Below, piece after piece: positions 1 to 64,000 of a stretch of 64,000 nucleotides of DNA. Positions within the stretch are counted from its first letter, which is position 1; the number at the start of each line of letters is the position of its first letter. Below the pieces are notes generated by a model that was given only the letters and a program-made list of their open reading frames with translations, ran no database searches and was not told the DNA's origin. The stretch lies in NCBI RefSeq assembly GCF_004020545.1, contig NZ_SAQE01000006.1; one strand, 5' to 3'. Source of the DNA: Mesorhizobium sp. GTDB lineage: Bacteria > Pseudomonadota > Alphaproteobacteria > Rhizobiales > Rhizobiaceae. The position numbers were made by a program, and so were the translations under genes.

Positions 1-814
1 AGGTGCCATCGAGAGCCGCCTGAACGCGGCTGATGTAGTACGGACCCCACTCGTCGGTCAGCGAGGTCAAGGCCGCATTCGGCGCAAACTTGATCATATC
101 GGAGGACTGGCCGAAGCCGTGCAGCTTGCGCTCCTCGGCGACCTGCAGCGCGGCGGTCGAGTCCGTGTGCTGGACGATGATGTCGGCGCCCTGGTCGAAC
201 AGCGCCTTGGCGGCGTCGGCTTCCTTGCCCGGATCGAACCAGGAGTTCACCCACACGATCTTGACCTTGAAGTCGGGATTGACCGACTGCGCGCCGAGCA
301 TGAAGGAGTTGATGCCCATCACCACCTCGGGGATCGGGAAGGAGACGATGTAGCCGGCCAGCCCCTTCTTCGATTCCTTGGCCGCGATCTGGCCGAGCAC
401 GTAGCGGCCTTCATAGAAGCGCGCATTGTAGATGCCGAGATTCTTGCCGGTCTTGTAGCCGGTAGCATGCTCGAACATCACCTTCGGGAACTTCTTGGCG
501 ACCTTCACCTCGGCGTCCATGAAGCCGAAGGAAGTGCCGAAGATGATCTTGCACTTCTCGCGCGCCAGGCGCTCGAAGGCGCGGTCGGCGTCGGGGCCTT
601 CCGAGACGTTCTCGAGATAGGCGGTCTCGACCTTGTCGCCGAGCGCCTTCTCCACTTCCAGGCGGCCCTGGTCGTGCTGGTAGGAATAGCCGAAGTCGCC
701 GATCGGACCCGTGTAGACCCAGCAGGCCTTCAGCTTGTCGGCCGCCTCGGCGGTTGCCGCCAGCGACAGGGCCGCGGCCGTGGTCATAAGCGCAATAAGC
801 AGTTTCTTCATCAT
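1..814 (-). CDS. BMP-family (PnrA/Med-like) ABC transporter substrate-binding lipoprotein; C-terminus lies beyond the window edge
   Basis: My own reverse-strand translation from ATG 814 gives MMKKLLIALMTTAAALSLAATAEAADKLKACWVYTGPIGDFGYSYQHDQGRLEVEKALGDK...SWFDPGKEADAAKALFDQGADIIVQHTDS (signal peptide plus BMP-family core). The frame stays open to position 1, so it is absent from the ORF track. It is the last gene of the 4469->1 ABC operon. Confidence 0.85.
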   Translation of the reverse strand, partial: MMKKLLIALMTTAAALSLAATAEAADKLKACWVYTGPIGDFGYSYQHDQGRLEVEKALGDKVETAYLENVSEGPDADRAFERLAREKCKIIFGTSFGFMDAEVKVAKKFPKVMFEHATGYKTGKNLGIYNARFYEGRYVLGQIAAKESKKGLAGYIVSFPIPEVVMGINSFMLGAQSVNPDFKVKIVWVNSWFDPGKEADAAKALFDQGADIIVQHTDSTAALQVAEERKLHGFGQSSDMIKFAPNAALTSLTDEWGPYYISRVQAALDGT

Positions 815-862
815 GTTACCTCTCTGAATTGAGCCTTGGAGCTTCCCGTCTTTTTGTTGTTG

Positions 863-1783
863 TCAACGATCCGGAACAAATGGCTGCCCCAACGAAGCCG
901 GCGTGTTCATCATCGTCAGCCGCTTGTTGCGCGAGATTAGAACGAGAACCACGATAGTTGCCAGATAGGGCAGCGAAGAAAGAAACTGTGAAGGCACGGG
1001 AATGCCAAAAGCCTGTGCATGAAGCTGGCCGATCCACACCGCGCCGAAGATGTAGGCACCCGCAAGCACCCGCCACGGACGCCAGGAAGCGAACACCACC
1101 AGCGCCAGCGCGATCCAGCCGCGGCCGGCGCTCATGTTCTCGACCCATTGCGGCGTATAGACCAGCGACAAGTGTCCGCCGGCAAGGCCGGCGCAAGCGC
1201 CGCCGAAGGTCACGGCGAGATAGCGGTAGCGGATGACCTGGATGCCGAGCGCATGCGCCGACGAGTGACTGTCGCCGATGGAGCGGAGCGTGAGGCCGGT
1301 GCGCGTCTTGAACAGGAACCACATCACGCCGGCGGTGAGCGCGATCGAGATGTAGAACACCGGATCCTGGCCGAAGATCAGCCTGCCGACGACCGGGATT
1401 GAGCTCAGGCCGGGGATATCGAGGTTGGGCAGCCTGACGCCCGGCTGGCCAACGAAGCTGGTGCCGATCATGCCGGAAAGGCCAAGACCGAGCAGCGTGA
1501 GCGACAGGCCGGTCGCCACCTGGTTGGTGGCCAAGGATAGCGTCATCACGGCGAAGAGCAGCGAAAACAGCGCGCCGACGATGATCGCGGCAAGCAGACC
1601 GATCCAGGGCGACCCGGTGAGATAGCCGGCGCCGAAGCCGCCGACGGCGCCCATGATCATCATGCCTTCGACGCCGAGGTTGAGCACGCCGGAGCGCTCC
1701 ACCACCAGCTCGCCGATGGCAGCGATCAAGAGCGGCGTCGCCGCAGTGGCGATGGTCAAAAGGATGTTGACGGTGATGTCCAT
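863..1783 (-). CDS. ABC transporter permease (BMP/nucleoside-sugar type system)
   Basis: 306-aa polytopic hydrophobic frame from ATG 1783 (MDITVNILLTIATAATPLLIAAIGELVVERSGVLNLGVEGMM...). The ATG shares one base with the TGA of the upstream permease. The 508-aa track ORF is only a 5' extension running antisense/out of frame through the neighbouring gene. Confidence 0.88.
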   Translation of the reverse strand: MDITVNILLTIATAATPLLIAAIGELVVERSGVLNLGVEGMMIMGAVGGFGAGYLTGSPWIGLLAAIIVGALFSLLFAVMTLSLATNQVATGLSLTLLGLGLSGMIGTSFVGQPGVRLPNLDIPGLSSIPVVGRLIFGQDPVFYISIALTAGVMWFLFKTRTGLTLRSIGDSHSSAHALGIQVIRYRYLAVTFGGACAGLAGGHLSLVYTPQWVENMSAGRGWIALALVVFASWRPWRVLAGAYIFGAVWIGQLHAQAFGIPVPSQFLSSLPYLATIVVLVLISRNKRLTMMNTPASLGQPFVPDR

Positions 1784-2895
1784 CAGCGTGCCTCCTCCAG
1801 CTTGGGCGCGGCCTCGAGTTTCGGCGCGGCAAAGCCGATCAGACGAATGCGGTAGTGAATGAGCGTGTCGCAGCCGAGCACGAAGAACAGAAGCATGCCC
1901 TGGAAGACGCGCGCCACCTTGTCGGAGATGCCGAGCGCGCTCTGCACCGCCTCGCCGCCGAGATAGGTCAGCGCCAGCACCAGGCCTGCGGCGACGATGC
2001 CCAGCGGATTGAGCCGGCCGAGGAAGGCGACGATGATGGCGGTGAAGCCATAGCCGGGCGAAATCACCGGCTGCAACTGACCGATGGCGCCGGACACCTC
2101 CGAGATGCCGGCAAGCCCTGCAAGCGCGCCGGACAAAAGGAAGGTGAAGAACACCATCCTGTTGAAGCCGAAGCCGGCGAAGCGCCCTGCCCTCGGGCTC
2201 GAGCCCAGCACGCGGACCTCGAAACCCTTCAGCATGCGGCTCATCATCAGCCAGATCCCTATCGCCGCGACCAGCGCGAAGACGAAGCCCCAATTGGCGC
2301 GGCCGGCATCCGGCATCAGCTCCGGCAGGATGGCCGAGTCGCCGAACTGGATGGTCTGCGGGAAGCCATGGCCCTGCGGGTCGCGCCACGGTCCGCGCAC
2401 CAGCCAGTCGAGGAAGAGCTGCGCGACATAGACCAGCATCAGACTGGTCAGGATCTCGTTCGTGCTGAAGCGGGTTTTCAGCAGCGCCGGGATGGCGGCG
2501 TAGAGGGCGCCGCCAACCATGCCGAGCAACAGCATCAGCGGCAGCACCAACGGACCTTCAAACTCCGGGAAGAGCACCGGGATGATCGAACCGAAGATGC
2601 CGCCGAGGATGAACTGGCCTTCGGCGCCGATATTCCAGATGTTGGCCTTGTAGCAGACCGACAGGCCGACCGCGATCAGGATGAGCGGGGCGGCCTTGAT
2701 CGCCAGTTCATGCAACTGCCAGACCTCGCTGATCGGCTGAAAGAAATAGACATTGAACGCGTTGAACGGATTGACGCCGAGCAACGCGAACAGAACCGCG
2801 CCGGCAATCATCGTCAGCGCGAAGGCGATGAAAGGCGAGAGCACCGAAAACAGCGCCGAGCGCTGCGGGCGTTTGACCAGTTCGAGGCGCATCAT
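1783..2895 (-). CDS. ABC transporter permease (BMP/nucleoside-sugar type system)
   Basis: 370-aa hydrophobic ORF (MMRLELVKRPQRSALFSVLSPFIAFALTMIAGAVLF...). It has an ATGA start/stop overlap with the ATPase gene at 2892-2895. Confidence 0.88.
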   Translation of the reverse strand: MMRLELVKRPQRSALFSVLSPFIAFALTMIAGAVLFALLGVNPFNAFNVYFFQPISEVWQLHELAIKAAPLILIAVGLSVCYKANIWNIGAEGQFILGGIFGSIIPVLFPEFEGPLVLPLMLLLGMVGGALYAAIPALLKTRFSTNEILTSLMLVYVAQLFLDWLVRGPWRDPQGHGFPQTIQFGDSAILPELMPDAGRANWGFVFALVAAIGIWLMMSRMLKGFEVRVLGSSPRAGRFAGFGFNRMVFFTFLLSGALAGLAGISEVSGAIGQLQPVISPGYGFTAIIVAFLGRLNPLGIVAAGLVLALTYLGGEAVQSALGISDKVARVFQGMLLFFVLGCDTLIHYRIRLIGFAAPKLEAAPKLEEAR

Positions 2896-4469
2896 GCCGT
2901 CTCCATGGTGTGTTCGGCGTGGCCGGGCTCGGCGCCGCCCATCAACAGGCCGATCTTCTCGAAGGTGGCTTCGGCGATTGGAAGCGGCGCCGACAATTGG
3001 CCGTTGTGCATGACCGCGATGGCGTCCGACAGTTCGAACAATTCGTCGAGGTCCTGGCTGATAACAAGGACCGCCGAGCCGCTGCGGGCAAGCTCGATCA
3101 GCGCCTGGCGGATATGGGCGGCGGCACCCGCGTCGACGCCCCAGGTCGGCTGGTTGACGATGAGCACGCTCGGCTTGCGGTCGAGCTCGCGGCCGACGAT
3201 GAATTTCTGCAGATTGCCACCGGACAACGCTGCCGCTTCCGGATCGGGCGCGCTTTTGCGCACGTCCATCGCCGCGATGATGCGCTGCGCGGCGCTGTAG
3301 ACGGAGGCGTTCTTGACCATGCCGCCGGAGCCGACGAACGACTTGCCGTCGGTGGCATGGCGCGAGAGCAGCAGGTTCTCCGAAAGCTTCATCCGGGGCG
3401 CCGCGCCGTGGCCGAGGCGCTCCTCCGGCACGAAGGCGGCGCCCATCAGCCGCCGGCCGGTGATCGGCAGGCCACCGGCATCCTTGCCGCGGATGCGCAC
3501 CGCGCCTGGATCCTGCTGCAGCACCTCGCCGGAGACGGATTCGAAGAGCTCGCCCTGGCCGTTGCCGGCGACCCCGGCGATGCCGATCACTTCGCCGGCG
3601 CGTACCGTGAGATTGATGTTCTTGAGCGGAATGGCGAAAGGCGTCGCCGGCTTGCGTGTAAGCCCGCGGATTTCAAGCAGCGCCGGCGCGGTTTCGATGC
3701 CTTCGGCAGGCGCGCGCACCACCGCCTTGATCTCGTTGCCGACCATCATACGGGCGAGCGAGGCGGCCGTCTCCTGGCGCGGGTTGCAGTGGCCGACCAC
3801 CTTGCCGTGGCGCAGCACGGTGGCACGGTCGCAGATACGTTTGACCTCTTCCAGCCGGTGCGAAATGTAGAGAATGGATTTGCCTTCCGCGCGCAGCCGC
3901 TCGAGCGTCTCAAACAGTTTGTCGGCTTCCTGCGGCGTCAGCACGGAGGTCGGCTCGTCGAGGATGATGAGTTGCGGCGTCTGCAGCAGGCAGCGGATGA
4001 TCTCGATGCGCTGGCGCTCGCCGACGGAGAGATCGCCGACCAGCGTTTCAGGATCGAGCGGCAGGCCGTAGCTGTAGGAGAGCGCCCTCGCCTTCGCGGC
4101 AATGGCGCTGATCGGCGAGCCGTCGTTGAGTGAGAGCGCTATGTTCTCGGCCGCCGTCAGCGCCTCGAACAGCGAGAAATGCTGGAAGACCATACCGATG
4201 CCGAGCTTTTTCGCCACACCCGGGCTGGTGATCTTGACAGCCTTGCCGTCCCAAAAAATCTCGCCCGAATTCGGCTCGAGCGATCCGAACAGCATCTTGA
4301 CCAGCGTCGACTTGCCGGCGCCGTTCTCGCCGAGCAGGGCATGGATCTCGCCCTTCGCGATGTTGAGGTCGATATGGTCGCACGCCGTCAGCGTGCCGAA
4401 AACCTTCGTAAGGCTGCGAACCTCGAGCAGATTCGCCCTGTCATGATTTGCACTCACAGTGCCTCCCAT
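2892..4469 (-). CDS. ABC transporter ATP-binding protein with duplicated ATPase domains
   Basis: 525-aa ORF with two Walker A loops (GENGAGKST, GVAGNGQGELF) and signature motifs (LSVGERQRIEI, LSGGNLQKF). It is the first gene of the operon. A GTG at 4457, preceded by GGGAGG, is an alternative start. Confidence 0.9.
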   Translation of the reverse strand: MGGTVSANHDRANLLEVRSLTKVFGTLTACDHIDLNIAKGEIHALLGENGAGKSTLVKMLFGSLEPNSGEIFWDGKAVKITSPGVAKKLGIGMVFQHFSLFEALTAAENIALSLNDGSPISAIAAKARALSYSYGLPLDPETLVGDLSVGERQRIEIIRCLLQTPQLIILDEPTSVLTPQEADKLFETLERLRAEGKSILYISHRLEEVKRICDRATVLRHGKVVGHCNPRQETAASLARMMVGNEIKAVVRAPAEGIETAPALLEIRGLTRKPATPFAIPLKNINLTVRAGEVIGIAGVAGNGQGELFESVSGEVLQQDPGAVRIRGKDAGGLPITGRRLMGAAFVPEERLGHGAAPRMKLSENLLLSRHATDGKSFVGSGGMVKNASVYSAAQRIIAAMDVRKSAPDPEAAALSGGNLQKFIVGRELDRKPSVLIVNQPTWGVDAGAAAHIRQALIELARSGSAVLVISQDLDELFELSDAIAVMHNGQLSAPLPIAEATFEKIGLLMGGAEPGHAEHTMETA

Positions 4470-4683
4470 CCAGTTACCCGGATATGTTCTGTGTTCCCGC
4501 TAGTATCGTATGCGCGGCCGGCTTCGGTCGGAAAGCGGCACCCAACTTGAAAGAGCTTCAAGAATTCCAGCGGAAACTCAAGGGGTAAGATACACCTATT
4601 GGGAGCTTGCGAAAAACCGGCGGGCCTTTCGGGCAAACCGTGCCCTCATCCACGGCATGGCGCTGAAGAACGAGGCAGCCGGC

Positions 4684-5661
4684 TCAGGGAATGAGGACGG
4701 TCGTGCCGGTCGTCTTGCGGCCTTCAAGATCGGATTGCGCCTTTGCCGCGTCCTTCAGCGCATAGCGCTGGTTGATTTTAATCTCGACGGCGCCGCTCAG
4801 CACCACATCGAAGAGCGCCCCGGCCGACGCCACCAGATCCTCGCGCTTGGCGTTGTAGACGAAGATCGTCGGCCGGGTTGCGTAGAGCGAGCCTTTCTGG
4901 GCCAGAAGCGATATCGAGAAAGGCGGGATCGGCCCGGACGATTGGCCGAAGCTGACGAACATGCCGAGCGGCCTCAGGCAATCGAGCGAGGCGGGAAAGG
5001 TGTCGTTACCTACGGAATCATAGACGACGTCGCATTTCCGGCCGCCGGTGAAGGCGGCAACGCCGGCGACGAAATCCTGCTCCTTGTAATTGACGACATG
5101 GTCAAAACCATGCGCTTTGGCGAGTTCGATCTTGTCGGCGGAGCTCGCCGTGCCGATCACGGTCGCGCCGAGATGCTTTGCCCATTGGCCGAGGATGAGA
5201 CCGACGCCGCCGGCGGCGGCGTGGTAGAGGATCGTGTCGCCTGCCTTCACATGATAAGTGCGGCGCAGCAGATATTCCGCCGTCATGCCCTTCAGCATCA
5301 TGGCCGCGGCCTGCTCGTCGCTGATGCCGTCCGGTAGCTTGACCACGCGGTCGGCGGCGATCACCCGTTCCTCGCAATAAGCGCCGACATTGACGGCATA
5401 GGCGATGCGGTCGCCCGGCGTCAGCCAGTCGACGCCGTCGCCGACGGCCAGCACCACGCCGGCCGCCTCGCCGCCTGGGATCAGCGGGAAGCCGCCGGGC
5501 GGTGGGTAAAGGCCCGAACGATGATAGACGTCGATGAAGTTGAGGCCGATCGCGGTATGCCTGACCAGGACCTGTCCGGCACCTGGCTGGCCGGGATCGG
5601 CATCCTCATAGGTCAGGACTTCGGGGCCGCCATGGGCGTGGATGCGGATTGCCTTGGACAT
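4684..5661 (-). CDS. qor: NADPH:quinone oxidoreductase (zeta-crystallin/MDR family)
   Basis: 325 aa: MSKAIRIHAHGGPEVLTYEDADPGQPGAGQVLVRHTAIGLNFIDVYHRSGLYPPP..., with an AAAGGVG nucleotide-binding loop. This is the typical Qor length and layout. Confidence 0.85.
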   Translation of the reverse strand: MSKAIRIHAHGGPEVLTYEDADPGQPGAGQVLVRHTAIGLNFIDVYHRSGLYPPPGGFPLIPGGEAAGVVLAVGDGVDWLTPGDRIAYAVNVGAYCEERVIAADRVVKLPDGISDEQAAAMMLKGMTAEYLLRRTYHVKAGDTILYHAAAGGVGLILGQWAKHLGATVIGTASSADKIELAKAHGFDHVVNYKEQDFVAGVAAFTGGRKCDVVYDSVGNDTFPASLDCLRPLGMFVSFGQSSGPIPPFSISLLAQKGSLYATRPTIFVYNAKREDLVASAGALFDVVLSGAVEIKINQRYALKDAAKAQSDLEGRKTTGTTVLIP

Positions 5662-5694
5662 CGCTCAACTCTCTCGAGGTATGGACAGGACCCA

Positions 5695-5743
5695 GAGCAT
5701 GATCCCGAAAGGTGGGAACCGGTTTTCGGAAAAGATCATGCTC
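5695..5743. repeat. Long imperfect hairpin / Rhizobiales-type intergenic element between qor and pcs
   Basis: GAGCATGATCCCGAAA-ggtgggaaccggt-TTTCGGaaaaGATCATGCTC. The 10-bp outer arms (5695-5704 / 5734-5743) and the 6-bp inner arms are perfect complements. Confidence 0.5.
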
Positions 5744-5758
5744 CAACAAAAAGTTAGG

Positions 5759-6577
5759 TCAGGGCTTCTTGGCGCCAAGATCGGGGAACAACTGCATGAT
5801 CCCCCCGATGCAGGCGAGATAGAGCCCGGTGATGGTGATGCCGATCTTGGTGAAGTCGCTGACCTGCTCACCCAGGACGCCGATCTGGTTGTAGAAGCTG
5901 GCGAGTGCGGCCTGCGCCAGCGCAAGCGCGCCGAAGGCGCACCACAAAAGGAACATGCCGAGATTGAGCGATCGGAGCCGGACCACCCGCACCGGGTGAA
6001 TGAAGTTGATCGGCAGGAAGGTGAGGATGCCGGCGACCACGACCACGGCGAAGGAAACCCACGGTCCCGGTTCGATGACGAAGAGCGTGAACACCACCAT
6101 GTTCCAGACCACCGGGAATCCCTTGAAGAAGTTCTCCTTCGTCTTCATGCCGGTGTCCGCGTAGTAGATCGCGCTCGACACCACGATGATTGCCGCCGAC
6201 AGGAAGGACAGGTTCTCGCCCATGAAGCCGCGCTGGTAGAGCGCGAAGGCCGGGATGAGCACATAGGTCACGTAGTCGATGATGTTGTCGAGCATCTCCC
6301 CCGACCAGGTCGGCAGGATCTCCTTGACTTCGAGCTTCCTGGCGATTGGACCGTCTATGCCGTCGACGAAGAGGGCCAGCCCCAGCCACCAGAACATCGC
6401 TGTCCAGCGCTCCTCGCTCGCCGCGACCAGCGATAGGAAAGCCAGGAACGAACCGGACGCGGTCAGCAAGTGCACGGAAAAAGCGCGTGCCTGCGGCCAC
6501 GTCACTTTCTTCTTGGGCCGCGGAATCCGCTCCGCGATCTTCTTGGCCGCTTTCCTGGCCGCTGTGTTCTTGCTCAC
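5759..6577 (-). CDS. pcs: Phosphatidylcholine synthase (CDP-alcohol phosphatidyltransferase family)
   Basis: 272 aa with the CDP-alcohol motif DGIDGPIARKLEVKEILPTWSGEMLDNIIDYVTY and multiple TM segments. The GTG start overlaps the TGA of the upstream DUF1326 gene (GTGA, 6574-6577). Confidence 0.85.
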   Translation of the reverse strand: MSKNTAARKAAKKIAERIPRPKKKVTWPQARAFSVHLLTASGSFLAFLSLVAASEERWTAMFWWLGLALFVDGIDGPIARKLEVKEILPTWSGEMLDNIIDYVTYVLIPAFALYQRGFMGENLSFLSAAIIVVSSAIYYADTGMKTKENFFKGFPVVWNMVVFTLFVIEPGPWVSFAVVVVAGILTFLPINFIHPVRVVRLRSLNLGMFLLWCAFGALALAQAALASFYNQIGVLGEQVSDFTKIGITITGLYLACIGGIMQLFPDLGAKKP

Positions 6578-7188
6578 GGTCCCCGCCAGTCCAGCTTGCA
6601 GATCTCGGCCGAACGGCCGGCGAAATTCCAGTTGCGGCCAAAGGCGCGCATCTTGCTCTTGTCGGACTTCGCCACGATGATTTCCGGCGCGATCCAGTAT
6701 TCGGAATTGGTGATCACGGTATCCTTCTCGCGGTCCTTTCCAGGGATAGGCGTCACCGCGCCGTCGATAATCCTCGGTATCTGGAAGACGCGCGTCTTGT
6801 CACGCGTCTCGTAAATGATAGGCACCTGCTCGACGCCGAGAAATTTGCCGACCAGGATCGACAGCAGCGATGTGGTCCCGCCGGCCTTGCCGGTGAAGAT
6901 TTTTGTCAGGGCCTTCACCGCATAGACCGAGGCGCGCTTGTCGATGAACAGGCCTGCGGTCCAATTGCCGCGGCTCATATAGCCCGGGATTTCCATGACC
7001 AGCCCAAGATTGAGCCCGGAAAGATCGACCTCACCGAAATGGCCGGCATCGATGCGAAAGCCAGCCCAGGTCTGGCAATAGCCCTCGGTCGGCGGATGGC
7101 TGCCGAGCGACAGAACGCAGGGGCAAAAAACCGTGCAATTGCAGGAGAGCACCAGCTCTCCCTTCATTGCCCAGCTTTGATCCGTCAT
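6574..7188 (-). CDS. DUF1326 domain-containing protein
   Basis: 204 aa: MTDQSWAMKGELVLSCNCTVFCPCVLSLGSHPPTEGYCQTWAGFRIDAGHFG... (the Cys-rich N-terminus characteristic of DUF1326 as I recall it). The SD GGGGAGA precedes ATG 7188. Confidence 0.75.
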   Translation of the reverse strand: MTDQSWAMKGELVLSCNCTVFCPCVLSLGSHPPTEGYCQTWAGFRIDAGHFGEVDLSGLNLGLVMEIPGYMSRGNWTAGLFIDKRASVYAVKALTKIFTGKAGGTTSLLSILVGKFLGVEQVPIIYETRDKTRVFQIPRIIDGAVTPIPGKDREKDTVITNSEYWIAPEIIVAKSDKSKMRAFGRNWNFAGRSAEICKLDWRGP

Positions 7189-7200
7189 CGAATTCTCCCC

Positions 7201-8094
7201 TCACGCCGAAACTAATAGCAGGGCGGCAGCCCACACAAGCAGTATCGCACCCGCTGCCTGGCTTGCCACCCTGCCTGTGGTCTGTTTTTCGATCAGGGTG
7301 AACAGGCCGATCAGCGCCATCCAGAAGATGTTCATCGCCCCGACGGCGAACATCACCAGCATCAGCGCCCAGCAGCAGCCGAGGCACCAGACGCCCTGCT
7401 CCATCCCCAGGCGAAAGATGCGCCCGGGTTTCGCGCTCCAGTTGGCGAACAGGATCGAGAACGGATTCCGGCATTTCTTCAGGCAGGCCTGCTTCAGGCC
7501 GCTGAATTGATAGAGGCCGGCAACCGCCAGGGCGGCCGCCCCGGCAAACCCTACGACAGGATCGAGCACCTGCCCCGAGGCGGCAAAAGCATAGATCGTA
7601 AGCGTCAGCGCTGCGAACACCACCGAGGCGGCAAGCCAGGTCGCGAGGTATCCTGCCACCAGAACCAGCGGATGGACCACCGGCTCCCTCTTGATCCGGG
7701 CCGTATCCGCAATCTCGCAATAGGTTCGGATCATCGGCGCTGCCGAAGGCAGCATCGCCGCCACAGCCATCAGGAACCACATCAGGATAAGCGCCAGCGC
7801 CTGCACGCCCGCGGAGCCAGCAAGCGGCGCGGGCGCAAGGCACAGGGCAAAAAAGCGGTCGAGGAAATACGGCAGCGGCAAGCGCGGCAGGTCCTTGAGC
7901 AGGGCATCGCCCGGAGCGCCACCGGCCAGGCGGCCTTCGGCGCCGCGTATCGCCATGGCAGCGAGGATGAACCAGGCAAGCATGATGCCCGCGCTGATGA
8001 TGAGCGTCACCGCAAGGCGCGGGCTGCGCGCAAGTCCCGCCGTGGCGCGGCCGGCGCGGTCTAGATGGCTGAAATCGTGCTCCTGGCCGGTCAT
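7201..8094 (-). CDS. DUF2182 family integral membrane protein (putative metal-binding)
   Basis: Polytopic protein from ATG 8094 (MTGQEHDFSHLDRAG...MWFLMAVAAMLPSAAPMIRTY...CLGCCWALMLVMF...). It is the usual partner of DUF1326, whose start lies 12 nt downstream. The longer track ORF start (8265) would run into the divergent ubiH-like promoter region. Confidence 0.7.
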   Translation of the reverse strand: MTGQEHDFSHLDRAGRATAGLARSPRLAVTLIISAGIMLAWFILAAMAIRGAEGRLAGGAPGDALLKDLPRLPLPYFLDRFFALCLAPAPLAGSAGVQALALILMWFLMAVAAMLPSAAPMIRTYCEIADTARIKREPVVHPLVLVAGYLATWLAASVVFAALTLTIYAFAASGQVLDPVVGFAGAAALAVAGLYQFSGLKQACLKKCRNPFSILFANWSAKPGRIFRLGMEQGVWCLGCCWALMLVMFAVGAMNIFWMALIGLFTLIEKQTTGRVASQAAGAILLVWAAALLLVSA

Positions 8095-8198
8095 GGCAAT
8101 CGAATGGGCCGAATCGCCGCGTTGATCAACCCTGCCGATCTGCCCTATATCCGCATATAGGTCCGACGGGGGCCGCCCATCACCCATGGAAGCCTGGC

Positions 8199-9410
8199 GT
8201 GGAGCAGAACGACAAAGCCCGCATATTGGTTGCCGGCAGCGGCCAGGCCGGCCTGATCGCAGCACTCGGCTTTGCCGAGGCAGGCTTTGCCGTGACGCTG
8301 GCAGGCCCCGACGTCACCAGCAGCGACGCCCGCACCACCGCCCTCATGAACCCTTCGCTGAAGGTCCTCGACCGGCTGGGCGTGCTTGCCGAACTCACGC
8401 CGCAGGCGGCGCCGCTCAAGGTGATGCGCATCGTCGACGCGACGCGCCGGCTGATCCGCAGCCCGACGGTGACCTTTCGCGCCAGCGAGATCGGCGAGGA
8501 GCAGTTCGGGCTCAATTTGCCGAACAATATCCTGATCTCGGTGCTCGCCAAGGCGGTTGCCGCTCATCTGGGCATCGAGTGGCGAAAGTCGATGGTGGAG
8601 ACATGGCGGCTCGACGCCGACCAGGCCCATGCGAGCCTCGCCGATGGCAGTGAGGTCTCCGCATCGCTGGCAGTCGCCGCCGACGGGCGCCTGTCGCCGG
8701 CACGGGAGGCCGCCGGTATAAAAGCCTCCGCGCGGCCCTACCCTCAGTCAGCGCTCGTCCTCAATTTCAGCCATCGCAGCGAACACGGCTTCATCTCTAC
8801 CGAATTCCACACCGAGACCGGACCGTTCACGCAGGTGCCGCTGCCGGGCAAGCGCTCCAGCCTCGTCTGGGTGGTGAAGCCGGAGACGGCGAAGGAACTC
8901 GCAGCACTCGACGATGCCGCGCTGTCCATCCGCGTCGAGCAGCAGATGCAGTCGATGCTCGGCCGGGTCTCGGTCGAGCCCGGCCGCCAGGTCTATCCGC
9001 TGTCGGCAGCCTCGCCCGGCCGCTTCGCGCAAAACCGCGTGGCGCTGGTCGGCGAAGCCGCGCACGTTTTCCCGCCGATCGGCGCGCAAGGTCTCAACCT
9101 CGGCATCAGAGATATCGAAGATCTGATTGGAATCGCCGGCGAAAACCGCGACGATCCAGGGTCGAGGCTGTGCCTCGCCGCCTATGACACAAGACGTCGT
9201 CCCGACATCCTGGCGCGCAGCAGTGCGGTGAACCTGCTCAACATGTCGCTGCTGTCCGGCATGCTGCCGGCCCAGCTTGCGCGCAGCGCCGGCCTCAACG
9301 TGCTGGGCAGCTTCGCGCCGTTGCGCGCCTTCTTCATGCGCGAAGGCTTGCGGCCCGGCAGCGGCTTTCGCGCACTGGCCGGCGACCTGCGGAAACAGGC
9401 CGTGCGTTAG
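8199..9410 (+). CDS. UbiH/UbiF/VisC/COQ6-family FAD-dependent hydroxylase
   Basis: 403 aa with a GTG start. It has an N-terminal Rossmann motif ILVAGSGQAGLIAALGFA and the late motif GEAAHVFPPIGAQGLNLGIRD typical of this monooxygenase family. Confidence 0.85.
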   Translation: MEQNDKARILVAGSGQAGLIAALGFAEAGFAVTLAGPDVTSSDARTTALMNPSLKVLDRLGVLAELTPQAAPLKVMRIVDATRRLIRSPTVTFRASEIGEEQFGLNLPNNILISVLAKAVAAHLGIEWRKSMVETWRLDADQAHASLADGSEVSASLAVAADGRLSPAREAAGIKASARPYPQSALVLNFSHRSEHGFISTEFHTETGPFTQVPLPGKRSSLVWVVKPETAKELAALDDAALSIRVEQQMQSMLGRVSVEPGRQVYPLSAASPGRFAQNRVALVGEAAHVFPPIGAQGLNLGIRDIEDLIGIAGENRDDPGSRLCLAAYDTRRRPDILARSSAVNLLNMSLLSGMLPAQLARSAGLNVLGSFAPLRAFFMREGLRPGSGFRALAGDLRKQAVR

Positions 9411-9615
9411 GAGCGATATATCTGGACTTCGTGCTTCCGGCGTCCGCCGACACGTAGCAAAGAAACGGCGCCGCGGCGTTGAATCGAGGCAACGTGTGCG
9501 CCAATGGTACCAAGCCGAAAGTCGGGGTCGATTTTTGGCTTCGTGACGTGTAAATTCAAGACCTTAGGCGCCCAAGGCGCAAGCCGTTGATGGCGCCTCG
9601 GGAGTGGTGAGTGCG

Positions 9616-9939
9616 ATGAAAACGGCCAAATTCGCGATCGGACAAGTGGTTCGCCACAAGCTGTTTCCGTTCCGTGGCGTGATCTTCGACGTCGATCCGC
9701 AATTCGCCAACACGGAAGAATGGTATGATGCCATTCCATCGGAAATGCGTCCGCGCAAGGACCAGCCCTTCTACCACCTTCTCGCCGAGAATTCCGAGAC
9801 CGAGTACATCGCCTACGTGTCCGAGCAGAACCTGCTCGAGGACCGGTCGGGCGAGCCGGTCCGGCATCCGCGGATCGGCGAGATGTTCGACAAGCTGCCC
9901 GACGGGCGCTACGAGCCGAAACGCCACTCGAAGCACTGA
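9616..9939 (+). CDS. hspQ: Heat shock protein HspQ (YccV-like hemimethylated-DNA-binding domain)
   Basis: MKTAKFAIGQVVRHKLFPFRGVIFDVDPQF...PFYHLLAENSETEYIAYVSEQNL parallels E. coli HspQ (FGIGQQVRH...GVVVDIDP...WYHVV). The track ORF begins at GTG 9604; ATG 9616 is the more likely start. Confidence 0.8.
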   Translation: MKTAKFAIGQVVRHKLFPFRGVIFDVDPQFANTEEWYDAIPSEMRPRKDQPFYHLLAENSETEYIAYVSEQNLLEDRSGEPVRHPRIGEMFDKLPDGRYEPKRHSKH

Positions 9940-9963
9940 AAGCTCGACCGGTGGCAACAAAAA

Positions 9964-9989
9964 AGCGGGGCGTTTGCCCCGCTGTTTTG
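9964..9989. terminator. Bidirectional rho-independent terminator between convergent hspQ and ialB-like genes
   Basis: AGCGGGGC-gttt-GCCCCGCT stem, flanked by an A-run (acaaaaaa) on the left and a T-run (tgtttt) on the right. Confidence 0.8.
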
Positions 9990-10013
9990 CATGCTGGAGA
10001 AACGCTCCGGCGA

Positions 10014-10634
10014 TCAGTTGGCGGTCTTGGCCTTGTCCTGCTCTTCCTTGAGCTTCTTGGCGAAGTCCTGGTTGTTCTTGGCGACGAAGTCCTGCAGCTT
10101 CTTCTGGCGGTCCTCGATGTCCGACTGCTGCAGCGGCGGGCCGTCATAGGCGCCGCTGAAGCCGGTCAGCGCGACCTTGATCGGGTTCGGCTGGTTCTGG
10201 AAGTTGATCGAAGTGAGGCTGATCGCCTGGCCCTTCTTGAAAGAGGCGACAAGCTGGTCGGTCAGCGGCACTTCGGCGACGCAGCGGTCCGGGAAGCAGA
10301 TGACATAGTCGAGCTTCTGCGCCTTGCCGGCGTCGATCTGCAAGCCGATGCCCGGGGGAATAAGGCGCCCGGTCGGCACCGTGACCTGGAAGACCTTACG
10401 GTTCACCTTGCCCTTGAGCTCGATCAGGCTGATGCCGGTGACGAGCTGGCCATTGCCGGCGGTGACGATGTTCTGGACATTGCAGATGTCGACATCTTCC
10501 TGCTTGGTGCAGGCCTTGAACCAACCCTGCGGAATCTGCGGCTGCTGCTGCGCCGAAGCGGTGAAAAGCCCGGCGCCCAGGACGCCGACCACGCCTGCGG
10601 CCAGCACCGAAAGGCGATACGCATTGCTCGTCAT
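10014..10634 (-). CDS. Invasion-associated locus B (IalB) family periplasmic protein
   Basis: 206 aa from ATG 10634: MTSNAYRLSVLAAGVVGVLGAGLFTASAQQQPQIPQGWFKACTKQEDVDICNVQNIV... (signal peptide plus IalB-like core). The remaining 5' part of the 734-aa track ORF is antisense to the SBP gene. Confidence 0.8.
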   Translation of the reverse strand: MTSNAYRLSVLAAGVVGVLGAGLFTASAQQQPQIPQGWFKACTKQEDVDICNVQNIVTAGNGQLVTGISLIELKGKVNRKVFQVTVPTGRLIPPGIGLQIDAGKAQKLDYVICFPDRCVAEVPLTDQLVASFKKGQAISLTSINFQNQPNPIKVALTGFSGAYDGPPLQQSDIEDRQKKLQDFVAKNNQDFAKKLKEEQDKAKTAN

Positions 10635-10931
10635 ATGGTGCACTTTCCTCTCAAATGATCCCGGGGGACCGGCTTCTTCGTGCCGTGTGGTCCCGCTACC
10701 TGTTGCCCAAATGAGGCAACAGCATGACTTCGGAGCGCGTGTTACACTGCCAGCCGCGCCGAATCCAGCCCGGGTTCGGCGATTTCTTCCTGGCTTCTCC
10801 TCCCTGGACGAACCTCGATTGGCGATGCACTGGCTGAACCCGGTTTCCAATGGCGCGCGCCGATTCAATCGGGGGGCGAAATGCTCTAGGGTGCGTGTCG
10901 AATCACAAAGCTGTCCGGCAAGGAGACGGTC

Positions 10932-12752
10932 ATGGACCGCGTTCTCGTTCGGCTGATCGCCGCGACCTCGTTTCTGGCCCTCTCGCTCCTTCCGGCCCTG
11001 TCGGGACCGAAGCACGGCATCGCCATGCAGGGCGAGCCAGCGCTGCCTGCGGACTATCAGCATTTCGACTACGTCAATCCCGATGCGCCGAAGGGCGGCA
11101 GCGTCACCTATTGCGTCGTCGGCAGCTTCGACAATCTCAACCCCTTCATCCTGAAGAGCCTGCGCACCACCGCGCGCGGTATGATCGACACGGTCTACGG
11201 CAACCTCGTCTTCGAGCCGTTGATGCAGCGCAGCTACAACGAGCCTTTCAGTCTGTACGGCCTCCTCGCCGACAGCGTGGATATGGATCCGGATCGCAAG
11301 AGCATCGAGTTTCATCTCAACCCCGATGCCAAATGGTCCGACGGCCAGCCGGTGACGCCGGAAGACGTGCTGTTCACCTATGATGTCTTCACCGACAAGG
11401 GCCGCCCGCCCTACAGCGATCGCATGAGCATGATCGCCAAGCTGGAGAAGACTGGCGACCACAGCGTGAAATTCACCTTCAACGACAAGGCCAATCGCGA
11501 GTTTCCGCTGATCGTCGCGCTGACGCCGATCATCCCCAAACACGCCTTCGACAAGGACACTTTCGACAAGACCACGCTGAAGCCGCTGATCGGCAGCGGG
11601 CCCTACACTGTGGACAAGGTGCAGCCCGGCCAGCGCATCGTCTTCAAGCGCAATCCCAATTACTGGGGCAAGGACATCCCGTCGAAGCGCGGCTTCGACA
11701 ATTTCGACCAGATCACGATCGAATATTTCCTCAACGCCAATGCCAAGACGGAAGCGTTCAAGAAAGGCATCTGCGCTCTCGATGACGAGACCGATCCGGT
11801 CAAGCGCGAGCGTGACGTCGACTTCCCGGCTTTTCGCAAGGGTGACGTGAAGCAGGAATATTTCGACACCGGCATACCTCCCGTGGTGACGGGTTTCCTC
11901 TTCAACACCCGGCTGCCGAAGTTTTCCAACCCCGTCGTGCGGCGCGCGCTCGGCATGCTCTACGACTTCGAATGGGCGAACAAGAATCTGTTCGCCGGCA
12001 AGTTCAACCGCACCATGAGCTTCTGGCAGAACTCCGATCTGTCCGCGCTCGGCCATCCGGCCGACGACCGCGAGAAGGCGTTGCTCGCTCCCTACCCCGG
12101 CCAGGTTCCGGCCGACGTCATGGACGGCACCTGGCGGCCGCCGGTGACCGACGGCTCCGGCCAGGATCGCAAGGTGCTGCGGGCGGCCTTCGAGATGCTG
12201 AAGGGCGCCGGCTATCACGTAGAGGATGGCCGGATGCTCGATCCTCAGGGCAATCCCTTCGGCTTCGAAATCATGACGTCGTCGCAGGATGAGGAGCGGC
12301 TTGCAGCCCTCTATCAGCGCACGCTGGAGAAGATCGGCATCGTCGTCACCATTCGCAGCCTCGACGGCGACCAGATCCAGTCACGCAAACAGCGTTTCGA
12401 CTTCGAGGTGCTCGTCGGCTCGAGCGGCTTCAACAATTCGCTGTCGCCCGGTAGCGAGCAGGTCGGGCGCTGGGGATCGGTCGCCGCCAGGCAGGAGGGG
12501 TCGTTCAATCTCGCCGGCGTCGCCGATCCCGCCATAGACGCGGCGATCAACGCGATGCTGAATGCGCGCACCAAGGAAGACTATGTCGCCGCGGTCCGCG
12601 TGCTCGACCGGTTGCTGATCTCAGGCAACTACATGGTTCCCATGCAATACAACACGCAGCAGTGGGTCGCTTACTGGACCTATCTGGAACATCCGCGAAA
12701 GACTCCCATATTCGGCTATCAGCTGCCGACCTGGTGGCGAAAGCCCAACTGA
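10932..12752 (+). CDS. Family-5 extracellular solute-binding protein (YejA/peptide-type ABC substrate-binding protein), without adjacent permease/ATPase genes
   Basis: 606 aa, with SD AGGAGA before ATG 10932 and the signal peptide MDRVLVRLIAATSFLALSLLPALSG. Length and composition are typical of cluster-C peptide/oligosaccharide SBPs. Confidence 0.82.
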   Translation: MDRVLVRLIAATSFLALSLLPALSGPKHGIAMQGEPALPADYQHFDYVNPDAPKGGSVTYCVVGSFDNLNPFILKSLRTTARGMIDTVYGNLVFEPLMQRSYNEPFSLYGLLADSVDMDPDRKSIEFHLNPDAKWSDGQPVTPEDVLFTYDVFTDKGRPPYSDRMSMIAKLEKTGDHSVKFTFNDKANREFPLIVALTPIIPKHAFDKDTFDKTTLKPLIGSGPYTVDKVQPGQRIVFKRNPNYWGKDIPSKRGFDNFDQITIEYFLNANAKTEAFKKGICALDDETDPVKRERDVDFPAFRKGDVKQEYFDTGIPPVVTGFLFNTRLPKFSNPVVRRALGMLYDFEWANKNLFAGKFNRTMSFWQNSDLSALGHPADDREKALLAPYPGQVPADVMDGTWRPPVTDGSGQDRKVLRAAFEMLKGAGYHVEDGRMLDPQGNPFGFEIMTSSQDEERLAALYQRTLEKIGIVVTIRSLDGDQIQSRKQRFDFEVLVGSSGFNNSLSPGSEQVGRWGSVAARQEGSFNLAGVADPAIDAAINAMLNARTKEDYVAAVRVLDRLLISGNYMVPMQYNTQQWVAYWTYLEHPRKTPIFGYQLPTWWRKPN

Positions 12753-12787
12753 CGCAATCCCCGACCGACGCAAACAGGGAGACGAGC

Positions 12788-13468
12788 ATGAGCGCCGAGA
12801 ACTCGATCACCGTCGACGTGGTGTCCGATGTCGTCTGCCCGTGGTGCTTCATCGGCCAGAAACGGCTGGACAAGGCGATCGCCGCCGTCGGCGATGTCGG
12901 CGTGCATGTTCGCTGGCGGCCGTTCCAGCTCGATCCGACCGTACCGCAAGGTGGCATGGATCGCCGCCAATACATGCTGGGCAAATTCGGCAGCGAGGAG
13001 CGTATCCGCCAGATCCATGCGCGCATCGAACCGCTCGGCGAGGCGGAAGGCATCCACTTCGCTTTCGGCGCCATCAAGGTCGCGCCCAACACACTGGACG
13101 CTCACCGCGTCATCCGCTGGGCGGGCGCCGCCGGTGAAGACGTGCAGAACCGGCTGGTACGCCGCCTCTTCCAACTGAATTTCGAGGAAGGCGCCAATCT
13201 CGGCGACCATGCGGTGCTGGTCGAAGCCGGCCGTGAGGCCGGCATGGACGCTTCGGTCGTTGAGACGCTGCTGCCGACGGATGCCGATGTCGATGCCGTG
13301 CGCAACGAGATCGCCACCGCGTCACGCATGGGCATCACCGGCGTTCCCTGCTTCCTGCTCGAAGGCAAATATGCCGTGATGGGCGCGCAGGATGCCGACA
13401 CGCTTGCCGACGCCATCCGCCAGGTCGCCCAGGCCAAGGCGCGGGGCGAACTGGAAACCGCGATCTAG
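12788..13468 (+). CDS. DsbA-family oxidoreductase (FrnE / 2-hydroxychromene-2-carboxylate isomerase-like)
   Basis: 226 aa from ATG 12788: MSAENSITVDVVSDVVCPWCFIGQKRLDKAI... (CPWC thioredoxin-fold motif at the N-terminus). Confidence 0.82.
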   Translation: MSAENSITVDVVSDVVCPWCFIGQKRLDKAIAAVGDVGVHVRWRPFQLDPTVPQGGMDRRQYMLGKFGSEERIRQIHARIEPLGEAEGIHFAFGAIKVAPNTLDAHRVIRWAGAAGEDVQNRLVRRLFQLNFEEGANLGDHAVLVEAGREAGMDASVVETLLPTDADVDAVRNEIATASRMGITGVPCFLLEGKYAVMGAQDADTLADAIRQVAQAKARGELETAI

Positions 13469-13564
13469 AGCAACTCCAGGAAAAGAGCGCAGCGGTTTTC
13501 CGTTAATGGCAAATGCCCAGAGCGGATCGGCGTCCTATCAAAAGCTGAACCGCTCCAGGCCAGC

Positions 13565-13999
13565 CTATTTCACTGTCACCTTCGCCTTGCTGACGAAGAA
13601 GCCGTGGCCGCCGCTGCTCGCGCAGGTTAATCCCTTCGTCGATGACAGACACGTGAATGATCCCCTGCTCCAGCTGTTGCCATAGCCAAGCCTGGTCACG
13701 TCGCCGCAACAGCCCTGTTCGCCGGGGTTCTTGATCAAAGTCGCCGGCCCCTTCGGCCCCAATATGACCGTTACATAGCTCGGCTCGACGCGCGAACAGG
13801 ACAGCTCCGGTCCGCCACCCTGGGGCTGGTAGGTTCTGGTGCCGCCTTTCGGCGTGTAGATGCAGCCGATATTGCCGGACGGCGTGTTGAATTCGATCTG
13901 GCCTTCGGCGTTAGCCGGGATCGTCTGGTTGCCGGCATGTGCCTGCGGCAGCCAAGCGAAGGCCGCGAGTATTGCGGCCGAAATTATCCGTACAGACAT
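13565..13999 (-). CDS. Hypothetical secreted Cys-containing protein
   Basis: 144 aa from ATG 13999 with signal peptide MSVRIISAAILAAFAWLPQAHAGN. Coding-like composition. I recognise no family with confidence. Confidence 0.55.
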   Translation of the reverse strand: MSVRIISAAILAAFAWLPQAHAGNQTIPANAEGQIEFNTPSGNIGCIYTPKGGTRTYQPQGGGPELSCSRVEPSYVTVILGPKGPATLIKNPGEQGCCGDVTRLGYGNSWSRGSFTCLSSTKGLTCASSGGHGFFVSKAKVTVK

Positions 14000-14603
14000 T
14001 GCCGGTCCCCCTCGATGCGAAGCAATCGCCGGACAGATTCGACCGCTGAGGGGCAAAATTGTCAACGCTCACTGATCGCCCCAGCCCGGCATGTCCGCTT
14101 CAGCTGTGGCGCGGCGCCAACAATACGAGTCCGCCACCAAGTTCATTTCCGGATATTTCGCGAGGCCTGGAAAGAGCGATTCAGGCGAGCCGGAAGGGAC
14201 GGACAGCACCCGTTTTTGCGGCCTTGCGGCCATCGCTCAGTCGCGAACCCAGCCGGCCGGCATGCCATTTCCGTTCACAAAACCGTGTTTTTGCTTTCCC
14301 TAAGGTAAAGTCGGCATGATCTCGGACCCCTGCCCCCAACGCGCTGAAATGAAACATAAAATCCGCGTCGGAAGCGCCTGACCGGCGAGGCTCCTCTGTT
14401 GCCCTCGCGCCACGGCGGGTAACCCTGTTCACATTCGGGGGGCAGAAAATTAATGGAAAATGATCAATTGGTGTTACTGTGTGTAACAAAACAAGAAAGG
14501 TTTGGGCGGGATCGTGATTCGGGTCGGCAGACCGCGACGTACAATACCGGCAGAACTACCCAGCGAGGCGGCAAAGCCCTCGCGCCTGACGCCGGTATCG
14601 TCG

Positions 14604-16496
14604 ATGCGTACCTTCTGGGGGCTGATGCGAGCCTACTGGTTCTCCGACCGGTGGAAGGAAGCCTGGACCCTCACCCTCGTCATTGCGCTGCTCACCGCGC
14701 TCTCAAGCAAGGCAGGCGTGTGGTTCGCCATGGCATCCGGCGAGCTGGTGAATTCGATCGCTTTCTTTCACGACGCCGCCAACACCTACCCGCTGCAGAC
14801 GCTTCTGACCAATGCGGGCATATTGATGCTCCTGGTCGTGCTCAAGGATGCCGGCTTCACCGGCGTGCGTAACCTCGTCTCCGCCACCTTGCATCGCAAA
14901 TGGCGCGGCTGGCTGAACAACGAGTTTAATCAGGCCCTGCTTGACGGCAATCATACCCATTTCCACGCTCAGCATGGCTCGGTGGCCGGCGGCATCGTCG
15001 CACCAGACAACATCGACCAGCGCATCCAGGAATCGATCAAGGATATGACCGGCGGCGCGATCGGCCTCGCCATGGGCGTGCTGGGTGTCGCCACCTCGCT
15101 CTATTTCGTTGGCGAGAATCTGATCGGATCCTCCGTGGAGGTCAAAGGGTTGGAGTTCCTCGGCAGCTATGGCAGCGCCGTGCTCGCCTTCCTTGCCGTC
15201 GCGACCTACGTGCCGCTCAATACCTGGATTGCGGTGAAGCTCGGCGGCCTGCTTGAACGTCTCAACATACGTATGCAGCAGGCCGAAGGCAGCTATCGCG
15301 GCGAACTGATAACGTTCCTGCGCCGCAGCTTCCATGTCGCCGCCTCGCACGGCGAGGATGTGCAGAAGACGATGCACGACAGGCTCTACGTCGATATCGA
15401 CAAGACCTGGGGGCGGCTGAATATCGTCAACACCAGCTATATGTCATTCGAGCTGATCTACAATTTCATCGGCGCCCGCATCGTTTCCTACGGACCCGGT
15501 CTCGTGCCGTTCATTCACAACGGCTTCGACCTCAAGGGCTACATAACCGGCTCCGAAATGGTCGCCCAGCTGATCAGCCAATGTTCGTGGTTCATCCACG
15601 TGATGCCGGCGATCGCGACGCTCAGGGCCAACAGCCAGCGCGTGACCGAACTCGCCAGCGCCATCGAGAATGTCCAGCAGCCGCAGGAATTCTATCGCCA
15701 GACCGGCCGTTCCGACTTCAGCTTCGGCAGGCAGAACCCTGTGTTCGGCCTGACCATCCAGAAACTCGAACTGGCGCATCAGGGCGAGGACGCGACGCCC
15801 TTCCTCAGCGCCGCCAACCTGCGCTTCCGCCGCGGCGAGTGGACATTCCTCAAGGGCGAGTCCGGTTGCGGCAAGACCTCGCTGATCAAGGCGATCAACG
15901 GCCTGTGGCCCTATGGCCGCGGCACCATCGTATTTCCCGAAGGTGTGACGAACTTCTACGCCGCTCAGGAGGTCAAGCTGCAGCAGGTCTCGCTGAAGCA
16001 ACTGGTCTGCCTGCCGGGTTCGGAAAACGATCACGGCGACATGCAGGTGGCGGCGGCGCTGCACAAGGCGGGCCTCGGCGAATTCATCGAGCACCTGGCC
16101 GATGACAGCCGCGAGGGCAAGATATGGGACCAGGTTCTGTCGGGCGGCCAGAAGCAGAAGCTGGTGGTCGCCCGCATCATCCTGCAGCAGCCGGGGCTGC
16201 TGTTCCTCGATGAGGCGACCGGCGCGCTCGACCCCGAGGGCAAGATCGCCTTCCACGAGGCCATCAAGGCCAATTGCCCCGATGTCACGGTGATCAGCGT
16301 GATGCACGAGGCCGTGCCGCCGCGGTCGCTGTCGGGGGAGGAATTCTATCACAGCATCGTCGCGATCGCCGACGGCGTCGCGACCAAGAAGCCGCTGGCT
16401 CCCACCCTGCCGCGCGAGCTCACGACCATCCTCGCGCAACCTCGGCCAGCCGAAGACAAATGGCTGCGATTCTCGCGGCGGCTCAAGCAGAAATAG
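14604..16496 (+). CDS. Fused permease/ATPase ABC transporter of the SbmA-BacA / ABCD (ABC_membrane_2) type
   Basis: The TMD has DNIDQRIQESIKDMT (an NPDQRI-like motif). The C-terminal NBD has Walker A GESGCGKTS, signature LSGGQKQKL and Walker B LLFLDEA. ATG 14604 (MRTFWGLMRAYWFSDRWKEAW) is preferred over the track start 14502. Confidence 0.8.
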   Translation: MRTFWGLMRAYWFSDRWKEAWTLTLVIALLTALSSKAGVWFAMASGELVNSIAFFHDAANTYPLQTLLTNAGILMLLVVLKDAGFTGVRNLVSATLHRKWRGWLNNEFNQALLDGNHTHFHAQHGSVAGGIVAPDNIDQRIQESIKDMTGGAIGLAMGVLGVATSLYFVGENLIGSSVEVKGLEFLGSYGSAVLAFLAVATYVPLNTWIAVKLGGLLERLNIRMQQAEGSYRGELITFLRRSFHVAASHGEDVQKTMHDRLYVDIDKTWGRLNIVNTSYMSFELIYNFIGARIVSYGPGLVPFIHNGFDLKGYITGSEMVAQLISQCSWFIHVMPAIATLRANSQRVTELASAIENVQQPQEFYRQTGRSDFSFGRQNPVFGLTIQKLELAHQGEDATPFLSAANLRFRRGEWTFLKGESGCGKTSLIKAINGLWPYGRGTIVFPEGVTNFYAAQEVKLQQVSLKQLVCLPGSENDHGDMQVAAALHKAGLGEFIEHLADDSREGKIWDQVLSGGQKQKLVVARIILQQPGLLFLDEATGALDPEGKIAFHEAIKANCPDVTVISVMHEAVPPRSLSGEEFYHSIVAIADGVATKKPLAPTLPRELTTILAQPRPAEDKWLRFSRRLKQK

Positions 16497-16769
16497 CAAC
16501 CAGTCCAAGCCCTTGACCGGTCGCCTTCGAGCGGCGCCGGCTGCCGTCGATCACAGTCTCGCGATCCGACGTCCCTTCATCCACTTTCAGCGCTCCCCAC
16601 GATTGACTCGGCAAAACGCACTCCTATGTTGCGCCCGCTCGCTGCATTCCAACCCCGCGAGCAGAAAGGTCAACCGCCATGCCTGGCGACAGTCACAGTC
16701 GAACGCAACCGCCGTCCGCCTTGACGTGACCTGAAGGCTCACGTCCTGCCGGACGGCAAGGAGTGAGCC

Positions 16770-18134
16770 ATGAACGAATTCGCACCCGTATTGGACGACG
16801 AAGCGGTCGCCGTCGCCCGTGTTCTTGCCAACGATCACGTCGCCGACGTCGTCGAAGCCCTCAATCACGAGCCCCGTGAGACGGCCATCGAGCTGCTCTG
16901 CGCGGTGCCGTTTGAGCAGCTGGTCGAAATCTTCGACCAGCCGGAACTCGAAAGCGCCCCGGAGCTCGCCGAGGCCTTGCCGCGCGCCAAGGCGAGCAAG
17001 CTTTTGACCGCCATGTCAGTCGACCGCGCGGCCGACATCCTGCGCGAGCTGGATGAGCCGGCCCGCTCAGAGCTGCTTGGCGCGCTTGCCCCGCCGCTGC
17101 GCGCAACGCTGCTTTCGATTCTGGGCTATCCCGAAGGCAGCGCCGCCTCGATCATGACGACCGAGTTCGTCAGCGTGCCCTCGGACTGGACCGTCGGTCG
17201 CACGCTCGACTACATCCGCAAGGTCGAGCGGACGCGCGAGACGGTCTACGCGATCTACATCGTCGATCCGGAAACGCAGCTTCTGCTGCGTTCGACTGGG
17301 CTGCGCCGCCTGATCACCGGCGAGCCTGAGGATTCGATCCTGTCGGTGGCGCCGGATCGCGTGCCGGTGACGGTCACGCCGCTCACCGATCGCGAAACGC
17401 TCGCCCAGACGATCTCCAAATACGACCTGCTTGCTCTGCCGGTGGTCGATCACGGCAAGCTTCTTGGCATCGTCACCATCGACGACATCATCGACACGAT
17501 GGTCGAGGAGACGACGGAGGACGTGCATCGTTTCGGCGGCATGGAGGCGCTGGACGAGCCCTACATGAAGATGAGCTTCCTCGCCATGATCCAGAAGCGC
17601 GCCGGGTGGCTTTGCGCGCTGTTCCTCAGCGAGATGCTGACGGCCAACGCCATGCAGAGCTACGAGGGGGAGTTGGAGAAGGCGATCGTGCTGACGCTCT
17701 TCATCCCGCTGATCATGAGCTCCGGTGGCAATTCCGGCTCGCAGGCGACCTCGCTGGTCATCCGCGCGCTGGCACTGCGCGAGATCGGCCTTGCTGACTG
17801 GTGGCGGGTAGCGCTGCGTGAGCTGCCGACTGGACTGGTGCTCGGCTTGATCCTCGGCATCGTCGGTGTCTGCCGCATCACGCTCTGGCAATATCTCGGC
17901 CTCTACGACTACGGCCCGCACTGGATGCTGATCGCGGCAACTGTCGGAGCGGCGCTGATCGGCATCGTCACCTTTGGCTCGCTCTCGGGATCGATGCTGC
18001 CCTTCGCGCTGAAGCGCGTCGGCTTCGATCCGGCAAGCGCCTCGGCGCCATTCGTCGCCACGCTGGTCGATGTCACCGGGCTGGTGATCTACTTTTCGGT
18101 GGCGCTCGTGATCCTGCGCGGCACACTGCTTTGA
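16770..18134 (+). CDS. mgtE: Magnesium transporter MgtE
   Basis: 454 aa with SD AAGGAG before the ATG. It has N-domain and CBS-pair regions followed by a C-terminal TM domain containing LFIPLIMSSGGNSGSQA, typical of MgtE. Confidence 0.9.
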   Translation: MNEFAPVLDDEAVAVARVLANDHVADVVEALNHEPRETAIELLCAVPFEQLVEIFDQPELESAPELAEALPRAKASKLLTAMSVDRAADILRELDEPARSELLGALAPPLRATLLSILGYPEGSAASIMTTEFVSVPSDWTVGRTLDYIRKVERTRETVYAIYIVDPETQLLLRSTGLRRLITGEPEDSILSVAPDRVPVTVTPLTDRETLAQTISKYDLLALPVVDHGKLLGIVTIDDIIDTMVEETTEDVHRFGGMEALDEPYMKMSFLAMIQKRAGWLCALFLSEMLTANAMQSYEGELEKAIVLTLFIPLIMSSGGNSGSQATSLVIRALALREIGLADWWRVALRELPTGLVLGLILGIVGVCRITLWQYLGLYDYGPHWMLIAATVGAALIGIVTFGSLSGSMLPFALKRVGFDPASASAPFVATLVDVTGLVIYFSVALVILRGTLL

Positions 18135-18146
18135 ACTTGAGACTTT

Positions 18147-18172
18147 CCGCCGCCGGCATTTGCCGGCGGCGG
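18147..18172. terminator. GC-rich hairpin between convergent mgtE and gor (no clear U-tract)
   Basis: CCGCCGCCGGC-attt-GCCGGCGGCGG, an 11-bp perfect stem. Confidence 0.5.
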
Positions 18173-18201
18173 ATTCCATCATGGTTGCCCGGGACCGAAC
18201 C

Positions 18202-19590
18202 TTAGACGCGCTCGCCGTTCTTCACGCGGTAGGTCGGCTTGTACATGGTGACCAGTTCCTCGGCCGCGGTCGGATGCACCGCCATCGTGCGGTCGAAATC
18301 GTCCTTGGTGAGCCCGGCCTTCAGCGGAATGCCGAGAAGCTGCGCCATCTCGCCGGCGTCCGGCCCCAGAATATGGGCGCCGAGCACCTTTCTCGACGCG
18401 CCGTCGACCACCAGCTTCATCAGCATCTTCTCGTCCCGGCCCGACAGCGTATGCCGCATTGGGCGAAAGGACGCGCGATAGATGTCGATGTCCGGGAAGC
18501 GCTTGACCGCCTCATCCTCCGACAGGCCGACAGTGCCGATCTCCGGCTGCGAGAAGACCGCCGTCGGGATGGTGTCATGATCCACCGCCGTCGGGTTGTT
18601 CTTGAAGGCGGTCTCGATGAAGCACATCGCTTCGTGGATCGCGACCGGCGTCAGTTGCACGCGATGGGTGACGTCGCCGATCGCCCAGATATTCTCGATA
18701 TTGGTGCGGGAATATTCATCGACAACGATCGCGCCCGTCTTGCCAAGCTCCACGCCGACACCTTCGAGGCCCATATTCTCCGTGTTGGGGATACGGCCGA
18801 TCGCCAGCATCACCTGGTCGACCGTCAGCGTCTGGCCGCCGGAGAGCAGCACGTCCAGCCTGCCCTGCGGGTTCTTGCGCACCCATTCGGAGACCGAGTG
18901 GCACAGAATCCTGATCCCCTTCTTCTCCATGGTCTCGTGCAATGAGCGGCGAAGGTCCATGTCGAAGCGGCTGAGGATCTCCTGACCGCGATAGACGAGC
19001 GTGGTGTCGACGCCGAGTCCATGGAAAATGTTAGCGAACTCGACGGCGATGTAGCCGCCGCCCTCGATCATGATCGCCTTCGGCAACTGCTTGAGATCGA
19101 ACGCCTCGTTGGAGAAGATGCAATACTCGTGGCCGGAAAGCGCCGGATGCGGCGCCGGCCTGCCGCCGGTGGCGATCAGGATCCGGTCGGCGCTGACGGT
19201 GCGGTCCTCGGCAACCAGATATACCGAATGCGGGTCGACCAGCATGACGCGCGAGTGGAAAGCCTCGCCGCCCGCGCCCACGACATTCTTCTTGTAGATC
19301 GCCTCCAGCCTGGCGATCTCCTTGTCCTTGTTGGCGACCAGCGTCGGCCAGTCGAAGCTTGCCTCGGGCACCGTCCAGCCATAGCCGGCCGCATCAGTGA
19401 AATGCTCGGGAAATTGCGCGGCATAGACATAGAGCTTCTTCGGCACGCAGCCGCGGATGACGCAGGTGCCGCCATAGCGATATTCCTCGGCGATGGCGAC
19501 GCGCTTGCCGAGGGATGCCGCCACGCGTGCCGCCCTCACCCCACCCGAGCCCCCGCCGATGACGAAGAGATCATAGTCGTAGTCGGCCAT
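18202..19590 (-). CDS. gor: Glutathione-disulfide reductase
   Basis: MADYDYDLFVIGGGSGGVRAARVAASLGKRVAIAEEYRYGGTCVIRGCVPKKL (FAD motif plus the redox-active CVIRGC-type disulfide), with a C-terminal HPTAAEE dimerisation motif. AGGAG lies 9 nt upstream of ATG 19590. Confidence 0.9.
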   Translation of the reverse strand: MADYDYDLFVIGGGSGGVRAARVAASLGKRVAIAEEYRYGGTCVIRGCVPKKLYVYAAQFPEHFTDAAGYGWTVPEASFDWPTLVANKDKEIARLEAIYKKNVVGAGGEAFHSRVMLVDPHSVYLVAEDRTVSADRILIATGGRPAPHPALSGHEYCIFSNEAFDLKQLPKAIMIEGGGYIAVEFANIFHGLGVDTTLVYRGQEILSRFDMDLRRSLHETMEKKGIRILCHSVSEWVRKNPQGRLDVLLSGGQTLTVDQVMLAIGRIPNTENMGLEGVGVELGKTGAIVVDEYSRTNIENIWAIGDVTHRVQLTPVAIHEAMCFIETAFKNNPTAVDHDTIPTAVFSQPEIGTVGLSEDEAVKRFPDIDIYRASFRPMRHTLSGRDEKMLMKLVVDGASRKVLGAHILGPDAGEMAQLLGIPLKAGLTKDDFDRTMAVHPTAAEELVTMYKPTYRVKNGERV

Positions 19591-19644
19591 CGCCATGGGC
19601 TCCTGTAACATAAGAAGGACAGGCCAGAGGTAGGCTGCCGAGCG

Positions 19645-19673
19645 CCAAAAGAAAAGCCCGGGAAACCCGGGCT
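19645..19673 (-). terminator. Rho-independent terminator after the rpiA-DUF2059 unit
   Basis: The minus strand reads AGCCCGGG-ttt-CCCGGGCT followed by TTTCTTTTGG. Confidence 0.75.
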
Positions 19674-19716
19674 CTTCTGGTCCAGCGGCCGTGACCGGCT
19701 GAAGCGACCGTGCGGA

Positions 19717-20334
19717 TCAGTTCTGCGAGTTGTCGGCCGGCGCCGATCCATCGGCAGGAGCCGAGTTGTCGGCCGGGGCGGAGCCGTCGGCGGGTGCTTT
19801 GGCATCCTGCGCAGGCTTGGCCGGGGCCGCTGCTTTCGCGGCGGCGGCCAGCGTCTCGCCAACCTGCTGGGCAAGATCGCGGGCGACGCCGTTCTGCCAG
19901 ATGTCGGCTGCTTTCACGAGGTCGCGCGTCACCGCCGGGCCGCTGTCGAGCAGCTTCTTGCCGGCGTCCGAGCTGTAGAAGGCGGCGATATCGTTGAGGT
20001 CCTTCTCGGAGAACACCTTGGCATAGGCGAGCGCCGCCTCTTTCTCGAGATCGGCGCGCCGCGAAGCGAGGCCGATCGCCTTCTCGGTGACGGTCTTGCC
20101 GATCAGCTCCTGCATGTCGGGGTTCTTCTGGATCAGCTGGTTTTCAAGCGCCGCCGCCGCCTGCGGCAGGATATTGTCGAACGGGTCCGTGGCATGGATA
20201 GCCACAACTGCGGCCCGCGCGGCCTTGAGATGCGATTCGCTGATATCCTGCGAAAACGCCGGTGAGGACAGCGCGAGGACGGCTGAGGCCGCCAGAAGCG
20301 TCGAAAGACGGCGAACCCGTTTATGCAACATCAT
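19717..20334 (-). CDS. DUF2059 domain-containing periplasmic protein with repetitive Ala/Pro/Asp tail
   Basis: 205 aa from ATG 20334 ([30 protein letters not shown]...). The tail is ...[26 protein letters not shown]. The start overlaps the rpiA 3' end by 14 nt. Confidence 0.7.
19727..19798. repeat. Imperfect 36-nt x2 tandem repeat encoding the (APADxS) tail
   Basis: gagttgtcggccggcgccgatccatcggcaggagcc followed by gagttgtcggccggggcggagccgtcggcgggtgc. Confidence 0.7.
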
Positions 20335-21052
20335 GGTCGATAGAACTCCCTGGTTTTCGGGCGGCATGGACGGTTTGGATACCGTCGCCGCCGGCGATGA
20401 TGGCCGTTGACGCCAGCCCGATGAATAGACCGTGCTCGACAACGCCTGGAATGGCGAAGAGAGCATTCGACAGCGCTCTTGTATCCGGAATGCGGCCAAA
20501 AGATGCATCGAGGATAAAGTGGCCGCCGTCTGTAACAAATGGCTGGCTCCCCGTCATCCTCAATGTAACCGGGCCGGCAAGGCCGAGGCCCGCCGCGGCC
20601 GCGCCGACCGCGATCTCCGTGGCGCGCAGCCCGAACTTGTTGACCTCGATCGGCAGCGGGAAACGGCCCAGCGTCTCGACCATCTTGGACCGGTCGGCGA
20701 TAACGATCATGCGCTCGGACGCCGCCGCGACGATCTTTTCGCGCAAGAGCGCGCCGCCGCCGCCTTTGATCAGCGTCAGCGCCGGATCGATCTCGTCGGC
20801 GCCGTCGATGGTGAGGTCGAGCTCAGGCGTTTCCTCCAGCGTCGACAGCGGCACGCCGAGCTCGCGGCAGAGTGCCGCGGTGCGCTCGGATGTGGGCACG
20901 CCGATGACCTTGAGGCCGGTCGCGACCTTTTCGGCCAGCAGCCGGACGAACTCGTCGGCGGTCGTGCCTGTGCCGATGCCGAGCCGCATACCGCTGCTGA
21001 CGTGAGCGAGCGCCGCCCGCGCGGCTTCGACCTTCAATTGCCTTGCGTCCAT
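20321..21052 (-). CDS. rpiA: Ribose-5-phosphate isomerase A
   Basis: From ATG 21052: [39 protein letters not shown]...DGADEID...[15 protein letters not shown] (canonical RpiA motifs). Confidence 0.9.
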
Positions 21053-21207
21053 GCCTCGCTTCTGCCCCGGTTTTGCTGGTTTCGCGCGCCTCCTAGCATT
21101 TTTGCCTGTCCCGTCAAAGGCTCTGCCTGTGGACCGATAGAGGTTGCTTGCTTGGCCGCCGCGCAGCCTGTATCGGCTGCGGCACATCAACCGCTGCAGG
21201 ACTGGCC

Positions 21208-21888
21208 ATGACCCGACCGATCATCGTGTTCGACCTCGACGGGACGATTATCGACACCGCGCCGGACCTGCTCGACAGCCTGAATCACAGCCTGGCCGCG
21301 AGCGATCTCGCTGCGGTCGACGAGGCCGGCTTTCGTCGCTTCGTCGGTCACGGCGGCCGCGTCATGATCGAGCGCGCGCATGCGGCGCAAAACAAAGCGC
21401 TGATGGCCGAAGAGCACGACCGGCTGCTGAAGCTTTTTCTCGATCATTACACGCTCAACATCCCCGGCAAGTCGCGCCCCTACCCCGGCGTTACTTCGGC
21501 CCTGGACCGCTTCGGGGCCGCCGGCTACCTGATGGCGGTTTGCACCAACAAATACGAAGCGAATTCGGCGACGCTGATCGGGGCGCTCGGCATGGACAAA
21601 TATTTCGCCGCGATCTGCGGCCAGGACACGTTCGCCTTCCGTAAGCCAGACCCGCGTCATCTCATCGAGACGATCAGACTGGCCGGCGGCGATCCGCACA
21701 ACGCCCTGATGATTGGCGATTCGCAGACCGATATCGACACCGCCAAGGCGGCCGGCATTCCGGTGGTGGCGGTCGATTTCGGCTATACGGACCGCCATGT
21801 GCGTGAGTTCGAGCCGACTTTGGTGATCTCGCATTTCGATACGCTGACGCCGGATCTTGCCGAGCGGCTGATTGCGGCAGCGCGCTGA
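21208..21888 (+). CDS. gph: HAD-superfamily hydrolase, phosphoglycolate phosphatase-like
   Basis: From ATG 21208: [26 protein letters not shown]... (DxDGT motif I) and a late [14 protein letters not shown] (motif IV). Confidence 0.8.
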
Positions 21889-21953
21889 GTCTGGGCTTTT
21901 TCGGCCTGCCGGGGTCTAAGAAAATTCGATCTGAAGATCGTCGGCACATTGCC

Positions 21954-21982
21954 TTGACTTCGCGCCCCCGCCTCCCTTATAT
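21954..21982 (+). promoter_or_regulatory. Sigma70-type promoter for tRNA-Val
   Basis: TTGACT (21954-21959), 17-nt spacer, TTATAT (21977-21982), about 30 nt upstream of the mature tRNA 5' end. Confidence 0.65.
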
Positions 21983-22013
21983 CGCGGCTCGCTTCGGCCT
22001 TCGGGCAACGAGC

Positions 22014-22088
22014 GGGCGATTAGCTCAGCGGGAGAGCACACCCTTCACACGGGTGGGGTCGCAGGTTCAATCCCTGCATCGCCCACCA
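22014..22088 (+). tRNA. tRNA-Val (anticodon CAC), CCA encoded
   Basis: Manual cloverleaf: acceptor GGGCGAT/ATCGCCC, D-arm GCTC-AGCGGGA-GAGC, anticodon arm CACCC-TTCACAC-GGGTG, variable loop GGGTC, T-arm GCAGG-TTCAATC-CCTGC, discriminator A, then CCA. Confidence 0.92.
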
Positions 22089-22118
22089 TCCAACTGTCTG
22101 AGAATGTTGGATGGTTTG
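22086..22118 (+). terminator. Hairpin plus T-run directly after tRNA-Val
   Basis: CCATCCAAC-tgtctgagaat-GTTGGATGG (9-bp stem, beginning in the CCA end) followed by TTTGG. Confidence 0.6.
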
Positions 22119-22158
22119 GCCCTGCGAAATCTCTCCAAAATCTGAACGCTGCTGACCC

Positions 22159-22329
22159 CTAGATCAGCCCTCGGCGCACGTTCAAATATGTCACCGCCGT
22201 CACCAGTATGGCGCCGGTCATGAAATAGAGCGTGGCCAGGATGTTGCCGTGGTGAAAATGAATGCCGGCGAACAAGAGGGCCATGACGACAGCAAGAAAT
22301 GCGATGATGCGCGAGAATTCATCGGGCAT
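22159..22329 (-). CDS. Possible 56-aa two-helix small membrane protein (below the ORF-track size cut-off)
   Basis: My own translation gives MPDEFSRIIAFLAVVMALLFAGIHFHHGNILATLYFMTGAILVTAVTYLNVRRGLI*, two hydrophobic helices. The SD is weak (AGG). It overlaps only implausible track ORFs. Confidence 0.35.
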   Translation of the reverse strand: MPDEFSRIIAFLAVVMALLFAGIHFHHGNILATLYFMTGAILVTAVTYLNVRRGLI

Positions 22330-22467
22330 GGGGCGACCTGTGGAACGTAACGTGGATGGCCGCCCTCAATCGGCCGAGCGCTCAATAGAGCGGTTTCTCG
22401 ATTTCCGCAATCTCGATATGGAGCCCTGGCGACGCGGCACGCCTTCTGCGTGTAGGCTTGGACTCCC

Positions 22468-23994
22468 CTAAGCCAAATCCACTTCGACCCACAGCCCACC
22501 GGGACCACGGGCACGATCGCGCGGCGCACTGCGCACCGCCAGGATCGAGCCTGAGGGCGAAGCGAAAGCTGGCTTTCCATTGGCATTCGCCAGCCAGGCA
22601 TCGTCGGCCCGAATGACGCGGCCCTTGGTCTTCGCTTCGAGCGCGGTCAGGATCGCGCCATAGGGCATCTCGCCCCAATGGATCTTCAACGCATCCAGCT
22701 TGTTGGTGGGAACGAAAGCCGAGAGGTCCGGGCTCGTTATCAGGTCGAGTCCCTGTTTTTCCGGCGTGGCGTTCTGGCTGCCGTGATGCGCGACCTTCAG
22801 ATAGACGGTGCGCGCCAGAAGGTCGGCGGTGGTGACGGTCGCCGCTCCCACCTGGAACTTCAGATCCTTCCAGCTCAGCCAGTTGCCGATCTGGGCGTCG
22901 CCCGGGAACAGGAAGACGCGGCCGGTGTCGATGAATTCGAAGGCGAGCACCAGGCTGGTGTTGTTGACGCCGCGATCGAGCTGCAGCGCGAGGTCGGCGG
23001 CAATTGCCATCCAGTCGGCGTCGATGCGGCGCCAGGACTGGTCGCGATCCTCCATGGGTGCTGCGCCCGAAACCGACCCGGAATAGTGCTTGCTGGTAAA
23101 GGCGCCGATATCGACGGCCGGATCGCTGCCCTTGTCGCCGTTCAGCGCCGCGGAGAGCGGCGTGCCGATGTTGCGTTCGAAGGGACTGAGTTCGTCGATA
23201 TAGGTCGCATCGTCGGCCTGATTCATCTTCAGCCCGGATGCGAGCGCCCGTGCAAACGGCCCGCCGCTGGCGAGCGGAAACATCTCGCTCGCCTTTTCCT
23301 CCAGTCGGAGAGCTGCCTTGTCGCGCGGCGGACCGAGCACATAAATCCGAAGATTGGGCAGTTCCGCGATGGATTGCGGCGCCCCGCCGGGCTCGAAATA
23401 GGTGGGCGATGGTTTTGCGGACAACTTTGCCGCGGCATTGCGCGCCGAACGCACCCGTTCCCCGGCCGCGCCGAACTGGAAGCCGAGCACGGCCTGCAGG
23501 CCGTCGCGGACGCTCGCCATGTAAGGGTTGAGCCCCTGCATGCCGTCAAGCTTCTGGCCCGCGCCCTGCAGCGCGGCGAGCGCCTGGCCCTTGAACTTGT
23601 CGAGCTCCACGGCTTCGGCATCGGCGGGGTTTTCGGTCCAAGCCATCCAGACATCGCCGACTGCAAAATCCTTGAACAGGTCCTTCGCGGTCAGGAATCC
23701 CGAGACGTGGTCCCAGTGCTCATGCGTGACGACGAGCACATCGATCCTGCCGCCCGTCTCCTTTTTAAGGTCGGCGACGATGTCGGCAACGAGCGCCGGA
23801 CCGCCTGTGATCGATACGTGGATGCCGCAATCGATCAGCATGCGGAACAGCGAGCCATCCGGCTTCGTGAAGGTGAGCAGGTGGCAGTCGCCGATGCCTT
23901 GGCAATAGTGCCGGACGGTGACGGCCGACGCGTGCGTCGTCGCGGAAGCCGTGGTGTCAACGGGCCTTCTCTTTGCCGCGGGCCTTCTAGACAT
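22468..23994 (-). CDS. MBL-fold metallo-hydrolase, ComEC/Rec2-like subtype with a large internal insertion
   Basis: 508 aa from ATG 23994 (MSRRPAAKRRPVDTT...). It has the HxHxDH motif VVTHEHWDHVSGF, a late FPGDAQ and VAHHGSQN. The start lies inside the last codons of the upstream protease gene (CATGTCTAG, 8-nt overlap). Confidence 0.8.
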   Translation of the reverse strand: MSRRPAAKRRPVDTTASATTHASAVTVRHYCQGIGDCHLLTFTKPDGSLFRMLIDCGIHVSITGGPALVADIVADLKKETGGRIDVLVVTHEHWDHVSGFLTAKDLFKDFAVGDVWMAWTENPADAEAVELDKFKGQALAALQGAGQKLDGMQGLNPYMASVRDGLQAVLGFQFGAAGERVRSARNAAAKLSAKPSPTYFEPGGAPQSIAELPNLRIYVLGPPRDKAALRLEEKASEMFPLASGGPFARALASGLKMNQADDATYIDELSPFERNIGTPLSAALNGDKGSDPAVDIGAFTSKHYSGSVSGAAPMEDRDQSWRRIDADWMAIAADLALQLDRGVNNTSLVLAFEFIDTGRVFLFPGDAQIGNWLSWKDLKFQVGAATVTTADLLARTVYLKVAHHGSQNATPEKQGLDLITSPDLSAFVPTNKLDALKIHWGEMPYGAILTALEAKTKGRVIRADDAWLANANGKPAFASPSGSILAVRSAPRDRARGPGGLWVEVDLA

Positions 23995-26900
23995 GGTCGT
24001 CGTCTCCGTCGCTGGCATGCAGCAGGGCGAAGGGTTCCGACACCTCGCCGCCGAAATAGAGCGCTCTGAGCGGCGACAGATAGTTTGCCGCCATCGTCCC
24101 GGCCTGCCGCTTCTGCCGGTCCGCGCTGCCGGTGTTCTTGATGATCGAGTAGCGGATCTCCTCAAAGCCTTCGCGCGGGTCGATGATGATGGTCGCGCCG
24201 CCGCGGAACCAGAAGAAGCCGTCGCCCTTGTTCACGCCCTGCGGCGCAGCCGTGCCGTCGAAGGCGACGGGTATCCGCTGCTGGATAACGGCGACCACCT
24301 CGACGCGGAACGAACCGTCCGGCTCGACCCGCCGCGTTGGCCGCACGCTGTAGATGTCGAAAGTCGTCTCGCCCTTCTTCGGCGCGTGCATGACCGTGCC
24401 GTCCTCGTTGTAGCGCGGCAGGTCGGGCAGCAGGCCGAACTGCTTGTAGAGGTCCGGGTTGGACGCGAAGGCCTTGTGCATCGCCTTCCACAGCGCGTAG
24501 CGGTTCTTGTCATTGAGGGCGAAGATCTCGGCACGCTTCAGCTTCTGGTTCCAGCCGAGGTCGATCTTGCTCAGCAACCCGTTCAGCCAGGGTGGGGAAG
24601 GGTCTTCCGGCGCGCTCCAGGCGAGCGTCTCTTCCGAAATGGTGCGCACGTCGCGCGGCAAAAGCTTCCACTTGCGGAAGGATTCCAGGAACGCCAGGCG
24701 ATAATGGAGCGGATCGTCCGGATAGGCATCGCGGTCCGCAGTGATCAGCGCGCGCAGATACTCGCCGAAGGTGATGTCGACGGCCGGGCAATAATCGAGC
24801 GCGCGGATGCACATGGTGAGCATCTGCCCGGCGGTCTTGGCAACCTCGTCGGTAAGGCGCTCGACGAGGCTCGGATGCAAGGTGCCGGCCGGCAGGATAC
24901 CGGTACCGCCGGTGGCAAGCTGGATCAGATCGTCGGTGCGGCGGTCGGCGATGGCGATGAACGCCTGATAGACCGCGAAGACGAGGATCGAGCCGCGGTC
25001 ATGCGCCTCGAAGGTCTTGTCGTAGTCGAGGTCGGCCATGCCCGAGCCGCCATATTCGCGCAGTGGTCCGGCCCGGCCGCTGCCTTCACCGAACTGCTTG
25101 GCGATGCCGGAAAGCAGCGACGCCACCGACACATCGCCCCTCGCCTTGCCGATCTCGAAATTCACCAGCTCCTTCAGGGTAAAATGCTGGAACAGCGCAA
25201 CGATGTCGGCAAACGCCTCATGGAAGGCCGGAACGTCCGGATTGGACGCTTCATGGAAGCGGCGATGCAGCCCGTCGAGCAGCGCATGCGACATCTCATG
25301 CGCGATGATGTCGCTGGACAGGCAGGAAAACACCGTGGTCCCGGGTGTGGTGACGTCGCCCTCATTGCTGGTTGCCGGGAAATAGCCGAACAGCAGCGCC
25401 TTCTTTTCCGGGCTGTAGTAGGCGTTCTCGGCGCGCAGCGCGTGTGGATAGATGCGCAGGCGCGGCACATAATGGGCCTTCACCGTCATGTCGCCGCTGC
25501 GGCCGGGGGCTTGCGAATAGTGCGGCGCCCACAGCGCCCGCCGCCCAAGAGCGCGTTCGAAATGGCCGATCGTTGTCATGGCGACCGCGTAGACCATCTG
25601 CTGGTGAAACTTCGGATTGCCTTCCGAAGGCGACAGGCCGTCCTGGGCCAGGAGCACCTTGTCGTTGAGGTCGACAGGATCGTAGACGCGGTCGGAGGCC
25701 GGATCGACATCGACCACCTCGAGATATTCGCCGATCGGGCCTCCCAACAGTGGCTTGTCGGCCGATGGCTCGTCGTCCCAGGGAACCGAGAGCGTCGCCT
25801 GGTGGACCGACACCGAGTCCAATCGCTTGGCGACCGAAGGGTCGAGCGCGTAGATGCGCAGGCGCCGCTGCGGCGGCGGCAGCGGACGCGGCCGGCGCTT
25901 GATCGGCGCCGGGCCTGCAGCGGTAACGGCGACCGGCAGCGGCTTGGCGCCAGCCCTGCCCAGCAACCCTTCGAGAAAGGCCTTGAGCGGCTTCGACGGA
26001 TTGCCTTCGTCGAGAGCGGCCTCGAAATAGCGATTGCGCGCGGCGGCCGAGATCGCGGCCGGATCGCCATCCGGGTCGGCGATCGCCTGGTCGACGGAAG
26101 CGGTGGTTTGCGCCATCTGCATAAGCTCAAGCGCAAACATCCTTTGCCTTTGGACGGCGGCCGGTGGCTGTGCCGCCAGAGAATTGCCGCCGGTGAGCAG
26201 ATCCAGCCAGCTCCATGTGTAGGTGGCCAGCGGCAGTTTCCGGAGCTGGTTCTCAGCCGGTGGGGAGATCGCCAGCGCATCGAAGGCGCGAACTACCCCC
26301 TGCCCGATCTTCTCCAGCGTCTCGGCGGTGTTCATCTTCGGCGTGGATTTCTGCGCCACCTTGAACAGCGCGAAGCGGACGGCCTCGATGCGCATCCATG
26401 GCTGCGGATAAGTCTTCACGCGATCCCAGTGCTCGGCCAGCCAAAGCGCCGCGGCTGCCGCGATCTGCGGCGTCGCCGCCGACGTGCCGTTGCCATCCAT
26501 GTCGACGACCTTGGCGCAGTCGATCTCCGCCCAGGGCACGTTCGGCGTGTAGGCGCCGAGCGCCGACTTCATCTTCGATGGCGGCCCATAGTTGCCCTGC
26601 ATGGTGCCGAAGGCGAGCCCGGCATAGGCGCGGCCGTCGCCCATCACGCCGCATGCCGCCAGCACACGGTTGTAGCGCGCCGGATAAACGATGCTGCGCG
26701 GCGTGATGGCAAAGTTGTTGCCGGCCGCAGTGACCATGACCAGGCCGTGGTCGTAAGCGAGATTGACGGCATCGACCAGCGCTTGCGAGGCGAGGCCGCC
26801 CATGCTCATCGACAGCACCTGGGCGCCTTGCTGGCGCGCATACTCGATGCCTTGCACCATCGTGCCCGTCGTCAGCCGCACCACCCAGTCGGCGATGCGC

Positions 26901-27658
26901 ACCGGAAGGATCTTGGCCCGCGGGGCGCCGCCGACGAAGTCTGTGAAGCCCGGCCAATTTGGCGAGGTGCCGTCGAGCTTGTTGCCGGCAAGCAGGCTGA
27001 GCGTGCCGGTGCCGTGACCGCGATTGCTGGTGAGCGTGCCGGCAGGCGCATGATCGGTCGCGTTGTCCGGTCCGGTGCCGTCATCGACGAAATTGCGCTG
27101 CTTTGCCGCCAGAAGCCCGGCCGGCAATGTGCGATGTCCCGGATCGAAGCCGGTATCGAGATGAGCGATGGTGATGTTGGCCTGCTTGGCGCCGACCCTG
27201 GTGCGGGCGGCCACGAATTGGCTGAAATTCGGCCCGGCGTTCCAAGCGATACCGTCCCGGACGACCGCTTGTCCGCCGCTAGGATCCTGATCGTCGAAGG
27301 TGCAGGCAGGGCTGGCGCTCGCCGCCATGCCGCGATCGCCGTTGCCGTTCTTGTACTCCCATCGCTGTTCGATATCGGGCTCGACTGCCAGGACATCTGC
27401 GCCCGCCGCCGCGAAATCTCCGCCGCGGGCTGCAAGCTTGTGGGCATCGTCCCAGGGATTGTCCGAGCCTGCCGCCTTGGCGGAAACCCGCAGCCAGGTC
27501 GCGCCACGGTCCCCCGCTGCCCCGTAGTCAGCGCCGGACGCACCCGGCGGCAGGGTCAGGATCGGTTCGGCATCGACGCTCTCTATCCCAAGCGACCGGC
27601 CTCGCGCTGCAAGCCCGGTGCCATCACCGCGAACCTTGATCAGGAGTCCCCTCGCCAT
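23987..27658 (-). CDS. Fusion protein: subtilisin-like S8 serine protease + thermolysin-like (HExxH...ExxxD) zinc metalloprotease + unassigned C-terminal region
   Basis: 1223 aa from ATG 27658 (SD GGGGAGGGG). S8 motifs: AHLDTGF (Asp), NRGHGTGTLS (His), TAAGNN (oxyanion Asn), GNGTSAATPQIAAAAAL (Ser). A linker PIKRRPRPLPPPQRR follows, then IIAHEMSHALLDG and AFHEAFADIVALF. There is no hydrophobic N-terminal signal peptide. The 1300-aa opposite-strand ORF is an Arg/Ala-rich shadow. Confidence 0.85.
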   Translation of the reverse strand: MARGLLIKVRGDGTGLAARGRSLGIESVDAEPILTLPPGASGADYGAAGDRGATWLRVSAKAAGSDNPWDDAHKLAARGGDFAAAGADVLAVEPDIEQRWEYKNGNGDRGMAASASPACTFDDQDPSGGQAVVRDGIAWNAGPNFSQFVAARTRVGAKQANITIAHLDTGFDPGHRTLPAGLLAAKQRNFVDDGTGPDNATDHAPAGTLTSNRGHGTGTLSLLAGNKLDGTSPNWPGFTDFVGGAPRAKILPVRIADWVVRLTTGTMVQGIEYARQQGAQVLSMSMGGLASQALVDAVNLAYDHGLVMVTAAGNNFAITPRSIVYPARYNRVLAACGVMGDGRAYAGLAFGTMQGNYGPPSKMKSALGAYTPNVPWAEIDCAKVVDMDGNGTSAATPQIAAAAALWLAEHWDRVKTYPQPWMRIEAVRFALFKVAQKSTPKMNTAETLEKIGQGVVRAFDALAISPPAENQLRKLPLATYTWSWLDLLTGGNSLAAQPPAAVQRQRMFALELMQMAQTTASVDQAIADPDGDPAAISAAARNRYFEAALDEGNPSKPLKAFLEGLLGRAGAKPLPVAVTAAGPAPIKRRPRPLPPPQRRLRIYALDPSVAKRLDSVSVHQATLSVPWDDEPSADKPLLGGPIGEYLEVVDVDPASDRVYDPVDLNDKVLLAQDGLSPSEGNPKFHQQMVYAVAMTTIGHFERALGRRALWAPHYSQAPGRSGDMTVKAHYVPRLRIYPHALRAENAYYSPEKKALLFGYFPATSNEGDVTTPGTTVFSCLSSDIIAHEMSHALLDGLHRRFHEASNPDVPAFHEAFADIVALFQHFTLKELVNFEIGKARGDVSVASLLSGIAKQFGEGSGRAGPLREYGGSGMADLDYDKTFEAHDRGSILVFAVYQAFIAIADRRTDDLIQLATGGTGILPAGTLHPSLVERLTDEVAKTAGQMLTMCIRALDYCPAVDITFGEYLRALITADRDAYPDDPLHYRLAFLESFRKWKLLPRDVRTISEETLAWSAPEDPSPPWLNGLLSKIDLGWNQKLKRAEIFALNDKNRYALWKAMHKAFASNPDLYKQFGLLPDLPRYNEDGTVMHAPKKGETTFDIYSVRPTRRVEPDGSFRVEVVAVIQQRIPVAFDGTAAPQGVNKGDGFFWFRGGATIIIDPREGFEEIRYSIIKNTGSADRQKRQAGTMAANYLSPLRALYFGGEVSEPFALLHASDGDDDHV

Positions 27659-27846
27659 GGCGCACCCCTCCCCGGAAATGGAATCATGGCGTCGGCCGTC
27701 GTCTCCAGTCAAGCCAAGTTTCAAGCCATGATTCGATCGGTCTATTTGCCACCAGGAAATCAAGCCGATTGTGTTTCGGCACGATATGCTTGGCGTCCGA
27801 AACATACATTCGGAAAATGACGATCGCGCCGAGTGACAGAGGCTTC

Positions 27847-27862
27847 TGTGATCGCCTTCACA
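27847..27862. promoter_or_regulatory. Perfect CRP-type box TGTGA-N6-TCACA in the divergent protease / crp-like intergenic region
   Basis: TGTGATCGCCTTCACA read directly from the sequence. Its centre is ~197 nt upstream of the protease ATG (27658) and ~340-395 nt upstream of the regulator start candidates. Confidence 0.65.
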
Positions 27863-28248
27863 TACGTCGGGCGAGCTTCACGCACAAATATTGCACCGGG
27901 TGGCACTGGCTTCTGCTTCGATGCACAGGTCCGACAAGGCTTCCGGCCTGAAAATGGGCCGTTCCTCGGCAAGGAATTTCGATCACCTAGCCATTTTCAG
28001 ATTTGCTGTCTGCGCGCGTAGGCACCTCCCACCGACGCGCGCGGACGGCGTTTCGAAGATCGATCGCGCTCCGCCAGGCGTGTCAGTCAATCAATTGCGG
28101 GGTCACCTGTTTTTCGAAGCAGGTTGGCGTCCGGGACTGCTGCCAGAGGCATGTCGCCCGGCGACTGGCGACCATGAACGGAGACGAAGCTATGATCGAG
28201 CATGCACTTGTCCTACAATTTCCCCTCAACGAGAGGCGGAATCGCATC

Positions 28249-28935
28249 ATGGCCACAGCCGGCATAGACGACAGGAGCGCCGTGCCGCGCCTGGCGCGGA
28301 TCGACCCGCGCCAGTTCGAGCTGCTGTTCGGCGGCTGCAAGGTCGAACGCTACGCCGCCGGTCAGCACCTGTTCGTTCAGGAGGATGCGTCCGACCGCAT
28401 CTATGGCGTGATGAGCGGCACCGTCGAAATCTCGCTCTATTCGCCGGGCGGACAGAAGCTGGTGGCCAATATCGAGCTCTCGCGCAGCCTTGTCGGCGAG
28501 ATCGGCGCCCTGGACGGACGCCCGCGCACGGCCACCGCCATCTGTCACACCGCTTGCGAGCTGGTTTCACTCAGCCGAACACAACTCTTTGATCGCATTG
28601 AAAAAAATCCGTCGCTGGCGCGTGCCATGATCGAACTGCTATGCGCGCGGCTGCGCTGGGTCAGCGGCGAACTAGGCGACCAGGCTTTCTTCGGCATCGA
28701 GGCCCGACTGGCGAAGCGGCTGGTGTTCCTCAGCGGTGTCATGGCAGACCCTGCCGGCTGGGTTCCGATCTCGCAGTCGGAGCTTGGCGAGTTCCTCGGC
28801 GCGACGCGCGAATCGGTCAACAAGACGCTCAACGACTGGCGCAACCGGCACATGATCGCCATCAAGCGCGGAGGGCTGCGCATCACCAACGCCGCCGCGC
28901 TGAACCAGATCGCCGAATCGCAGGACGACGACTGA
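28249..28935 (+). CDS. Crp/Fnr-family cNMP-binding transcriptional regulator
   Basis: cNMP-binding fold (YAAGQHLFVQEDASDRIYGVMSGTVEISLYSPGGQKLV...GEIGALDGRPRTATAI) plus a C-terminal HTH ISQSELGEFLGATRESVNKTLNDW with a CRP-like R-E pair. In-frame alternative starts exist at 28174 and 28192 (GGAG before 28192). Confidence 0.85.
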   Translation: MATAGIDDRSAVPRLARIDPRQFELLFGGCKVERYAAGQHLFVQEDASDRIYGVMSGTVEISLYSPGGQKLVANIELSRSLVGEIGALDGRPRTATAICHTACELVSLSRTQLFDRIEKNPSLARAMIELLCARLRWVSGELGDQAFFGIEARLAKRLVFLSGVMADPAGWVPISQSELGEFLGATRESVNKTLNDWRNRHMIAIKRGGLRITNAAALNQIAESQDDD

Positions 28936-28953
28936 GCGAGCCGGCCCCCCGAA

Positions 28954-31900
28954 TCAGAGCCGCGAAATCAGGTATCGCAGCGCGGACCGGCTCGGCATGA
29001 AGAAGTAGCCGCCGCCCTTCGTGGTGACGAATTGCGGCACGTCCTTGAGCATGGTGACCTTTTCCCATGATGGGATCGAGAACCGGCCGCCACCGTCACG
29101 CGCACCGATCGTCGGATCCTTTTCCGCGACCAGGCCCTGGAACGAGCTCGAGGAAACCCAGGTCTGCTGGATGAACTCGTACTGACGCTCGATGTCGGCG
29201 TTGAGGCACATGAAGAGCAGCCCCTTCTCGACCTTCCCGCTCCGGTCCTGCTTTTCATAGGTGCGGCCGACGCGCAGGATGCGGTGGCGCTTGCCGATCC
29301 TGATCTGCGTCTCGCGGTCCTCGCCAAGCGAATCGCGCGGATTGGAGCGGCGTATGTGCGAGCCGAGCGGGCAGCGATGCCCTTGCGGGTCTTCCACACC
29401 AAGCGCGAAATCATTGTCGGTGCCGCGGCCCGGGCGGCCGTCGGGGTTGCGCACCAGCGAACTGCCGTCCTGCCAGCGCCCCAGCATCTTGGCCGCCACC
29501 CAGCGCGGCGTGACGGCATCGTCGCCAGTCTCGCGCGCAGCCAGCGCGGCGGCATGCTTGCAGTAGTCGTTGAACAACTCGACATGCTGCTCGAACTGGC
29601 GCACGACGAGGAAGGAACCGTTGCGGCCGAAGTCGCGTGGCGGCGGAGGCTGACCGGGAATCTGCCGGTTCCGCCGCACCTGCGACAGGATGCCTATCCG
29701 ATCCTGCGCCGCCTGGACGGAGGGCGAGGCCGGATAAAACCCGTGCTCGTCGCGATAGCCGAACAGGAATTCGCCGGGCGCGACCAGATGCATCGGTGCG
29801 GCCCCCTTGTTGGCGCGCGACGTGCCCCTGACGATCGGTTGCGAGACACCGTCGGCGAAGCCGAAATGCTCATAGGCGCGCTGGCGCTCGGGCTTGCCGT
29901 TGTTGCCGATATGCTGGGATTTCACGCCCTCCTTCTTGGGCTCGCGGTTCACGACAAGCGGCAACTCGGCGACGATCTTCATCCCGGCGCCTGCCGTCTT
30001 TCGCTTCGCGGCGGTGACCTCGGCCTTGAGCGCGGCCGGCTCCTTGGCGTAGCAGATGACAACCGCGTCGACCGGCGTCTTGGCCGAGCCCCATTGCCAT
30101 TTGTCGGGCGCGTCCGGCCCTTGGTCGTCGAGGATGCGGCTGCGCTCAGGATTTCCCATGCCGTGACGAAAAGCGACCGGAAACGTGTCCAACGGATCAT
30201 CGTCGACGCCGCCCTCCAGCCCGAGCCGACGAAGGCCGTCGGGGCCGAAGGCGACTGTCATGGCCCGTCCGGCGGGCACGCCGTCGCCGAAGCTGGTTTT
30301 ATCGATGACGAAGTCCAGCCATGCCTTGCGTTGCATTGCCGGCAGATCCTCGGGCACCCGGATTGCCAGCATATGCCCGTAACCGAGCGCGCCGAAAGGA
30401 CCGAAGAAGATCGATTGGATCTCGCCGGCTTCCAGTTCTTCGAGAGGCGAAGGGGCCGGCTCGCGGCCGACGGTTTCCGCCGGCCTCGCCTGCGGCCGCT
30501 GCAACGAGCCGAACAGGCTCACCCAGTCGCGCGCCTCGTTGCCGATGGCCGAAGCCATGCCGCGCCTTATCCTGGAGTTGATGCGGATGCGGGTGGTGTT
30601 GAGATGCGGATAGGCGGAATACCAGAAGAGCGTCGGCACCTGCTGGCGCCGCGCCCAGCGCTTGAAGCGGTCGCCGTCGCGCGCGCCGTCGAGGAAGAGC
30701 CAGCGCGTGCGCGGATAACCTTCCGTGTTGCTCCACACCCCGGTCAGGCCTTCGGAGGCCTTGGCTATGAAGTCCTCCAGATAGCTTTCCCAGCTACCGC
30801 CGTAGTTGGAGAAGAACATGAGCTTGCCGGTACCCGGCAGCAGCACCCAACGCGCGAAGTGGATGGTGTTGATGGTGGCAAGGAAGCCCGGCTTGAACAC
30901 CTTCTGCGCCGATATCGAGATCAGGTAGAAGGTGAGCCTCAGCGCCAGCCGCCGCAAGGTGCCCGCCTTCATCGTCGAGATCGCGGTGAGATGGTTCTGC
31001 GCGCAGTGGTCCTCATTGGCGAGGATCTTGTCCAGGGCGCCTATGTCGACCGGCGTGCTCTGCGGCCGGTCCTTGTCCTCGAGGCGCCGCAGGCCGAGGA
31101 AGCACAAGCCGACGAACAGCAGGGCTATCGCCAGCAGCCCCAGAAGGGCCAGCAGAAGTGCGGTGCCGGCAATCGCGATGTTGGTGAAGGTGATGCCGTG
31201 GGGGTTTCCGAACACAAGCAAATAGGTCATGCGCCAGCAGGCAAGTACGACGATCGCGACGGTGACGAGCACTGCCGGCGCGAGCAACGTCGTGGTCAAG
31301 GCCCGCCACCAGCGGCCCGGCGGCCGCTCCAGCAGGCTTTCGGCCGGCTCGAAGGCCCAGCCGAATTGTCCCAGCGCCTGGGCATGGCGACGTGCCTCGG
31401 TAAGGACCGCAAGGGCGTTGCCGGTACCGGCGCGCGGCTTTTCGACGATCTCGCGCACACTGTCGGCAAGCCTGGCCTCGGCCAGGATGCGGCGCACCGA
31501 ATGGCCGGGCGTGCCCGAAAAAACCAGCCCCGCCGTGCTGCCGAAGGACGGCGATATTTCGATATGATGTTTCTTCAGGAAATCCTCCAGCGAGCCGCCG
31601 TCGGACAGGCCGCAAACATCCCTGAAAATCGGCCTCAGCCGGTGGCCTATGGCCTGCGTGATGGCGCCGATGACATCGTTGGTGCTGCCGTCGCCGGAGA
31701 TTTCGAACACGAGCGCCCCCGTGTCGAGGCCCGATCTCTCGTCCTTCCCGGTGGCGGCGACGGCCAGGCTGGTGAAATGTATCGATCCGACCTTGTCGAG
31801 CGCACCGCCCACCTCGTCGATCGCCGGATTGCCGAGGGCGCCGACCTTGTCGCGGACGGCGTCCAACGGCACGGCGCAGGTGATCGGGCAAACCACGGTG

Positions 31901-33234
31901 ACCATTGATTGGTCGACCGTGCGGCAAAGCGGTGAGCGCTCGAAATCGACCTTGAGGTTCGCTGGATAAGCGCCGACATAGGCCAATTTGCCGGCCCTGC
32001 CCCGGACGCGATTGAGCTTTGGCTTGCTGAACAGGGCGCGAACGCATTCGCCGATCTGTATCCGGGCGATCTCCGCACCGATGCACAAGTGAATGCCGTG
32101 GCCGAAAACCATGTAATCGCGGTGTGGCCGCGAGGTATCGAATTCTTTTGGCCGTTGCACGATTTCCGGATCGAACATCGCCGACAGCGTTGCCGGCATC
32201 ACGACCGTTCCCGCCTTGACCAGATGCTCGCGGCGCGTGCCCTGGCCGATGATCGCGTCACGCCTGGTGTAACGCCAGGGCCCGATCCAGATCGGCTTGA
32301 AGCGCATGGCTTCGAGTATCGCCCTGTCGAGCTTGTCGATGCTGTCCTCGGCAAGCGCCGCATCGACGGCCTGCCGCGCATCGGTGCGCGACAGGATCAC
32401 GTCCAGGCAATTGCCCCCGGCAAGCACGTTGGTCGGCACGAAGCCGGCGATCATGCCGAGCATGATGGAGTGGATATCGGGCAGCGACAGACGCTTCTGA
32501 TCGAGCTGGGCGACAAGCCGCGCCAGCGGCCGGTCGTCTTTCTCCTGCCTGTTTCTGATCGCGGCGATCGAACGATCGATGACCTTGATCAGGCGATCTC
32601 CGCCGACGACCGCGAGTTGGCGCGTGGTGGCGTCGGCAAACGGATCGGAGAAGAACAGCGCGCTGAGCGCGATCGACCAGTCGGCGAATTCGGTCTCGTC
32701 GTCGATCTCGAGGCCGAAATAGTCCCGGCAGATGCGCACCGGGACGATCTTCATCAGCCCGGCGACAGCATCGAAGCCCGGGGCGGCGCGGGTCATGATA
32801 TCGCGCGAATGGCGCTCGGCGATCGGCCTGACGGTGGTTTCGACCTGCGACGGCGGAAAGGCGCTGAGCACGGCGGACTTCATCTGCCGATACGCGGCGC
32901 CGTCCTGCATGCCGAGAATGAAGTTCGATCCCCTCGCCAGCTCGGTCATTTCCGGCCCGTATGGCGTCTCGAACTCGTCGCCGCGTTCCAATATGTCGCG
33001 GACGTCCACACCCTTGGTAACGAGGAGAAATCTGCTACCTATGGCGAGGTTCGGGTGGCAGCGCCGCAGCCAGGCCAGCCACCAATGAGGATGATCCTGC
33101 ACCAGGAACCTGGCTATGCGCGCCGACAGGCCCTTCTTGCGCAGCCGATCGATGTCGAAAGGCGGCATTGCCGACACGGGGCCTTGTTTTTTCTGGGCTT
33201 CCCAAATGCCTTTGAAATACTTCCAGTTGATCAT
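28954..33234 (-). CDS. Fusion hemoprotein: cytochrome P450 + two-TM hairpin + conserved unassigned domain + DyP-type peroxidase
   Basis: Uninterrupted 1426-aa ORF. P450: ExxR (LEAMRF) and Cys loop FGHGIHLCIGAEIA. TM helices: WWRALTTTLLAPAVLVTVAIVVLACW and IAIAGTALLLALLGLLAIALLFVGLCFLGL. Mid motif: TIHFARWVLLPG...FFSNYGGSWESYLEDFI. DyP: EHFGFADGVSQP, GSHIRRSNPRD, RILRVGRTY, LLFMCLNADIERQYEFIQQTW. Confidence 0.88.
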   Translation of the reverse strand: MINWKYFKGIWEAQKKQGPVSAMPPFDIDRLRKKGLSARIARFLVQDHPHWWLAWLRRCHPNLAIGSRFLLVTKGVDVRDILERGDEFETPYGPEMTELARGSNFILGMQDGAAYRQMKSAVLSAFPPSQVETTVRPIAERHSRDIMTRAAPGFDAVAGLMKIVPVRICRDYFGLEIDDETEFADWSIALSALFFSDPFADATTRQLAVVGGDRLIKVIDRSIAAIRNRQEKDDRPLARLVAQLDQKRLSLPDIHSIMLGMIAGFVPTNVLAGGNCLDVILSRTDARQAVDAALAEDSIDKLDRAILEAMRFKPIWIGPWRYTRRDAIIGQGTRREHLVKAGTVVMPATLSAMFDPEIVQRPKEFDTSRPHRDYMVFGHGIHLCIGAEIARIQIGECVRALFSKPKLNRVRGRAGKLAYVGAYPANLKVDFERSPLCRTVDQSMVTVVCPITCAVPLDAVRDKVGALGNPAIDEVGGALDKVGSIHFTSLAVAATGKDERSGLDTGALVFEISGDGSTNDVIGAITQAIGHRLRPIFRDVCGLSDGGSLEDFLKKHHIEISPSFGSTAGLVFSGTPGHSVRRILAEARLADSVREIVEKPRAGTGNALAVLTEARRHAQALGQFGWAFEPAESLLERPPGRWWRALTTTLLAPAVLVTVAIVVLACWRMTYLLVFGNPHGITFTNIAIAGTALLLALLGLLAIALLFVGLCFLGLRRLEDKDRPQSTPVDIGALDKILANEDHCAQNHLTAISTMKAGTLRRLALRLTFYLISISAQKVFKPGFLATINTIHFARWVLLPGTGKLMFFSNYGGSWESYLEDFIAKASEGLTGVWSNTEGYPRTRWLFLDGARDGDRFKRWARRQQVPTLFWYSAYPHLNTTRIRINSRIRRGMASAIGNEARDWVSLFGSLQRPQARPAETVGREPAPSPLEELEAGEIQSIFFGPFGALGYGHMLAIRVPEDLPAMQRKAWLDFVIDKTSFGDGVPAGRAMTVAFGPDGLRRLGLEGGVDDDPLDTFPVAFRHGMGNPERSRILDDQGPDAPDKWQWGSAKTPVDAVVICYAKEPAALKAEVTAAKRKTAGAGMKIVAELPLVVNREPKKEGVKSQHIGNNGKPERQRAYEHFGFADGVSQPIVRGTSRANKGAAPMHLVAPGEFLFGYRDEHGFYPASPSVQAAQDRIGILSQVRRNRQIPGQPPPPRDFGRNGSFLVVRQFEQHVELFNDYCKHAAALAARETGDDAVTPRWVAAKMLGRWQDGSSLVRNPDGRPGRGTDNDFALGVEDPQGHRCPLGSHIRRSNPRDSLGEDRETQIRIGKRHRILRVGRTYEKQDRSGKVEKGLLFMCLNADIERQYEFIQQTWVSSSSFQGLVAEKDPTIGARDGGGRFSIPSWEKVTMLKDVPQFVTTKGGGYFFMPSRSALRYLISRL

Positions 33235-33313
33235 GCGCGTTCGGCCCCCCGGCTGTCCACGTCACTGCGATGCCGGCCGTCTCTTTGGCCTAGGTTTGGT
33301 TCGGTCCGGCGTA

Positions 33314-33329
33314 TGTGAATTCCGTCACA
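33314..33329. promoter_or_regulatory. Perfect CRP-type box TGTGA-N6-TCACA upstream of the P450-DyP gene
   Basis: TGTGAATTCCGTCACA read directly, in the 119-nt gap between the cyclase stop (33354) and the P450-DyP ATG (33234). Its centre is ~88 nt upstream of the ATG. Confidence 0.7.
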
Positions 33330-33353
33330 GTCCTTTGTCTTCGGCGATGGTGA

Positions 33354-35135
33354 TCATGCAATGGACTTGGCTTGGTCGAAATTGGCGATCAGGAAGTTGT
33401 TTTTTGCCGCGTCTACGAACGGTATCCAGCGAATTCTCTGCTCGGAAAAGTCGGGATGTCTGGTCGCGAAAATGGCAAGTTCCCGCTTGGCCTCGTCGCG
33501 GCGGCCGCTTCGCATCAAGGCGCCGATCTTGAGAAACCTGGCGTAGAAATAGCCCGGCGAAAGGTTGAGCGAGCGATCGGCAATTGCAATTGCCGCGGGC
33601 CAGTCCTCGACGAAGCAGTATGCGGCGGCCAGTTCCCCAAGATTGTGGAAGCGGTAGAGGTCGAACGGGCTGAGCCGCTCAGTATCCAGGAAGAACGGGA
33701 TCGCGCCTGCGGCATCGCCGAGCAGCAGGCGCGCGCTGCCCATTGCCGAGCGGGCGAAAGCAAAGCTCGGATTGATGTGGATCGCTTCGGCCAGATGCTC
33801 GGCGGCCGACGCCGGCTGGCCGCGCATGATGTCGGCCGCGCCAAGATAAGCGTGCGGGCGCGCGTCGAGGCTGTCCATCAGAAGCGCTTTGCGCGCCAGC
33901 GCCTCGACCTTGTCCAGGTCGTCGCTGTCGCCGAAGCGCAGCCAGGCCCGCCAAAAATACCACCATGCCAGTTCGTTCAGCACGGCGCTGGAATTCGGAT
34001 CCTCCTGGTAGGCCTTGTCGAAGAATTCGAGTGCGATTTCCGTGTCGCTTCGCGTGCGCCTGTTCATGTGCCAGCGGCCGCGCCGCACCAATTGCCAGGT
34101 CTCGAGACTCTCCCATGGCACCTGGAAGGTCCGCACCTGCTCGGCCCGGTCGACTTCCTTGTCGAGGATCGAGACGATCTCGGAGCCGATCTGGTCGCGC
34201 AGGCTGAAGATATCGACGAGGTCGCGGTCGAAGCGCTGTGACCAGACGAGGCGCCCGTTCGACGTATCGGTGAGCGAGGCATTGAGGCGTATCTGCCCGT
34301 TGTGGCGCGCCAGCGTGCCGCTGACGATGTAGCGCGCGCCGAGCGCATTGCCGATGAGCCTGGTCCCGAGGCTGTCGTCGCGGAACTGGAAGCTTGAGCC
34401 CTTGGCGATCACCGAAAGCCAACGGGTATTGGAGAGGCCATAAATGATATCCTCGGCGATACCATCGGCCATGTATTCGACATCGGGCTCGCTTCCGTCG
34501 CCCTGGAACGGCAGCACCGCGATTGCCGGCGGTCCCTTGGCAGCGGGTTTGTAGTGACCGGGCGCTGTGGGGATGGCGGCCAAGGGAGCCGCCATCGCGG
34601 CACCGTTGCCATCGCGCCCGGCTATCAGGACGCGCACCGGCAACGCGATGTTCTTCAGCATGAACTCGCCGAGATCGGTGAAATTCGCTGCCGTCTTGTC
34701 CTTGACGTGATGCCAGGTCGTCTCGGAAATGGCGAGGCCGTCATGCGGGGCGAACTCCTGGAGCCGGGCGGCAATGTTGACGTCGTCGCCATAGAGGCGG
34801 CCTTCGCGGACGATGACGTCGCCTGTGTTGATCCCGGCCCGGAACGGCATGCGCATCTCTTCGGCGACCGAGGCATTGAGTGCCATGATCCGATCCTGGA
34901 AATCGAAGGCCGCGCGCAAGGCTTCGATCGGATTGCCGAATTCGGCCATGATGCTGTCGCCGGCGACGCCAAAGGTGCGGCCGCCAAAGGCGCCGCAGCT
35001 GTCGGTGATGATATCGCGCCTTTCCTCGAAGGCCGCGACGGCAAGTTCGTCATCGATTCCCATCAGCCGTGAAAAGCCCACGGCGTCGATAGAAATGATG
35101 GTCGCGAGCTGACGGGTATAGTTCCGTTCAGCCAT
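33354..35135 (-). CDS. Class III adenylate/guanylate cyclase with C-terminal TPR region
   Basis: 593 aa from ATG 35135: MAERNYTRQLATIISIDAVGFSRLMGIDDE...FGVAGDSIMAEFG...GINTGDVIV...YGDDVNIAARL (CYCc motifs), followed by a long helical-repeat/TPR-like C-terminal half. Confidence 0.85.
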   Translation of the reverse strand: MAERNYTRQLATIISIDAVGFSRLMGIDDELAVAAFEERRDIITDSCGAFGGRTFGVAGDSIMAEFGNPIEALRAAFDFQDRIMALNASVAEEMRMPFRAGINTGDVIVREGRLYGDDVNIAARLQEFAPHDGLAISETTWHHVKDKTAANFTDLGEFMLKNIALPVRVLIAGRDGNGAAMAAPLAAIPTAPGHYKPAAKGPPAIAVLPFQGDGSEPDVEYMADGIAEDIIYGLSNTRWLSVIAKGSSFQFRDDSLGTRLIGNALGARYIVSGTLARHNGQIRLNASLTDTSNGRLVWSQRFDRDLVDIFSLRDQIGSEIVSILDKEVDRAEQVRTFQVPWESLETWQLVRRGRWHMNRRTRSDTEIALEFFDKAYQEDPNSSAVLNELAWWYFWRAWLRFGDSDDLDKVEALARKALLMDSLDARPHAYLGAADIMRGQPASAAEHLAEAIHINPSFAFARSAMGSARLLLGDAAGAIPFFLDTERLSPFDLYRFHNLGELAAAYCFVEDWPAAIAIADRSLNLSPGYFYARFLKIGALMRSGRRDEAKRELAIFATRHPDFSEQRIRWIPFVDAAKNNFLIANFDQAKSIA

Positions 35136-35247
35136 GGTTGAGCCCCCGGTCCCTGCTTTCGGTCCAGAACAGGCGACTTCCGCTGGAAAAAGCACTTCGC
35201 CGTTTGCCGACAAAACAATCCCCGGCAGGCTCGGCGCGCCGTTGCCA

Positions 35248-35274
35248 CCCTGTTAGGCCGGAAGTCTAACAGGG
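35248..35274. promoter_or_regulatory. Perfect 9-bp inverted repeat upstream of the cyclase gene (operator candidate)
   Basis: CCCTGTTAG-gccggaagt-CTAACAGGG, ~115-140 nt upstream of ATG 35135, with no adjacent U-tract on either strand. Confidence 0.4.
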
Positions 35275-35547
35275 TCTGGCCAAAAGCTCTACCACGAACA
35301 GCTAATGGAATGCGTCTGCGGCCCGACCCATGGTTAGCCCTTTGTTACCTGAAGCACCAGGTAGCAGAAACTTCCTTACATATTGAAATCCCGAGACTTT
35401 GGCTTTTTCAGGAGCTTGCAAACGAACCATGGAAGCGCTCTTGCCAGCCAGTCCGTGGAGCAGGCATTATCCGACCGTGGCGGAACCAACCCGGCTGGGA
35501 TGCGAATTTTTCAGCGCACTCATGCCAACACGAGATTGAGGGCAGTC

Positions 35548-35805
35548 ATGCGCGCTGTTGTTTTGGCAAGCAGTATTGCGTTTTTCCTTATCGGCGAGCC
35601 GGCTTTCGCGGCGGAGGAGCAAGCGGTGCCGCCGCAAAATTCCAAGAAACTCTCGGAAATCGTCGCCAAGGTCGAGAAGCGGAGCGACTTTCGCTACGTG
35701 AAGGGGGTCGACTGGAGTAGCGACGGATATACCGTCACCTACTACACGACCGACAAGGCCAAGGTCGAAATCACCTATGATCCGGTGACCGGGGAGCCGA
35801 AATAG
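35548..35805 (+). CDS. PepSY-like small periplasmic protein
   Basis: 85 aa from ATG 35548 (SD GAGGG): signal peptide MRAVVLASSIAFFLIGEPAFAAEE, then LSEIVAKVEKRSDFRYVKGVDWSSDGYTVTYYTTDKAKVEITYDPVTGEPK (PepSY pattern). Confidence 0.65.
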   Translation: MRAVVLASSIAFFLIGEPAFAAEEQAVPPQNSKKLSEIVAKVEKRSDFRYVKGVDWSSDGYTVTYYTTDKAKVEITYDPVTGEPK

Positions 35806-35896
35806 GCGCGTCCGGGCTCCTTCCGGTTTCAGCCATTCCGCATGGCATGTTGTCCGCATAGATTGACGCGCGAAGCCGACAAGGCAGGAGGAGAAT

Positions 35897-36625
35897 ATGC
35901 GCTTCCCCATCCAAGCGATCGCTTGGCTCGTGCCTGCATTGGTGCTGGGCATATCGCTGCCGGCGCGGGCGGATGGACCGTCCTTCGACTGCCGGAAGGC
36001 TCAATTGCCGGCTGAAAAGACAATATGCGCGGACGCGCAGATGTCGGCGATCGATGTGCTGGTCGCCAAGGCCCTTAGAGGCTTCGAGCCCGCCTTCGGC
36101 GGCGACAAGCGCAAGATCGCCAGACAATTGGCTGCGGACCGGAATGCCTGCAAGGCGGACGCCGCCTGCATCGTCAGCGCCCAGAACAACGCGCTGCAGA
36201 CTTATGGCTCGGCGCCCTCCTGGGTTGAGGAGTACAATATCGCCTTGATCGGCAAGAAGGCGCTTGATCTGGCGGCACGAACACCCAGGCCGGTGGACCA
36301 GCCCCTTCCCTCTTCGATCGGGAGATGCGGCTTCACCCATATCAAGACGCTGACGGCAAGGCTGGGCGACGACCCGCTGGCAACCGCCAGCCCGGAAGCC
36401 GGGAGCGCTGCGACGTTCACCAATGGCGGAGCCGCGGTTTCCTATGACCGTGAGCCGGGGCTGGCGGGTTCAAAAGTCGGCGATCCAGTCGTCATGTGCC
36501 TGATCTCGATCCCGCGCGATTGTCCGCAAGGCGATTTGCGCGGCAGGGTCTATTACGGCGTAGATCTCGCCGGCAAAGGCACATGGTCCCTGCCAGACTC
36601 GCAGCACCTGTGCGGTGGCGCCTGA
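35897..36625 (+). CDS. Hypothetical secreted protein with LprI/DUF1311-like N-terminal motif
   Basis: 242 aa, SD AGGAGGAG, signal peptide MRFPIQAIAWLVPALVLGISLPARADG, then FDCRKAQLPAEKTICADAQMSAIDVLVAKAL. Confidence 0.6.
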   Translation: MRFPIQAIAWLVPALVLGISLPARADGPSFDCRKAQLPAEKTICADAQMSAIDVLVAKALRGFEPAFGGDKRKIARQLAADRNACKADAACIVSAQNNALQTYGSAPSWVEEYNIALIGKKALDLAARTPRPVDQPLPSSIGRCGFTHIKTLTARLGDDPLATASPEAGSAATFTNGGAAVSYDREPGLAGSKVGDPVVMCLISIPRDCPQGDLRGRVYYGVDLAGKGTWSLPDSQHLCGGA

Positions 36626-36702
36626 AGACGGCCACCCGCGGGTAAGCCACCCCGCCCATCCGAGACTTGCGTCGACGCGTGATTAATGGCTGACTGCCCG
36701 CC

Positions 36703-37200
36703 ATGATTGCGGGCACGGGGTGCATGGCAACGATCGGCTACGTCCTGAAGCGTATCCTTATGGTGCTTGCCGGTTATCTGGTGGCGGTGCTCGTCGGATT
36801 GATCGCGTTGGTCGTGATCTACGCTGTATTGAGCGCGCTCCTCAACGCGCCCGCCTATTTCGACCTGATGGGTGTGACGCCGATCATGGCGCTCGTGGTG
36901 CCGCCTGTCGGCATGTTCGTCTATTTCCTGACGGTCGTGGTCACCGGCATGCAGACCCTGGTCTTTGCCTTGATTGCCGAGTTGTTTTCGCTGCGGAGCT
37001 TCTGGCTGCACATGCTGTTCGGCGCCGCCGCGGCGGCTGCCGGCTTCGTGCTGCTCTGGCCAGACGCGCCGGACGATCCGGAACGCTGGGCCGACATGAG
37101 CATCATCGCCGGCGCTGGTCTCGTCGCCGGCCTGGTCTATTGGCTGATCGCCGGGCGCGACGCCGGCTTCCGGCGCCCTCTTATCGAGCGTTCAGGTTGA
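36703..37200 (+). CDS. Hypothetical integral membrane protein
   Basis: 165 aa with about 4 hydrophobic helices (ILMVLAGYLVAVLVGLIALVVIYAVL...). No recognisable family. Its 3' end overlaps the convergent L,D-transpeptidase gene by 9 nt. Confidence 0.5.
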   Translation: MIAGTGCMATIGYVLKRILMVLAGYLVAVLVGLIALVVIYAVLSALLNAPAYFDLMGVTPIMALVVPPVGMFVYFLTVVVTGMQTLVFALIAELFSLRSFWLHMLFGAAAAAAGFVLLWPDAPDDPERWADMSIIAGAGLVAGLVYWLIAGRDAGFRRPLIERSG

Positions 37201-39069
37201 CGGCGCACGCACTGCTTCAGTCGCATCCAGCGCCTGCATCAGCCTTGAATCGCGATCGTAGACGTCGTCGAAATACTCGACCTTGCCGGACATGTCAGGC
37301 CATGCTGTGAAATAGGCGACGTAGACCGGGATGACGCGCGTGACATTCTCGGTCGCATGGCCGTGCTTCAGCTTCTCGGCGACATAGTCGACGGACGTGC
37401 CAAGCACCGCCGCCGCCATGCCGCGCGGATCCTGCAGGCGGATGCAGCCGTGGCTCAGCGCACGCATGTCGCGCTCGAAGAATGACTTCTGCGGCGTATC
37501 GTGCATGTAGATGGCATGCTTGTTCGGGAAGAGTATCTTCAATTCACCGAGCGCGTTGGCCTCGCTCGGCTGCTGGCGCACGCTGAAGGGGATTTTGGCG
37601 CCGTACGCTCCCCAGTCGACTGCGGCCGACGGGACTCGCTGGCCGCGCGAATCCGTCACCTCATAGCCAGCGCGGTCGAGATAGCCCGGATCGCTGCGCA
37701 GCCTCGGGAGCATCTCGTTGACGATGATCGACTGCGGCACGCCCCAATAGGGATGGTAATCGACCTGCTTGATCTGGTTGTAGAAGAAGGCGGTCTGGTT
37801 GGTGACCTTGCCGATGACCACCCGGGTCTTCAACTTCTCTTCGCCGTTTTCGATGTAACTTGCGGTGAAGGCCGGCTGGTTGATGAAGACGCGCGGGCTG
37901 CCAAGGTCGGAGGGGAGCCAGCGCAGCTCTTCGAGCGCGACCTTGACCTTCCCGATCTTGTCGGCCTTGGATGTTCCGGCAAGCGTAGCGACGGTGCGCG
38001 GGCCGATGACGCCGTCGCCCTTCATGCCCGCCCGCTGCTGCACCGCCTTGATCACCGGCACCAGTTCGGGGTCGTAAACCTCACTCTTGCCGAGCCTGGC
38101 GAGGACCTCGCCATAGTCGCCGCCCATTTCGTCATCGAGACTGCGCGCGATCAGCGTCAGAAGCTTGGGCAGTTCCGGGCTGCTTTCGCCGGGCTTGAGC
38201 AGCAGCTTCGGATCGACGACGATCTCGTTCTCCTCGCTCGCATCGAGCGACTCCAGTTCGACGCGCAGCGCTTGGTACTCCGGGTTCTGCGGGTGCCGCG
38301 ATTCGAGGTAGGTGCGGACCTCCTGCGTATGCGCCAGCGTCTTCAGCACGCCCTCGAGATCGAGCGGCTTGGCCGGGAAATCGTAATAGCCGGTCATGCG
38401 GTTCGGGTCGACGCGGCCGCTCTGGGCATCATGGGCATAGCGCAGCACGCGCGCCGACAGCGCCATCTCGAAGCGGACCAACTCCTTAATCCGCTCTTCC
38501 GGCGCGGCGGAAGTCGCGGTCGTCGGAACGTCGACGGAGTAGTCGGCAGGCGTCAGGCCGTAGCTGGCCGCCTCGCCAAGCACCCGCACGGCATCCTGCG
38601 CCCTGCTGTTGGGTGAGTCCCCGGTCACCCAGATGAAATCCGGATTGGCCGAGTAATAGGCGATCAGCGCCTTGGCGATATCGGGTTCGGCAAAGAGTTC
38701 GTAGTCACCCAGGCCAGCCAGCGCGTCGCCAAACGCGCTTCCGGTTACGGACGGCACAAAGGCTGCGTCCTGCGCGGTCGCGGATTGCGGGGCCGGCAGC
38801 AGCGACTTGAAGTCGACGCGCACGAGCCTGTCAGCCCTGTAGGTGTTGTAGGTCGGAGCGCTGATCCTGGCGCCGCCACCGCCGCCGGTGCCTGGCTGCC
38901 CCTTGCGTGGCTTCGGGGGCGGCGGAAATTCACCTTCCGGATTGTGCCGGATGCCGCCGCCGAACAGCATGTCGAACAAGCCCTGTGCGCTCGCCGGCTG
39001 CTGCCCGAAGGCAAATGCCGCCGCGATCGCGATCGGCAGCACTGCCTTTTTGTTCCCGAGGATTTTCAT
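37192..39069 (-). CDS. L,D-transpeptidase family protein (YcbB-like, PG-binding + YkuD domains)
   Basis: 625 aa. It has a signal peptide, a PG_binding_1-like stretch (AVQQRAGMKGDGVIGPRTVATL) and the catalytic YkuD motif IYMHDTPQKSFFERDMRALSHGCIRL. Confidence 0.85.
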   Translation of the reverse strand: MKILGNKKAVLPIAIAAAFAFGQQPASAQGLFDMLFGGGIRHNPEGEFPPPPKPRKGQPGTGGGGGARISAPTYNTYRADRLVRVDFKSLLPAPQSATAQDAAFVPSVTGSAFGDALAGLGDYELFAEPDIAKALIAYYSANPDFIWVTGDSPNSRAQDAVRVLGEAASYGLTPADYSVDVPTTATSAAPEERIKELVRFEMALSARVLRYAHDAQSGRVDPNRMTGYYDFPAKPLDLEGVLKTLAHTQEVRTYLESRHPQNPEYQALRVELESLDASEENEIVVDPKLLLKPGESSPELPKLLTLIARSLDDEMGGDYGEVLARLGKSEVYDPELVPVIKAVQQRAGMKGDGVIGPRTVATLAGTSKADKIGKVKVALEELRWLPSDLGSPRVFINQPAFTASYIENGEEKLKTRVVIGKVTNQTAFFYNQIKQVDYHPYWGVPQSIIVNEMLPRLRSDPGYLDRAGYEVTDSRGQRVPSAAVDWGAYGAKIPFSVRQQPSEANALGELKILFPNKHAIYMHDTPQKSFFERDMRALSHGCIRLQDPRGMAAAVLGTSVDYVAEKLKHGHATENVTRVIPVYVAYFTAWPDMSGKVEYFDDVYDRDSRLMQALDATEAVRAPST

Positions 39070-39280
39070 GCTTCACCCGCGCCGGTTGAAACCGGTTCCC
39101 GTTCCGCGCCGCTAGACGGTCCCGCCCTCCGCATGGCGGATGTAAGACGCAACTATACCGATTCATACTGATTTCGTTAAGCTTCCATAAATTTCCGGGG
39201 TCGTGTTGCAGAACAGTTTCACATCCTTGTGAGACCCAACGCAGTCGGGCCTCTCCGGGTTTCAAAGGCCTCGAGAACAA

Positions 39281-40027
39281 TCAGGCGTTGGCACCACCAT
39301 CGATGGTCAGCGCGGCGCCAGTGACGAAACGGCCCTCGGCGCCGGCGAGCCAGGCTACCAAGCCTGCTATCTCTTCGGCCTCTCCGAATCGCGGGGTCGC
39401 CATTTTCTGGCGCTGGTGCTCGGCATGCGGTCCGTTGGCAGGGTTCATGTCGGTGTCGGTCGATCCTGGATGAACGATGTTAGCGGTGATGCCGCGCGGG
39501 CCAAGGTCCCGCGCCAGAGCCTTGGTCAGCCCGACCAGAGCCGCCTTGCTGGTCGAATAGGCGCTGAGGCCCGCATCCGTCACGCGCTCGGCCAGGTTGC
39601 TGCCGATGGAGATGATGCGACCACCTTCCGTCATGTGGCTGGCGGCCGCCTTGGAGGCGACGAAGGGCGCCCTCAGATTGACCTCCATGCTTTCGTCGAA
39701 ATCGGCAAGCGACAGGCTATCGATCGGCGCCGCGCGCCAGATGCCGGCGCTGTTGACCAGAATATCGAGCCGGCCAAACGCATCCATTGCCTGTTCGACA
39801 GCACTCTCGATCGCTTCGGCGTCGCGACCGTCGGCCTTGATGGCGATGGCGCGGCCACCTGCCGCCTCGATCTCGTCGACGACGGCGTGCGCCTGTGCCT
39901 CGCCTTGGACATAGGTCAGGGCAACGCTGGCGCCGTCATGCGCCAACCTCCTGGCAATAGCCGCACCTATGCCCCGGCTGCCGCCGGTCACGAACGCGGC
40001 CTTGCCGCTCAGTTGCTTGGAAGGCAT
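39281..40027 (-). CDS. SDR-family oxidoreductase
   Basis: 248 aa from ATG 40027 (SD AAGGAGA): KAAFVTGGSRGIGAAIARRLA (TGxxxGIG) and YSTSKAAL (YxxxK). Confidence 0.85.
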   Translation of the reverse strand: MPSKQLSGKAAFVTGGSRGIGAAIARRLAHDGASVALTYVQGEAQAHAVVDEIEAAGGRAIAIKADGRDAEAIESAVEQAMDAFGRLDILVNSAGIWRAAPIDSLSLADFDESMEVNLRAPFVASKAAASHMTEGGRIISIGSNLAERVTDAGLSAYSTSKAALVGLTKALARDLGPRGITANIVHPGSTDTDMNPANGPHAEHQRQKMATPRFGEAEEIAGLVAWLAGAEGRFVTGAALTIDGGANA

Positions 40028-40046
40028 CGATTTCTCCTTTTTGTAG

Positions 40047-40109
40047 TGATCGATACATAAATATCTGTCAGCCTTGCCCTGCCTCGTCAACTGAATTATG
40101 TATCGATCA
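40047..40109. promoter_or_regulatory. 14-bp perfect inverted repeat pair in the divergent SDR/TetR promoter region (likely TetR operators)
   Basis: TGATCGATACATAA (40047-40060) and its exact complement TTATGTATCGATCA (40096-40109), separated by 35 nt. Confidence 0.55.
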
Positions 40110-40126
40110 ACACAGAAAAGGACGCC

Positions 40127-40738
40127 ATGCCGGAAAGGGGCCGCCCCCGCTCATTCGATCGAACCGCCGCGCTGCGGCGAGCGATGGAGGTTTTTTGGGC
40201 CAAAGGCTATGAGGGCGCTTCGCTCAGCGATCTGACGGCAGCCATGGGCATCAATTCGCCCAGCCTCTATGCCGCCTTTGGCAGCAAGGAAGCGCTCTTC
40301 CTCGAAGCAACCGACCTCTATACGCGCGTCGAGGGCTCGGATATCTGGACGACGCTGGAACAAGCGCCAACCGCGCGGCTGGCGATCGAGGGGTTCCTAA
40401 CCCAGACGGCAAAAGCCTATTCCCAGACTGATCGGCCGCGGGGCTGCCTGATCGCGCTGGGCGCCTTGCATCAGGACTCCAGTCAGGGCCTGATCTGCCA
40501 TGATCTGCGCCGCCGCCGCGCCGAAAATCACATGGCGCTCAAAAGGCGTTTGGAACGCGCCGTGACGGAAGGCGAGTTGCCCAAGGGTTTCGACATCCAA
40601 ACCGCCGCCACCTTCTTCGCCACCGTCCAGCACGGCATGTCGATCCAGGCGCGCGACGGCGCCACTCATGCCGCCCTTATGGCAACCGTTGCAGGCGCCA
40701 TGGCCGCCTGGACAACCATGGCCGGCGCCGCGGCGTGA
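40127..40738 (+). CDS. TetR/AcrR-family transcriptional regulator
   Basis: 203 aa with an N-terminal HTH: RTAALRRAMEVFWAKGYEGASLSDLTAAMGINSPSLYAAFGSKEALF. Confidence 0.88.
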   Translation: MPERGRPRSFDRTAALRRAMEVFWAKGYEGASLSDLTAAMGINSPSLYAAFGSKEALFLEATDLYTRVEGSDIWTTLEQAPTARLAIEGFLTQTAKAYSQTDRPRGCLIALGALHQDSSQGLICHDLRRRRAENHMALKRRLERAVTEGELPKGFDIQTAATFFATVQHGMSIQARDGATHAALMATVAGAMAAWTTMAGAAA

Positions 40739-40819
40739 GACGAATATCGCTCCGTGACAAACCGCGGTCTTTGTGATCGAAATTCCAGCGGCATCGAGCT
40801 ACGGCCTGGAGTATCTGTT

Positions 40820-41221
40820 GTGAAGAAGGGATATCGCGAACTTCTCGATGAGGCGAATGCCGAGATCGAGGTCGTGTCGCCTGAGGAGGCTGCCGGGCTG
40901 CTTGAGGACGAAGGCACTATCTTCGTCGATCTGCGCGACCCTCGCGAAATTGAGCGCGACGGCAAGATTCCCGGCGCCAAGCATGTCACGCGCGGCATGC
41001 TTGAATTCTGGATCGACCCCGAAAGTCCCTATCACAAGCCGTTCTTCGCTTCGGGCAAGACCTTCGTCTTCTTCTGCGCCGGCGGCTGGCGCTCGGCGCT
41101 GGCGACCAAGACGGCACAGGACATGGGGCTCACGCCGGTCAAGCACATCCTTGGCGGCTACACCGCCTGGAAGGCCGCCGGCTTGCCGGTCGAGCCGGGT
41201 CAGAAGAAGAAGACCGACTGA
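40820..41221 (+). CDS. Rhodanese-like domain protein
   Basis: Active-site loop FFCAGGWRSALA. GTG 40820 is preceded by GGAG at an 8-nt spacing. The track ORF starts at another GTG (40754). Confidence 0.75.
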   Translation: MKKGYRELLDEANAEIEVVSPEEAAGLLEDEGTIFVDLRDPREIERDGKIPGAKHVTRGMLEFWIDPESPYHKPFFASGKTFVFFCAGGWRSALATKTAQDMGLTPVKHILGGYTAWKAAGLPVEPGQKKKTD

Positions 41222-41230
41222 TCGAACCGA

Positions 41231-42139
41231 TCAATGCAGCATCGATTCGGGCTGCTCTGTCACGAATCCGACGGCGCGCGCGACGACATCCTTGTCGGCA
41301 AGGATGCGGCGGTGGCCGAGCCCTTCGGCCCAATGCAGGCTGACATGATCGCCGGCGCCCGCATATCGCTTGGCATGGTCGGCGTGGACTTCGCGGTCGT
41401 CCGGCGCGTGGATGATCAGTGTCGGCACCGGCGCCTCGGCGAGCTGGCGGTCGCCGGTGAATTCGCTGAGCGGCCGACCGGACAGATGCTTCACCCGATC
41501 CGCCATGGCGACCCGGGAGCGCGGCCCGACGTTCATCATGCGACTGAAGTCGTCGAAGATCGCCGGCAGCGAGCTCGGAGCAGCGATCAGCACCAGCTTT
41601 TCAGCTGCCAGTGGCGGCATGTCTTTCACCGACGCCGCAACCGCGTTGGCGGCGATCGCGCCGCCGAAGGAATGGCCGACCACGGCTGCAAAAGGACCGA
41701 ACCATTCGCCGGCGACCCGCGCCGCATCCACCGCGTTCACCATGTTGAGATGGCGGCCGAGCGAGTGGCCGTGCCCGGGCAGGTCGAGCGAGACAACCTT
41801 GTAGTCGGCCCCGCGAAATCCTTCGATCAGCACGCGCATATATTCGGTGCGCGAGCGCCAGCCATGGATGACGAGCACGGTGCCGCGAGAGCCCCTGCCC
41901 GGCTCCGGCCGGAACTCATGCACCGCAACGCAATCCGTCTTCGTCTTGAGCCGGTGATGACGCGCCTCGGCCATGAAATCGGCAGCGCGCTCGACGGCGC
42001 GGCGCTCGCCGCCGCTCAGGGATTTGACGTTTGGCGTGCGGCAGAACAACTCGAACGCGGCGCGACCGCTGAGACCCGGAGCGACATGCTCGGCGGCGCC
42101 GAATACGCCCCGGATGACCTTCATTCCAAATGATGCCAT
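41231..42139 (-). CDS. Alpha/beta-fold hydrolase
   Basis: 302 aa with the nucleophile elbow VVGHSFGGAIA and the HGW oxyanion region VLVIHGWRSR. Confidence 0.8.
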   Translation of the reverse strand: MASFGMKVIRGVFGAAEHVAPGLSGRAAFELFCRTPNVKSLSGGERRAVERAADFMAEARHHRLKTKTDCVAVHEFRPEPGRGSRGTVLVIHGWRSRTEYMRVLIEGFRGADYKVVSLDLPGHGHSLGRHLNMVNAVDAARVAGEWFGPFAAVVGHSFGGAIAANAVAASVKDMPPLAAEKLVLIAAPSSLPAIFDDFSRMMNVGPRSRVAMADRVKHLSGRPLSEFTGDRQLAEAPVPTLIIHAPDDREVHADHAKRYAGAGDHVSLHWAEGLGHRRILADKDVVARAVGFVTEQPESMLH

Positions 42140-42158
42140 ATTGGCAGTCCATCCATTC

Positions 42159-42192
42159 GTTCAAGCATGAACATAATAGTTCAAACATGAAC
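42159..42192. promoter_or_regulatory. Two tandem palindromic boxes GTTCAA(G/A)CATGAAC, 20 nt apart (likely MarR operators)
   Basis: GTTCAAGCATGAAC (42159-42172) and GTTCAAACATGAAC (42179-42192). The second box contains the marR-like ATG (42187). Confidence 0.55.
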
Positions 42193-42639
42193 ATTAAACA
42201 AGAGCTGCCCTGGGACAATCCGCGCTTTCGCAACTGGGTTGCGGTGGCGCGCGCCTGCCATGTGCTGGAGCGCACGCTGGCGACGAAACTCACGCCGCTC
42301 GACTTGAAGCCGGCGCAGCTCGACGTGCTGATGAACCTTTACCGCCACCCCGGCATGTCCCAGCACGACCTTGCCCGCAAGCTTCTGGTCGGCCGCTCTA
42401 ACATCACCATGCTCTTGCCGCAGCTCGAGGCGCGCGGCCTGCTGCGTCGCGAGGGCGACGAAAAGGACAAGCGGGTGCTGCGGCTGAACCTCACCGAAGC
42501 CGGCGAAGCCTTGCTGATGCGGGCGCTGAAAGTGCATATGGCGCTGATCGAGAAGGCGATGAGCCAGTCGACGCCGGAACAGTGCGACATGATCGGCGAG
42601 CAGATGCGCAAGATCGCCGAGGTGCTGAAGGAAGCCTGA
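42187..42639 (+). CDS. MarR-family transcriptional regulator
   Basis: 150 aa from ATG 42187. Winged-HTH region: LKPAQLDVLMNLYRHPGMSQHDLARKLLVGRSNITMLLPQLEARGLLRREGDEKDKRV. Confidence 0.85.
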   Translation: MNIKQELPWDNPRFRNWVAVARACHVLERTLATKLTPLDLKPAQLDVLMNLYRHPGMSQHDLARKLLVGRSNITMLLPQLEARGLLRREGDEKDKRVLRLNLTEAGEALLMRALKVHMALIEKAMSQSTPEQCDMIGEQMRKIAEVLKEA

Positions 42640-42689
42640 CTTCCAGGTGCTTCGAGATTCAGGTCAAGCCGGCCTCACCTGAATTATCC

Positions 42690-43301
42690 TCACCACATCG
42701 TCTTTTTCGCCCGCTCCGGCCATTCCCTGTCATAGGTGACGCCGTCGATGTTCTTGCGGCTGGTGATCTCGAGGATCTGGCCGGGCGTCGGCAGCGACTT
42801 CGGATCGACATGCTTTGCCGGGTTCCAGAGATCGGAGCGCACGATGGCGCGGGCACATTGGAAGTAGACGGTGTCGACCGAAATCACCGTGACCGACCGG
42901 GCGGGCTTGCCGTCCACCGTGAAGGACGCGCAAAGCTCGGCATCGGTGGTGATATGGGCGCGGCCGTTGATGCGCAGCGTCGTGCCGGAGCCAGGCACCA
43001 GGAAAAGCAGCCCGACGCGCGGATCGCGAATGATGTTCTTCAGCGAATCGGCGCGGTTGTTGCCGCGCCTGTCGGGCATCATCAGCGTCTTTTCATCGAC
43101 GAGACGCACGAAGCCGGCGAGATCGCCGCGCGGCGAGCAGTCCAGCCCTTCCGGTCCGCTGGTCGCCAGCGCCACGAAGGGCGATGCCTCGATGAAGGCG
43201 GCATATTCGGGGATCACATGGTCGAGTTCCTTGACCAGCGAGGCCTCGCCGGGCAGCCCGTAGAGCGCTTCGATCTGTTCGACCGATGTGATGAGCGGCA
43301 T
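42690..43301 (-). CDS. Pyridoxamine 5'-phosphate oxidase-family (PPOX-type) FMN-binding protein
   Basis: 203 aa: FVALATSGPEGLDCSPRGD...MMPDRRGNNRADSLKNIIRDPRVGLLFLVPG, typical of the MSMEG_1061-like PPOX class. Confidence 0.7.
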   Translation of the reverse strand: MPLITSVEQIEALYGLPGEASLVKELDHVIPEYAAFIEASPFVALATSGPEGLDCSPRGDLAGFVRLVDEKTLMMPDRRGNNRADSLKNIIRDPRVGLLFLVPGSGTTLRINGRAHITTDAELCASFTVDGKPARSVTVISVDTVYFQCARAIVRSDLWNPAKHVDPKSLPTPGQILEITSRKNIDGVTYDREWPERAKKTMW

Positions 43302-43395
43302 CTTTTTTCGCCTCCTGACCTTTTGCCGGCGCTACGCTATGTCCGTGACGCCTTGACGACAGCCGGTCGCCGAAATTGGACCTGCACGCGCCGGG

Positions 43396-43749
43396 CTAGC
43401 GATCGCGGCTGAGGCCCTTCTCGGCCAGCTCGGTGAGATAGGCGTTCCAGCGCTCGTCCTTCTCATGGCCGAGCGTATGAAGATAGTTCCAAGTGAAGAT
43501 GCCGGTGTCATGGAAATCATCGAACGTGATGCGCACCGCGTAATTGCCGACCGGCTCGATCTTGAGGATCGCAACGTTGCGTTTGCCGGGCACGGTCACC
43601 CGCTGTTCGGGCGAATGGCCTTGCACTTCCGCCGAAGGCGAGGCGACCCGCAAAAGCTCCGCCGGCAATTCGTACGGTTGATGCCCGGGAAAGGTCACGG
43701 TAAGCAGCCTGCGGTCTTTGGAGACCCTGAGTTCCTTCGGTGCCGTCAT
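43396..43749 (-). CDS. DUF971 (gamma-butyrobetaine hydroxylase-like N-terminal domain) protein
   Basis: 117 aa from ATG 43749: ELRVSKDRRLLTVTFPGHQPYELPAELLRVASPSAEVQGHSPEQR...VGNYAVRITFDDFHDTGIFTWNYLHTLG. Confidence 0.7.
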   Translation of the reverse strand: MTAPKELRVSKDRRLLTVTFPGHQPYELPAELLRVASPSAEVQGHSPEQRVTVPGKRNVAILKIEPVGNYAVRITFDDFHDTGIFTWNYLHTLGHEKDERWNAYLTELAEKGLSRDR

Positions 43750-43943
43750 GTTTGTCCTGCGTGAGATTGCGCCCTTCCCTACGCCGCTTCGTGCGATGCG
43801 GAAAGACCATAGAAGGCCGCCGACAGAGAATGTCGGTCGGGGAATGTTACCAAAGATCAAGACCTTCTATCTTGAATGCGCGGTTGGATCGTATCACATA
43901 GCCGTATATAACGGCGCCGCTCGGGCCACGGAAAGCGCTTGCA

Positions 43944-44939
43944 ATGGACATGATCGATCCCTTCGGTCGCACGATCAGCTACCTTCGCGTGTCGGTTACC
44001 GACCGCTGCGACTTCCGCTGCACCTATTGCATGGCCGAAGACATGACCTTCCTGCCGAAGAAGGACCTGTTGTCGCTCGAAGAGCTCGACCGGCTCTGCG
44101 GCGTCTTCATCGAAAAGGGCGTGAGGAAGCTCAGGCTGACCGGCGGCGAGCCGCTGATGCGCAAGAACATCATGCATCTGGTGCGCCAGTTGTCGCGGCA
44201 TCTGAAGAGCGGCGCGCTTGAAGAGTTGACGCTCACCACCAACGGCTCGCAGCTCTCGCGCTTTGCGGCGGAGCTCGCCGACTGCGGGGTCAAGCGCATC
44301 AACGTCTCGCTCGACACACTCGATGCCGACAAGTTCCGCAAGATCACCCGCTGGGGCAATCTCGGCAAGGTCATGGAAGGCATCGACGCCGCGCAGGCAG
44401 CCGGGCTCAAGATCAAGCTCAACGCCGTGGCGCTGCGCGACTTCAACGACGCCGAAATCCCGGAGTTGATGCGCTGGGCGCATGGCCGCGGCATGGATCT
44501 CACCGTCATCGAGACCATGCCGATGGGCGAGATCGAGGCCGACCGCACCGACCAGTATCTGCCGCTGTCGCTGCTGCGCGCTTCGCTCGAGCGCCAGTTC
44601 ACGCTGACCGACATCCCTTACAAGACCGGCGGCCCTGCCCGCTACGTCAATGTCACTGAGACCGGTGGCCGGCTCGGCTTCATCACGCCGATGACGCATA
44701 ATTTTTGCGAAAGCTGCAACCGCGTGAGGCTGACCTGCACCGGCACGCTCTATATGTGCCTCGGCCAGGAAGACGCCGCCGACCTGAGGGCGCCGCTGCG
44801 CGCCTCCGAAGGCAACGAGCTGGTCGGCGAGGCGATAGACGAGGCGATCGGGCGCAAGCCGAAGGGCCATGATTTCATCATCGACCGCCGCACCAGCCGT
44901 CCTTCCGTATCGCGCCATATGAGCGTCACCGGCGGCTGA
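43944..44939 (+). CDS. moaA: GTP 3',8-cyclase MoaA (radical SAM)
   Basis: [30 protein letters not shown] (CxxxCxxC radical-SAM cluster) and a C-terminal second cluster [19 protein letters not shown]. Confidence 0.92.
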
Positions 44940-44993
44940 TTTTTTCCGAAAATTGGTGCAGGATCACCCTTGGTCACTGACCTTGGGGGCACC

Positions 44994-45491
44994 ATGAAGC
45001 GTCTTCATCTCATCCAGGGCGCGCCTTTGGCGATCGCCTTGTCGTCGTTGTTTGCAATCGTCACGACAACGGCAATCGCGAAGCCATTCACCTACGTCAA
45101 TGCGCGCTTCGGCACCGCCTGCACCTTTCCCGACGAGATTTTCAGCGACCGCTTGCCCGAGCCTGAAAACGGCGACGGGCAACAATGGCTGAGCGCCGAC
45201 GGCGCCAGCCTGACCTGCTCCGGTATCTACAACGTCGATAACGACACACCGAAAAGCTTCGTCGACGACGAAAAGGCGAACACCGAACCCGGCTATAAGG
45301 TGACCTACAGCAAGACCGGTAAGAACTGGGCGGTGCTCTCCGGCGTCAAGGCCGACAAGGTCTTCTACGAGCGACGCCTGTTCGGAAAGGATGGCGTCAT
45401 CCGCACCGTCTGGATCGAATATCCTTCGTCGCTCAAGGCGAAATACGACCCGCTGGTCGGCGCCATCGCCAAAAGCCTGCGCGGGCCTTGA
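44994..45491 (+). CDS. Hypothetical secreted protein
   Basis: 165 aa from ATG 44994 with signal peptide MKRLHLIQGAPLAIALSSLFAIVTTTAIA. No family recognised. Confidence 0.5.
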   Translation: MKRLHLIQGAPLAIALSSLFAIVTTTAIAKPFTYVNARFGTACTFPDEIFSDRLPEPENGDGQQWLSADGASLTCSGIYNVDNDTPKSFVDDEKANTEPGYKVTYSKTGKNWAVLSGVKADKVFYERRLFGKDGVIRTVWIEYPSSLKAKYDPLVGAIAKSLRGP

Positions 45492-45609
45492 GACTCGGGC
45501 GACACGCCGCAAATAAACCTTCCGCAATGGCCTCCGCCCGATTTACCGCTGACCTGTTCCGGCCTAGCTTTCGAGCGCGATTTTTTTCGCTCCAAGGGGG
45601 AAAGTGCAT

Positions 45610-45969
45610 ATGCGCAAATTCATGCTTTCGCTTGCAATGCTTGGCGTCGCTTCGCTGCCGGCGGCCGCCCAGTCGATCGGTGGCGCCTACACGGTTTCCG
45701 GCACCAATTTCGACGGCTCGTCTTATGACGGCGAGGCAACCATCACGCTGACCAGCGAGACGACCTGCACCATCCGTTGGGAGACCGGCGGCTCGTCTTC
45801 GGACGGCATCTGTATGCGCAACGACAACGCCTTTTCGGCAGGCTATGTGATGGGCAAGGAAATCGGCCTCGTCGTCTACAAGGTTGAGGACGACGGCTCG
45901 CTGCACGGGCTCTGGACCATCGCAGGCAAGGATGGCAACGGTACCGAGACGCTGACGCCGAAGAAATAA
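45610..45969 (+). CDS. Hypothetical small secreted protein
   Basis: 119 aa from ATG 45610 (SD AAGGGGGAA) with signal peptide MRKFMLSLAMLGVASLPAAAQS. No family recognised. Confidence 0.55.
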   Translation: MRKFMLSLAMLGVASLPAAAQSIGGAYTVSGTNFDGSSYDGEATITLTSETTCTIRWETGGSSSDGICMRNDNAFSAGYVMGKEIGLVVYKVEDDGSLHGLWTIAGKDGNGTETLTPKK

Positions 45970-46072
45970 GACCCACTGTTTTCCTGCAAGCTGGGCCGCA
46001 GCAGATGCTGTGGCCTATTTCTTTGACGTTGCTGTTTCCCACTTGCCTGCTAGAGGCTTGATCCAAGAATAA

Positions 46073-47005
46073 TTGGAAACGCCCTTGCCTCTCTCGCCCA
46101 ATCTTCGCGGCGCACTTTTCATGGTCGTGGCCATGATCGGCTTCACGCTCAACGACGCGATCACCAAATTCTCGTCCGAATCGATGAACATGGCGCAGGT
46201 TATGCTCGTGCGGGGCGCTTTCGCGTCGCTCTTCGTCGGCCTGCTCGCCTGGCATCGCGGCGCGCTTGCCGATCCCCGCGCCATGCTGCAGCCGATGGTG
46301 GCCGTGCGCGTTGCCGGTGAGGCCGGTGCCACGGTCTCCTTCCTCGTCGCTCTGGCGCACCTGCCGATAGCCAATGTCTCGGCCGTTCTGCAGGCGCTGC
46401 CGCTGGCCGTGACGATGGGTGCCGCGCTTTTCTTCGGCGAAGGCGTCGGCTGGCGGCGCTGGCTGGCAATCGCCGTCGGCTTTGCCGGCGTGCTGATCAT
46501 CGTGCGGCCGGGTTTCGAAGGGTTCAGCGTCTATTCGCTGCTGGCGCTGACGAGCGTGGTCTGTTGCGCCGTGCGCGACCTGGCCACCAAGCGCATCCCG
46601 CATGCGATCCCGACCATGCTGGTGTCGACGGCAACAGCGTTGGCCATGACCGTGCTCGGCGCGCTGCTGCTGTCGCCGATGGGCGGCTGGACGCCGATGA
46701 GCGCCGACGCGACAGCACTGCTGGCGCTGGCTGCGGTGCTGGTCCTCATCGGCTATCAGTTCATCATCATGGCGATGCGCTCGGGCGACATCTCCTTCAT
46801 CGCGCCTTTCCGCTATACGGCGCTGCTCTGGTCGATCCTGCTCGGCCTCGTCATCTTCGGCGACGTCCCCGACCTGCCGATGACAGTCGGCGCCGCGATC
46901 ATCATCGGCTCCGGCCTCTACGCGCTCTATCGCGAGCGCGTCGTCGGCCGGCGGCAGACTGCCGCCGAAAGCACTGGACCCGACATGGCGCCGGACGGCA
47001 TATAG
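46073..47005 (+). CDS. DMT-superfamily (EamA-like) transporter
   Basis: 310 aa with about 10 TM helices and a duplicated EamA pattern. The track start is TTG 46073, so the true start is uncertain (an in-frame ATG exists about 16 codons downstream). Confidence 0.8.
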   Translation: METPLPLSPNLRGALFMVVAMIGFTLNDAITKFSSESMNMAQVMLVRGAFASLFVGLLAWHRGALADPRAMLQPMVAVRVAGEAGATVSFLVALAHLPIANVSAVLQALPLAVTMGAALFFGEGVGWRRWLAIAVGFAGVLIIVRPGFEGFSVYSLLALTSVVCCAVRDLATKRIPHAIPTMLVSTATALAMTVLGALLLSPMGGWTPMSADATALLALAAVLVLIGYQFIIMAMRSGDISFIAPFRYTALLWSILLGLVIFGDVPDLPMTVGAAIIIGSGLYALYRERVVGRRQTAAESTGPDMAPDGI

Positions 47006-47010
47006 GTCCG

Positions 47011-47646
47011 ATGGATCGAAGCGTTGCGGGCATCATCCTGGCGGGAGGCCAGTCGCGCCGGATGGGCGGCGGCGACAAGCCTCTTCTGCCGCTGGGCAGA
47101 AGCAGGCTGATTGACCATGTCGCCGCGGGTCTCAAACCGCAGGTCGGTGCGCTGGCGCTCAACGCCAATGGCGACCCGGCGCGGTTTGCCGGCATGAACC
47201 TTCCGGTGCTCGCCGACACGGTGCCGGGCCATGCCGGCCCGCTGGCCGGCATTCTGACCGGCCTCGAATGGGCGGCGGCGGAGAAAGCAGCCTACCAGTC
47301 GCTGGTGAGCGCGGCCGGCGACACGCCGTTCTTCCCCGGCGATCTCGTCGAGCGGCTAGCAGCCGCTGCCAGGGAGTGGTCAGGCGCGATCGCGGTCGCA
47401 AGTTCCGACGGCAGATGGCACCCGACTTTCGCGCTCTGGCCACTTGGCCTCAGCGATGCCCTGCGCCATTTCCTGATCGACGAGGACAATCGCCGTGTCT
47501 CGACCTTCATGGAGCGGCACGGTTTCGTCCAAGTGGAGTTTCCGATGATCGAGGCCGAAGGCCAGCGGATCGACCCGTTCTTCAACATCAACACGCCGGA
47601 CGATCTTGCGGAGGCCGAACGTCTGTTGCAAAGCCTCCGGCCATGA
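47011..47646 (+). CDS. mobA: Molybdenum cofactor guanylyltransferase MobA
   Basis: From ATG 47011: MDRSVAGIILAGGQSRRMGGGDKPLLPLG... (LAGGxxxRMG motif) and DTPFFP. Confidence 0.88.
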   Translation: MDRSVAGIILAGGQSRRMGGGDKPLLPLGRSRLIDHVAAGLKPQVGALALNANGDPARFAGMNLPVLADTVPGHAGPLAGILTGLEWAAAEKAAYQSLVSAAGDTPFFPGDLVERLAAAAREWSGAIAVASSDGRWHPTFALWPLGLSDALRHFLIDEDNRRVSTFMERHGFVQVEFPMIEAEGQRIDPFFNINTPDDLAEAERLLQSLRP

Positions 47647-48158
47647 GACGCGTATTCGGCATCACCGGCTGGAAGAATTCCGGCAAGACGACCCTGACCG
47701 AAAAACTGGTCGCGGAACTGGTGCGCCGCGGCTGGACGGTCTCGACGGTGAAGCATGCCCATCATGACTTCGACATCGACAAGCCTGACACGGACTCCTT
47801 TCGCCACCGGCAGGCCGGCGCCATGGAGGTCGCGATCGTCTCCGCGCGGCGCTGGGCGCTGATGCACGAGTTGCGCAACGAGGAGGAGCCGAAGCTGGAC
47901 GAAATCCTGACGCGTCTGGCCCCCTCGGACATCGTGCTTGTCGAGGGCTACAAGCGCGAGGCGCACAAGAAGATCGAGGCGAGACGGCTCGAGGCCAAGG
48001 ACCGGACGCCGCTCGCGGCCGGCGATCCGAACATCGTCGCCATCGCCGCGGATTTCAAAGTCGAGGGCGAGAGCCTGCCGGTTTTCGACCTCGATGACAC
48101 CAAATCCATAGCCGACTTTGTCGAGCGGGCGACTGGCCTCGTTGCTCAAACCAAGTAA
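47643..48158 (+). CDS. mobB: Molybdopterin-guanine dinucleotide biosynthesis adapter protein MobB
   Basis: MRRVFGITGWKNSGKTTLTEKLV (P-loop). ATGA overlap with the mobA stop. Confidence 0.88.
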   Translation: MRRVFGITGWKNSGKTTLTEKLVAELVRRGWTVSTVKHAHHDFDIDKPDTDSFRHRQAGAMEVAIVSARRWALMHELRNEEEPKLDEILTRLAPSDIVLVEGYKREAHKKIEARRLEAKDRTPLAAGDPNIVAIAADFKVEGESLPVFDLDDTKSIADFVERATGLVAQTK

Positions 48159-48308
48159 CGCAGCGGCAGACGACGATTGTCGCTTGCTGTTGTTTTGCAG
48201 TTGCTTTTTTCTTCGAAAGAGTGGGAGTATCCCGCGCAGCGGGCGGTCAAAAACTCCGCCCACAAGAGCCGCATGGGACAGCGGCCATGACAATATGAGA
48301 GGATTATC

Positions 48309-49094
48309 ATGCGTATTGCACTGCGTATCGCGCTCGCCGCTTCGGCCGCGCTGCTGACACTTGGCGTCGCCCAGGCTCAGGAAAAAACACTGAGGATCGG
48401 CACCGAAGGCGCGTATCCGCCCTTCAACAACCTGACCTCGGACGGCCAACTGGTCGGCTTCGACATCGACATCGCCAAGGCCCTCTGCGACGAAATGAAG
48501 GTGAAATGCACCTTCGTCGCGCAGGACTGGGACGGCATCATCCCGGCGCTCCAGGCCGGCAAGTTCGACGCCATTGTCGCCTCGATGTCGATCACGCCCG
48601 AGCGCCAGGAAAAGGTCGACTTCACCCACAAATACTACAACACGCCCTCGGCCATCGCCGTGCCGAAAGATTCACCGCTCAAGGGCGTGACCAAGGAAGA
48701 CCTCGCCGGCAAGAACATCGGCGTCGCCACCACGACGACCCACTTCAACTATGCCTCGAAGACCTACACCGACAGCACGATCAAGGGCTATCCGAGCAGC
48801 CCCGAGGAGCAAGCCGATCTCGCCAACGGCCGCCTCGACGCCATCGAGGACGATATCGTCGTGCTGCAGCAGTGGCTGGATTCGCCTGACGGCGCCTGCT
48901 GCAAGATCCTCGGCCAGCCATCGCCGCAGCCGGTCGAGATCTTCGGACCGGGCGCCGGCATTGCCGTGCGCAAGGGCGAGACCGACCTGGTCAACAAGCT
49001 GAATTCCGCGATCGACGCCATCCGCGCCAACGGAAAGTACAAGGAAATCAACGACAAGTACTTCAAGTTCGACGTCTACGGCGCCGAGTCCTGA
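48309..49094 (+). CDS. Polar amino-acid (His/Lys/Arg/Orn-type) ABC transporter substrate-binding protein
   Basis: 261 aa with a signal peptide, then LRIGTEGAYPPFNNLTSDGQLVGFDIDIAKALCDEMKVKCTFVAQDWDGIIPALQAGKFDAIVASMSITPERQ (family-3 SBP). Confidence 0.88.
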   Translation: MRIALRIALAASAALLTLGVAQAQEKTLRIGTEGAYPPFNNLTSDGQLVGFDIDIAKALCDEMKVKCTFVAQDWDGIIPALQAGKFDAIVASMSITPERQEKVDFTHKYYNTPSAIAVPKDSPLKGVTKEDLAGKNIGVATTTTHFNYASKTYTDSTIKGYPSSPEEQADLANGRLDAIEDDIVVLQQWLDSPDGACCKILGQPSPQPVEIFGPGAGIAVRKGETDLVNKLNSAIDAIRANGKYKEINDKYFKFDVYGAES

Positions 49095-49172
49095 TCATTG
49101 CGCTCGGGGCGGTGAGGACCACCTCATCGCCCTTCCTTCATTCCGGGATCGCCACGGAGACACGCCCCGCCA

Positions 49173-49889
49173 ATGCCGGCCCAAAGCATTTGGACACTTC
49201 TCAGTTGGGGGCCCGATGGCTGGAGTGACGATATCGCCTCTGGCGTGCTGGTCACGATCGCCCTGGCCTTGGCCACGCTGCCGATCGGATTGACGATCGG
49301 TTTTTTCGTCGCCTTCGCCAAGCAGCACGAAGAGCCCGCACTGCGGCTCGCTGCCAACATCTACACAACCGTCTTTCGCGGCCTGCCCGAACTGGTCACG
49401 CTGTTCCTGTTCTTCTTCGGCATGCCGCTGCTGCTGCAATACCTTGTCCGGTTGTTCAATCCGGATGCGACGGTCGACGTGAACAGCTTCATTGCCGGCA
49501 TGATCGTGCTGTCACTGATCTTTTCGTCCTACGCCAGCGAGGTCTTTCTTTCCGCCTTTCGCGCCATTCCCAAGGGCCAGTATGAGGGCGGCTACGCCAT
49601 TGGCCTTTCGAAATGGCAGACGATGCGCCTGGTGATCCTGCCGCAATTGTTGCGCATCGCTTTCCCGGGACTGGAGAATTGCTGGCTCAGCCTGCTCAAG
49701 GACACCTCGCTGGTCTCGGTCGTCAACCTCGCTGAAACCTTGCGCAATGCCGGCGTCGCGGCCCGCGTCACCAAGCATTCCTTCCTGTTCTACAGCGTCG
49801 CGGCGCTGGTCTTCCTTGTGCTGGCCATCCTGTCGTCGATCGCCACCGGCTATATCCAGCGCTCGCTCGGGCGGAGGGAAGCGCGATGA
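49173..49889 (+). CDS. Amino-acid ABC transporter permease (HisQ-like)
   Basis: 238-aa polytopic protein with an EAA-like loop (YASEVFLSAFRAIPKGQYEGGYAIGLSKWQTMRLVILPQ). Confidence 0.88.
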   Translation: MPAQSIWTLLSWGPDGWSDDIASGVLVTIALALATLPIGLTIGFFVAFAKQHEEPALRLAANIYTTVFRGLPELVTLFLFFFGMPLLLQYLVRLFNPDATVDVNSFIAGMIVLSLIFSSYASEVFLSAFRAIPKGQYEGGYAIGLSKWQTMRLVILPQLLRIAFPGLENCWLSLLKDTSLVSVVNLAETLRNAGVAARVTKHSFLFYSVAALVFLVLAILSSIATGYIQRSLGRREAR

Positions 49890-50710
49890 GCGTCAGCCAG
49901 GCTATTGCCGTCGACAGGCCGCCGCCGCAGGCGCGTGGTTGGCCGCGCGCCCGCATAGTAGGGTACGCCCTGGTCGGCGTGTGGGTCCTCTTCGGCCTCG
50001 GCATCGTGGCCTATTTGGTTCACGCCTGGAATGCCGAGTTCTTCGCCAGATACGCGCCGGCCTATCTGCAGGGGCTGGGAACCACCTTGTCGCTGGTGGC
50101 CATTTCGATGGTGACAGGCGCCATTCTCTCATTACCCGTGGCCTACGGACGCATGTCGAAGAGCAAGATCCTGTCCGGGCTCGCCTATTGCTACGTCTAT
50201 TTCTTCCGCGGCACCCCGCTGCTCGTGCAGACCTATCTGGTCTACTACGGCGTCGGCTCCTTTCGGCCGGAACTCGAAACGGTCGGCCTGTGGTGGTTCT
50301 TCCGTGAAGCCTTCTACTGCGGCGTCTTTGCCTTCTCGCTCAACACCGCAGCCTACCAGGCCGAAATCCTGCGCGGTGCCATCGAGAGCGTGCCCAGGGG
50401 CCAGTGGGAAGGCGCCGCATCGCTCGGCCTGCACAAGCTGCAGACGCTGCGCAAGGTCATCATGCCGCAGGCGATCATCGTGGCGTTGCGACCTTACGGC
50501 AACGAGCTCATCCTGATGATCAAGGCCTCCGCCATCGTCGCCATCATCACCGTCTACGACCTGATGGGCAACGCGAAGCTCGCCTATGCAAAATCCTTCG
50601 ACATCCAGGCCTATATCTGGGTCGCGATCGTCTATCTGGTGATGGTCGAGATCCTGCGCCACGGTGTCGAATGGATCGAGCGCCGGATCACGGTTCACCT
50701 CAAACGATAA
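49886..50710 (+). CDS. Amino-acid ABC transporter permease (HisM-like)
   Basis: 274 aa with ATGA overlap to the preceding permease. Loop: YQAEILRGAIESVPRGQWEGAASLGLHKLQTLRKVIMPQ. Confidence 0.88.
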   Translation: MSVSQAIAVDRPPPQARGWPRARIVGYALVGVWVLFGLGIVAYLVHAWNAEFFARYAPAYLQGLGTTLSLVAISMVTGAILSLPVAYGRMSKSKILSGLAYCYVYFFRGTPLLVQTYLVYYGVGSFRPELETVGLWWFFREAFYCGVFAFSLNTAAYQAEILRGAIESVPRGQWEGAASLGLHKLQTLRKVIMPQAIIVALRPYGNELILMIKASAIVAIITVYDLMGNAKLAYAKSFDIQAYIWVAIVYLVMVEILRHGVEWIERRITVHLKR

Positions 50711-50820
50711 AGCCTCGCGTGCGCATCGGCCTGCACCAGCCGATGCGGCTTCGCGTGCCTTGACGAATTTTTCCCATAGCCTAGACCTTCCGCCACTGAA
50801 ATTTGTTGGAAGGCAGGCTT

Positions 50821-51690
50821 ATGGCATCGGTTGCATTTCTCGGTCTTGGCGTCATGGGCTACCCGATGGCCGGGCATCTCAGGAACAAGGGCGGCCACGA
50901 CGTCACCGTCTACAACCGCACCACCGCCAAGTCCGAGCAATGGGTCGCCCAGCATGGCGGCAAACTGGCGTTGACGCCGGCCGAAGCGGCCGAAGGCAAG
51001 GACTTCGTCTTCTCCTGCGTCGGCAATGACGACGACCTGCGCTCGGTGACGACCGGCGCCAAGGGCGCCTTCGCCTCGATGAAGAAGGGCTCCGTCTTCA
51101 TCGACAACACCACGGCATCGGCCGAAGTCGCGCGCGAATTGGCCGAGGCCGCTGAAAAAGCCGGCTTTTCCTTCCTCGACGCGCCGGTATCTGGCGGTCA
51201 GGCGGGCGCCGAGAACGGGGTGCTGACGGTGATGGTCGGTGGCGAGCAGTCGGCATTCGACAGGGCCAGGCCCGTCATCGATGCCTACGCCCGCATGGTC
51301 GGGCTGATGGGGCCGGCGGGTGCCGGCCAGCTCACCAAGATGATCAATCAGATCGCCATCGCCGGGCTTGTGCAGGGGTTGGCCGAAGGCATCCATTTTG
51401 GCAAGAAGGCCGGGCTCGACATCGAGAAGGTCATCGAGGTCATTTCCAAGGGCGCTGCCGGCTCATGGCAGATGGAAAACCGCCACAAGACGATGAATGC
51501 CGGCAAATACGATTTCGGTTTCGCCGTCGACTGGATGCGCAAGGATCTCGGCATCTGCCTCGCCGAGGCCAACCGCAACGGCGCCAAGCTGCCGGTGACG
51601 GCGCTGATCGACCAGTTCTACAAGGATGTGCAGGACATGGGCGGCAGGCGCTGGGACACGTCCTCGCTGCTGGCGCGCCTGGAAAAATAG
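50821..51690 (+). CDS. NAD(P)-dependent oxidoreductase of the 3-hydroxyisobutyrate dehydrogenase family
   Basis: From ATG 50821: MASVAFLGLGVMGYPMAGHLRNKGGHDVTVYNRT (GxGxxG) and the mid motif DAPVSGGQAGAENGVLTVMVGG. Confidence 0.85.
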   Translation: MASVAFLGLGVMGYPMAGHLRNKGGHDVTVYNRTTAKSEQWVAQHGGKLALTPAEAAEGKDFVFSCVGNDDDLRSVTTGAKGAFASMKKGSVFIDNTTASAEVARELAEAAEKAGFSFLDAPVSGGQAGAENGVLTVMVGGEQSAFDRARPVIDAYARMVGLMGPAGAGQLTKMINQIAIAGLVQGLAEGIHFGKKAGLDIEKVIEVISKGAAGSWQMENRHKTMNAGKYDFGFAVDWMRKDLGICLAEANRNGAKLPVTALIDQFYKDVQDMGGRRWDTSSLLARLEK

Positions 51691-51696
51691 ACGGCG

Positions 51697-52401
51697 ATGG
51701 CCCTTCCCGATCCGAGCTGGAGCGCCGACGACACCGTCGCCCATCTGCGCTCGATCGGCAAACAGGAGAACCTCGTCGGCATGGCGCGCTTCGGCATCAA
51801 CACCGCGGCCGCGCTCGGCATCGGCAATTCCGATCTGCGGCCGCTGGCGCGCAAGCTCAAGAAGAACCACGAGCGGTCGTTGCTTCTGTGGGACACCGGC
51901 GTCCGCGAAGCGCGATTGATGGCGGCCTTCACCGGCGAACCGAAAAAGTTCGACATCGGCCAATGCCGGCGCTGGGCCGCCGACTTTGATAGCTGGGAGA
52001 TCGTCGATACCGTCGCGGACCTGTTCGCGGCAACGCCGTTCTGGCGCGAGCTGATCGACGAATTCGCCGAGGACGAACGCGAATTCGTGCGCCGCACCGC
52101 CTTTGCCATGCTGGCCTGGGGCACGGTGCATCTAAGGAAGGAGCCGGACACGACCTTCCTCGCCTTTCTGCCGCTGATCGAAAAGCATGCCGGCGATCCG
52201 CGCAATTTTGTCAAGAAAGCGGTGAACTGGGCTCTGCGGCAGATCGGCAAGCGGTCGATGACACTGCATGCCCCTGCCCTAGCGCTGGCCGAGAAACTGG
52301 CGGCATCGTCCGACAGGACGGCGCGCTGGATCGGCAGGGACGCTGTCAAGGAACTGACGGATGCCAAACAGCTCGAACGACTCGCCGCCCGAAAAACCTG
52401 A
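51697..52401 (+). CDS. DNA alkylation repair (AlkD/HEAT-like repeat) family protein
   Basis: 234 aa with helical-repeat composition: LWDTGVREARLMAAF...WEIVDTVADLF...NFVKKAVNWALRQIGKR. Confidence 0.7.
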   Translation: MALPDPSWSADDTVAHLRSIGKQENLVGMARFGINTAAALGIGNSDLRPLARKLKKNHERSLLLWDTGVREARLMAAFTGEPKKFDIGQCRRWAADFDSWEIVDTVADLFAATPFWRELIDEFAEDEREFVRRTAFAMLAWGTVHLRKEPDTTFLAFLPLIEKHAGDPRNFVKKAVNWALRQIGKRSMTLHAPALALAEKLAASSDRTARWIGRDAVKELTDAKQLERLAARKT

Positions 52402-52939
52402 CCTCGCTCTTGTCCGCTTCATCGACGTGACGCGGGAGACGCGCGGCCGTTTAGAAAACCTGTTCGAGCAGCCGGGCGCGCCGAAATATTGCTGGTGCAT
52501 GGCCTGGCGCCATTCCAGCCGCGAGCACATCCAGAACGACGAGAAGAAGCGCATGATGATGGCGCTGATCGACGAAGGCACGCCGGTCGGCATCGTCGCC
52601 GAGCTCGACGGCAGAACAGTCGGCTGGTGCTCGGTCGCGCCGCGCGAGACCTATCGCAGGCTTTCGAAGCAGCAGGATGACAGCGAGACCGGCGTCTGGT
52701 CGATCGTCTGCTTCTACGTGCCGAAGGCCCTGCGAGGCGGCGGCCTCGCCTCAGCGTTGCTCGATGCCGCCATCGACCATGCCTTCGCCAAAGGCGCTTC
52801 CACCATCGAGGCCTATCCGGTTGACGAGGCCGCACCTAGCTATCGCTTCATGGGTTTTCGCGACATGTTCGTCGCGCGCGGCTTTCATGAGGTCGGCACC
52901 GCCGGCACTCGCCGGCATGTGATGCGGCTCATGCGCTGA
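52361..52939 (+). CDS. GNAT-family N-acetyltransferase
   Basis: 192 aa: VGWCSVAPRE...VCFYVPKALRGGGLASALLDAAIDHAFAKGASTIEAYP (acetyl-CoA-binding R-G-x-G motif). It overlaps the preceding gene by 41 nt. Confidence 0.75.
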   Translation: MPNSSNDSPPEKPDLALVRFIDVTRETRGRLENLFEQPGAPKYCWCMAWRHSSREHIQNDEKKRMMMALIDEGTPVGIVAELDGRTVGWCSVAPRETYRRLSKQQDDSETGVWSIVCFYVPKALRGGGLASALLDAAIDHAFAKGASTIEAYPVDEAAPSYRFMGFRDMFVARGFHEVGTAGTRRHVMRLMR

Positions 52940-53006
52940 CCGGCAGGTGATTTGGCCGCCCATCTGCCCTTAGCGCGGTGTCTGCTGCGTAAGGATATTC
53001 CAGCCA

Positions 53007-54359
53007 CTATCTCCGTAGGTCATGAACCCCGAGTTCTTTCCACATCCACTCGACGCTGTAGGTGGCCATGGGATGCGTTGGACCAGGTTGCTTGGCACTT
53101 TGGTTTTCAAGATATTTCAACCAATCGGCAACTTTTTGGCGACCGGCCGTCGTTTTGGCGGCCTGACGCGGCGTCTTGTTCCCCAACATTTTGACCGGCT
53201 GATCGAGAGTTTCCAGATAATGTCGATCCAAGTACTCGTGGATGGCCTGTTCGGCGATCTCCGGCGGAATGTCCGATCGAGATGCTTCGGCACCTTCACG
53301 CGGCCGTTCGGCCTTCATCTGTTCGACGGTCGTGATCTCAGTTAGCGGCGTCCGGACAAGATCGCCAAGGGCCTGCTGGATCAGAGCGGTTCCTCTTGTC
53401 GCCCGCGCGGCGGAATTAGCCGACAGATGCAGGAAACGGCCCTTCAGGTCGACATTGCCAAGCGCCAGCGAGCCGTTGTCCATCGTGGTGTCTATGGCGG
53501 GAGTGGCCACGGCTTTTGTCTTGCTGCCAGCCTTCGGTGTCTCCTCCAGCCAGTTCCAGAATTTCGAGTCTGCTTGCGAGAAGGCTGGAATACCGCTCAA
53601 CCGAGCAGCGATATCCTCCGGTCTCACGCCGGACGCGAGCGGAAAGCGAACCTCGTGGAATATGATTTCGTCACCCTCGGTGTTTTGCAGCTTCGGCCCC
53701 GCTACCCTTCCAAGAATGTCTAACAACCAGGAGAGCGTGAACATGAATGCCGCAGCCTGCAGCTCGTCATCTTTGATGGCGGGTAGCTTTTTTGCATTTC
53801 TTTTGCCGAACAGGCCACGCAGCCCATCGAACAATGTTTCGGTGGCCTGCGGGGTAAAGGGCAACACGCCGCCAGCCATGACGTTTTTGCCCATGACGGG
53901 TACGATCCGCGCGGCAAGCCTGTCCCATTGCTTCAAAGTCTTTGTGGCGCTGCCCTCGCTGACGGTGATCGGCTCGCTATCGCGGATAAGATCGCGCGCC
54001 ACAAAAGACGACCCCGGGACGACGTTACTCACCTCGTACAAACTCATGACGGAGCTGCGCAGTGCCGCCATATAGGCCCTTGATTGCGCTCTTTCCTTCC
54101 AGCCTCGCCGCTTCAGATATTCGTCCACGACGTTGGTGGGTTCGCCCTCGAAATCCTGCGTCAGGAAATCCTCGAAAACGCAACCCCAGAGGGTGTTCGC
54201 CCAGTGGTCACCGAGGATTTCGGCAAGATCTTCAAACTCCCCTTCGCCCTCGTCGAGGATCGGGCCCAAATGCTCGTTGAAAACCTCTTCGAAGCATTCG
54301 CGCCATTCGTCGCGGCCGAGGAATTTCATCAGTCCGCTGAGATCATGGCTGGTTGGCAT
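53007..54359 (-). CDS. Hypothetical protein; C-terminus resembles an Xre/MbcA/ParS-type (DUF2384-like) helical domain
   Basis: 450 aa from ATG 54359 with an acidic N-terminus (FEEVFNEHLGPILDEGEGEFEDLAEILGDHW). The C-terminal stretch LDQPVKMLGNKTPRQAAKTTAGRQKVADWLKYLE looks like that domain. GC appears visibly lower than in the neighbours. Confidence 0.55.
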   Translation of the reverse strand: MPTSHDLSGLMKFLGRDEWRECFEEVFNEHLGPILDEGEGEFEDLAEILGDHWANTLWGCVFEDFLTQDFEGEPTNVVDEYLKRRGWKERAQSRAYMAALRSSVMSLYEVSNVVPGSSFVARDLIRDSEPITVSEGSATKTLKQWDRLAARIVPVMGKNVMAGGVLPFTPQATETLFDGLRGLFGKRNAKKLPAIKDDELQAAAFMFTLSWLLDILGRVAGPKLQNTEGDEIIFHEVRFPLASGVRPEDIAARLSGIPAFSQADSKFWNWLEETPKAGSKTKAVATPAIDTTMDNGSLALGNVDLKGRFLHLSANSAARATRGTALIQQALGDLVRTPLTEITTVEQMKAERPREGAEASRSDIPPEIAEQAIHEYLDRHYLETLDQPVKMLGNKTPRQAAKTTAGRQKVADWLKYLENQSAKQPGPTHPMATYSVEWMWKELGVHDLRR

Positions 54360-54586
54360 GGAACTTCTCCAGGTTCTTGCGGGCCGGGCATTGCGCGACA
54401 CGGGTTCGCTGCCATTATTTGTTGGGCTATTTCAGCGCCGCTTCCGCCACCAAGCAAGGTGTGGGCAACGATTTCCCGGTATTTCTTCCGTGCGACTTTC
54501 CGCCGGAGCTTTTCTGCGGCACTCGCCAAAAAAATGCTTCGGAGATCACGGCAGTTTTACTCGCTCGCAATCACACACCAGCCAGA

Positions 54587-55162
54587 ATGGCTCCAATGAA
54601 CAACCCTCTCAACACAGGCACGATCATCGCCGCAGTAGTTGGCCTTGCCGTTAGTCAGGCCTCGGCAGAAACCGCGCATATCTTCTGGAAGGACCTGCGC
54701 CCGGCGACGCAGGCGGTCGCCGAAGACGCTAACCTGCCGATGATCGCGGCGAAACTGCCCGATCATGGCGAGACGCTATCGCTCGATCTACAGGACAAAA
54801 CCATTCAGTTATCCGGCTATGCGTTGCCGGTCGATCGCGAGGGCGACCTCGTCTACCAGTTCCTGCTGGTGCCGTGGACCGGCGCCTGCAGCCACATGCC
54901 GACGCCACCGCCGAACCAGATCGTGCTGGTCACGCCGGCGCATCCCTACACGATGAAAGAGGCCTATGAGCCGGTCGCGGTCACCGGTGTGCTGAAGCCC
55001 GGCATGGAGAAGAGCCAGCTCTTCATCCTCGACGGCGTCTTGATCGTCCAGTCGGGCTACACGGTGCGCAAAGCCGAGGTGGCGAGCGTCGACAGCGTGC
55101 CGGACGCGGTCACGCTGCCCGTCAACTCGCCGTGGAATTTCCTCAACAAAAAGAAGAATTAG
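54587..55162 (+). CDS. DUF3299 domain-containing periplasmic protein
   Basis: 191 aa from ATG 54587 with a signal peptide, then IQLSGYALPVDREGDLVYQFLLVPWTGACSHMPTPPPNQIVLV (the DUF3299 core as I recall it). Confidence 0.65.
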   Translation: MAPMNNPLNTGTIIAAVVGLAVSQASAETAHIFWKDLRPATQAVAEDANLPMIAAKLPDHGETLSLDLQDKTIQLSGYALPVDREGDLVYQFLLVPWTGACSHMPTPPPNQIVLVTPAHPYTMKEAYEPVAVTGVLKPGMEKSQLFILDGVLIVQSGYTVRKAEVASVDSVPDAVTLPVNSPWNFLNKKKN

Positions 55163-55184
55163 GCGCTATCACTTCAGATAACAG

Positions 55185-55676
55185 TCACGCCGCGTTAGCG
55201 CCCGATTCCTTATCCAGCACCATGTAGTCGAGCGGAATCTCGGTCGTGTACTTGATCTGCTCCATGGCGAAGGACGAGGACACGTCGCGGATCTCGATCT
55301 TGGCGATCAGCCGCTTGTAGAAGGCATCGTAGGCGGCGATGTCGGGCACCACCACGCGCAGCAGATAGTCGACGTCCCCGCTCATGCGGTAGAACTCGAC
55401 CACCTCCGGAAATTCCTGGATGACCTCGGAGAAGCGCCGCAGCCACTCATGGCTGTGCGAGTTGGTGCGGATCGACACGAAGACGGTGACGCGCACATTG
55501 ACCTTCTCGTGGTCGAGAATGGCCACGCGCCGCTTGATGACGCCCTCTTCCTCCAGCTTCTGGATGCGCCGCCAGCACGGCGTGGTCGACAGGCCGACTT
55601 TCTTGGCGACATCGGCGACCGCAAGTGTCGCGTCCTCCTGCAGGAGGCGGAGAATTTTTCGGTCAAGGCGGTCCAT
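55185..55676 (-). CDS. Lrp/AsnC-family transcriptional regulator
   Basis: MDRLDRKILRLLQEDATLAVADVAKKVGLSTTPCWRRIQKLEEEGVIKRRVAILD..., 163 aa. Confidence 0.9.
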   Translation of the reverse strand: MDRLDRKILRLLQEDATLAVADVAKKVGLSTTPCWRRIQKLEEEGVIKRRVAILDHEKVNVRVTVFVSIRTNSHSHEWLRRFSEVIQEFPEVVEFYRMSGDVDYLLRVVVPDIAAYDAFYKRLIAKIEIRDVSSSFAMEQIKYTTEIPLDYMVLDKESGANAA

Positions 55677-55785
55677 TGGGGAGACTCCAGAGGAATAGTT
55701 TCGCTATATTCCCTTTTATCCAGGCCTTTCACAAGAAAGAAATTCTGCCGATGGCGCCAAAAGCGAGTGATTTCTTGCCGAACGC

Positions 55786-56421
55786 CTAACCGATGCGATA
55801 GCGGATTTCCGACCGCAGGAAAGGCAGCAAATCCATTTCAAACCAGGGATTCTTCTTCAGCCAACCGGTATTTCGCCAGGACGGATGCGGCAACGGCAGC
55901 ACTTTTACGTTGGCCGAGGCATCCCAGACAGCGCGCCAGTTCCTGACCGTTTCCGTCAGCGGCACCCCTCGCGCCGTGCCCATGTGCCAGGACTGCGCGT
56001 AGCCGCCGATCGTCAGCACCAGGTCGATCTGCGGCATCAGCGCCATCAACTCGGCGCGCCAGGCCGGCGCGCATTCGCGGCGCGGCGGCAGGTCGGCGCC
56101 CTTGGCGTCCTGCCCCGGGAAGCAGAAACCCATCGGCACGATGGCGAATTTTTCCGTATCGTAGAATTCGTCACTGGTGACACCGAGCCAGCTCCTCAAC
56201 CGATCTCCAGAGGCGTCGGTGAACGGCATGCCCGAGATGTGGACCTTGGTGCCCGGCGCCTGGCTGGCGAGCAGGATGCGAGCGCTCGACGATGGCCTCA
56301 GCACAGGGCGCGGCTCATGCGGCAAAGGCCGGCCGCGCGGATGCTCGACGCAGATGCGGCAGGCCCGCACCCTGGCGGTCAGGCTTTCCAACTCTTCTCT
56401 CGTGCCGGATAGCTCGTCCAA
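55786..56421 (-). CDS. Uracil-DNA glycosylase superfamily protein
   Basis: CRICVEHP...LLASQAPGTKVH (GQAPG-like motif A) and LPLPHPSWRN (HPS motif B). The track start is TTG 56421, so the exact start is uncertain. Confidence 0.75.
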   Translation of the reverse strand: MDELSGTREELESLTARVRACRICVEHPRGRPLPHEPRPVLRPSSSARILLASQAPGTKVHISGMPFTDASGDRLRSWLGVTSDEFYDTEKFAIVPMGFCFPGQDAKGADLPPRRECAPAWRAELMALMPQIDLVLTIGGYAQSWHMGTARGVPLTETVRNWRAVWDASANVKVLPLPHPSWRNTGWLKKNPWFEMDLLPFLRSEIRYRIG

Positions 56422-56431
56422 AATGCGGGCC

Positions 56432-57043
56432 TCAGGCAGTGGCGCTCGGCCGGCTTGTCAGAGCCCCGTACCAACGCAATACGTTGGTGCAATCCTCCGG
56501 CACCTTGATGCGCGCCGGCTTCATAAAGTCGATGGCGATCATCCCGGTGATGTCGGCGACCGAATAGGCATCGCTGGCGGCGAATTCCCTGTCCGCCAAC
56601 TCGCGGTCGAGCAGATACAGGAATTCGATCGCCTTCGGCTTGTTGGCTTCGCCCCATTCGGGGATCTGCGGCACCTCCCAGTCCTTCATCGCCGGGTGGA
56701 TGTGCCGGAAGGCGGCGGCGACGCAGCTCAAGAGGTTGAACTCCATGCGCCTTTGCCACATCTCGACCGTGGCCTTGCCGAGCGCGCCCGTTCCGAACAG
56801 GGCAGGCTCGGGATGCAATTCCTCGAAGTAGCGGCAGATGGCGATCGATTCGGTGATGATGGTGCCGTCATCAAGCTCCAACACCGGCAGCCGCCGCAGC
56901 GCATTGCGCGACGCCACCGGCTGCTCTCGATGCTCCAGCGCGCCCATGTCGACAGGCACCAGCGGAACGGTCAATCCCTTCTCCGCCAAGAAAACCCGAA
57001 CCCGTCTGGGGTTGGGCGCGCGGCCACCATCGAACAGCTTCAT
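56432..57043 (-). CDS. Glutathione S-transferase family protein
   Basis: MKLFDGGRAPNPRRVRVFLAEKGLTVPLVPVDM...LPVLELDDGTIITESIAICRYFEE. GGGAGAA precedes ATG 57043. The track ORF begins 7 codons earlier. Confidence 0.85.
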   Translation of the reverse strand: MKLFDGGRAPNPRRVRVFLAEKGLTVPLVPVDMGALEHREQPVASRNALRRLPVLELDDGTIITESIAICRYFEELHPEPALFGTGALGKATVEMWQRRMEFNLLSCVAAAFRHIHPAMKDWEVPQIPEWGEANKPKAIEFLYLLDRELADREFAASDAYSVADITGMIAIDFMKPARIKVPEDCTNVLRWYGALTSRPSATA

Positions 57044-57160
57044 TCCATTCTCCCGATCTCTCATCCGATCATAGGGCGCGCTTCAATGCATGTCGCCCAA
57101 AAGTGCGCGGCGGTTTTGGGGAGACGACATGCATCAAACAGAGCATCGCCAGAAGCACCA

Positions 57161-57784
57161 TCACCAGAAACGAACAAGCTCCCGCAGCGCATCACCGAGC
57201 GAAGCCAACGTGCCGTGTCTCCTCTCGGCCGGCTGATCGTGATGGCTGTCGCGCCAGTCCTGCGGCTCCTCGAATGAACCTGCCCAGATGCCGGCCTTGG
57301 CGGCGCGCGCAACAGCCTCCTCGGTTTCGAAGTCGCCGAAGGCGACGGCCCATCCGGCCTGCACCTGAGCACGGTTGAGGTCCGTGTCACCTGCCTTGCA
57401 GTCGCCGAGCAGCCGGCCGTATCGGTCGCGCTGCCAGCCGCTGCAGGAAACCGGCCTGCTGGCGATCAGCCGCACGAGCGATTGCCTCGCGAGCTTGCCG
57501 CACGGATAGTCGGCGGCGCCCCTGCGGCACGTCTGCGTGTATTCCGGAGCATCGATGCCGCGCATGCGGATGCGCTCTGTTCCCAGCGTGATCGAATCGC
57601 CGTCGTTGACGATGGCCGTGCCCTGCTCCTTGCGCGTCTCGAAACGGTCGAGCCGCGCCGCCACCAAAATGAACAGGCCAAGCAGAACCGCGGTCAGCGC
57701 ATAATCCAGCAGCTTGCGCCAGAGGCTGCGCGGAGGCTGCGGAACATATCGCCGGCGCGGTCCTCGCGACCAGGAACGGCTCAT
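57161..57784 (-). CDS. Thermonuclease (SNase-like) family protein with N-terminal membrane anchor
   Basis: LLDYALTAVLLGLFILVAARL (TM), then DGDSITLGTERIRMRGIDAPE...DRYGRLLGDC...AQVQAGWA. Confidence 0.8.
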   Translation of the reverse strand: MSRSWSRGPRRRYVPQPPRSLWRKLLDYALTAVLLGLFILVAARLDRFETRKEQGTAIVNDGDSITLGTERIRMRGIDAPEYTQTCRRGAADYPCGKLARQSLVRLIASRPVSCSGWQRDRYGRLLGDCKAGDTDLNRAQVQAGWAVAFGDFETEEAVARAAKAGIWAGSFEEPQDWRDSHHDQPAERRHGTLASLGDALRELVRFW

Positions 57785-57860
57785 ATGGCAAACAGTCTCT
57801 TAATCATTCGAACGTAGCTTAACGAACTTGAAAATCGCTGCGCGCGGAAATTGAACTTGC

Positions 57861-59381
57861 ATGCCTCTGCTACGCTCGGACACAGCGGACAAATTCATTG
57901 TGGACCGCAGGAAACCGCATCGCAACAGCGATGTGGCGCGCGCGGTGCGCAGAACGCGTGACCGTCTTTCCCAGCAGGCCGGCAGCCTCGACTTCGACCG
58001 CGAACTGCTGAAGCTGCACGCGCGCGCCATGATGGTCAGCGCGATCGCCATACCGCTGCTCGTGCTCACCGTGGCGGCTATCGGCCGCTTTGCCGGCCTG
58101 GGCAACCAGGTTGCCGTCTGGGCTCTCTTCGCCCTGCTCTGCTACACCATCGTCGCTTTCATGGCGCGGCGCGTCGAGCGCACGGAAGCGTCCGAGCTCG
58201 ACCCGTTGCAAACGCGCCGCGATTTCCTGATCGGCCATTCACTGTGCGGCCTCGGTTGGGCCTGGTTCGCCTGGCTCGGCTGCGACACGTGCCAGGTCGA
58301 CCAGTTCCACGTGGTCAAGGCCATGGTGCTTCTGGTCGCCATGGCGACCACTGCGGTCATGGCGTCGTCGCTGGGCGGCGCACTGCTCGCGACCTTCGCC
58401 GTTCCCGTGGCGGTCTATGTTTATACGGTTATACGCCTGTGGATGCCGATCGAGGGAATCATGGCGGCGCTCCTGGTCGCCGCCCTGCCCTTCTTCGGCT
58501 ATGTCGCGCGCCATCTCAACCAGGCCTCGTGGATGGTGCTCTCTTTCCGCTCCGAAAAGGACGCGCTGATCGCCGAGGTGGAGACGGCGAAATCGATGTC
58601 CGACGAAGCCAGGCGGCGCGCCGAGGACGCCAATCTTGCGAAGTCGCGCTTTCTCGCCTCGATGAGCCACGAGCTCAGGACGCCGCTCAACGCCATCCTC
58701 GGCTTTTCCGAAGTGATGGCCAATGAAGTGCTCGGGCCGATGAACAACCCGACCTATCGCGATTACGCGCATGATGTGCATGAATCCGGACAGCATCTGC
58801 TCGACCTGATCAACGAGATCCTCGACCTGTCGCGCATCGAGGCCGGCCGCTACCAGCTCAACGAGGAGCCGGTGGTGCTGGTGACGATCGTCGAGGACTG
58901 CTGCCACATGATGGAGCTCAGGGCCCGCAACAAGGACATTCGCGTCATCCAGGAGTTCGAGACCACCCTGCCGCGCCTGTTTGGCGACGAACGGGCAATC
59001 CGGCAGATCACGCTCAACCTGTTGTCCAATGCGATCAAGTTCACCCCCTCGGGCGGCGAGGTCCGTGTGCGCGTCGGCTGGACGGCGGGCGGCGGCCAGT
59101 ACATCTCGGTCAAGGACAACGGCCCGGGCATTCCGGACGAGGAAATCCCGGTGGTGCTTTCCGCCTTCGGCCAGGGCTCGATCGCCATCAAGAGCGCCGA
59201 ACAGGGAACCGGCCTCGGACTGCCGATCGTGCAGGGGCTGCTCGACATGCATGGCGGCGAGTTCGAGCTTCACTCCAAGCTGCGCGAAGGCACCGAAGCG
59301 ATCGCCATTTTCCCGCTGAGCCGGGTGATGGAGGAATTGCCGGCATTGCCGACCAAGGAGGTTGCGGCGCGCAGGCGCTAG
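57861..59381 (+). CDS. Membrane sensor histidine kinase (no adjacent response regulator)
   Basis: 506 aa with a multi-TM N-terminus, H-box FLASMSHELRTPLNAILGFSEVM, N-box LLSNAIKFTP, and G-boxes DNGPGI / GTGLGLPIV. Confidence 0.88.
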   Translation: MPLLRSDTADKFIVDRRKPHRNSDVARAVRRTRDRLSQQAGSLDFDRELLKLHARAMMVSAIAIPLLVLTVAAIGRFAGLGNQVAVWALFALLCYTIVAFMARRVERTEASELDPLQTRRDFLIGHSLCGLGWAWFAWLGCDTCQVDQFHVVKAMVLLVAMATTAVMASSLGGALLATFAVPVAVYVYTVIRLWMPIEGIMAALLVAALPFFGYVARHLNQASWMVLSFRSEKDALIAEVETAKSMSDEARRRAEDANLAKSRFLASMSHELRTPLNAILGFSEVMANEVLGPMNNPTYRDYAHDVHESGQHLLDLINEILDLSRIEAGRYQLNEEPVVLVTIVEDCCHMMELRARNKDIRVIQEFETTLPRLFGDERAIRQITLNLLSNAIKFTPSGGEVRVRVGWTAGGGQYISVKDNGPGIPDEEIPVVLSAFGQGSIAIKSAEQGTGLGLPIVQGLLDMHGGEFELHSKLREGTEAIAIFPLSRVMEELPALPTKEVAARRR

Positions 59382-60373
59382 AGCCTAACCGCTGCCGCCA
59401 TACCGGAACTGGTGAGCGCTGCTGCCTTGACGAGACCGGCCGCCAGCCCTGCTCCGACCCCTTCGCCGTGATTGAGGCCAAGATCGAGCAGTGGCCTGAG
59501 CCCAAGCCGATCGGCGACCTTGGCGTGCCCGGGCTCGGGCGACAGGCTGGCGAGCAGGCAATGGTCGAGCGCGGCGGGATTGACCCTCTGCAGAACCGCA
59601 GCCGCGGCAGTCGAGACGAACCCGTCGAGCAATACCGGGATCCTTTGCATGCGGGCGGCAAGAATGGCGCCACAGATCGCCGCGAACTCACGGCCGCCGA
59701 CCCGGCGCAAGGCTTCGAGCGGATCGCCGAGGCCGGCGCCGTGGAAGGCCAGCGCCCTGTCGACCGCTTCCGCCTTGCGCGCGATCATTGCTTGATCCGC
59801 GCCCGATCCCGGCCCGACCCAGACGGCGCCCTCTCCTCCGAACAACGCCGCGCACAACGCGGCCGCGATCGTGGAATTGCCGACGCCGAGATCGCCGAGG
59901 CAAAGAAGGTCGGCGCCGCCGGCGACGGCCTCCATGCCGAAGGCCATGGTGGCGGCACAGCCGCGTTCGTCGAGCGCCGCTTCCTCGGTGATGTCTCCCG
60001 TGGGAATATCCAGCGCCAGATCGAAGACCTTCAGCCCGAGATCATAGGCGATGCAGATCTGGTTGATCGCGGCGCCACCGGCGGCGCAGAGCTCGACCGC
60101 ATTGGCGGTTGCCGAAACCGGCCGCGGCGAGATGGCATGCCGGACAGCGCCATGATTGCCGGCAAAGATCGCCACAAGCGGCCGGTTCACGGCCGGTGGC
60201 GCGCGCCCGCTCCAGGCGGCGAGCCAGACAGCAATATCCTCGACCCGGCCCAGCGAAGCTTTCGGCTTGTCGGCTTTGGCAAACAACAAACGGACACGGG
60301 TTTCGGCGGCGGCGTCCGCCGGCGGCAGCGTCGCCAGGAGAGTGCGGAAATCATCGAAAGGCTTTGCGGTCAT
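59378..60373 (-). CDS. cobT: Nicotinate-nucleotide--dimethylbenzimidazole phosphoribosyltransferase
   Basis: 331 aa from ATG 60373: LGRVEDIAVWLAAWSG...VAIFAGNHGAV...LGDLGVGNSTIAAAL...GEGVGAGLA, typical of CobT. Confidence 0.88.
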   Translation of the reverse strand: MTAKPFDDFRTLLATLPPADAAAETRVRLLFAKADKPKASLGRVEDIAVWLAAWSGRAPPAVNRPLVAIFAGNHGAVRHAISPRPVSATANAVELCAAGGAAINQICIAYDLGLKVFDLALDIPTGDITEEAALDERGCAATMAFGMEAVAGGADLLCLGDLGVGNSTIAAALCAALFGGEGAVWVGPGSGADQAMIARKAEAVDRALAFHGAGLGDPLEALRRVGGREFAAICGAILAARMQRIPVLLDGFVSTAAAAVLQRVNPAALDHCLLASLSPEPGHAKVADRLGLRPLLDLGLNHGEGVGAGLAAGLVKAAALTSSGMAAAVRL

Positions 60374-60534
60374 GTCGGATGCGGTCTCTTTGCGGAAACA
60401 GGCAGCGGCATAGCCGCCTTCACTGCCCGGCACAACCGCCCGCAATGCCGCGAAAGTGCCGGTTGACGGCGCATTGCGAAGGGCTTGCATTGGCTTCGCG
60501 GTTGCACCATGTGCAATGAACGCAAGAGAACAGC

Positions 60535-60765
60535 ATGACCGCCATCGAATCTCCCTGCATACTCGTCTGTTCGATCGACATGAAAACCGGCTTCTGCTTC
60601 GGCTGCGGCCGAACGCGCGACGAAATCGCGAGCTGGCTCACGATGACGCCGGGAGTCCGGCGGGCGGTTATGGCTGAGTTGCCGGCGCGGCTGGAGACGG
60701 TCGAACGCCGGCCCCGCCGCGAGACGCGGCGCGCCCGCATGGCGCGCGAGCGCGGCATATTGTGA
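60535..60765 (+). CDS. DUF1289 domain-containing (YdhL-like) Cys-rich small protein
   Basis: 76 aa: [29 protein letters not shown]. Confidence 0.8.
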
Positions 60766-60789
60766 GCAAGGACTGAGGAAGGGCCGACC

Positions 60790-61494
60790 ATGAACCGCCT
60801 GTTCTGGATCGTCATGCTGGTGATCGGCGCGGGCGTGATCCTGCTGATGATGAACGATTCCGCCGGCCGCACCTTCGGCATCGAGAACCACGGTTTCAGC
60901 CGGCTGATCTGGGTTGGTGTGCTGGTGACGGTGATTGGCGCGAGCCTTGTTCGCTCGGGCCGGCCGCTCGGTGACATGGCGCGCAATCTCGGCGTCTGGG
61001 CCGCGATCGTGCTGGCGCTGATCGCAGGTTACCAGTATCGCTACGAGCTTCAGGGCGTTGCCAGCCGCGTCACGGCCGGCCTCGTTCCCGGAAGCCCTTT
61101 GGCGCTGGGCGTGGACAATGGACGTGCCACGGTCACGCTCGACAAGGCCGACAACGGCCATTTCGAGGCCCGGATCCTCGTCAACGGCGCGCCGGTGCGG
61201 ACCGTGGTCGACACCGGCGCGACCAGCACGGTGCTGACGGCGGAGGATGCCCAGGCGGCTGGCTTCAACCCGGCGGCGCTCAGCTACACCGTGGACGTTT
61301 CGACCGCCAATGGCATGGCGCGCGCCGCCACCGTCAGAACCGACGAGGTGGCCATCGGCGGCATCGTGCGCAAGGATATGCCGGTTATGGTCGCGGCGCC
61401 CGGCATGCTCGAGCAAAGCCTGCTCGGCATGAAATTCATCAGTTCGCTGTCGGGTTTCGACGTGCGCGGCGACCGCATGATCCTTCGAGACTAG
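60790..61494 (+). CDS. Membrane-anchored retropepsin-like (clan AA, TIGR02281-type) aspartic protease
   Basis: 234 aa with N-terminal TM helices, then GHFEARILVNGAPVRTVVDTGATSTVLT (D-T-G active site). Confidence 0.8.
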   Translation: MNRLFWIVMLVIGAGVILLMMNDSAGRTFGIENHGFSRLIWVGVLVTVIGASLVRSGRPLGDMARNLGVWAAIVLALIAGYQYRYELQGVASRVTAGLVPGSPLALGVDNGRATVTLDKADNGHFEARILVNGAPVRTVVDTGATSTVLTAEDAQAAGFNPAALSYTVDVSTANGMARAATVRTDEVAIGGIVRKDMPVMVAAPGMLEQSLLGMKFISSLSGFDVRGDRMILRD

Positions 61495-61509
61495 CTGCTC
61501 GACAAAGCG

Positions 61510-62496
61510 TCAAGCAGCTTCAGCTTCCGCCGCCGCGAAATCTATCGCCGCGAAGGCCGTCTTCAGCACCTCCGGCCCAGCGCCTGGTTTGTTGGCGTCG
61601 GTGGACAGGATCTGCCGGTAGCGGCGCGCGCCCGGGAGCCCGTGGAACAGTCCGACCATATGACGGGTGACATGGCCGAGCCGCCCGCCGCTCTCGATAT
61701 GACGCGCGGCATAGCCGGCCATGGCATCCATGAGCGCGGCATGGTCGAAGGCGGCAGGCGCTTCGCCATAGAACGCGGCGTCGACGCCGGCAAGAATGCC
61801 CGGCGTATGATAGGCGGCGCGGCCGAGCATGGCGCCGTCGACATGGCCGAGATGCGCCGATGCCTCGTCAAGCGATTGAATGCCGCCATTGATGCCGATG
61901 AATTCGTTCGGCTTTCTGGCCTTCAGCCGGTAGACGCGTGGGTAGTCGAGCGGCGGGACATCGCGATTTTCCTTGGGGCTGAGCCCTTCCAGCCACGCCT
62001 TGCGGGCATGCACCCAAAGCGCATCGGCGCCGGCCGCGAACACACCATCCGCCAGCGTGTCGAGCGCGGGCTCGGGGTCCTGATCGTCGACGCCGATCCG
62101 GCATTTGACGGTGACCGGGATTTTCACCGCCGCCTTCATCGTCGCGACGCATTCGGCCACCAGCGCCGGCGTCTTCATCAGGCAGGCGCCGAATGTGCCT
62201 GACTGGACGCGGTCCGACGGGCAGCCGACATTGAGGTTGACCTCGTCATAGCCGAATGCCTCGCCGATGACAGCCGCCTCGGCAAGCTTCCGCGGGTCGG
62301 AACCGCCGAGCTGCAGGGCGACCGGATGCTCGACAGCGTCGAACCCAAGCAAGCGCTCACGCGCGCCATGGATGACGGCGTCTGCTACAACCATCTCGGT
62401 GTAAAGCAATGCGCGCCGCGTCAACTGACGGTGGAAGAACCGGCAATGCCGGTCCGTCCAATCCATCATTGGTGCTATGGCGAGCGTCGTATGCAT
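61510..62496 (-). CDS. dusA: tRNA dihydrouridine(20/20a) synthase DusA
   Basis: From ATG 62496: MHTTLAIAPMMDWTDRHCRFFHRQLTRRALLYTEMV...NLNVGCPSDRVQSG... Confidence 0.9.
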   Translation of the reverse strand: MHTTLAIAPMMDWTDRHCRFFHRQLTRRALLYTEMVVADAVIHGARERLLGFDAVEHPVALQLGGSDPRKLAEAAVIGEAFGYDEVNLNVGCPSDRVQSGTFGACLMKTPALVAECVATMKAAVKIPVTVKCRIGVDDQDPEPALDTLADGVFAAGADALWVHARKAWLEGLSPKENRDVPPLDYPRVYRLKARKPNEFIGINGGIQSLDEASAHLGHVDGAMLGRAAYHTPGILAGVDAAFYGEAPAAFDHAALMDAMAGYAARHIESGGRLGHVTRHMVGLFHGLPGARRYRQILSTDANKPGAGPEVLKTAFAAIDFAAAEAEAA

Positions 62497-63027
62497 AAGC
62501 CTATTCAATCTTTCCGGCGCTCCGCGTTCAAACCCATGAGGCACGATCTAGTATATTTTCTTTTATTTTCAAATAGTTCCTACAGCAGGGACAAAAGTCC
62601 CACTTCAAGAGGGACCATTTCCCAGGTCACAGATTTCCAGAAAAATCAATAGTTCGATTTGAACTTTCCACAAATAAGCGTAAACTTTTTCGTTGCTCGT
62701 GTTCTGAGCGGGAGGCGTACAGGCAGTCAAGCCTGTTGAAGAGGGGCGGGTTGAGTATGCCCTCATCATCGATCCTTGGCGCCCGTCATTGGCGGGTTGC
62801 CCCAGCGCACAGGGCGCATCCGCCTGGAAATGCCTGACGGGGCATGGAGCGGAGGATCGCGGTGGTTCCCCCCAACCCCTCTACCCCCTGAACCAAATCA
62901 CCACTCCAGTTTTCTTTAACGATGACGCGTAGCGCCGGCCCATGCCGGCGAATGCGCGCCCGTGCGGCCGGTTGCCAGTGTTGGGGCTGACTTCGCGCCT
63001 GTCGCATTGAAATCAGGGAGAACCCTC

Positions 63028-64000
63028 ATGACGATCAGCTTCATTCTCAACGACCCGGCCGTCAACGACCAGACCGCTGGTCCGCAAACCGACGATAGCG
63101 GCGACGGCTTTACCGACACCGATGTGGCGTACTCCACGCTGCCACTTGCATTCCGGACCTATCTTGAGACGACTCTCGGGCTGCCCTCCACATTCCCGAC
63201 CAATGTCTACGTCGCGACGAAGACAAACTCGGTCACCGTCAACGCCACCGCCGGTTCGCAGCTCTCCGGCACTACGTTCACCGACAGCACCGGCGGCGCC
63301 CTCGACGGCGATGATAGCTTGCTCAAAACCGCCGATGGCAAGGAAATCTTCCTCTACGCCGACGGAAGCAACACCGTAATCGGCAAGTATGACAGCGATG
63401 GCATCAACGGCGTTGACTCGATCGCCTTCGTCATCTTCAAGCAGGACGTGCTGAACGCCGGCGCGACCAGCGACCAGGTGACGCTCAGTATCGTCACCTA
63501 CGTGCCGATCTTCCATAGCGACACTAACGACCCCGATGACGCGGTCAATCTCGGCAACACCCTCAAGCTCGCCGCCGGCGAGACCACCACCTTCAGCTTT
63601 GCCGGGGCGCCTTCCGGCAGCAACCTCTTCATGATGTTCGGTGATCCGAACTCCACCGAGATCGTGGTGATCGGACAAGATCCGTTGAATCAGTCCGAGG
63701 GCGGGAACATCACGACCAAGGATGTGCTCAACATCAGCCAGGCCGGCAGCACCACCTCGTTCGGTGTCAACGGCAACCAGATCAACCCCACCGAGGGCGC
63801 GTTCATCACCTATGTCCACGGCGCGAACACGAACTACCTCGTGCCCAATCTGGACCAGAACGAGGCCGACATCGAAGCCAACATCGACTTCCAAAGCCTC
63901 GTCAATGCAACCACAGCGTCCTTCACCGTCAACCAGACCAATCCCGGCATCGGACCCGTCACCGTCAAGATTTCGGCCTTCACAACCGCCTACGAGCCGG
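63028..64000 (+). CDS. N-terminal part of a large repetitive secreted protein (adhesin / RTX-like, DUF5801-type); continues past the window end
   Basis: My own translation from ATG 63028 (SD GGGAG) gives MTISFILNDPAVNDQTAGPQTDDSGDGFTDTDVAYSTLPLAFRTYLETTLGLPSTF...GKEIFLYADGSNTVIGKYDSDGINGVDSIAFVIF... The frame stays open to 64000, is Thr/Asp/Asn/Gly-rich, has no Cys and no classical signal peptide. Confidence 0.7.
   Translation, partial: MTISFILNDPAVNDQTAGPQTDDSGDGFTDTDVAYSTLPLAFRTYLETTLGLPSTFPTNVYVATKTNSVTVNATAGSQLSGTTFTDSTGGALDGDDSLLKTADGKEIFLYADGSNTVIGKYDSDGINGVDSIAFVIFKQDVLNAGATSDQVTLSIVTYVPIFHSDTNDPDDAVNLGNTLKLAAGETTTFSFAGAPSGSNLFMMFGDPNSTEIVVIGQDPLNQSEGGNITTKDVLNISQAGSTTSFGVNGNQINPTEGAFITYVHGANTNYLVPNLDQNEADIEANIDFQSLVNATTASFTVNQTNPGIGPVTVKISAFTTAYEP

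Follow-up and report, generated by a model that had tools for sequence, protein, structure and literature searches.

The systems closest to the locus described here are R. centenum gcy-cgrA and S. meliloti cyaD1-clr-smc02178. In the R. centenum locus (RC1_3785-gcyB-gcyC-cgrA; cGMP-CgrA) an alphaproteobacterial CRP homologue is encoded beside cyclase genes, as here, and a perfect TGTGA-N6-TCACA site (TGTGAAGCAGTTCACA) precedes the gcy-cgrA operon and provides positive feedback (PMC4681086). CgrA shares the nucleotide signature E...RT with our regulator (PMC4681086; PMC10187061), but it has a large regulon with which it directs cyst development, the cyclase there requires both the GcyB and GcyC subunits, and the locus has neither a P450-DyP target nor a TPR cyclase. 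The S. meliloti locus (cyaD1-clr-smc02177/smc02178; cAMP/cGMP-Clr) again groups a rhizobial cyclase with a CRP-like regulator and a nearby target gene, which has no assigned function and is switched on by way of a palindromic box (PMC5498481). The E181 equivalent is missing from Clr, whose box is GTNNCNNNNGNNAC / TGTT-N8-AACA (PMC10127613); our regulator retains R-E...K, with TGTGA-N6-TCACA as its sites. The cyclases of S. meliloti belong to the CHASE2 receptor type, and the targets there, periplasmic proteins of the TPR/FecR type, are not haem enzymes.

Two further comparisons concern the regulator and its promoters. GlxR of Corynebacterium and Rv3676 of M. tuberculosis have nearly the same recognition helix (RETVNK, against RESVNK here) and the RT pocket signature (PMC10187061), but they are global regulators with >200 targets, lie outside any cyclase-target cassette, and carry T-N in the C-helix where our protein has V-S. 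At class II promoters such as galP1, the site of E. coli CAP is centred over the -35 region, and 22 bp separate it from the -10 element, counted to that element's second base (PMC10187061), which is the spacing at box 1; CAP also uses shared divergent sites, and the 22-bp spacing recurs on the protease side of box 2. Compared with the E. coli promoters, the -10 elements here are alphaproteobacterial and weak, and the transcription start is a predicted one.

The window, a 64-kb stretch of Mesorhizobium sp. chromosomal DNA, was compared with >80 related genomes; across 80 species-level genomes, P450-DyP identities are 52-92%. Gene calls on the public contig of the window agree with the coordinates used below. 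From sequence and comparison, we consider it probable that the window holds a three-gene second-messenger cassette, made up of a cyclase-TPR gene, a palindrome (box 1), a P450-DyP fusion gene and a convergent CRP-type regulator gene with a second palindrome (box 2) upstream. Its features are as follows.

33354-35135, minus strand: class III nucleotide cyclase, 593 aa, the putative signal generator (Pfam Guanylate_cyc and TPR)
33314-33329, no strand: box 1, perfect CRP-type palindrome TGTGAATTCCGTCACA (pattern scan)
33287-33292, minus strand: TAGGCC, -10-like hexamer of the predicted P450-DyP promoter (conserved TA, 22-bp spacing)
28954-33234, minus strand: P450-DyP fusion, 1426 aa, the conserved putative target (Pfam and NCBIfam)
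28249-28935, plus strand: CRP-family cNMP-binding regulator, 228 aa as called, the putative receiver (Pfam)
27977-28049, plus strand: leader block TTTCGATCACCTAGCCATTTTCAGATTTGC, then a 13-bp GC-rich hairpin (alignments)
27885-27891, plus strand: CAAATAT, -10-like element between box 2 and the regulator (conserved, 23-25 bp from the box)
27847-27862, no strand: box 2, perfect palindrome TGTGATCGCCTTCACA (pattern scan)

A pattern scan of the 64 kb finds exactly two perfect TGTGA-N6-TCACA sites, against a mean of 0.03 in dinucleotide-preserving shuffles of the window; two were reached in 0/100 shuffles. Sites with one mismatch are absent from the window, and those with two are at chance level (12, plus the 2 perfect ones, against 14.6 expected). 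An earlier note on this DNA had seen only these two palindromes, placing one in the gap between cyclase and P450-DyP and the other in the divergent region of protease-MBL and regulator; the scan at 0-2 mismatches that it proposed, here of the window, returns the same count of perfect sites in these two places, the second of them flanked by the regulator and by the protease, whose called start is 27658. Beyond the intergenic regions of the cassette, 1.8 Mb of related loci contain only one perfect site. A search of the rest of the window for paralogues of the five proteins (the three above and the protease and MBL proteins below) found none.

The cyclase gene adjoins the P450-DyP gene in 79/79 informative loci, and the regulator gene adjoins in 77/78. 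The trio stays adjacent from Mesorhizobium to Nitratireductor, Aquamicrobium and a Methylobacterium MAG; its flanks are unrelated in that MAG and in two metagenome contigs, and the flanking genes of the window are missing at ~27/80 loci. Adjacency of the regulator is not obligatory, since in Borborobacter arsenicus the orthologue lies beside fixNOQP-GHIS, away from the cassette; boxes persist there at the cyclase and P450-DyP genes despite the unlinked regulator. One contig (L086) has the regulator and cyclase genes without P450-DyP, and it has no boxes. Cyclase and CRP-like genes are neighbours, with boxes before the neighbouring target and before the regulator or cyclase, which is the arrangement of CgrA/Clr-type cassettes. 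Judged by these comparisons, the conserved unit is the cyclase-TPR gene, the P450-DyP fusion gene and the CRP-type regulator gene, with the protease-MBL pair outside it. The earlier note had all five genes inherited together; a comparison of their co-occurrence, as it suggested, bears this out for the trio, which recurs in unrelated flanks, but not for protease-MBL, which is found in 30/80 loci and is missing from 50/80.

The cyclase stop and the P450-DyP start (33234) are 119 bp apart, and box 1 lies in this gap, 24 nt past the stop; from the centre of the box it is 87.5 nt downstream to the P450-DyP ATG. The box occupies the same place in all 79 informative loci (68 perfect, 11 with one mismatch). 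In the loci alignment the arms GTGA/TCAC are invariant and the spacers vary freely, with 34 distinct sequences. The second base of TAGGCC is 22 bp from the box; a TA at positions 38-39 from the box start is present in 77/80 loci, and distant loci read CTATAG or TATGTC. This distance matches the class II rule for CRP, by which the second -10 base follows the site after 22 bp (PMC10187061); at such promoters the site is centred near -41.5. The alignments support a phylogenetic footprint with predicted class II geometry upstream of P450-DyP, and the earlier proposal of a target promoter in this gap gains in weight. Transcription of P450-DyP is predicted to start near 33280. The -10-like elements are weak at both boxes (TAGGCC here, and CAAATAT at 23-25 bp from box 2).

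The P450-DyP protein, a putative two-haem membrane enzyme, combines a P450 at its N-terminus, whose Cys ligand motif is FGHGIHLCIG, with two membrane helices predicted from the sequence (aa ~640-720) and, at its C-terminus, a DyP-type peroxidase bearing the motifs FADG and HIRRSNPR; the motif columns are invariant in an alignment of 21 sequences. Homologues down to 51% identity come from Phyllobacteriaceae and the Methylobacterium MAG, and a species-level genome collection yielded 496 tblastn-confirmed matches to the ~1400-aa fusion.

The cyclase consists of a Guanylate_cyc domain (aa 11-161), a TolB-N/CadC-like middle and C-terminal TPR repeats (aa ~360-560). The cyclase homology domain is present (PF00211, 28.0 bits against a cut-off of 21.9), and NCBIfam gives weak TolB, CadC and mod_pep_cyc matches. 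Among solved structures the best match is 3mr7 (3e-25), with Rv1900c at 2e-8 and Ma1120 at 9e-6; D17 and D60 (the metal Asp residues), together with the transition-state residues N120 and R124, match catalytic residues in all three and are invariant in 77 cyclase sequences. The adenine-specifying Lys/Asp pair is absent: an invariant Gly, G56, takes the place of the Lys, and at the Asp position the window has R113 and orthologues have S, N, L or G. For want of this pair cAMP is uncertain as the messenger, which could be cGMP or another nucleotide; we therefore call the ORF at 33354-35135 a predicted nucleotide cyclase, the label 'adenylyl' not being established.

Three domains of the regulator score above cut-offs, namely cNMP_binding (PF00027, 60 bits), HTH_Crp_2 (PF13545, 53 bits) and Crp (PF00325, 24 bits). 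Its best solved relatives are GlxR (82 bits), Clr (79) and Mtb CRP (78), and E. coli CAP is also among them. The alignment has a conserved SD and TTG/ATG 19 codons upstream of the called start, and the real start may be the ATG at 28192, with GGAGA before it at 28180-28184. The phosphate-ribose signature of the nucleotide pocket, E(X)nR(S/T) (PMC10187061), is matched by GEIGALDGRPRTATA (aa 83-97), conserved in 78 orthologues as GE...RTA. The C-helix pair is V-S (RWVSGE) and in orthologues I-S, V-T or I-D; characterised pairs are TS, TT, TN, LN and AD, and V-S is not one of these. The recognition helix RESVNK spans aa 187-192 (window 28807-28824), and both GEIGALDGRPRTA and TRESVNK are conserved in the 78 orthologues. 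Its R-E...K pattern supports CRP-type specificity, rather than FNR- or Clr-type (PMC10187061; PMC10127613). The Clr subtype (cluster G, GTNNCNNNNGNNAC box) was rejected, as E188 is retained in the helix and both boxes have the TGTGA-N6-TCACA form. Both proteins had been recognised before at these coordinates, the one as a class III cyclase with a TPR-like half and the other as a cNMP-binding CRP/FNR-family regulator whose RESVNK helix has the Arg-Glu pair of CRP and not the FNR pattern; the domains found agree with both descriptions, and the helix is invariant in orthologues.

On the other side of box 2 from the regulator lies a variable segment with the following features; the protease start, M50, is that of the gene call.

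27820-27825, minus strand: GATCGT, -10-like hexamer between box 2 and the protease (spacing to box 2, 22 bp)
23987-27658, minus strand: S8 subtilase fused to a C-terminal module of ~620 aa that has an HExxH motif (HEMSH, 25286-25300) (Pfam Peptidase_S8)
22468-23994, minus strand: MBL-fold protein, partner of the protease (Pfam Lactamase_B)
22014-22088, plus strand: tRNA-Val(CAC), bounding the variable protease-MBL segment on its far side

Box 2 is upstream of both neighbours, ~390 nt from the regulator ATG and 196 nt from the protease start. Of the 52 sequences in which the box is perfect (the window and 51 loci), 31 carry the protease and 21 lack it. The flank toward the regulator is conserved in both groups, the opposite flank only where the protease is present. 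As the box stays perfect in the 21 protease-less loci, it most likely belongs to the upstream region of the regulator and is an autoregulatory site; the suggestion that it marks the target promoter of protease-MBL is not supported, the conserved flank in those loci being that on the regulator side. There, CAAATAT would be the promoter element, and CAGATAT or a one-base variant (CAGATGT, CAGATAC, CAAATAT, similar) is the commonest form, in ~35/52 sequences. About 300-350 nt lie between box 2 and the regulator start, among them the conserved hairpin (28005-28049), whose loop has an invariant CCTCCC (28025-28030) and whose consensus fold has two compensatory pairs; a search of Rfam gave no match to it. 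Given this distance and the hairpin, box 2 might drive a leader RNA or small RNA, not simply the regulator. In more distant genomes (L053, L057-L059, L061, L063, L073, L075, L077, L081) boxes lie upstream of the cyclase gene.

On the protease side, GA(T/C)(T/G)GT is found at positions 38-43 in 30/31 protease-carrying sequences (CATCGT in the other) and only where the protease islet is present, and GATCGT is a candidate -10 element for the protease. The pair is inserted between box 2 and tRNA-Val; protease-less loci have the same tRNA-Val 0.5-1.8 kb from box 2. It is also carried by conjugative plasmids, without cyclase or CRP neighbours and without a box. The C-terminal half of the protease (aa 602-1214) stands alone on many plasmids, the MBL gene co-occurs with that of the protease in the loci and on Methylorubrum pCMU01, and a plasmid copy of the pair sits among SIR2, AAA-ATPase and exonuclease genes. 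Against defence models the MBL protein gives partial matches only (LmuA-like, 1.5e-12 over aa 27-117; Avs1a and 6A-MBL far below cut-offs), and the protease has no match in PADLOC. From the presence in 30/80 loci, the insertion between box 2 and tRNA-Val and the conjugative-plasmid copies, we conclude that protease-MBL is an accessory, strain-variable mobile two-gene islet. Since the protease promoter region abuts box 2 at class II spacing, the pair may have been captured secondarily.

In the mechanism that we favour, the soluble class III cyclase would make a 3',5'-cyclic nucleotide upon input at its TolB-N-like/TPR half, with cAMP as the default guess, the purine-specifying residues of the cyclase being non-canonical. 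The nucleotide would bind the adjacent CRP-family regulator, whose E...RT phosphate-ribose pocket is intact in sequence, and the R-E-x-x-x-K helix would read TGTGA-N6-TCACA, as family knowledge and the strict co-conservation of gene and sites suggest. On box 1, which replaces the -35 and is 22 bp from the -10 TA, the regulator would activate P450-DyP in class II manner. Box 2 would give feedback on the regulator, a role that in distant genera the box upstream of the cyclase would play. The protease-MBL islet would have landed between box 2 and tRNA-Val in some strains. These regulatory steps are, taken together, what we infer from sequence.

Other readings have to be weighed against this one. 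The earlier note envisaged a private cAMP-CRP unit of five genes, with protease-MBL and P450-DyP both as integral, co-inherited outputs. Box 2 does lie in the divergent region beside the protease, and with a -10-like element 22 bp away on that side (30/31) it may serve the protease there too. We nevertheless consider this reading unlikely, because box 2 stays perfect in protease-less loci and the pair is missing from 50/80, because the pair lies in a variable segment bounded by tRNA-Val and occurs on plasmids without cyclase, CRP or box, and because the identity of cAMP and the privacy of the circuit are unproven. It appears quite improbable that the boxes are instead read by a global CRP paralogue from elsewhere, the adjacent regulator having other targets or being one redundant reader and the cassette being a node of a large regulon. 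Rhizobia have many cyclases, 28 in S. meliloti (PMC5498481), the Clr and CgrA regulons are large, and B. arsenicus keeps its boxes with the regulator unlinked; yet the regulator is adjacent in 77/78 informative loci across changing flanks and has a box in its own upstream region, the boxes are lost together with P450-DyP in L086, and perfect sites are lacking in the remainder of the window and all but lacking (one) outside the cassette in the 1.8 Mb.

The regulator could also be a repressor that blocks RNA polymerase at the -35 of box 1, repression being relieved or imposed by the cyclic nucleotide. Box 1 overlaps the -35 region, and activation as well as repression is known for GlxR, the nearest solved relative (PMC10187061), but no conserved -35 hexamer other than box 1 lies at workable spacing, and the fixed 22 bp to the -10 TA is a signature of class II activation, so that we regard repression as very improbable. 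That the palindromes are chance or structural elements (small hairpins, terminator remnants) without a regulatory role has next to no probability, although box 1 directly follows the cyclase stop, a possible place for a terminator. Only 0.03 perfect sites were expected; invariant arms with a varying spacer over >80 genomes are what a dimeric protein site gives, whereas hairpin arms would co-vary; a stable hairpin would need arms longer than 5 bp; and that strand has no called terminator-like feature. The comparative data effectively refute this reading. Within the favoured cassette, finally, the product of the cyclase might not be cAMP but cGMP or a non-purine cNMP, for which the V-S-type regulator would be the dedicated receptor in an insulated switch, with the TPR half sensing the P450-DyP substrate or product in a closed loop of metabolite, messenger and enzyme. 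This idea, suggested by the invariably Gly Lys-equivalent and the freely varying second specificity position, is one to which we give little credence.

The regulatory logic itself is already known and is not new. The cassette gives a testable regulatory handle on the widespread, uncharacterised ~1400-aa P450-DyP family, and likewise on the common rhizobial cyclase-TPR architecture. With one cyclase, one receptor and one output promoter with a perfect site and feedback, it would be a clean model for cyclic-nucleotide specificity amid dozens of cyclases, and it may serve as an example of a mobile islet landing beside a pre-existing activator site.

The five open reading frames from which the earlier note had built a private cAMP-CRP circuit (22468-35135) are as it described them, as is the recognition helix of the regulator:

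22468-23994, minus strand, MBL-fold protein
23987-27805, minus strand, S8 subtilase; the public gene call starts at M50 (27658)
28249-28935, plus strand, CRP-family regulator, with RESVNK at residues 187-192
28954-33234, minus strand, P450-DyP fusion of 1426 aa
33354-35135, minus strand, class III cyclase with TPR repeats

The 12.7-kb region matched no plasmid in a DNA search, which makes the locus chromosomal. With Rfam models the tRNA was the sole hit across 22-36 kb and the regulator leader, and PADLOC had no match for the protease, cyclase or P450-DyP. Upstream of the cyclase, 35200-37200 holds a PepSY_2 protein (85 aa) and hypothetical proteins of 242 and 165 aa, the latter two without a Pfam match; all three are conserved within Mesorhizobium only and lie outside the unit considered here.

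A pattern scan of the window found exactly two perfect TGTGA-N6-TCACA palindromes, as had been claimed: box 1, at 33314-33329 upstream of P450-DyP, and box 2, at 27847-27862 between the protease and regulator genes. Only 0.03 were expected, and none of 100 dinucleotide-preserving shuffles gave two. When up to two mismatches were allowed, a scan that the earlier note had proposed, 14 sites were found against 14.6 expected, none of them with a single mismatch; mismatched sites are thus at chance level and the two perfect sites alone rise above background. In 1.8 Mb of fetched orthologous loci (below), one perfect site fell outside the intergenic regions of the cyclase, P450-DyP and regulator genes (about 0.8 expected).

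Twenty-one P450-DyP homologues were aligned and used to fetch 80 species-level loci with 10-kb flanks (numbered with the prefix L), and the boxes and all five proteins of the window were mapped onto these. The loci come from Mesorhizobium, Allomesorhizobium, Pseudaminobacter, Aquamicrobium, Nitratireductor and Borborobacter, with P450-DyP identities of 52-92%. The cyclase immediately precedes P450-DyP in every one of the 79 loci long enough to show it, and the regulator is convergent and downstream in 77 of 78 informative ones. About 27 of the 80 lack the other neighbours seen in the window (an L,D-transpeptidase and others), and the same trio of cyclase, P450-DyP and regulator occurs amid wholly different genes in a Methylobacterium metagenome-assembled genome (MAG) and two metagenome contigs. 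Comparative evidence therefore upholds one part of the proposed integrated system, strongly supporting the predicted cyclase-regulator-P450-DyP wiring, and refutes the other, co-inheritance of protease-MBL: only 30 of the 80 loci have that pair. The unit that selection holds together is the trio, not the five-gene set.

Some loci depart from the standard arrangement. In Borborobacter arsenicus, a regulator orthologue with 65% identity and the TRESVNK helix (L085; RKST01000008.1, gene 8001-8690) directly follows the fixNOQP-fixGHIS (cbb3 oxidase) cluster, away from the cyclase and P450-DyP, which are on another contig (L063) where the boxes are still found; being unlinked from the cassette, this regulator can evidently act in trans. 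In L086 (JGI 3300045454 contig, 8001-10649) the regulator and TPR cyclase are adjacent with no P450-DyP between them, and no CRP-type box was found across 16.7 kb. L086, which has lost P450-DyP, shares its flanks with L087, where the trio is complete.

Box 1 precedes the P450-DyP start by 57-90 nt in 79 of 79 loci, perfect in 68 and with one mismatch in 11; the Methylobacterium MAG has a two-mismatch version in the same place. On alignment the arms, GTGA and TCAC, are all but invariant, and 34 different sequences are seen in the 6-nt spacer; such fixed arms around a free spacer are the signature of a dimeric-protein site. A hairpin or terminator was considered and rejected, since the invariant arms show no co-variation. 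An FNR/FixK-type site was likewise rejected, the arms being GTGA/TCAC rather than TTGA/TCAA and the helix RE...K rather than E..SR. The dinucleotide TA occupies positions 38-39 from the start of box 1 in 77 of 80 loci, within a hexamer resembling a -10 element (TAGGCC in the window; TATAGC, TATGTC or TAGATC in distant relatives). The distance from box 1 to the second base of this putative element is exactly 22 bp, a spacing exclusive to class II promoters according to a CRP review (PMC10187061), which would place box 1 where a -35 element is expected; the locus alignment shows no other conserved -35 hexamer. Only 24 nt separate the cyclase stop codon from box 1, and no terminator was called there. 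Neither box yielded anything useful in simple scans for sigma-70 promoters and terminators, as expected of activator-dependent alphaproteobacterial promoters.

Box 2 is perfect in 52 sequences (the window and 51 loci), 31 with the protease and 21 without. Its regulator-side flank, TCACATACG...GCGC.CAGATAT, is conserved in both groups, which assigns box 2 to the upstream region of the regulator, and in protease-less loci the far-side flank is not conserved at all. One group (L026-L028, L036 and L064, of M. qingshengii and M. loti DSM 2626) keeps box 1, but the 700 nt upstream of its regulator contain no box; a site with one mismatch (TATGAAGAACTTCACA) about 1.1 kb away hints that this upstream region has undergone an insertion or rearrangement. 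In more distant genomes the cyclase has a box upstream, perfect or with one mismatch (L053, L057-L059, L061, L063, L073, L075, L077 and the Methylobacterium MAG). The recurring design would be one box at the output gene and one feeding back on a signalling gene.

The regulator leader has features of its own. At 28180-28194 a conserved Shine-Dalgarno sequence, AAGGAGA, precedes, by 7-8 nt, a start codon 19 codons upstream of the called ATG; this codon is TTG in most relatives and ATG (28192) in the window, where it is probably the true start. Between box 2 and the gene, 27977-28049 on the plus strand carries the strongly conserved sequence TTTCGATCACCTAGCCATTTTCAGATTTGC and, after it, a GC-rich hairpin of 13 bp, without a match in Rfam. 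Two stem pairs show compensatory changes, and the loop carries an invariant, anti-Shine-Dalgarno-like CCTCCC (28025-28030). The element could act as a leader by pairing with the GGAGA of the regulator itself (28180-28184), or it could be a small RNA driven from box 2.

The protease-MBL pair, where present, sits between box 2 and tRNA-Val(CAC), which in protease-less genomes is 0.5-1.8 kb from box 2. The whole segment from the tRNA gene (22014-22088) to 27846 is strain-variable, with other cargo or none when the pair is absent, and L020 retains only a 45-aa protease remnant. No tRNA-derived or att-like direct repeats flanking this islet were found in the window. Homologous pairs occur on conjugative plasmids; SIR2, AAA-ATPase, exonuclease and IS genes surround the one on Methylorubrum extorquens pCMU01, and no cyclase, CRP gene or box is near the plasmid-borne copies. 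The 'protease' itself joins an S8 subtilase (aa ~210-520) to a C-terminal module of about 620 aa with an HExxH motif (HEMSH, 25286-25300); many plasmids of Rhizobium, Agrobacterium, Hymenobacter and Deinococcus encode this half (query aa 602-1214) on its own. The pair looks to be a mobile, defence-island-like module. Of 31 islet-carrying sequences, 30 have the hexamer GA(T/C)(T/G)GT at 22 bp from box 2, towards the protease, and the remaining one has CATCGT; it is therefore plausible that the existing site captured the islet secondarily.

Among solved structures the regulator is closest to Corynebacterium glutamicum GlxR (82 bits), Sinorhizobium meliloti Clr (79), Mycobacterium tuberculosis CRP (78) and Escherichia coli CAP (67). 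Both the phosphate-ribose pocket (GE...RTA) and the helix TRESVNK are conserved in 78 orthologues. Helix positions 1, 2 and 6 (R, E, R/K) contact TGTGA, and E(X)nR(S/T) is invariant across the cNMP-binding CRPs studied (PMC10187061); Clr lacks the helix Glu and reads GTNNCNNNNGNNAC (PMC10127613). The base-contacting pair of the C-helix is V-S in the window and I-S, V-T or I-D in orthologues; set against the pairs in the CRP review, V-S is not a characterised combination.

The cyclase catalytic domain aligns with 3mr7, Rv1900c and Ma1120. Its metal-binding Asp residues (D17, D60), like the transition-state Asn (N120) and Arg (R124), do not vary across 77 sequences. In place of the adenine-specifying Lys there is a Gly (G56), invariant in 77 orthologues; its partner Asp is replaced by R113 in the window and by S, N, L or G in orthologues (key blocks: aa 55-61, 34953-34973; aa 112-125, 34761-34802). 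The catalytic residues are kept and the specificity pair is unusual. This is probably an active nucleotide cyclase; its product is not readable from sequence, and the pair does not assure cAMP. Of the alphaproteobacterial precedents, CgrA, the Rhodospirillum centenum regulator, is activated preferentially by cGMP (PMC10187061), and Clr by cGMP as well as cAMP (PMC10127613). The C-terminal half has TPR repeats, with weak TolB-N/CadC-like similarity, and may be the sensor.

The P450-DyP fusion is 98% identical to a protein of Mesorhizobium sp. M1E.F.Ca.ET.045.02.1.1, encoded on a 7.35-Mb contig. Three of its motifs are invariant in 21 homologues: FGHGIHLCIG (P450 Cys ligand, aa 377), FADG (DyP GXXDG type, aa 1126) and HIRRSNPR (proximal His, aa 1293). 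Two membrane helices are predicted at aa ~640-720. Both haem domains look functional. Literature searches found nothing on this fusion or cassette, and nothing relevant on Mesorhizobium cAMP-CRP or altered-specificity TPR cyclases; the family appears uncharacterised.

The closest match to the cassette is R. centenum RC1_3785-gcyB-gcyC-cgrA, where a perfect TGTGA-N6-TCACA drives an operon of cyclase-subunit genes and a cGMP-binding CRP homologue, in positive feedback (PMC4681086; PMC10187061). Second is S. meliloti cyaD1-clr-smc02177/smc02178 (PMC5498481). The logic is the same, but the parts differ: a soluble TPR cyclase, an RE...K regulator and, as fixed output, a two-haem P450-DyP membrane protein. 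The cassette, a local cyclic-nucleotide/CRP circuit of a kind already known, is chiefly of use as a way into what the P450-DyP family and the TPR cyclases do.

What the first reader, a model, noticed from the sequence alone, without database searches (positions are those of the whole stretch)
27847..27862. Second perfect CRP box in the 590-nt divergent region between the protease-MBL operon and the crp-like gene
TGTGATCGCCTTCACA is centred about 197 nt from the protease ATG and 340-395 nt from the regulator start candidates. The surrounding 27.66-28.25 kb stretch looks AT-richer than the flanking genes. It also holds an 8-bp-arm hairpin (TGTTTCGG-N17-CCGAAACA, 27772-27804). The site could drive the protease-MBL operon, autoregulate the regulator, or both.
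Basis: partly seen in the sequence, partly recalled or inferred. Interest (0 to 1): 0.62.

Follow-up and report, generated by a model that had tools for sequence, protein, structure and literature searches.

The report
Conserved two-way CRP-type operator in Mesorhizobium
The 16-bp palindrome is a real, strongly conserved binding site for the neighbouring cyclic-nucleotide-sensing regulator; it faces both a swappable protease cassette and a previously unnoticed structured RNA upstream of the regulator gene, but it remains an ordinary kind of site.

Summary
TGTGATCGCCTTCACA lies at 27847-27862. It is one of only two perfect TGTGA-N6-TCACA sites in 64 kb (0.03 expected). The other site (33314-33329) precedes a 1426-aa P450-DyP gene and follows a cyclase-TPR gene.

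Across 80 orthologous Mesorhizobium-group loci, 123 of 130 perfect sites fall at these two positions. Half-sites never change while spacers vary about 25 ways. The adjacent regulator has an intact cNMP-binding domain and an RESVNK recognition helix, like GlxR and M. tuberculosis Crp (RETVNK). It is unlike S. meliloti Clr.

The box is not protease-specific. All 34 loci with the protease have it, about 200 nt from the ATG, with a -10-like GATTGT at class II spacing. So do 25 loci that lack the protease, and deletion breakpoints stop at the box edge.

To its right lies an unannotated 80-nt element that ends in a 13-bp hairpin with an invariant CCUCCC (anti-Shine-Dalgarno) loop. Pairing is 99.5% on the + strand and 87% on the minus strand. 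The regulator also has its own conserved proximal promoter.

Best reading: a bidirectional operator of a local cNMP module. No transcript or binding data exist. This is a new member of a known kind, of moderate interest.

The parts
27847..27862 (.). Box 1: perfect TGTGA-N6-TCACA palindrome, the finding itself. Proposed operator of the adjacent Crp-family regulator.
   Evidence: It is perfect in 59 of 80 orthologous loci, with invariant half-sites and about 25 spacer variants.
33314..33329 (.). Box 2: second perfect site (TGTGAATTCCGTCACA). It lies 25 nt after the cyclase stop codon, and its centre is 87.5 nt upstream of the P450-DyP ATG.
   Evidence: It is perfect in 61 of 70 loci, 76.5-88.5 nt (median 86.5) from the ATG. 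It is followed by an almost invariant TACGCCGGACCGATGCAAACCTAGGCCA.
28249..28935 (+). Crp-family regulator, 228 aa: cNMP-binding domain, HTH_Crp_2 domain, recognition helix TRESVNK.
   Evidence: Pfam. Homolog lengths fix the start. T186, R187, E188, S189 and N191 are invariant in the alignment. The closest solved relatives are GlxR, Clr, M. tuberculosis Crp and E. coli CAP.
27975..28055 (+). Conserved non-coding element of about 80 nt: TTTCGATCACCTAGCCATTTTCAGATTTGCTG followed by a hairpin. The stem is 28005-28017 paired with 28037-28049. The loop holds an invariant CCTCCC at 28025-28030. Proposed RNA, either a box-dependent small RNA or the leader of the regulator mRNA.
   Evidence: Footprint alignment. 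There are 13 pairs, 99.5% paired, with 9 double-change cells against 1.6 in shuffles. Pairing is 99.5% on + against 87% on the minus strand. The covariance model finds one copy per locus, 58.7-104.5 bits on + against 23 bits or less on the minus strand. No Rfam match.
27884..27891 (+). Weakly conserved -10-like stretch (ACAAAT / AAATAT). It would put box 1 at about -41.5 to -43.5 of a rightward promoter.
   Evidence: Box-anchored profile gCGCgcAgaTa, with no indels over the first 40 nt or so in 66 distinct sequences, including loci without the protease. L065 has CATTAT at the same spacing. Inference only.
27820..27825 (-). -10-like GATCGT (GATTGT in most relatives) on the minus strand. It would put box 1 at -41.5 of a leftward promoter for the protease-MBL operon.
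   Evidence: Box-anchored profile GCGATTGT at positions 20-27 after the box. It is strongly conserved where the protease is present, and also in L059/L060. Inference only.
28192..28219 (+). Regulator-proximal promoter-like element P1: ATGATC (TTGATC in relatives), 16 nt, TACAAT. Then GAGAGG and the ATG at 28249.
   Evidence: It is conserved in all loci inspected, including those without box 1 or the hairpin.
23987..27658 (-). S8 subtilase-domain protein, 1223 aa, with an internal HEMSH...HEAFAD metalloprotease-like motif. First gene of the leftward cargo operon.
   Evidence: Peptidase_S8, 2e-26. Translation. Subtilisin-type matches in PDB. No PADLOC hit.
22468..24009 (-). Metallo-beta-lactamase-fold protein, 513 aa. 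Its start overlaps the end of the S8 gene by 23 nt.
   Evidence: Lactamase_B. The N-terminus resembles the MBL proteins LmuA, Avs1a and 6A-MBL, far below the family cut-offs.
28954..33234 (-). Fusion of cytochrome P450 (N-terminal) and DyP-type peroxidase (C-terminal), 1426 aa. It is the near-universal partner of the regulator and the presumed target of box 2.
   Evidence: Pfam and NCBIfam. Syntenic in 70 of 80 loci.
33354..35213 (-). Class III adenylate/guanylate cyclase domain followed by TPR repeats, 619 aa. Presumed source of the cyclic nucleotide.
   Evidence: Guanylate_cyc plus TPR. PDB match 3mr7. Present in 72 of 80 loci.
22014..22088 (+). tRNA-Val(CAC). It marks the left edge of the variable slot whose right edge is box 1.
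   Evidence: ARAGORN. Slot boundaries from blastn.
27772..27804 (.).
   Evidence: Present but not conserved beyond the nearest relatives.

Best explanation
Box 1 is the operator of the adjacent Crp-family cyclic-nucleotide receptor. It belongs to a compact local module made of four parts: a TPR-cyclase, the regulator, and two perfect TGTGA-N6-TCACA boxes.

Box 2 controls the P450-DyP gene. Box 1 is a shared, bidirectional site.

- **Rightward.** It serves a promoter about 42 nt away. The transcript carries a conserved hairpin that displays an anti-Shine-Dalgarno CCUCCC loop. This transcript is either a small RNA or the long leader of a second, cNMP-dependent mRNA for the regulator, which would make a feedback loop. 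This rightward unit is the part that is always kept.
- **Leftward.** Where a cargo operon occupies the slot between tRNA-Val and the box (here S8 protease plus MBL), the same bound dimer sits at about -41.5 of a divergent promoter and controls that operon.

**Shown:** the site exists, is conserved, is specific in position, and travels with the regulator, the cyclase and the RNA element. The regulator's helix is of the TGTGA-reading type.

**Inferred:** binding by this regulator, the transcription start sites, the direction and sign of control, and that the element is made as RNA.
For: 1. **Statistics.** The window has 2 sites against 0.03 expected. In 1.545 Mb of 80 loci, 61 of 130 perfect sites lie 0-750 nt upstream of the regulator and 62 lie upstream of P450-DyP; only 7 lie elsewhere.
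2. **Footprint.** Half-sites are invariant and the spacer varies, while neighbouring intergenic DNA becomes unalignable.
3. **Cognate reader.** The regulator has cNMP_binding and HTH_Crp_2 domains. Its helix is GATRESVNKTL against GlxR GASRETVNKAL; Clr has GASRPKVNRAI. GlxR binds TGTGANNTANNTCACA (PMC4254451).
4. **Independence from the protease.** 25 of 46 loci without S8 keep a perfect box and 5 more keep a one-mismatch box. Homology resumes at w27845, 27839 or 27823 after the deletion. L005 and L022 keep different gene remnants, so the deletions were independent.
5. **Rightward unit.**
   - The right flank is conserved with no indels in all groups.
   - The 80-nt element and hairpin have 13 pairs, 99.5% paired. 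Compensatory cells number 9 against 1.6 in shuffles. G-U pairs make the fold strand-specific.
   - Lineages that lack this element but keep a box have different hairpins carrying CCUCCC. In L065/66 these come with CATTAT at class II spacing and a stem-U5 terminator. The background chance of CCTCCC in 160 nt is 0.034.
6. **Leftward unit.** The box is about 200 nt from the S8 ATG (179.5-215.5, one outlier) while its distance to the regulator ATG varies from 182 to 520 nt. GCGATTGT is conserved at class II spacing. In L054 a different cargo operon starts 200.5 nt from the box.
7. **Precedent.** S. meliloti Clr-cNMP directly activates the small RNA gene SMelC181 (PMC10127613).
Against: - No transcript, start-site or binding data exist. 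RNA-seq look-ups returned nothing usable.
- The rightward -10-like sequence is poor in the window's own clade: C or G where the key -11 A should be.
- In the window lineage the hairpin is not followed by a U-run, so it does not look like an intrinsic terminator. Small RNA versus leader is therefore open.
- The regulator has its own conserved promoter P1, so autoregulation through the box is not required.
- In L054 the leftward -10-like TAAAAT/ATAATG lies closer to the box, which would suggest repression rather than activation there.
- Mesorhizobium genomes encode other Crp/Fnr paralogs, and one of them could be the true binder.
- The 80 loci are related species, so part of the conservation reflects shared ancestry.
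Confidence: 0.6

Rival explanations
1. The box serves only the protease-MBL operon. Its presence in loci without the protease is a decaying relic.
For: All 34 of 34 protease loci have it. The distance to the ATG is nearly constant at about 200 nt, and GATTGT is conserved at class II spacing.
Against: - 25 loci without the protease keep a perfect 10 of 10 half-site match after at least three independent deletions, while the DNA to the left of the box is replaced. A relic would have accumulated mismatches.
- The right flank and the RNA element stay conserved in those loci.
Confidence: 0.07
2. The box works only rightward. It drives a cNMP-dependent distal promoter whose long leader, hairpin included, runs into the regulator gene. 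That would be pure autoregulation, with the protease using its own promoter (CTTGAC at 27712-27707).
For: - The box, the RNA element and the regulator travel together.
- There is no terminator-like U-run after the hairpin in the window lineage.
- A promoter-like TTGACT-18-CATGAT lies next to the protease start, inside an invariant AGTCAAGCCA block.
Against: - The left flank is conserved up to about 50 nt from the box, but only where the protease is present, and it includes a -10-like element at exact class II spacing.
- The distance to the cargo ATG is 200 nt for two unrelated cargo operons.
- L065/66 have a clear terminator after their hairpin, which argues for a separate small RNA there.
Confidence: 0.17
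3. The site is bound by a different, global Crp/Fnr-family protein of Mesorhizobium, not by the adjacent regulator. Co-location is incidental.
For: Binding was not tested. Rhizobia carry many Crp/Fnr paralogs (established knowledge). Only 1.5 Mb around this locus was sampled, so a genome-wide regulon cannot be excluded.
Against: - 123 of 130 perfect sites in the sampled DNA lie at the two positions that flank this regulator's module.
- Of the regulator copies with full flanks that lack P450-DyP and the cyclase (L061, L063, L076, L080), none has a perfect box within 800 nt upstream; L080 has a one-mismatch site.
- The regulator's helix matches the TGTGA-reading class, whereas FixK/Fnr-type paralogs read TTGAT-N4-ATCAA (established knowledge).
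Confidence: 0.1
4. The palindrome is a chance match, or part of a mobile-element or att-site scar left by island insertion next to tRNA-Val.
For: The tRNA-Val anticodon arm contains CCTTCACA, the same 8-mer as the right half of the box. The box lies exactly at the edge of a variable 5.4-kb segment.
Against: - Alignment scores for tRNA against box flank, and flank against flank, lie within shuffle noise: 17 and 20 against a mean of 17.9 and a maximum of 26.
- There is no integrase in the cassette.
- Box 2 has the same motif and the same TACGyCGG flank away from any tRNA.
- Distant loci without the tRNA nearby still have the box.
Confidence: 0.02

Closest known systems
CRP/CAP-type sites of E. 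coli CRP, C. glutamicum GlxR and M. tuberculosis Crp (TGTGA-N6-TCACA)
   Same: - The 16-bp palindrome is the same.
- The regulator has the same two-domain build.
- The R-E pair in the recognition helix is the same, with K at the third contact position as in GlxR and M. tuberculosis Crp (GlxR consensus in PMC4254451).
- One bound dimer activating two divergent promoters is known for E. coli CRP (own knowledge: El-Robh and Busby 2002).
   Different: - This looks like a local regulator with two dedicated sites beside its own gene and cyclase, not a demonstrated global regulator.
- It is only about 30% identical to the solved proteins (E about 1e-22 to 1e-17).
- Ligand identity (cAMP or cGMP) and binding are untested.
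Sinorhizobium meliloti Clr module (cyaD1-clr-smc02177-smc02178)
   Same: A rhizobial Crp-like cNMP receptor is encoded beside a class III cyclase and a directly controlled target gene. Clr also directly activates a small RNA gene, SMelC181 (PMC5498481, PMC10127613).
   Different: - The Clr-box is TGTT-N8-AACA, or HGTYHCNNNNGRWACA. Box 1 has G where that consensus needs C or T at position 4.
- Clr's helix is RPKVNR, not RESVNK.
- The cyclase here has TPR repeats, and the target genes differ.
CRP-dependent small RNAs (CyaR in enterobacteria; SMelC181 in S. meliloti)
   Same: A CRP-family site sits directly upstream of a short non-coding transcript. By own knowledge (Papenfort 2008; De Lay and Gottesman 2009), CyaR uses a C-rich loop to mask Shine-Dalgarno sequences.
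   Different: There is no sequence or Rfam similarity. Transcription is unproven. The window lineage lacks a clear terminator, so the RNA may instead be a leader.
Alpha-proteobacterial anti-Shine-Dalgarno small RNAs (cuckoo family, NfeR1, AbcR1/2)
   Same: A stable hairpin presents a CCUCC-type loop, and the stems evolve by compensatory change while the loop is fixed (PMC4615179).
   Different: Cuckoo RNAs have 2-4 adjacent hairpins, each with CCUCCUCCC. Here there is one hairpin with CCUCCC, at a fixed genomic position beside a Crp-family gene, and no covariance-model match.

Membership tests
CRP/CAP-type operator (TGTGA-N6-TCACA class) | 16-bp palindrome with TGTGA and TCACA half-sites separated by 6 bp | tested here: met
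   Perfect match at 27847-27862.
CRP/CAP-type operator (TGTGA-N6-TCACA class) | Half-sites under selection: conserved in orthologous regions while the spacer and flanks drift | tested here: met
   59 of 80 loci are perfect, with about 25 spacer variants. 123 of 130 sites lie at two fixed positions.
CRP/CAP-type operator (TGTGA-N6-TCACA class) | A cognate regulator with a cNMP-binding domain and a CRP-type recognition helix (R-E-x-x-x-R/K) | tested here: met
   cNMP_binding plus HTH_Crp_2. TRESVNK is invariant and aligns with GlxR RETVNK.
CRP/CAP-type operator (TGTGA-N6-TCACA class) | Physical, cNMP-dependent binding of the regulator to the site | not testable with these tools
   Needs EMSA, footprinting or ChIP.
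CRP/CAP-type operator (TGTGA-N6-TCACA class) | Site centred at a class I or class II position relative to a mapped transcription start | tested here: inconclusive
   No start-site data. -10-like hexamers at class II spacing: leftward GATCGT/GATTGT is good; rightward is weak in this clade but good in L065.
S. meliloti Clr regulon | Site fits the Clr-box HGTYHCNNNNGRWACA / TGTT-N8-AACA | tested here: not met
   Position 4 is G where the consensus needs C or T. Sequence, consensus from PMC5498481.
S. meliloti Clr regulon | Regulator shares the Clr recognition helix | tested here: not met
   RESVNK here against RPKVNR in 7pza.
Cuckoo / alpha-r14-type anti-SD small RNAs | 2-4 adjacent hairpins, each with a CCUCCUCCC loop | tested here: not met
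   One hairpin with a CCUCCC 6-mer loop. No Rfam match at E up to 10. Family definition from PMC4615179.
Independent trans-acting small RNA gene | Own promoter, defined 3' end (intrinsic terminator), detectable transcript | tested here: inconclusive
   The box plus a -10-like element could be the promoter. L065/66 have a stem-U5 terminator. The window lineage has only GUUUC after the hairpin. Transcript not testable.
Structured RNA element (any) | Helix kept by compensatory and wobble changes, specific to one strand | tested here: met
   99.5% of 741 cells are paired. 9 double-change cells against 1.6 in shuffles, with 0 of 500 shuffles reaching the observed value. Slid controls give 19-61%. 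Pairing is 87% on the opposite strand. The model scores 58.7-104.5 bits on + against 23 or less on the minus strand.
Known anti-phage defence systems (PADLOC models) | Component proteins match the system's models | tested here: not met
   S8, P450-DyP and the cyclase have no hit. The MBL protein matches only the N-terminal MBL part of LmuA and RTasMBL. The regulator matches only through its cNMP domain. NCBIfam scores are far below the cut-offs.

The most novel reading that the evidence does not exclude
The TPR-cyclase and the Crp-like regulator may form a cyclic-nucleotide-triggered transcription switch for swappable conflict or defence effector cassettes. These cassettes are inserted in the slot between tRNA-Val and box 1. 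Here the cargo is an S8 protease plus an MBL hydrolase; in M. caraganae-type loci it is trypsin-nuclease, EAD1-trypsin and nuclease proteins. In this reading, the divergently made anti-Shine-Dalgarno RNA acts as a brake on translation of the effector mRNAs, much like the RNA antitoxin of a type I toxin-antitoxin pair. Both cargo operons start with an unusually G-rich GGGGAGGGG Shine-Dalgarno about 200 nt from the box.
Probability: 0.12. Interest if true: 0.8.

Novelty: new member of a known kind. Interest (0 to 1): 0.5.

Why it matters
Taken alone, the box is a textbook CRP-type site, so the original finding is ordinary. What the follow-up adds:

- **A tractable module.** It is a very clean, self-contained cNMP module: cyclase, receptor, two dedicated operators, a P450-DyP fusion enzyme and an unannotated anti-SD RNA element. 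It is conserved across Mesorhizobium and neighbouring genera, and nothing appears to be published on it in the library searched. Rhizobia encode dozens of cyclases whose outputs are mostly unknown, so a module with obvious direct targets is easy to test.
- **A candidate CRP-dependent RNA.** It would be one of the few CRP-family-dependent RNAs known (PMC10127613 notes how few there are).
- **Variable cargo.** The left side of the operator faces a variable slot holding protease and nuclease cargo typical of conflict systems. If the link is real, it would connect cNMP-dependent transcription to such systems.

Tried and rejected
- **RNA-seq evidence.** No RNA run holds the window sequence. Runs found for the M. 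metallidurans locus are long, genome-like contigs that cover only the tRNA and the regulator coding region of other strains, so they say nothing about expression.
- **Rfam.** Searched at E up to 10 over 27600-28300: no match.
- **Second conserved helix.** By eye there seemed to be small covarying helices between the box and the big hairpin. RNAalifold on 26 diverse sequences supports only the main hairpin, so this is not claimed.
- **Intrinsic terminator reading of the big hairpin.** No U-run follows it in the window lineage.
- **Sigma-54 or ECF promoter readings of the conserved block.** Checked by eye. Spacing and conservation do not fit; rejected.
- **Leader peptide or N-terminal extension of the regulator.** The frame is open from 28003, but indels that are not multiples of three occur in relatives, and homologs start at MATAG/MSTA. 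Rejected.
- **att-site or tRNA-repeat origin of the box.** Scores lie within shuffle noise.
- **Cis pairing of the CCUCCC loop with the regulator's own Shine-Dalgarno.** That SD (GAGAGG, or UUGGGAA in relatives) is not conserved as a complement (by inspection). Not supported.
- **Literature on a P450-DyP plus cyclase plus Crp module.** Nothing relevant found. The M. huakuii small RNA survey does not mention Crp or cAMP.

Full report
**1. The observation**

The sequence TGTGATCGCCTTCACA lies at 27847-27862. A search for TGTGA-N6-TCACA on both strands of the 64-kb window finds two perfect sites. Dinucleotide-preserving shuffles give 0.03 on average, and none of 100 shuffles gave two. Allowing one mismatch adds no further site. 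The second site, TGTGAATTCCGTCACA, is at 33314-33329.

GC content drops to 0.52-0.54 over 27700-27999, against about 0.65 in the flanks.

- an S8 subtilase-domain protein (23987-27658, minus strand);
- a metallo-beta-lactamase-fold protein (22468-24009, minus strand);
- a Crp-family regulator with cNMP_binding and HTH_Crp_2 domains (plus strand).

Homologs of the regulator are mostly 228 aa. This fixes its start at the ATG at 28249 and makes the divergent region 590 nt. The box centre is 196.5 nt from the protease ATG and 394.5 nt from the regulator ATG.

The 8-bp inverted repeat at 27772-27804 exists. Pairing is 7 of 8 only in L003 and L006, 6 of 8 or fewer elsewhere, and the segment is deleted in several loci.

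**2.

The gene after the second box is a class III adenylate/guanylate cyclase with TPR repeats (33354-35213, minus strand). Box 2 lies 25 nt after the cyclase stop codon, and its centre is 87.5 nt upstream of a 1426-aa fusion of cytochrome P450 and a DyP-type peroxidase (28954-33234, minus strand). The regulator is therefore flanked by two perfect boxes and sits next to a cyclase. The organism is a Mesorhizobium.

**3. Comparative evidence for the box**

An alignment of the regulator with 15 homologs retrieved 80 loci from different species of Mesorhizobium and neighbouring genera.

- **Synteny.** The order regulator, P450-DyP, cyclase is kept in about 70 loci.
- **Position.** These loci total 1.545 Mb and hold 130 perfect sites. 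Of these, 61 lie 0-750 nt upstream of the regulator, 62 lie upstream of P450-DyP, and 7 lie elsewhere.
- **Box 1** is perfect in 59 of 80 loci. Five more have a single mismatch (TGTAAC...TTCACA).
- **Box 2** is perfect in 61 of 70 loci. Its centre is 76.5-88.5 nt from the P450-DyP ATG.
- **Pattern of change.** The ten half-site bases never change in these sites, the six spacer bases take about 25 forms, and the surrounding intergenic DNA becomes unalignable in the more distant loci. That is the pattern expected of a protein-binding site under selection.

**4. Who binds it**

The regulator's recognition helix reads GATRESVNKTL. T, R, E, S and N are invariant across the family. The closest solved relatives are C. 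glutamicum GlxR (GASRETVNKAL), S. meliloti Clr (GASRPKVNRAI), M. tuberculosis Crp and E. coli CAP.

The R-E pair makes the base contacts to TGTGA in CAP (established knowledge from the CAP-DNA structures). GlxR binds TGTGANNTANNTCACA (PMC4254451). Clr lacks the R-E pair and binds TGTT-N8-AACA (PMC5498481).

The phosphate-binding stretch GEIGALDGRPRTATA is intact.

Of the regulator copies with full flanks that lack P450-DyP and the cyclase (L061, L063, L076, L080), none has a perfect box within 800 nt upstream; L080 has a one-mismatch site.

I infer that the adjacent regulator binds both boxes. This was not tested.

**5. Which way does box 1 act? Leftward**

In loci with the protease, the box is about 200 nt from the protease ATG (179.5-215.5). 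The one outlier is L044 at 72.5, where the start is probably miscalled. Over the same loci the distance to the regulator ATG ranges from 182 to 520 nt.

Profiles anchored on the box, with no gaps allowed, show a conserved GCGATTGT on the minus strand at positions 20-27 after the box. In the window this is GATCGT at 27820-27825. That places a -10-like hexamer at -12 to -7 if the box is centred at -41.5, which is class II geometry.

All 34 loci with a near-full-length protease have the box.

**6. Which way does box 1 act? Rightward**

The protease-MBL pair is a 5.4-kb indel. In loci without it, homology to the window runs to w22412 and resumes at w27845, w27839 or w27823, which is at the left edge of the box. 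L005 keeps a fragment of the MBL gene and L022 keeps fragments of the protease gene. The clean junction of L014, L017 and L027 is a third form. The losses were therefore independent, and each spared the box.

In total, 25 of 46 loci without the protease keep a perfect box. In those loci nothing to the left of the box is conserved, while the right flank still is. The left neighbour there is only tRNA-Val. A function directed to the right is therefore required.

**7. What lies to the right**

The footprint alignment shows three things:
- a weakly conserved gCGCgcAgaTa at 27880-27892;
- a variable stretch;
- an almost invariant 80-nt block at 27975-28055.

The block is TTTCGATCACCTAGCCATTTTCAGATTTGCTG followed by a hairpin. 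The stem is 28005-28017 paired with 28037-28049. The loop holds CCTCCC at 28025-28030.

On 57 distinct sequences:
- The 13 pairs are 99.5% paired.
- 9 cells changed on both sides, against 1.6 in shuffles; 0 of 500 shuffles reached the observed value.
- Slid controls give 19-61% pairing.
- There are 93 G-U cells, which would be A-C mismatches on the other strand. Pairing is 99.5% on the plus strand and 87% on the minus strand.

A covariance model finds exactly one copy per locus, always at this position. It scores 58.7-104.5 bits on the plus strand and at most 23 on the minus strand. Rfam has no match.

The distance from the box to the hairpin varies almost continuously from 89.5 to 166.5 nt. 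This argues against helical phasing with a promoter near the block, and for a promoter next to the box followed by a variable transcribed spacer.

Lineages that keep a box but lack this element have other structures carrying CCUCCC downstream of the box:
- **L065/L066:** CATTAT at exact class II spacing, then a hairpin with a CUCCUCCCA loop, then a strong stem followed by UUUUU.
- **L059/L060:** CCUCCC followed by a hairpin.

The background chance of CCTCCC in 160 nt of these loci is 0.034.

**8. Small RNA or leader?**

In the window lineage the hairpin is followed by GGCGUUUC, not a U-run. The terminator scan does not flag it.

The regulator also has its own conserved promoter-like element: TTGATC-N16-TACAAT at 28192-28219, with the window reading ATGATC. 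It is followed by GAGAGG and the ATG. This element is present even in loci without box 1.

Two readings remain open:
- a box-dependent small RNA that ends near 28055;
- a box-dependent distal promoter whose leader runs into the regulator gene, giving cNMP-dependent feedback on top of basal expression from P1.

The CCUCCC loop is complementary to GGGAGG, which occurs in the protease's Shine-Dalgarno (GGGGAGGGG). Such pairing is generic, and I could not show target specificity.

**9. The cargo slot**

tRNA-Val(CAC) lies at 22014-22088. The segment between it and the box varies among species:
- S8 plus MBL in the window and 33 other loci;
- nothing in many loci;
- a 9-kb operon in L054/55/57, encoding a trypsin plus Endonuclease_NS fusion, an EAD1 plus trypsin protein, a second Endonuclease_NS protein and two unknowns.

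The first ATG of that 9-kb operon is 200.5 nt from the box and is preceded by GGGGGAGGGG.

The MBL protein's N-terminus weakly resembles the MBL proteins of Lamassu, AVAST type 1 and the 6A-MBL system. All matches are far below the family cut-offs.

This flavour of conflict-system cargo is the basis of the more novel reading. It is weak. P450-DyP, not the cargo, is the universal target, and neither the cyclase nor the S8 protein matches any defence model.

**10. Comparison with known systems**

The box works like, and meets the testable criteria for, a CRP/GlxR-type operator.

It is not a Clr-box and the regulator is not a Clr-type reader.

The module resembles the S. meliloti cyaD1-clr-smc02178 arrangement in logic: a cyclase, a receptor and an adjacent target. 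Clr also directly activates a small RNA, SMelC181, and its authors note how few CRP-dependent small RNAs are known (PMC10127613).

The hairpin resembles the anti-SD loops of the cuckoo, NfeR1 and AbcR small RNAs. It fails the cuckoo definition of 2-4 hairpins with CCUCCUCCC loops (PMC4615179).

**11. Verdict**

The site is a real, conserved, probably bidirectional operator of a local cNMP module. Its constant partner is the rightward unit (RNA element plus regulator), not the protease. The kind of feature is well known, so this is a new member of a known kind.

The added value is the clean module, the unannotated strand-specific RNA element and the variable cargo. Everything about transcription and binding remains inference.

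Noticed in passing
window 28954-33234 (minus strand): A 1426-aa single protein fuses an N-terminal cytochrome P450 to a C-terminal DyP-type peroxidase, with hydrophobic stretches between them. It is the near-universal neighbour of the regulator and follows box 2. No literature on such a fusion turned up in the library searched.
   Followed up: partly
window 22014-27846; L054:643-9657: The segment between tRNA-Val(CAC) and box 1 is a variable slot. It holds S8 plus MBL here, nothing in many species, and a 9-kb operon in L054/55/57 with trypsin-nuclease, EAD1-trypsin and a second nuclease. That cargo is typical of conflict systems.
   Followed up: partly
window 21932-22113 versus L022:8725-8903 and L027:9116-9297: A 180-bp segment containing the tRNA-Val gene is inverted relative to its flanks in two other species, at about 91% identity.
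   Followed up: no
window 23987-27658 (minus strand), middle of the protein: Besides its S8 domain, the 1223-aa protease has an HEMSH...HEAFAD motif that looks like a zinc-metalloprotease site. No signal peptide is evident at the N-terminus. No Pfam model covers the C-terminal 800 aa or so.
   Followed up: no
L065:17506, L066:17513, L067:17427, L068:9609: In the Pseudaminobacter / M. alhagi group, a further perfect TGTGA-N6-TCACA lies about 600 nt beyond the start of the cyclase gene. The module may have a third operator there.
   Followed up: no
window 27948-27957 and 27991-28000: A perfect 10-bp inverted repeat (CTGAAAATGG / CCATTTTCAG) pairs part of the conserved block with upstream sequence. 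It is conserved in the window's clade and only partly in others. It did not emerge as a consensus helix.
   Followed up: partly
window 33290-33313 (minus strand, downstream of box 2) and 27984-27992: The invariant sequence after box 2 contains ACCTAGGCCA, and the conserved block before the hairpin contains ACCTAGCCA. The shared motif is unexplained.
   Followed up: no
L036:9748-9810: A 62-nt insertion sits immediately after the hairpin element (after GGCGTTTC). It marks the 3' boundary of the conserved element.
   Followed up: no
window 27707-27716: An invariant AGTCAAGCCA (CTTGAC on the minus strand) lies 50 nt upstream of the protease ATG. With CATGAT 18 nt further on, it looks like a second, box-independent promoter for the protease.
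   Followed up: partly

Follow-up and report, generated by a model that had tools for sequence, protein, structure and literature searches.

What does a 1,426-aa bacterial protein do that carries a cytochrome P450 at one end and a DyP-type peroxidase at the other? The gene lies in a 64,000-nucleotide stretch of Mesorhizobium sp. contig NZ_SAQE01000006.1 (assembly GCF_004020545.1), here called the window. A preliminary description had read it as perhaps a membrane-tethered machine in which two hemes act on peroxides without redox partners. We analysed the integrity of the fusion, its domains and membrane topology, its family and its genomic setting, and weighed the functions that these allow.

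An intact P450–DyP fusion

The open reading frame (ORF) comprises the following parts:

28954..33234 (−): fusion ORF of P450, split alpha+beta domain with transmembrane hairpin, and DyP; 1,426 aa, ATG start, stop-free
31930..33117 (−): cytochrome P450 domain, class-I-like, aa ~40–435; Pfam p450, PDB matches, E308/R311/C384
32428..32451 (−): I-helix motif IAGFVPTN, aa 262–269, with Val-Pro where the acid-alcohol pair would normally stand
32065..32106 (−): Cys-ligand loop FGHGIHLCIGAEIA, aa 377–390, with canonical FxxGxxxCxG spacing
31435..31914 (−): N-terminal ferredoxin-like repeat of the middle domain, aa 441–600; AF2, hhalign, invariant His486
31078..31305 (−): two-helix transmembrane hairpin, aa 644–719; hydrophobicity (KD19), AF2 helices
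30490..31032 (−): C-terminal ferredoxin-like repeat of the middle domain, aa 735–915; contains TIHFARW and FFSNYGGSWESYLEDF
28957..30357 (−): class-V DyP-type peroxidase, aa ~960–1426; Foldseek, alignments, invariant Asp1128/His1293/Arg1321

More than 120 database clusters span 100% of the ORF at 50–98% identity, with hosts in Mesorhizobium, Pseudaminobacter, Chelativorans, Nitratireductor, Aquamicrobium and Methylobacterium and complete genomes among them, and every catalytic residue is invariant across the 118 full-length fusion homologs on which conservation was scored. The fusion is therefore no chance or assembly artefact, and the single uninterrupted minus-strand ORF first described is borne out, with all of the originally quoted motifs recovered at definite positions in its translation. 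Long ORFs on the opposite strand (for example, 29284..31908 (+), 874 aa) were rejected as shadow ORFs of this 65% GC gene.

Profile searches recovered both heme domains. Pfam p450 scored 37.1 bits (cut-off 22.8) and Pfam Dyp_perox_C 23.8 (cut-off 20), while NCBIfam Dyp_perox_fam matched aa 1044–1418 at E=3e-26 with 92.3 bits, under its curated cut-off of 100.5. With profile matches in both domains and invariant catalytic residues, the two heme domains are intact in one chain, as proposed.

The P450 domain looks like a classical class-I-type enzyme. E308 and R311 of the ExxR motif (LEAMRF, aa 307–312) and the C384 ligand are kept in 118/118 full-length homologs, and many class-I P450s in the PDB match the protein, at E down to 8e-21. 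Its nearest relatives, EryK/CYP113A1 and related class-I bacterial P450s (PDB 2jjn, 7ayx and 5vws; E ~1e-18 to 1e-21), share only ~25–30% identity and are stand-alone, soluble and ferredoxin-using, whereas the P450 here is joined to membrane-anchored domains with no partner gene nearby. The unusual I-helix, with a family-specific G-F-x-P-T whose G264, F265, P267 and T268 are invariant among the 118 homologs, had been taken as a pointer to peroxide or hydroperoxide chemistry of the CYP74 or CYP152 kind. However, HMMER pairs IAGFVPTN with IAGYLPAS of EryK/CYP113A1, which likewise has A-G-aromatic-x-P where the acid-alcohol pair is expected and is an ordinary hydroxylase needing O2 and ferredoxin; peroxide-only chemistry is thus left unproven by this motif. 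Neither CYP152 nor CYP74 occurs among the best PDB relatives, which are class-I P450s only. CYP152 enzymes are marked by an Arg-Pro pair, for which we searched the domain sequence and found none, and CYP74 enzymes by a Cys loop of non-canonical spacing, unlike the canonical loop here, so the I-helix is a weak pointer.

In the DyP domain we located FGFADGVSQP (aa 1124–1133), GSHIRRSNPRD (aa 1291–1301), HRILRVGRTY (aa 1317–1326) and LLFMCLNADIERQYEFIQQTW (aa 1339–1359). The Deinococcus radiodurans DyP 8re3 matched the fusion protein in sequence at E=2e-38, and Foldseek superposed the DyP part on 8re2/8re3 (PMC10820274) with TM 0.82–0.83 and 26% identity over the alignment, aligning the GXXDG Asp, distal Arg and proximal His. 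By alignment, the catalytic Asp/Arg/His set is complete. The D. radiodurans enzyme and the other class C/D (V) DyPs compared (AnaPX 5c2i, DyP2 4g2c and fungal DyPs) are soluble, single-domain proteins of ~440–490 aa, whereas here the DyP makes up the C-terminal third of a larger protein that has several domains and a membrane anchor.

A split middle domain and a predicted cytoplasm-facing topology

Between the hemes lies a domain with no assignment in Pfam, NCBIfam or the PDB. Modelled alone with AF2 (pLDDT 94, pTM 0.90), it forms two beta-alpha-beta-beta-alpha-beta units, and hhalign matches the N- to the C-terminal repeat with 96.3% probability (E=1.8e-9). The domain is therefore an internally duplicated, ferredoxin-like alpha+beta fold with its repeats on either side of the transmembrane hairpin. 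The conserved stretch that had resisted assignment, including TIHFARWVLLPG (aa 790–801) and FFSNYGGSWESYLEDFI (aa 807–823), now falls in the C-terminal repeat, the most conserved segment in the whole family; such extreme conservation of a non-heme domain suggests specific substrate handling. The best structural match is Abx(+)O (PDB 9ltx), an ABM-like polyketide decarboxylase, aligned over 427 columns across both repeats (target-normalised TM 0.52, probability 0.99, E 0.012, 6% identity), a match for which we found neither sequence-level evidence of homology nor shared catalytic residues. Unlike such tandem or dimeric alpha+beta barrel proteins, the middle domain is about twice the size and is cut by the hairpin.

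Two mid-protein hydrophobic helices had been noted; they cover aa 644–677 and 680–719, and no other part of the protein is strongly hydrophobic over a 19-residue window (KD19>1.6). In the AF2 model they appear as helices 213–235 and 243–281, and 111/118 full-length homologs retain two such segments. Both flanks of the hairpin carry K/R, its loop is uncharged and the protein has no signal peptide. Because two halves of one folded domain flank the hairpin, the P450 and DyP are predicted to face the cytoplasm together, anchored to the inner membrane, which supports the earlier proposal that both hemes lie on the same side. Confidence values of an AF2 model of aa 441–1426 (pLDDT 91.9, pTM 0.89) suggest that the repeats pack as one alpha+beta unit rigidly joined to the DyP; this would keep the DyP on the cytoplasmic face of the membrane, with the P450 on the same side.

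Relation to DyP subclass V4

The architecture had been presented as having no characterised bacterial precedent. A P450 joined to transmembrane regions and a DyP was described in 2022 as DyP 'subclass V4' of Proteobacteria, was called unexplored and was likened to the fungal Ppo enzymes, with membrane topology left open (PMC9719856; Biochem Biophys Rep 2022;33:101401). Our protein has the identical order of N-terminal P450, transmembrane region(s) and C-terminal class-V DyP, with the same conserved distal Asp/Arg and proximal His, and is a member of this subclass. The architecture and the Ppo analogy are thus not new, and the part of the novelty claim that stands is that no member is characterised: our literature search found no experimental work on any subclass V4 or fusion family member. 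As far as we found, PMC9719856 mentions neither the middle domain nor relatives without a P450, nor does it treat genomic context; what we add to it is the middle-domain fold, the same-side topology, the P450-less relatives and a cyclase/CRP cassette.

The unit of middle domain plus DyP defines a family of 2,056 representative clusters. Of 134 representatives newly recovered, ~75 have the middle domain and DyP and ~45 the P450, middle domain and DyP; ~60% of representative relatives of the middle-domain–DyP unit lack a P450 entirely. Catalytic residues are kept in both groups. Comparative genomics shows the middle domain and DyP to be the ancestral core; the P450 is an accessory, present in roughly one in three of the representatives we examined. 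Since most relatives of the core carry no P450, the notion of an obligate two-heme machine is weakened. The hosts, Alphaproteobacteria from soil, the rhizosphere and the sea, include Novosphingobium aromaticivorans, which degrades aromatic compounds. Relatives without a P450, found on plasmids of Rhizobium and Sinorhizobium and at a further locus (L004), lie among nucleases, phosphoesterases and peptidases.

A conserved cyclase/CRP cassette

We surveyed 80 species genomes (one species-representative genome each; ~50 Mesorhizobium and ~30 related taxa) and found a three-gene cassette of a nucleotide cyclase–TPR sensor, the fusion gene and a convergent CRP-family regulator in Phyllobacteriaceae, Methylobacterium and Pararhizobium, with synteny and an identity series that fits vertical descent. 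Its further elements in the window are:

33354..35213 (−): class-III nucleotide cyclase with a sensor region that has TPR repeats at its end; Pfam Guanylate_cyc, TPR
28249..28935 (+): convergent CRP-family cNMP-binding transcription factor; Pfam cNMP_binding, HTH_Crp_2
33314..33329 (no strand): perfect CRP-type palindrome TGTGAATTCCGTCACA (TGTGA-N6-TCACA), beginning 96 nt before the ATG of the fusion gene

The cyclase gene (619 aa as ORF; homologs 587–607 aa) shares the strand of the fusion gene and directly precedes it in 74/76 evaluable loci. Novosphingobium and Sulfitobacter keep the sensor module without a cyclase domain (E=2e-36 and 5e-36, respectively), again upstream of their family gene; the Novosphingobium protein that carries the module is annotated as a SARP-family regulator. 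The crp gene (~228 aa with the ATG at 28249 as start, within an ORF reaching upstream to 28003) follows the fusion gene in 75/77 evaluable loci, and its product belongs to the true CRP cluster, with GlxR, Clr, Mtb Crp and CAP as closest PDB relatives. Sinorhizobium meliloti Clr (PDB 7pza) is thus among its closest solved relatives; unlike the cyclase here, with its TPR sensor, the cyclases of S. meliloti cAMP–cGMP signalling are of CHASE2 or membrane type (PMC10127613, PMC5498481), the target gene is also another, and we found no data linking Clr to a P450–DyP gene.

A CRP box occurs at a like position, ~80–96 nt upstream of the start codon, in 77/77 loci with upstream sequence (58 perfect), with conserved half-sites and a variable spacer across the 80-genome survey. 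The window contains two such boxes against 0.03 expected, the second, also perfect, upstream of an adjacent gene for a 1,272-aa S8 protease, where it is present in 22/22 loci having that neighbour. We recognised no sigma-70-type promoter beside the CRP box. On this conservation, a cyclic-nucleotide switch of cyclase and CRP-like factor appears to control the fusion gene.

No ferredoxin or reductase partner had been seen in the window, which holds as far as a scan of every ORF in the window for Cys motifs goes: it gave nothing credible. The only nearby flavoprotein-disulfide reductase (18202..19611) combines the dimerisation domain with a GGTCVIRGCVPKK motif, which we take to be typical of glutathione-reductase-type enzymes. 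Flanks of the cassette vary between genera. One MBL-fold neighbour matches an LmuA-like PADLOC model.

Candidate functions

We lean, a little beyond even, towards an inner-membrane-anchored, cytoplasm-facing, two-heme subclass V4 enzyme that performs a peroxide-linked oxidation under sensor cyclase/CRP control. The TPR module would sense a signal, the cyclase would then produce a cyclic nucleotide, and the CRP-like factor would bind its box and induce the enzyme. The DyP and middle-domain core might then oxidise a lipophilic or membrane-associated substrate, with the P450 supplying an oxygenation or rearrangement step, before or after, on the same substrate; chemistry, oxidant, substrate and reaction order are guesses. 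H2O2 is normally very scarce in the cytoplasm, so the peroxide source is unaccounted for in this mechanism.

The partner-independent hydroperoxide pipeline of the preliminary description, also the second suggestion of PMC9719856, seems unlikely to us. One heme would make or receive a fatty-acid or lipid hydroperoxide in the membrane and the P450 would rearrange it, with no need for O2 or NAD(P)H, to an oxylipin-like signal, as in Ppo or coral AOS–LOX systems. The strictly conserved G-F-x-P-T in place of the acid-alcohol pair, the lack of a redox-partner gene in the conserved neighbourhood of the cassette in more than 80 genomes, the anchoring of both hemes at a lipid surface and a tight, signal-dependent regulation suited to making a signalling molecule all agree with it. 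Against it stand the EryK-like I-helix, the class-I relatives, the canonical Cys loop, the missing Arg-Pro pair and the prevalence of P450-less family members; we also know of no DyP that dioxygenates fatty acids. Fungal Ppo resembles the fusion in logic only, with two different heme domains and possible consecutive steps without external reductant; its peroxidase-like domain is N-terminal and of the peroxidase-cyclooxygenase superfamily, its P450 is C-terminal, it lacks the hairpin and the alpha+beta middle domain, and homology is limited to the P450 fold.

Also improbable, in our estimate, is a two-enzyme module of the classical kind for detoxification or catabolism. The P450, an ordinary monooxygenase drawing on the cell's housekeeping ferredoxin and reductase, would hydroxylate or demethylate a hydrophobic aromatic, possibly from plants or lignin, and the DyP would oxidise the resulting phenol, perhaps with H2O2 from P450 uncoupling. 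Class-I-like sequence and a canonical heme-binding loop fit a monooxygenase, many bacterial P450s have no adjoining partner genes, the hosts include N. aromaticivorans and a dedicated ligand-type sensor would suit substrate induction; but no catabolic genes are conserved beside the cassette, whose flanks vary from genus to genus, there is no sign of a cytoplasmic H2O2 supply, and the hairpin and highly conserved middle domain are left unaccounted for.

The first suggestion of PMC9719856, that the protein is an inducible protection against oxidative stress whose two hemes simply use up H2O2 or organic hydroperoxides on the cytoplasmic side of the membrane, strikes us as decidedly doubtful. P450s and DyPs are both able to react with peroxide, the DyP catalytic set is intact and a protein at the membrane would be well placed to remove lipid hydroperoxides. 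Yet a 1,426-aa, three-domain protein with its own cyclase/CRP switch is elaborate for scavenging, the middle-domain conservation suggests that a substrate is handled specifically, regulators of the OxyR or OhrR type do not accompany the gene and the window already has ordinary redox-defence genes, such as the glutathione-reductase-like gene.

Least credible, and very improbable, is a conflict or defence effector in which the sensor cyclase signal turns on a damaging membrane peroxidase fusion, joined in Mesorhizobium by the giant S8 protease: the CRP box of the protease gene, the gene company of the plasmid-borne P450-less relatives and the LmuA-like neighbour lend it some colour, but no PADLOC model matches the fusion, cyclase or S8 protein, a signal relayed by a transcription factor would act slowly for abortive infection, and synteny with vertical descent is unlike typical defence islands.

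An intact P450–DyP fusion of a catalogued class

The fusion gene is a single reading frame, and its translation bore out the preliminary description, whose quoted motifs all lie where it had placed them:

28954..33234, minus strand: fusion ORF, ATG start, uninterrupted, 1426 aa

In the profile searches that the preliminary description had proposed, both heme domains scored above their Pfam cut-offs (p450, 37.1 bits against a gathering cut-off of 22.8; Dyp_perox_C, 23.8 bits against 20), and aa 1044-1418 matched the NCBIfam DyP superfamily model at E=3e-26 with 92.3 bits, below that model's curated cut-off of 100.5. Full-length relatives (100% query coverage, 50-98% identity) form more than 120 protein clusters from Mesorhizobium, Pseudaminobacter, Chelativorans, Nitratireductor, Aquamicrobium and Methylobacterium, several of them from complete genomes; the closest, at 98% identity, is from a Mesorhizobium isolate, which makes that genus the almost certain source of the window. 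This breadth rules out an assembly artefact, and the fusion protein is real and widespread. Long frames on the opposite strand (29284-31908 (+), up to 874 aa, and others) were rejected as genes and are compositional shadows, because the G+C content of the window is 60-66%.

The P450–transmembrane–DyP architecture is already known. A phylogenetic survey (PMC9719856; Biochem Biophys Rep 2022;33:101401) lists as unexplored a DyP subclass, V4, that joins an N-terminal P450, transmembrane region(s) and a C-terminal DyP in one polypeptide, and proposes for it either H2O2 scavenging or a two-step synthesis like that of the fungal Ppo enzymes. The protein studied here has exactly this composition, and every defining feature of DyP, P450 and V4 architecture that we checked is present. 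Because the survey describes both V4 and the Ppo idea, the discovery and the main analogy of the preliminary description were already in print; its claim of novelty survives in that a literature search for functional or experimental studies of P450–DyP fusions found no characterised member, the survey being the sole relevant paper. Natural P450–DyP fusions make up a whole catalogued enzyme class in hundreds of bacterial species, and the present analysis is of value for the new experimental handles that it provides, not for finding the fusion. These handles are an argued topology, a duplicated, extremely conserved unannotated domain that, in place of the P450, is the constant partner of the DyP, and a putative cyclic nucleotide (cNMP)/CRP switch, in a host group of genetically tractable rhizobia.

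Two heme sites and the chemistry of the P450

Residues ~50-410 matched dozens of class-I bacterial P450s, with 84 PDB P450 sequences at E<=1e-10. In an alignment of 118 full-length homologs, the Cys loop FGHGIHLCIG (Cys384, FxxGxxxCxG) and the ExxR pair (E308/R311) each occur in 118/118. A PDB sequence search placed aa ~1190-1422 among class-V DyPs, the best match being Deinococcus radiodurans DyP (8re3, E=2e-38); every one of its best PDB relatives falls in class V (C/D), consistent with V4, to which the protein is assigned here by domain order. An AlphaFold2 model of aa 441-1426 (pLDDT 91.9, pTM 0.89) carries a DyP fold of two ferredoxin-like alpha+beta domains in its C-terminal part, which matched 8re2/8re3 with TM 0.82-0.83 (target-normalised; E ~1e-27), as well as AnaPX, DyP2 and fungal DyPs. 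The GXXDG motif FGFADG, with Asp1128, aligns with 8re3 and an ancestral D-type DyP and is present in 118/118 homologs, and the proximal His1293 (GSHIRRSNPRD) and distal Arg1321 (RILR) align with known DyPs and are equally invariant. Catalytic residues of both domains are also kept in representatives of <=50% identity. The invariance of Cys384, Glu308, Arg311, Asp1128, His1293 and Arg1321 argues strongly for two intact heme active sites in one polypeptide, as had been proposed.

The I-helix reads A-G-F-V-P-T, with Val at the acid position and Pro at the Thr position: the acid–alcohol pair (A/G)Gx(D/E)T(T/S) is indeed missing, and G264, F265, P267 and T268 are kept across the fusion family. This pair serves O2 activation and is typical of P450s, although not obligatory. 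Its loss had been taken as a pointer to P450s that use peroxides or hydroperoxides. A HMMER alignment pairs the motif with IAGYLPAS of EryK/CYP113A1, which shows the same substitution and which we take to be an ordinary O2- and ferredoxin-dependent hydroxylase. In CYP152 enzymes an I-helix Arg-Pro pair binds the fatty-acid carboxylate, and CYP74 enzymes carry an insertion in the Cys loop. In the 118 homologs the residue before Pro267 is Val, Ala or Gly and never Arg; spacing in the heme-binding loop is canonical, with no CYP74-type insertion; and no CYP152 or CYP74 name occurs among the 60 listed best of the 84 PDB matches, the named ones being class-I enzymes. On these grounds the I-helix does not by itself indicate peroxide chemistry.

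These observations bear on two readings of the protein. One is a hydroperoxide pipeline of the Ppo type, an idea already put forward for V4. Fungal Ppo enzymes combine an N-terminal heme domain of the peroxidase-cyclooxygenase superfamily with a C-terminal P450, whereas here the P450 comes first and the peroxidase is a member of the DyP (CDE) superfamily; we consider this pipeline unlikely. The other, to which we give a similarly low probability, is a classical ferredoxin-driven P450 joined to a phenol-oxidising DyP. The class-I relatives and the canonical heme-binding loop would suit it. A scan of all window ORFs for ferredoxin, Rieske or 2Fe-2S Cys motifs returned two matches only, both in implausible Arg/Pro-rich off-frame ORFs, in agreement with the earlier remark that the window contains no redox partner.

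A duplicated middle domain and a membrane hairpin

Between the heme domains, aa ~440-960 match no Pfam or NCBIfam model, Pfam ABM and Dabb included. The structure prediction proposed for this region, with aa 441-925 modelled alone, reached pLDDT 94 and pTM 0.90 and divides it as follows:

aa ~441-600: first beta-alpha-beta-beta-alpha-beta unit, with connecting helices after it (AlphaFold2 model)
aa 644-677 and 680-719: two long helices in the model, coinciding with the sole two strongly hydrophobic segments
aa ~735-915: second beta-alpha-beta-beta-alpha-beta unit (AlphaFold2 model)

Profile-profile alignment of one unit with the other reveals their homology (hhalign probability 96.3%, E=1.8e-9). 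A Foldseek search of the middle-domain model against the PDB gave nothing at E<=1e-3; the best match, 9ltx, was weak (E=0.012, TM 0.52, 427 columns across both repeats). This entry is the 206-residue polyketide decarboxylase Abx(+)O, a tandem or dimeric alpha+beta barrel (ABM-like) protein, and the beta-alpha-beta-beta-alpha-beta pattern of such barrels fits in both halves of the middle domain. Since its best PDB match is this weak, the most fitting description of the domain is that of a new family whose predicted architecture is a tandem ferredoxin-like alpha+beta one. A shared 'strand - loop - LxFxxxxD strand - helix' pattern had suggested a degenerate DyP; this idea was rejected, as either repeat against either DyP half scored below 1% in hhalign, and no DyP occurs among the 50 listed best Foldseek matches.

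No part of the fusion protein is more conserved than the second repeat, which holds the conserved-looking stretch that the preliminary description had left unassigned. Each repeat carries an almost invariant His (His486, His792) in the same strand motif, IHF, with invariant Trp, Asn, Arg, Glu and Asp residues around it, and the repeats show higher conservation than either heme enzyme. In the model of aa 441-1426 the middle domain is apparently joined rigidly to the DyP (pTM 0.89). If each repeat bound a further heme or other redox cofactor close to the membrane, the protein would be a self-sufficient multi-centre wire that could link both hemes, of DyP and P450, with a lipid substrate or with the quinone pool, which would explain both the absent ferredoxin and reductase genes and the constant pairing with the DyP; we consider such an active cofactor-binding role doubtful.

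No signal peptide or hydrophobic segment was found in the protein besides aa 644-677 and 680-719, and these two segments are kept in 111/118 homologs. The flanks of the hairpin carry three and four Lys/Arg residues and its short loop carries none. Because the model confidently unites the repeats on either side of the hairpin (pTM 0.90), these should share one side of the membrane, and both heme domains are predicted to face the cytoplasm. This agrees with the hairpin and same-side arrangement first proposed, and offers a predicted answer to the sidedness of V4 proteins, which PMC9719856 had left unclear.

The family and its split genes

A HMMER scan with the middle domain returned 2056 representative clusters (50% identity level) at E<=1e-3, 844 of them at E<=1e-30, and relatives are encoded in at least 537 species-representative genomes, with plasmid records from Pararhizobium, Rhizobium, Sinorhizobium, Sulfitobacter, Novosphingobium and Skermanella. 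We classed 134 new top representatives with local HMMs. About 75 lack a P450 and join the middle domain to the DyP (roughly 900-1100 aa), another 45 or so have P450, middle domain and DyP (roughly 1380-1640 aa), and one, P0335 (1970 aa), has two tandem P450 domains. Because so many lack the P450, and because both groups keep the catalytic residues of the DyP, the constant unit is the split middle domain plus DyP, with the P450 as an addition. Simple peroxide scavenging, the other function suggested for V4, would fit the intact catalytic set of the DyP; we rate it as rather improbable. Several of the 134 have 4, 6 or ~10 hydrophobic segments replacing the hairpin; the ~10 segments lie between the two middle-domain repeats and were noted in P0281, P0283, P0286, P0303 and P0362.

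A comparison of fused with split versions had been proposed. Fusions proved widespread, but most splits were rejected as frameshift or stop errors. A metagenome locus (L006) holds a full-length gene with a frameshift (3295-3317), and the 'stand-alone' middle protein of another metagenome contig (L004) runs on into the DyP in another frame (~9559). Two distant loci, L008 (2900-3030) and L009 (7880-8000), break in the transmembrane region, where a nanopore-derived assembly has garbled sequence and stops in frame. These same two loci also part the P450 from the rest. A start codon falls precisely on the edge of the domain, the frames overlapping by ATGA in L009 and lying 8 nt apart in L008, and this looks like the only genuine gene boundary among the splits. 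Database 'split' versions should be treated with caution because contig errors mimic two or three separate genes.

A putative cyclic nucleotide switch

The fusion gene lies in a three-gene cassette:

33354..35213, minus strand: class-III nucleotide cyclase with a TPR-containing region, upstream of the fusion gene
33314-33329: perfect TGTGA-N6-TCACA palindrome (CRP box), starting 96 nt upstream of the fusion ATG
about 28249..28935, convergent to the fusion gene: CRP-family regulator, downstream

The regulator has cNMP-binding and HTH domains, and its closest solved relatives are GlxR, Sinorhizobium meliloti Clr, Mycobacterium tuberculosis Crp and Escherichia coli CAP. The cassette is kept in Methylobacterium, Nitratireductor and on a Pararhizobium plasmid, with varying outer neighbours. 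Among the 80 best loci, from species genomes all close to Phyllobacteriaceae (44-94% middle-domain identity), the cyclase gene is directly upstream in 74/76 evaluable loci and the regulator gene downstream in 75/77.

Perfect boxes number two in the window against 0.03 expected. All 77 loci with upstream sequence have a box with at most one mismatch within 300 nt of the gene (perfect in 58), starting 66-99 nt before the ATG in all but two. The half-sites are kept and the six-base spacer varies, a pattern that constitutes a phylogenetic footprint. No convincing sigma-70 promoter or terminator emerged from scans around the box and where the convergent genes end.

With a CRP-family regulator, a class-III cyclase and a predicted upstream operator all present, we infer for this lineage a dedicated signal-responsive switch that would act by way of a cyclic nucleotide and CRP. 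Because the cyclase protein outside its cyclase domain (aa ~229-600) shares homology with proteins encoded immediately upstream of fusion genes on Novosphingobium aromaticivorans pNL2 and a Sulfitobacter plasmid (E=2e-36 and 5e-36; the pNL2 one is annotated as a SARP-family regulator), the same sensor module accompanies the enzyme in three orders of Alphaproteobacteria, with differing output domains. In the cyclase domain (aa ~37-187), the two substrate-specifying positions look, by eye, unlike Lys/Asp (adenylate) or Glu/Cys (guanylate), which makes the product nucleotide uncertain.

Models and sequence conservation together strongly support a protein that is anchored in the membrane, faces the cytoplasm and has a conserved middle domain of non-heme type, and whose gene has a conserved, putative CRP-type operator served by its own cyclase and regulator. 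We propose that a signal would trigger cyclic nucleotide synthesis and CRP-dependent induction of the fusion gene; the DyP and middle-domain core would then carry out peroxide-driven oxidation of a lipophilic or membrane-associated substrate, with the P450 performing an adjacent step on that route. Cyclase overexpression or added cNMP may serve to induce the gene, opening a route to signal and substrate.

Neighbouring genes

Beyond the regulator gene, the window contains:

27847-27862: second perfect CRP box, TGTGATCGCCTTCACA, 42 nt upstream of the S8 protease ORF
23987-27805, minus strand: 1272-aa ORF encoding an S8 subtilase domain and, further on, the HExxH motif HEMSH
22468-24165, minus strand: MBL-fold protein, 565 aa as an ORF, directly downstream of the S8 gene and overlapping its end

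A perfect box lies ~45-60 nt upstream of the S8 gene in 22/22 related loci with this neighbour, and the local CRP-like regulator probably controls the giant protease too. A 1300-aa ORF antisense to the S8 gene is a compositional shadow of high-GC coding sequence and no gene.

The MBL-fold protein matched the LmuA-like MBL model of PADLOC (E=2e-12), and the S8 and MBL genes may be an unrelated protease/hydrolase pair or a defence-like module. An anti-phage reading of the locus finds no support in PADLOC, which gave no match for the fusion, cyclase or S8 protein and matched the regulator to PycTIR-type effector models through its generic cNMP-binding domain only; with the tested features of known defence systems absent, a conflict-system effector is very improbable.

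P450-less relatives on Rhizobium and Sinorhizobium plasmids (L092 7206-10202, L094 8067-9755) and on the L004 metagenome contig (8001-10890) repeatedly adjoin nuclease, phosphatase and peptidase genes, including a DNA/RNA non-specific endonuclease, an endonuclease/exonuclease/phosphatase-family protein and trypsin-like or S8 peptidases, a context that differs from the cyclase/CRP cassette. In Pararhizobium (L093 11086-15349) and the L006 metagenome locus (6864-13683), several large hypothetical proteins (~600-870 aa) are encoded after the CRP-like gene. No Pfam family is recorded for the L006 ones, and these proteins could be additional targets of the local regulator.
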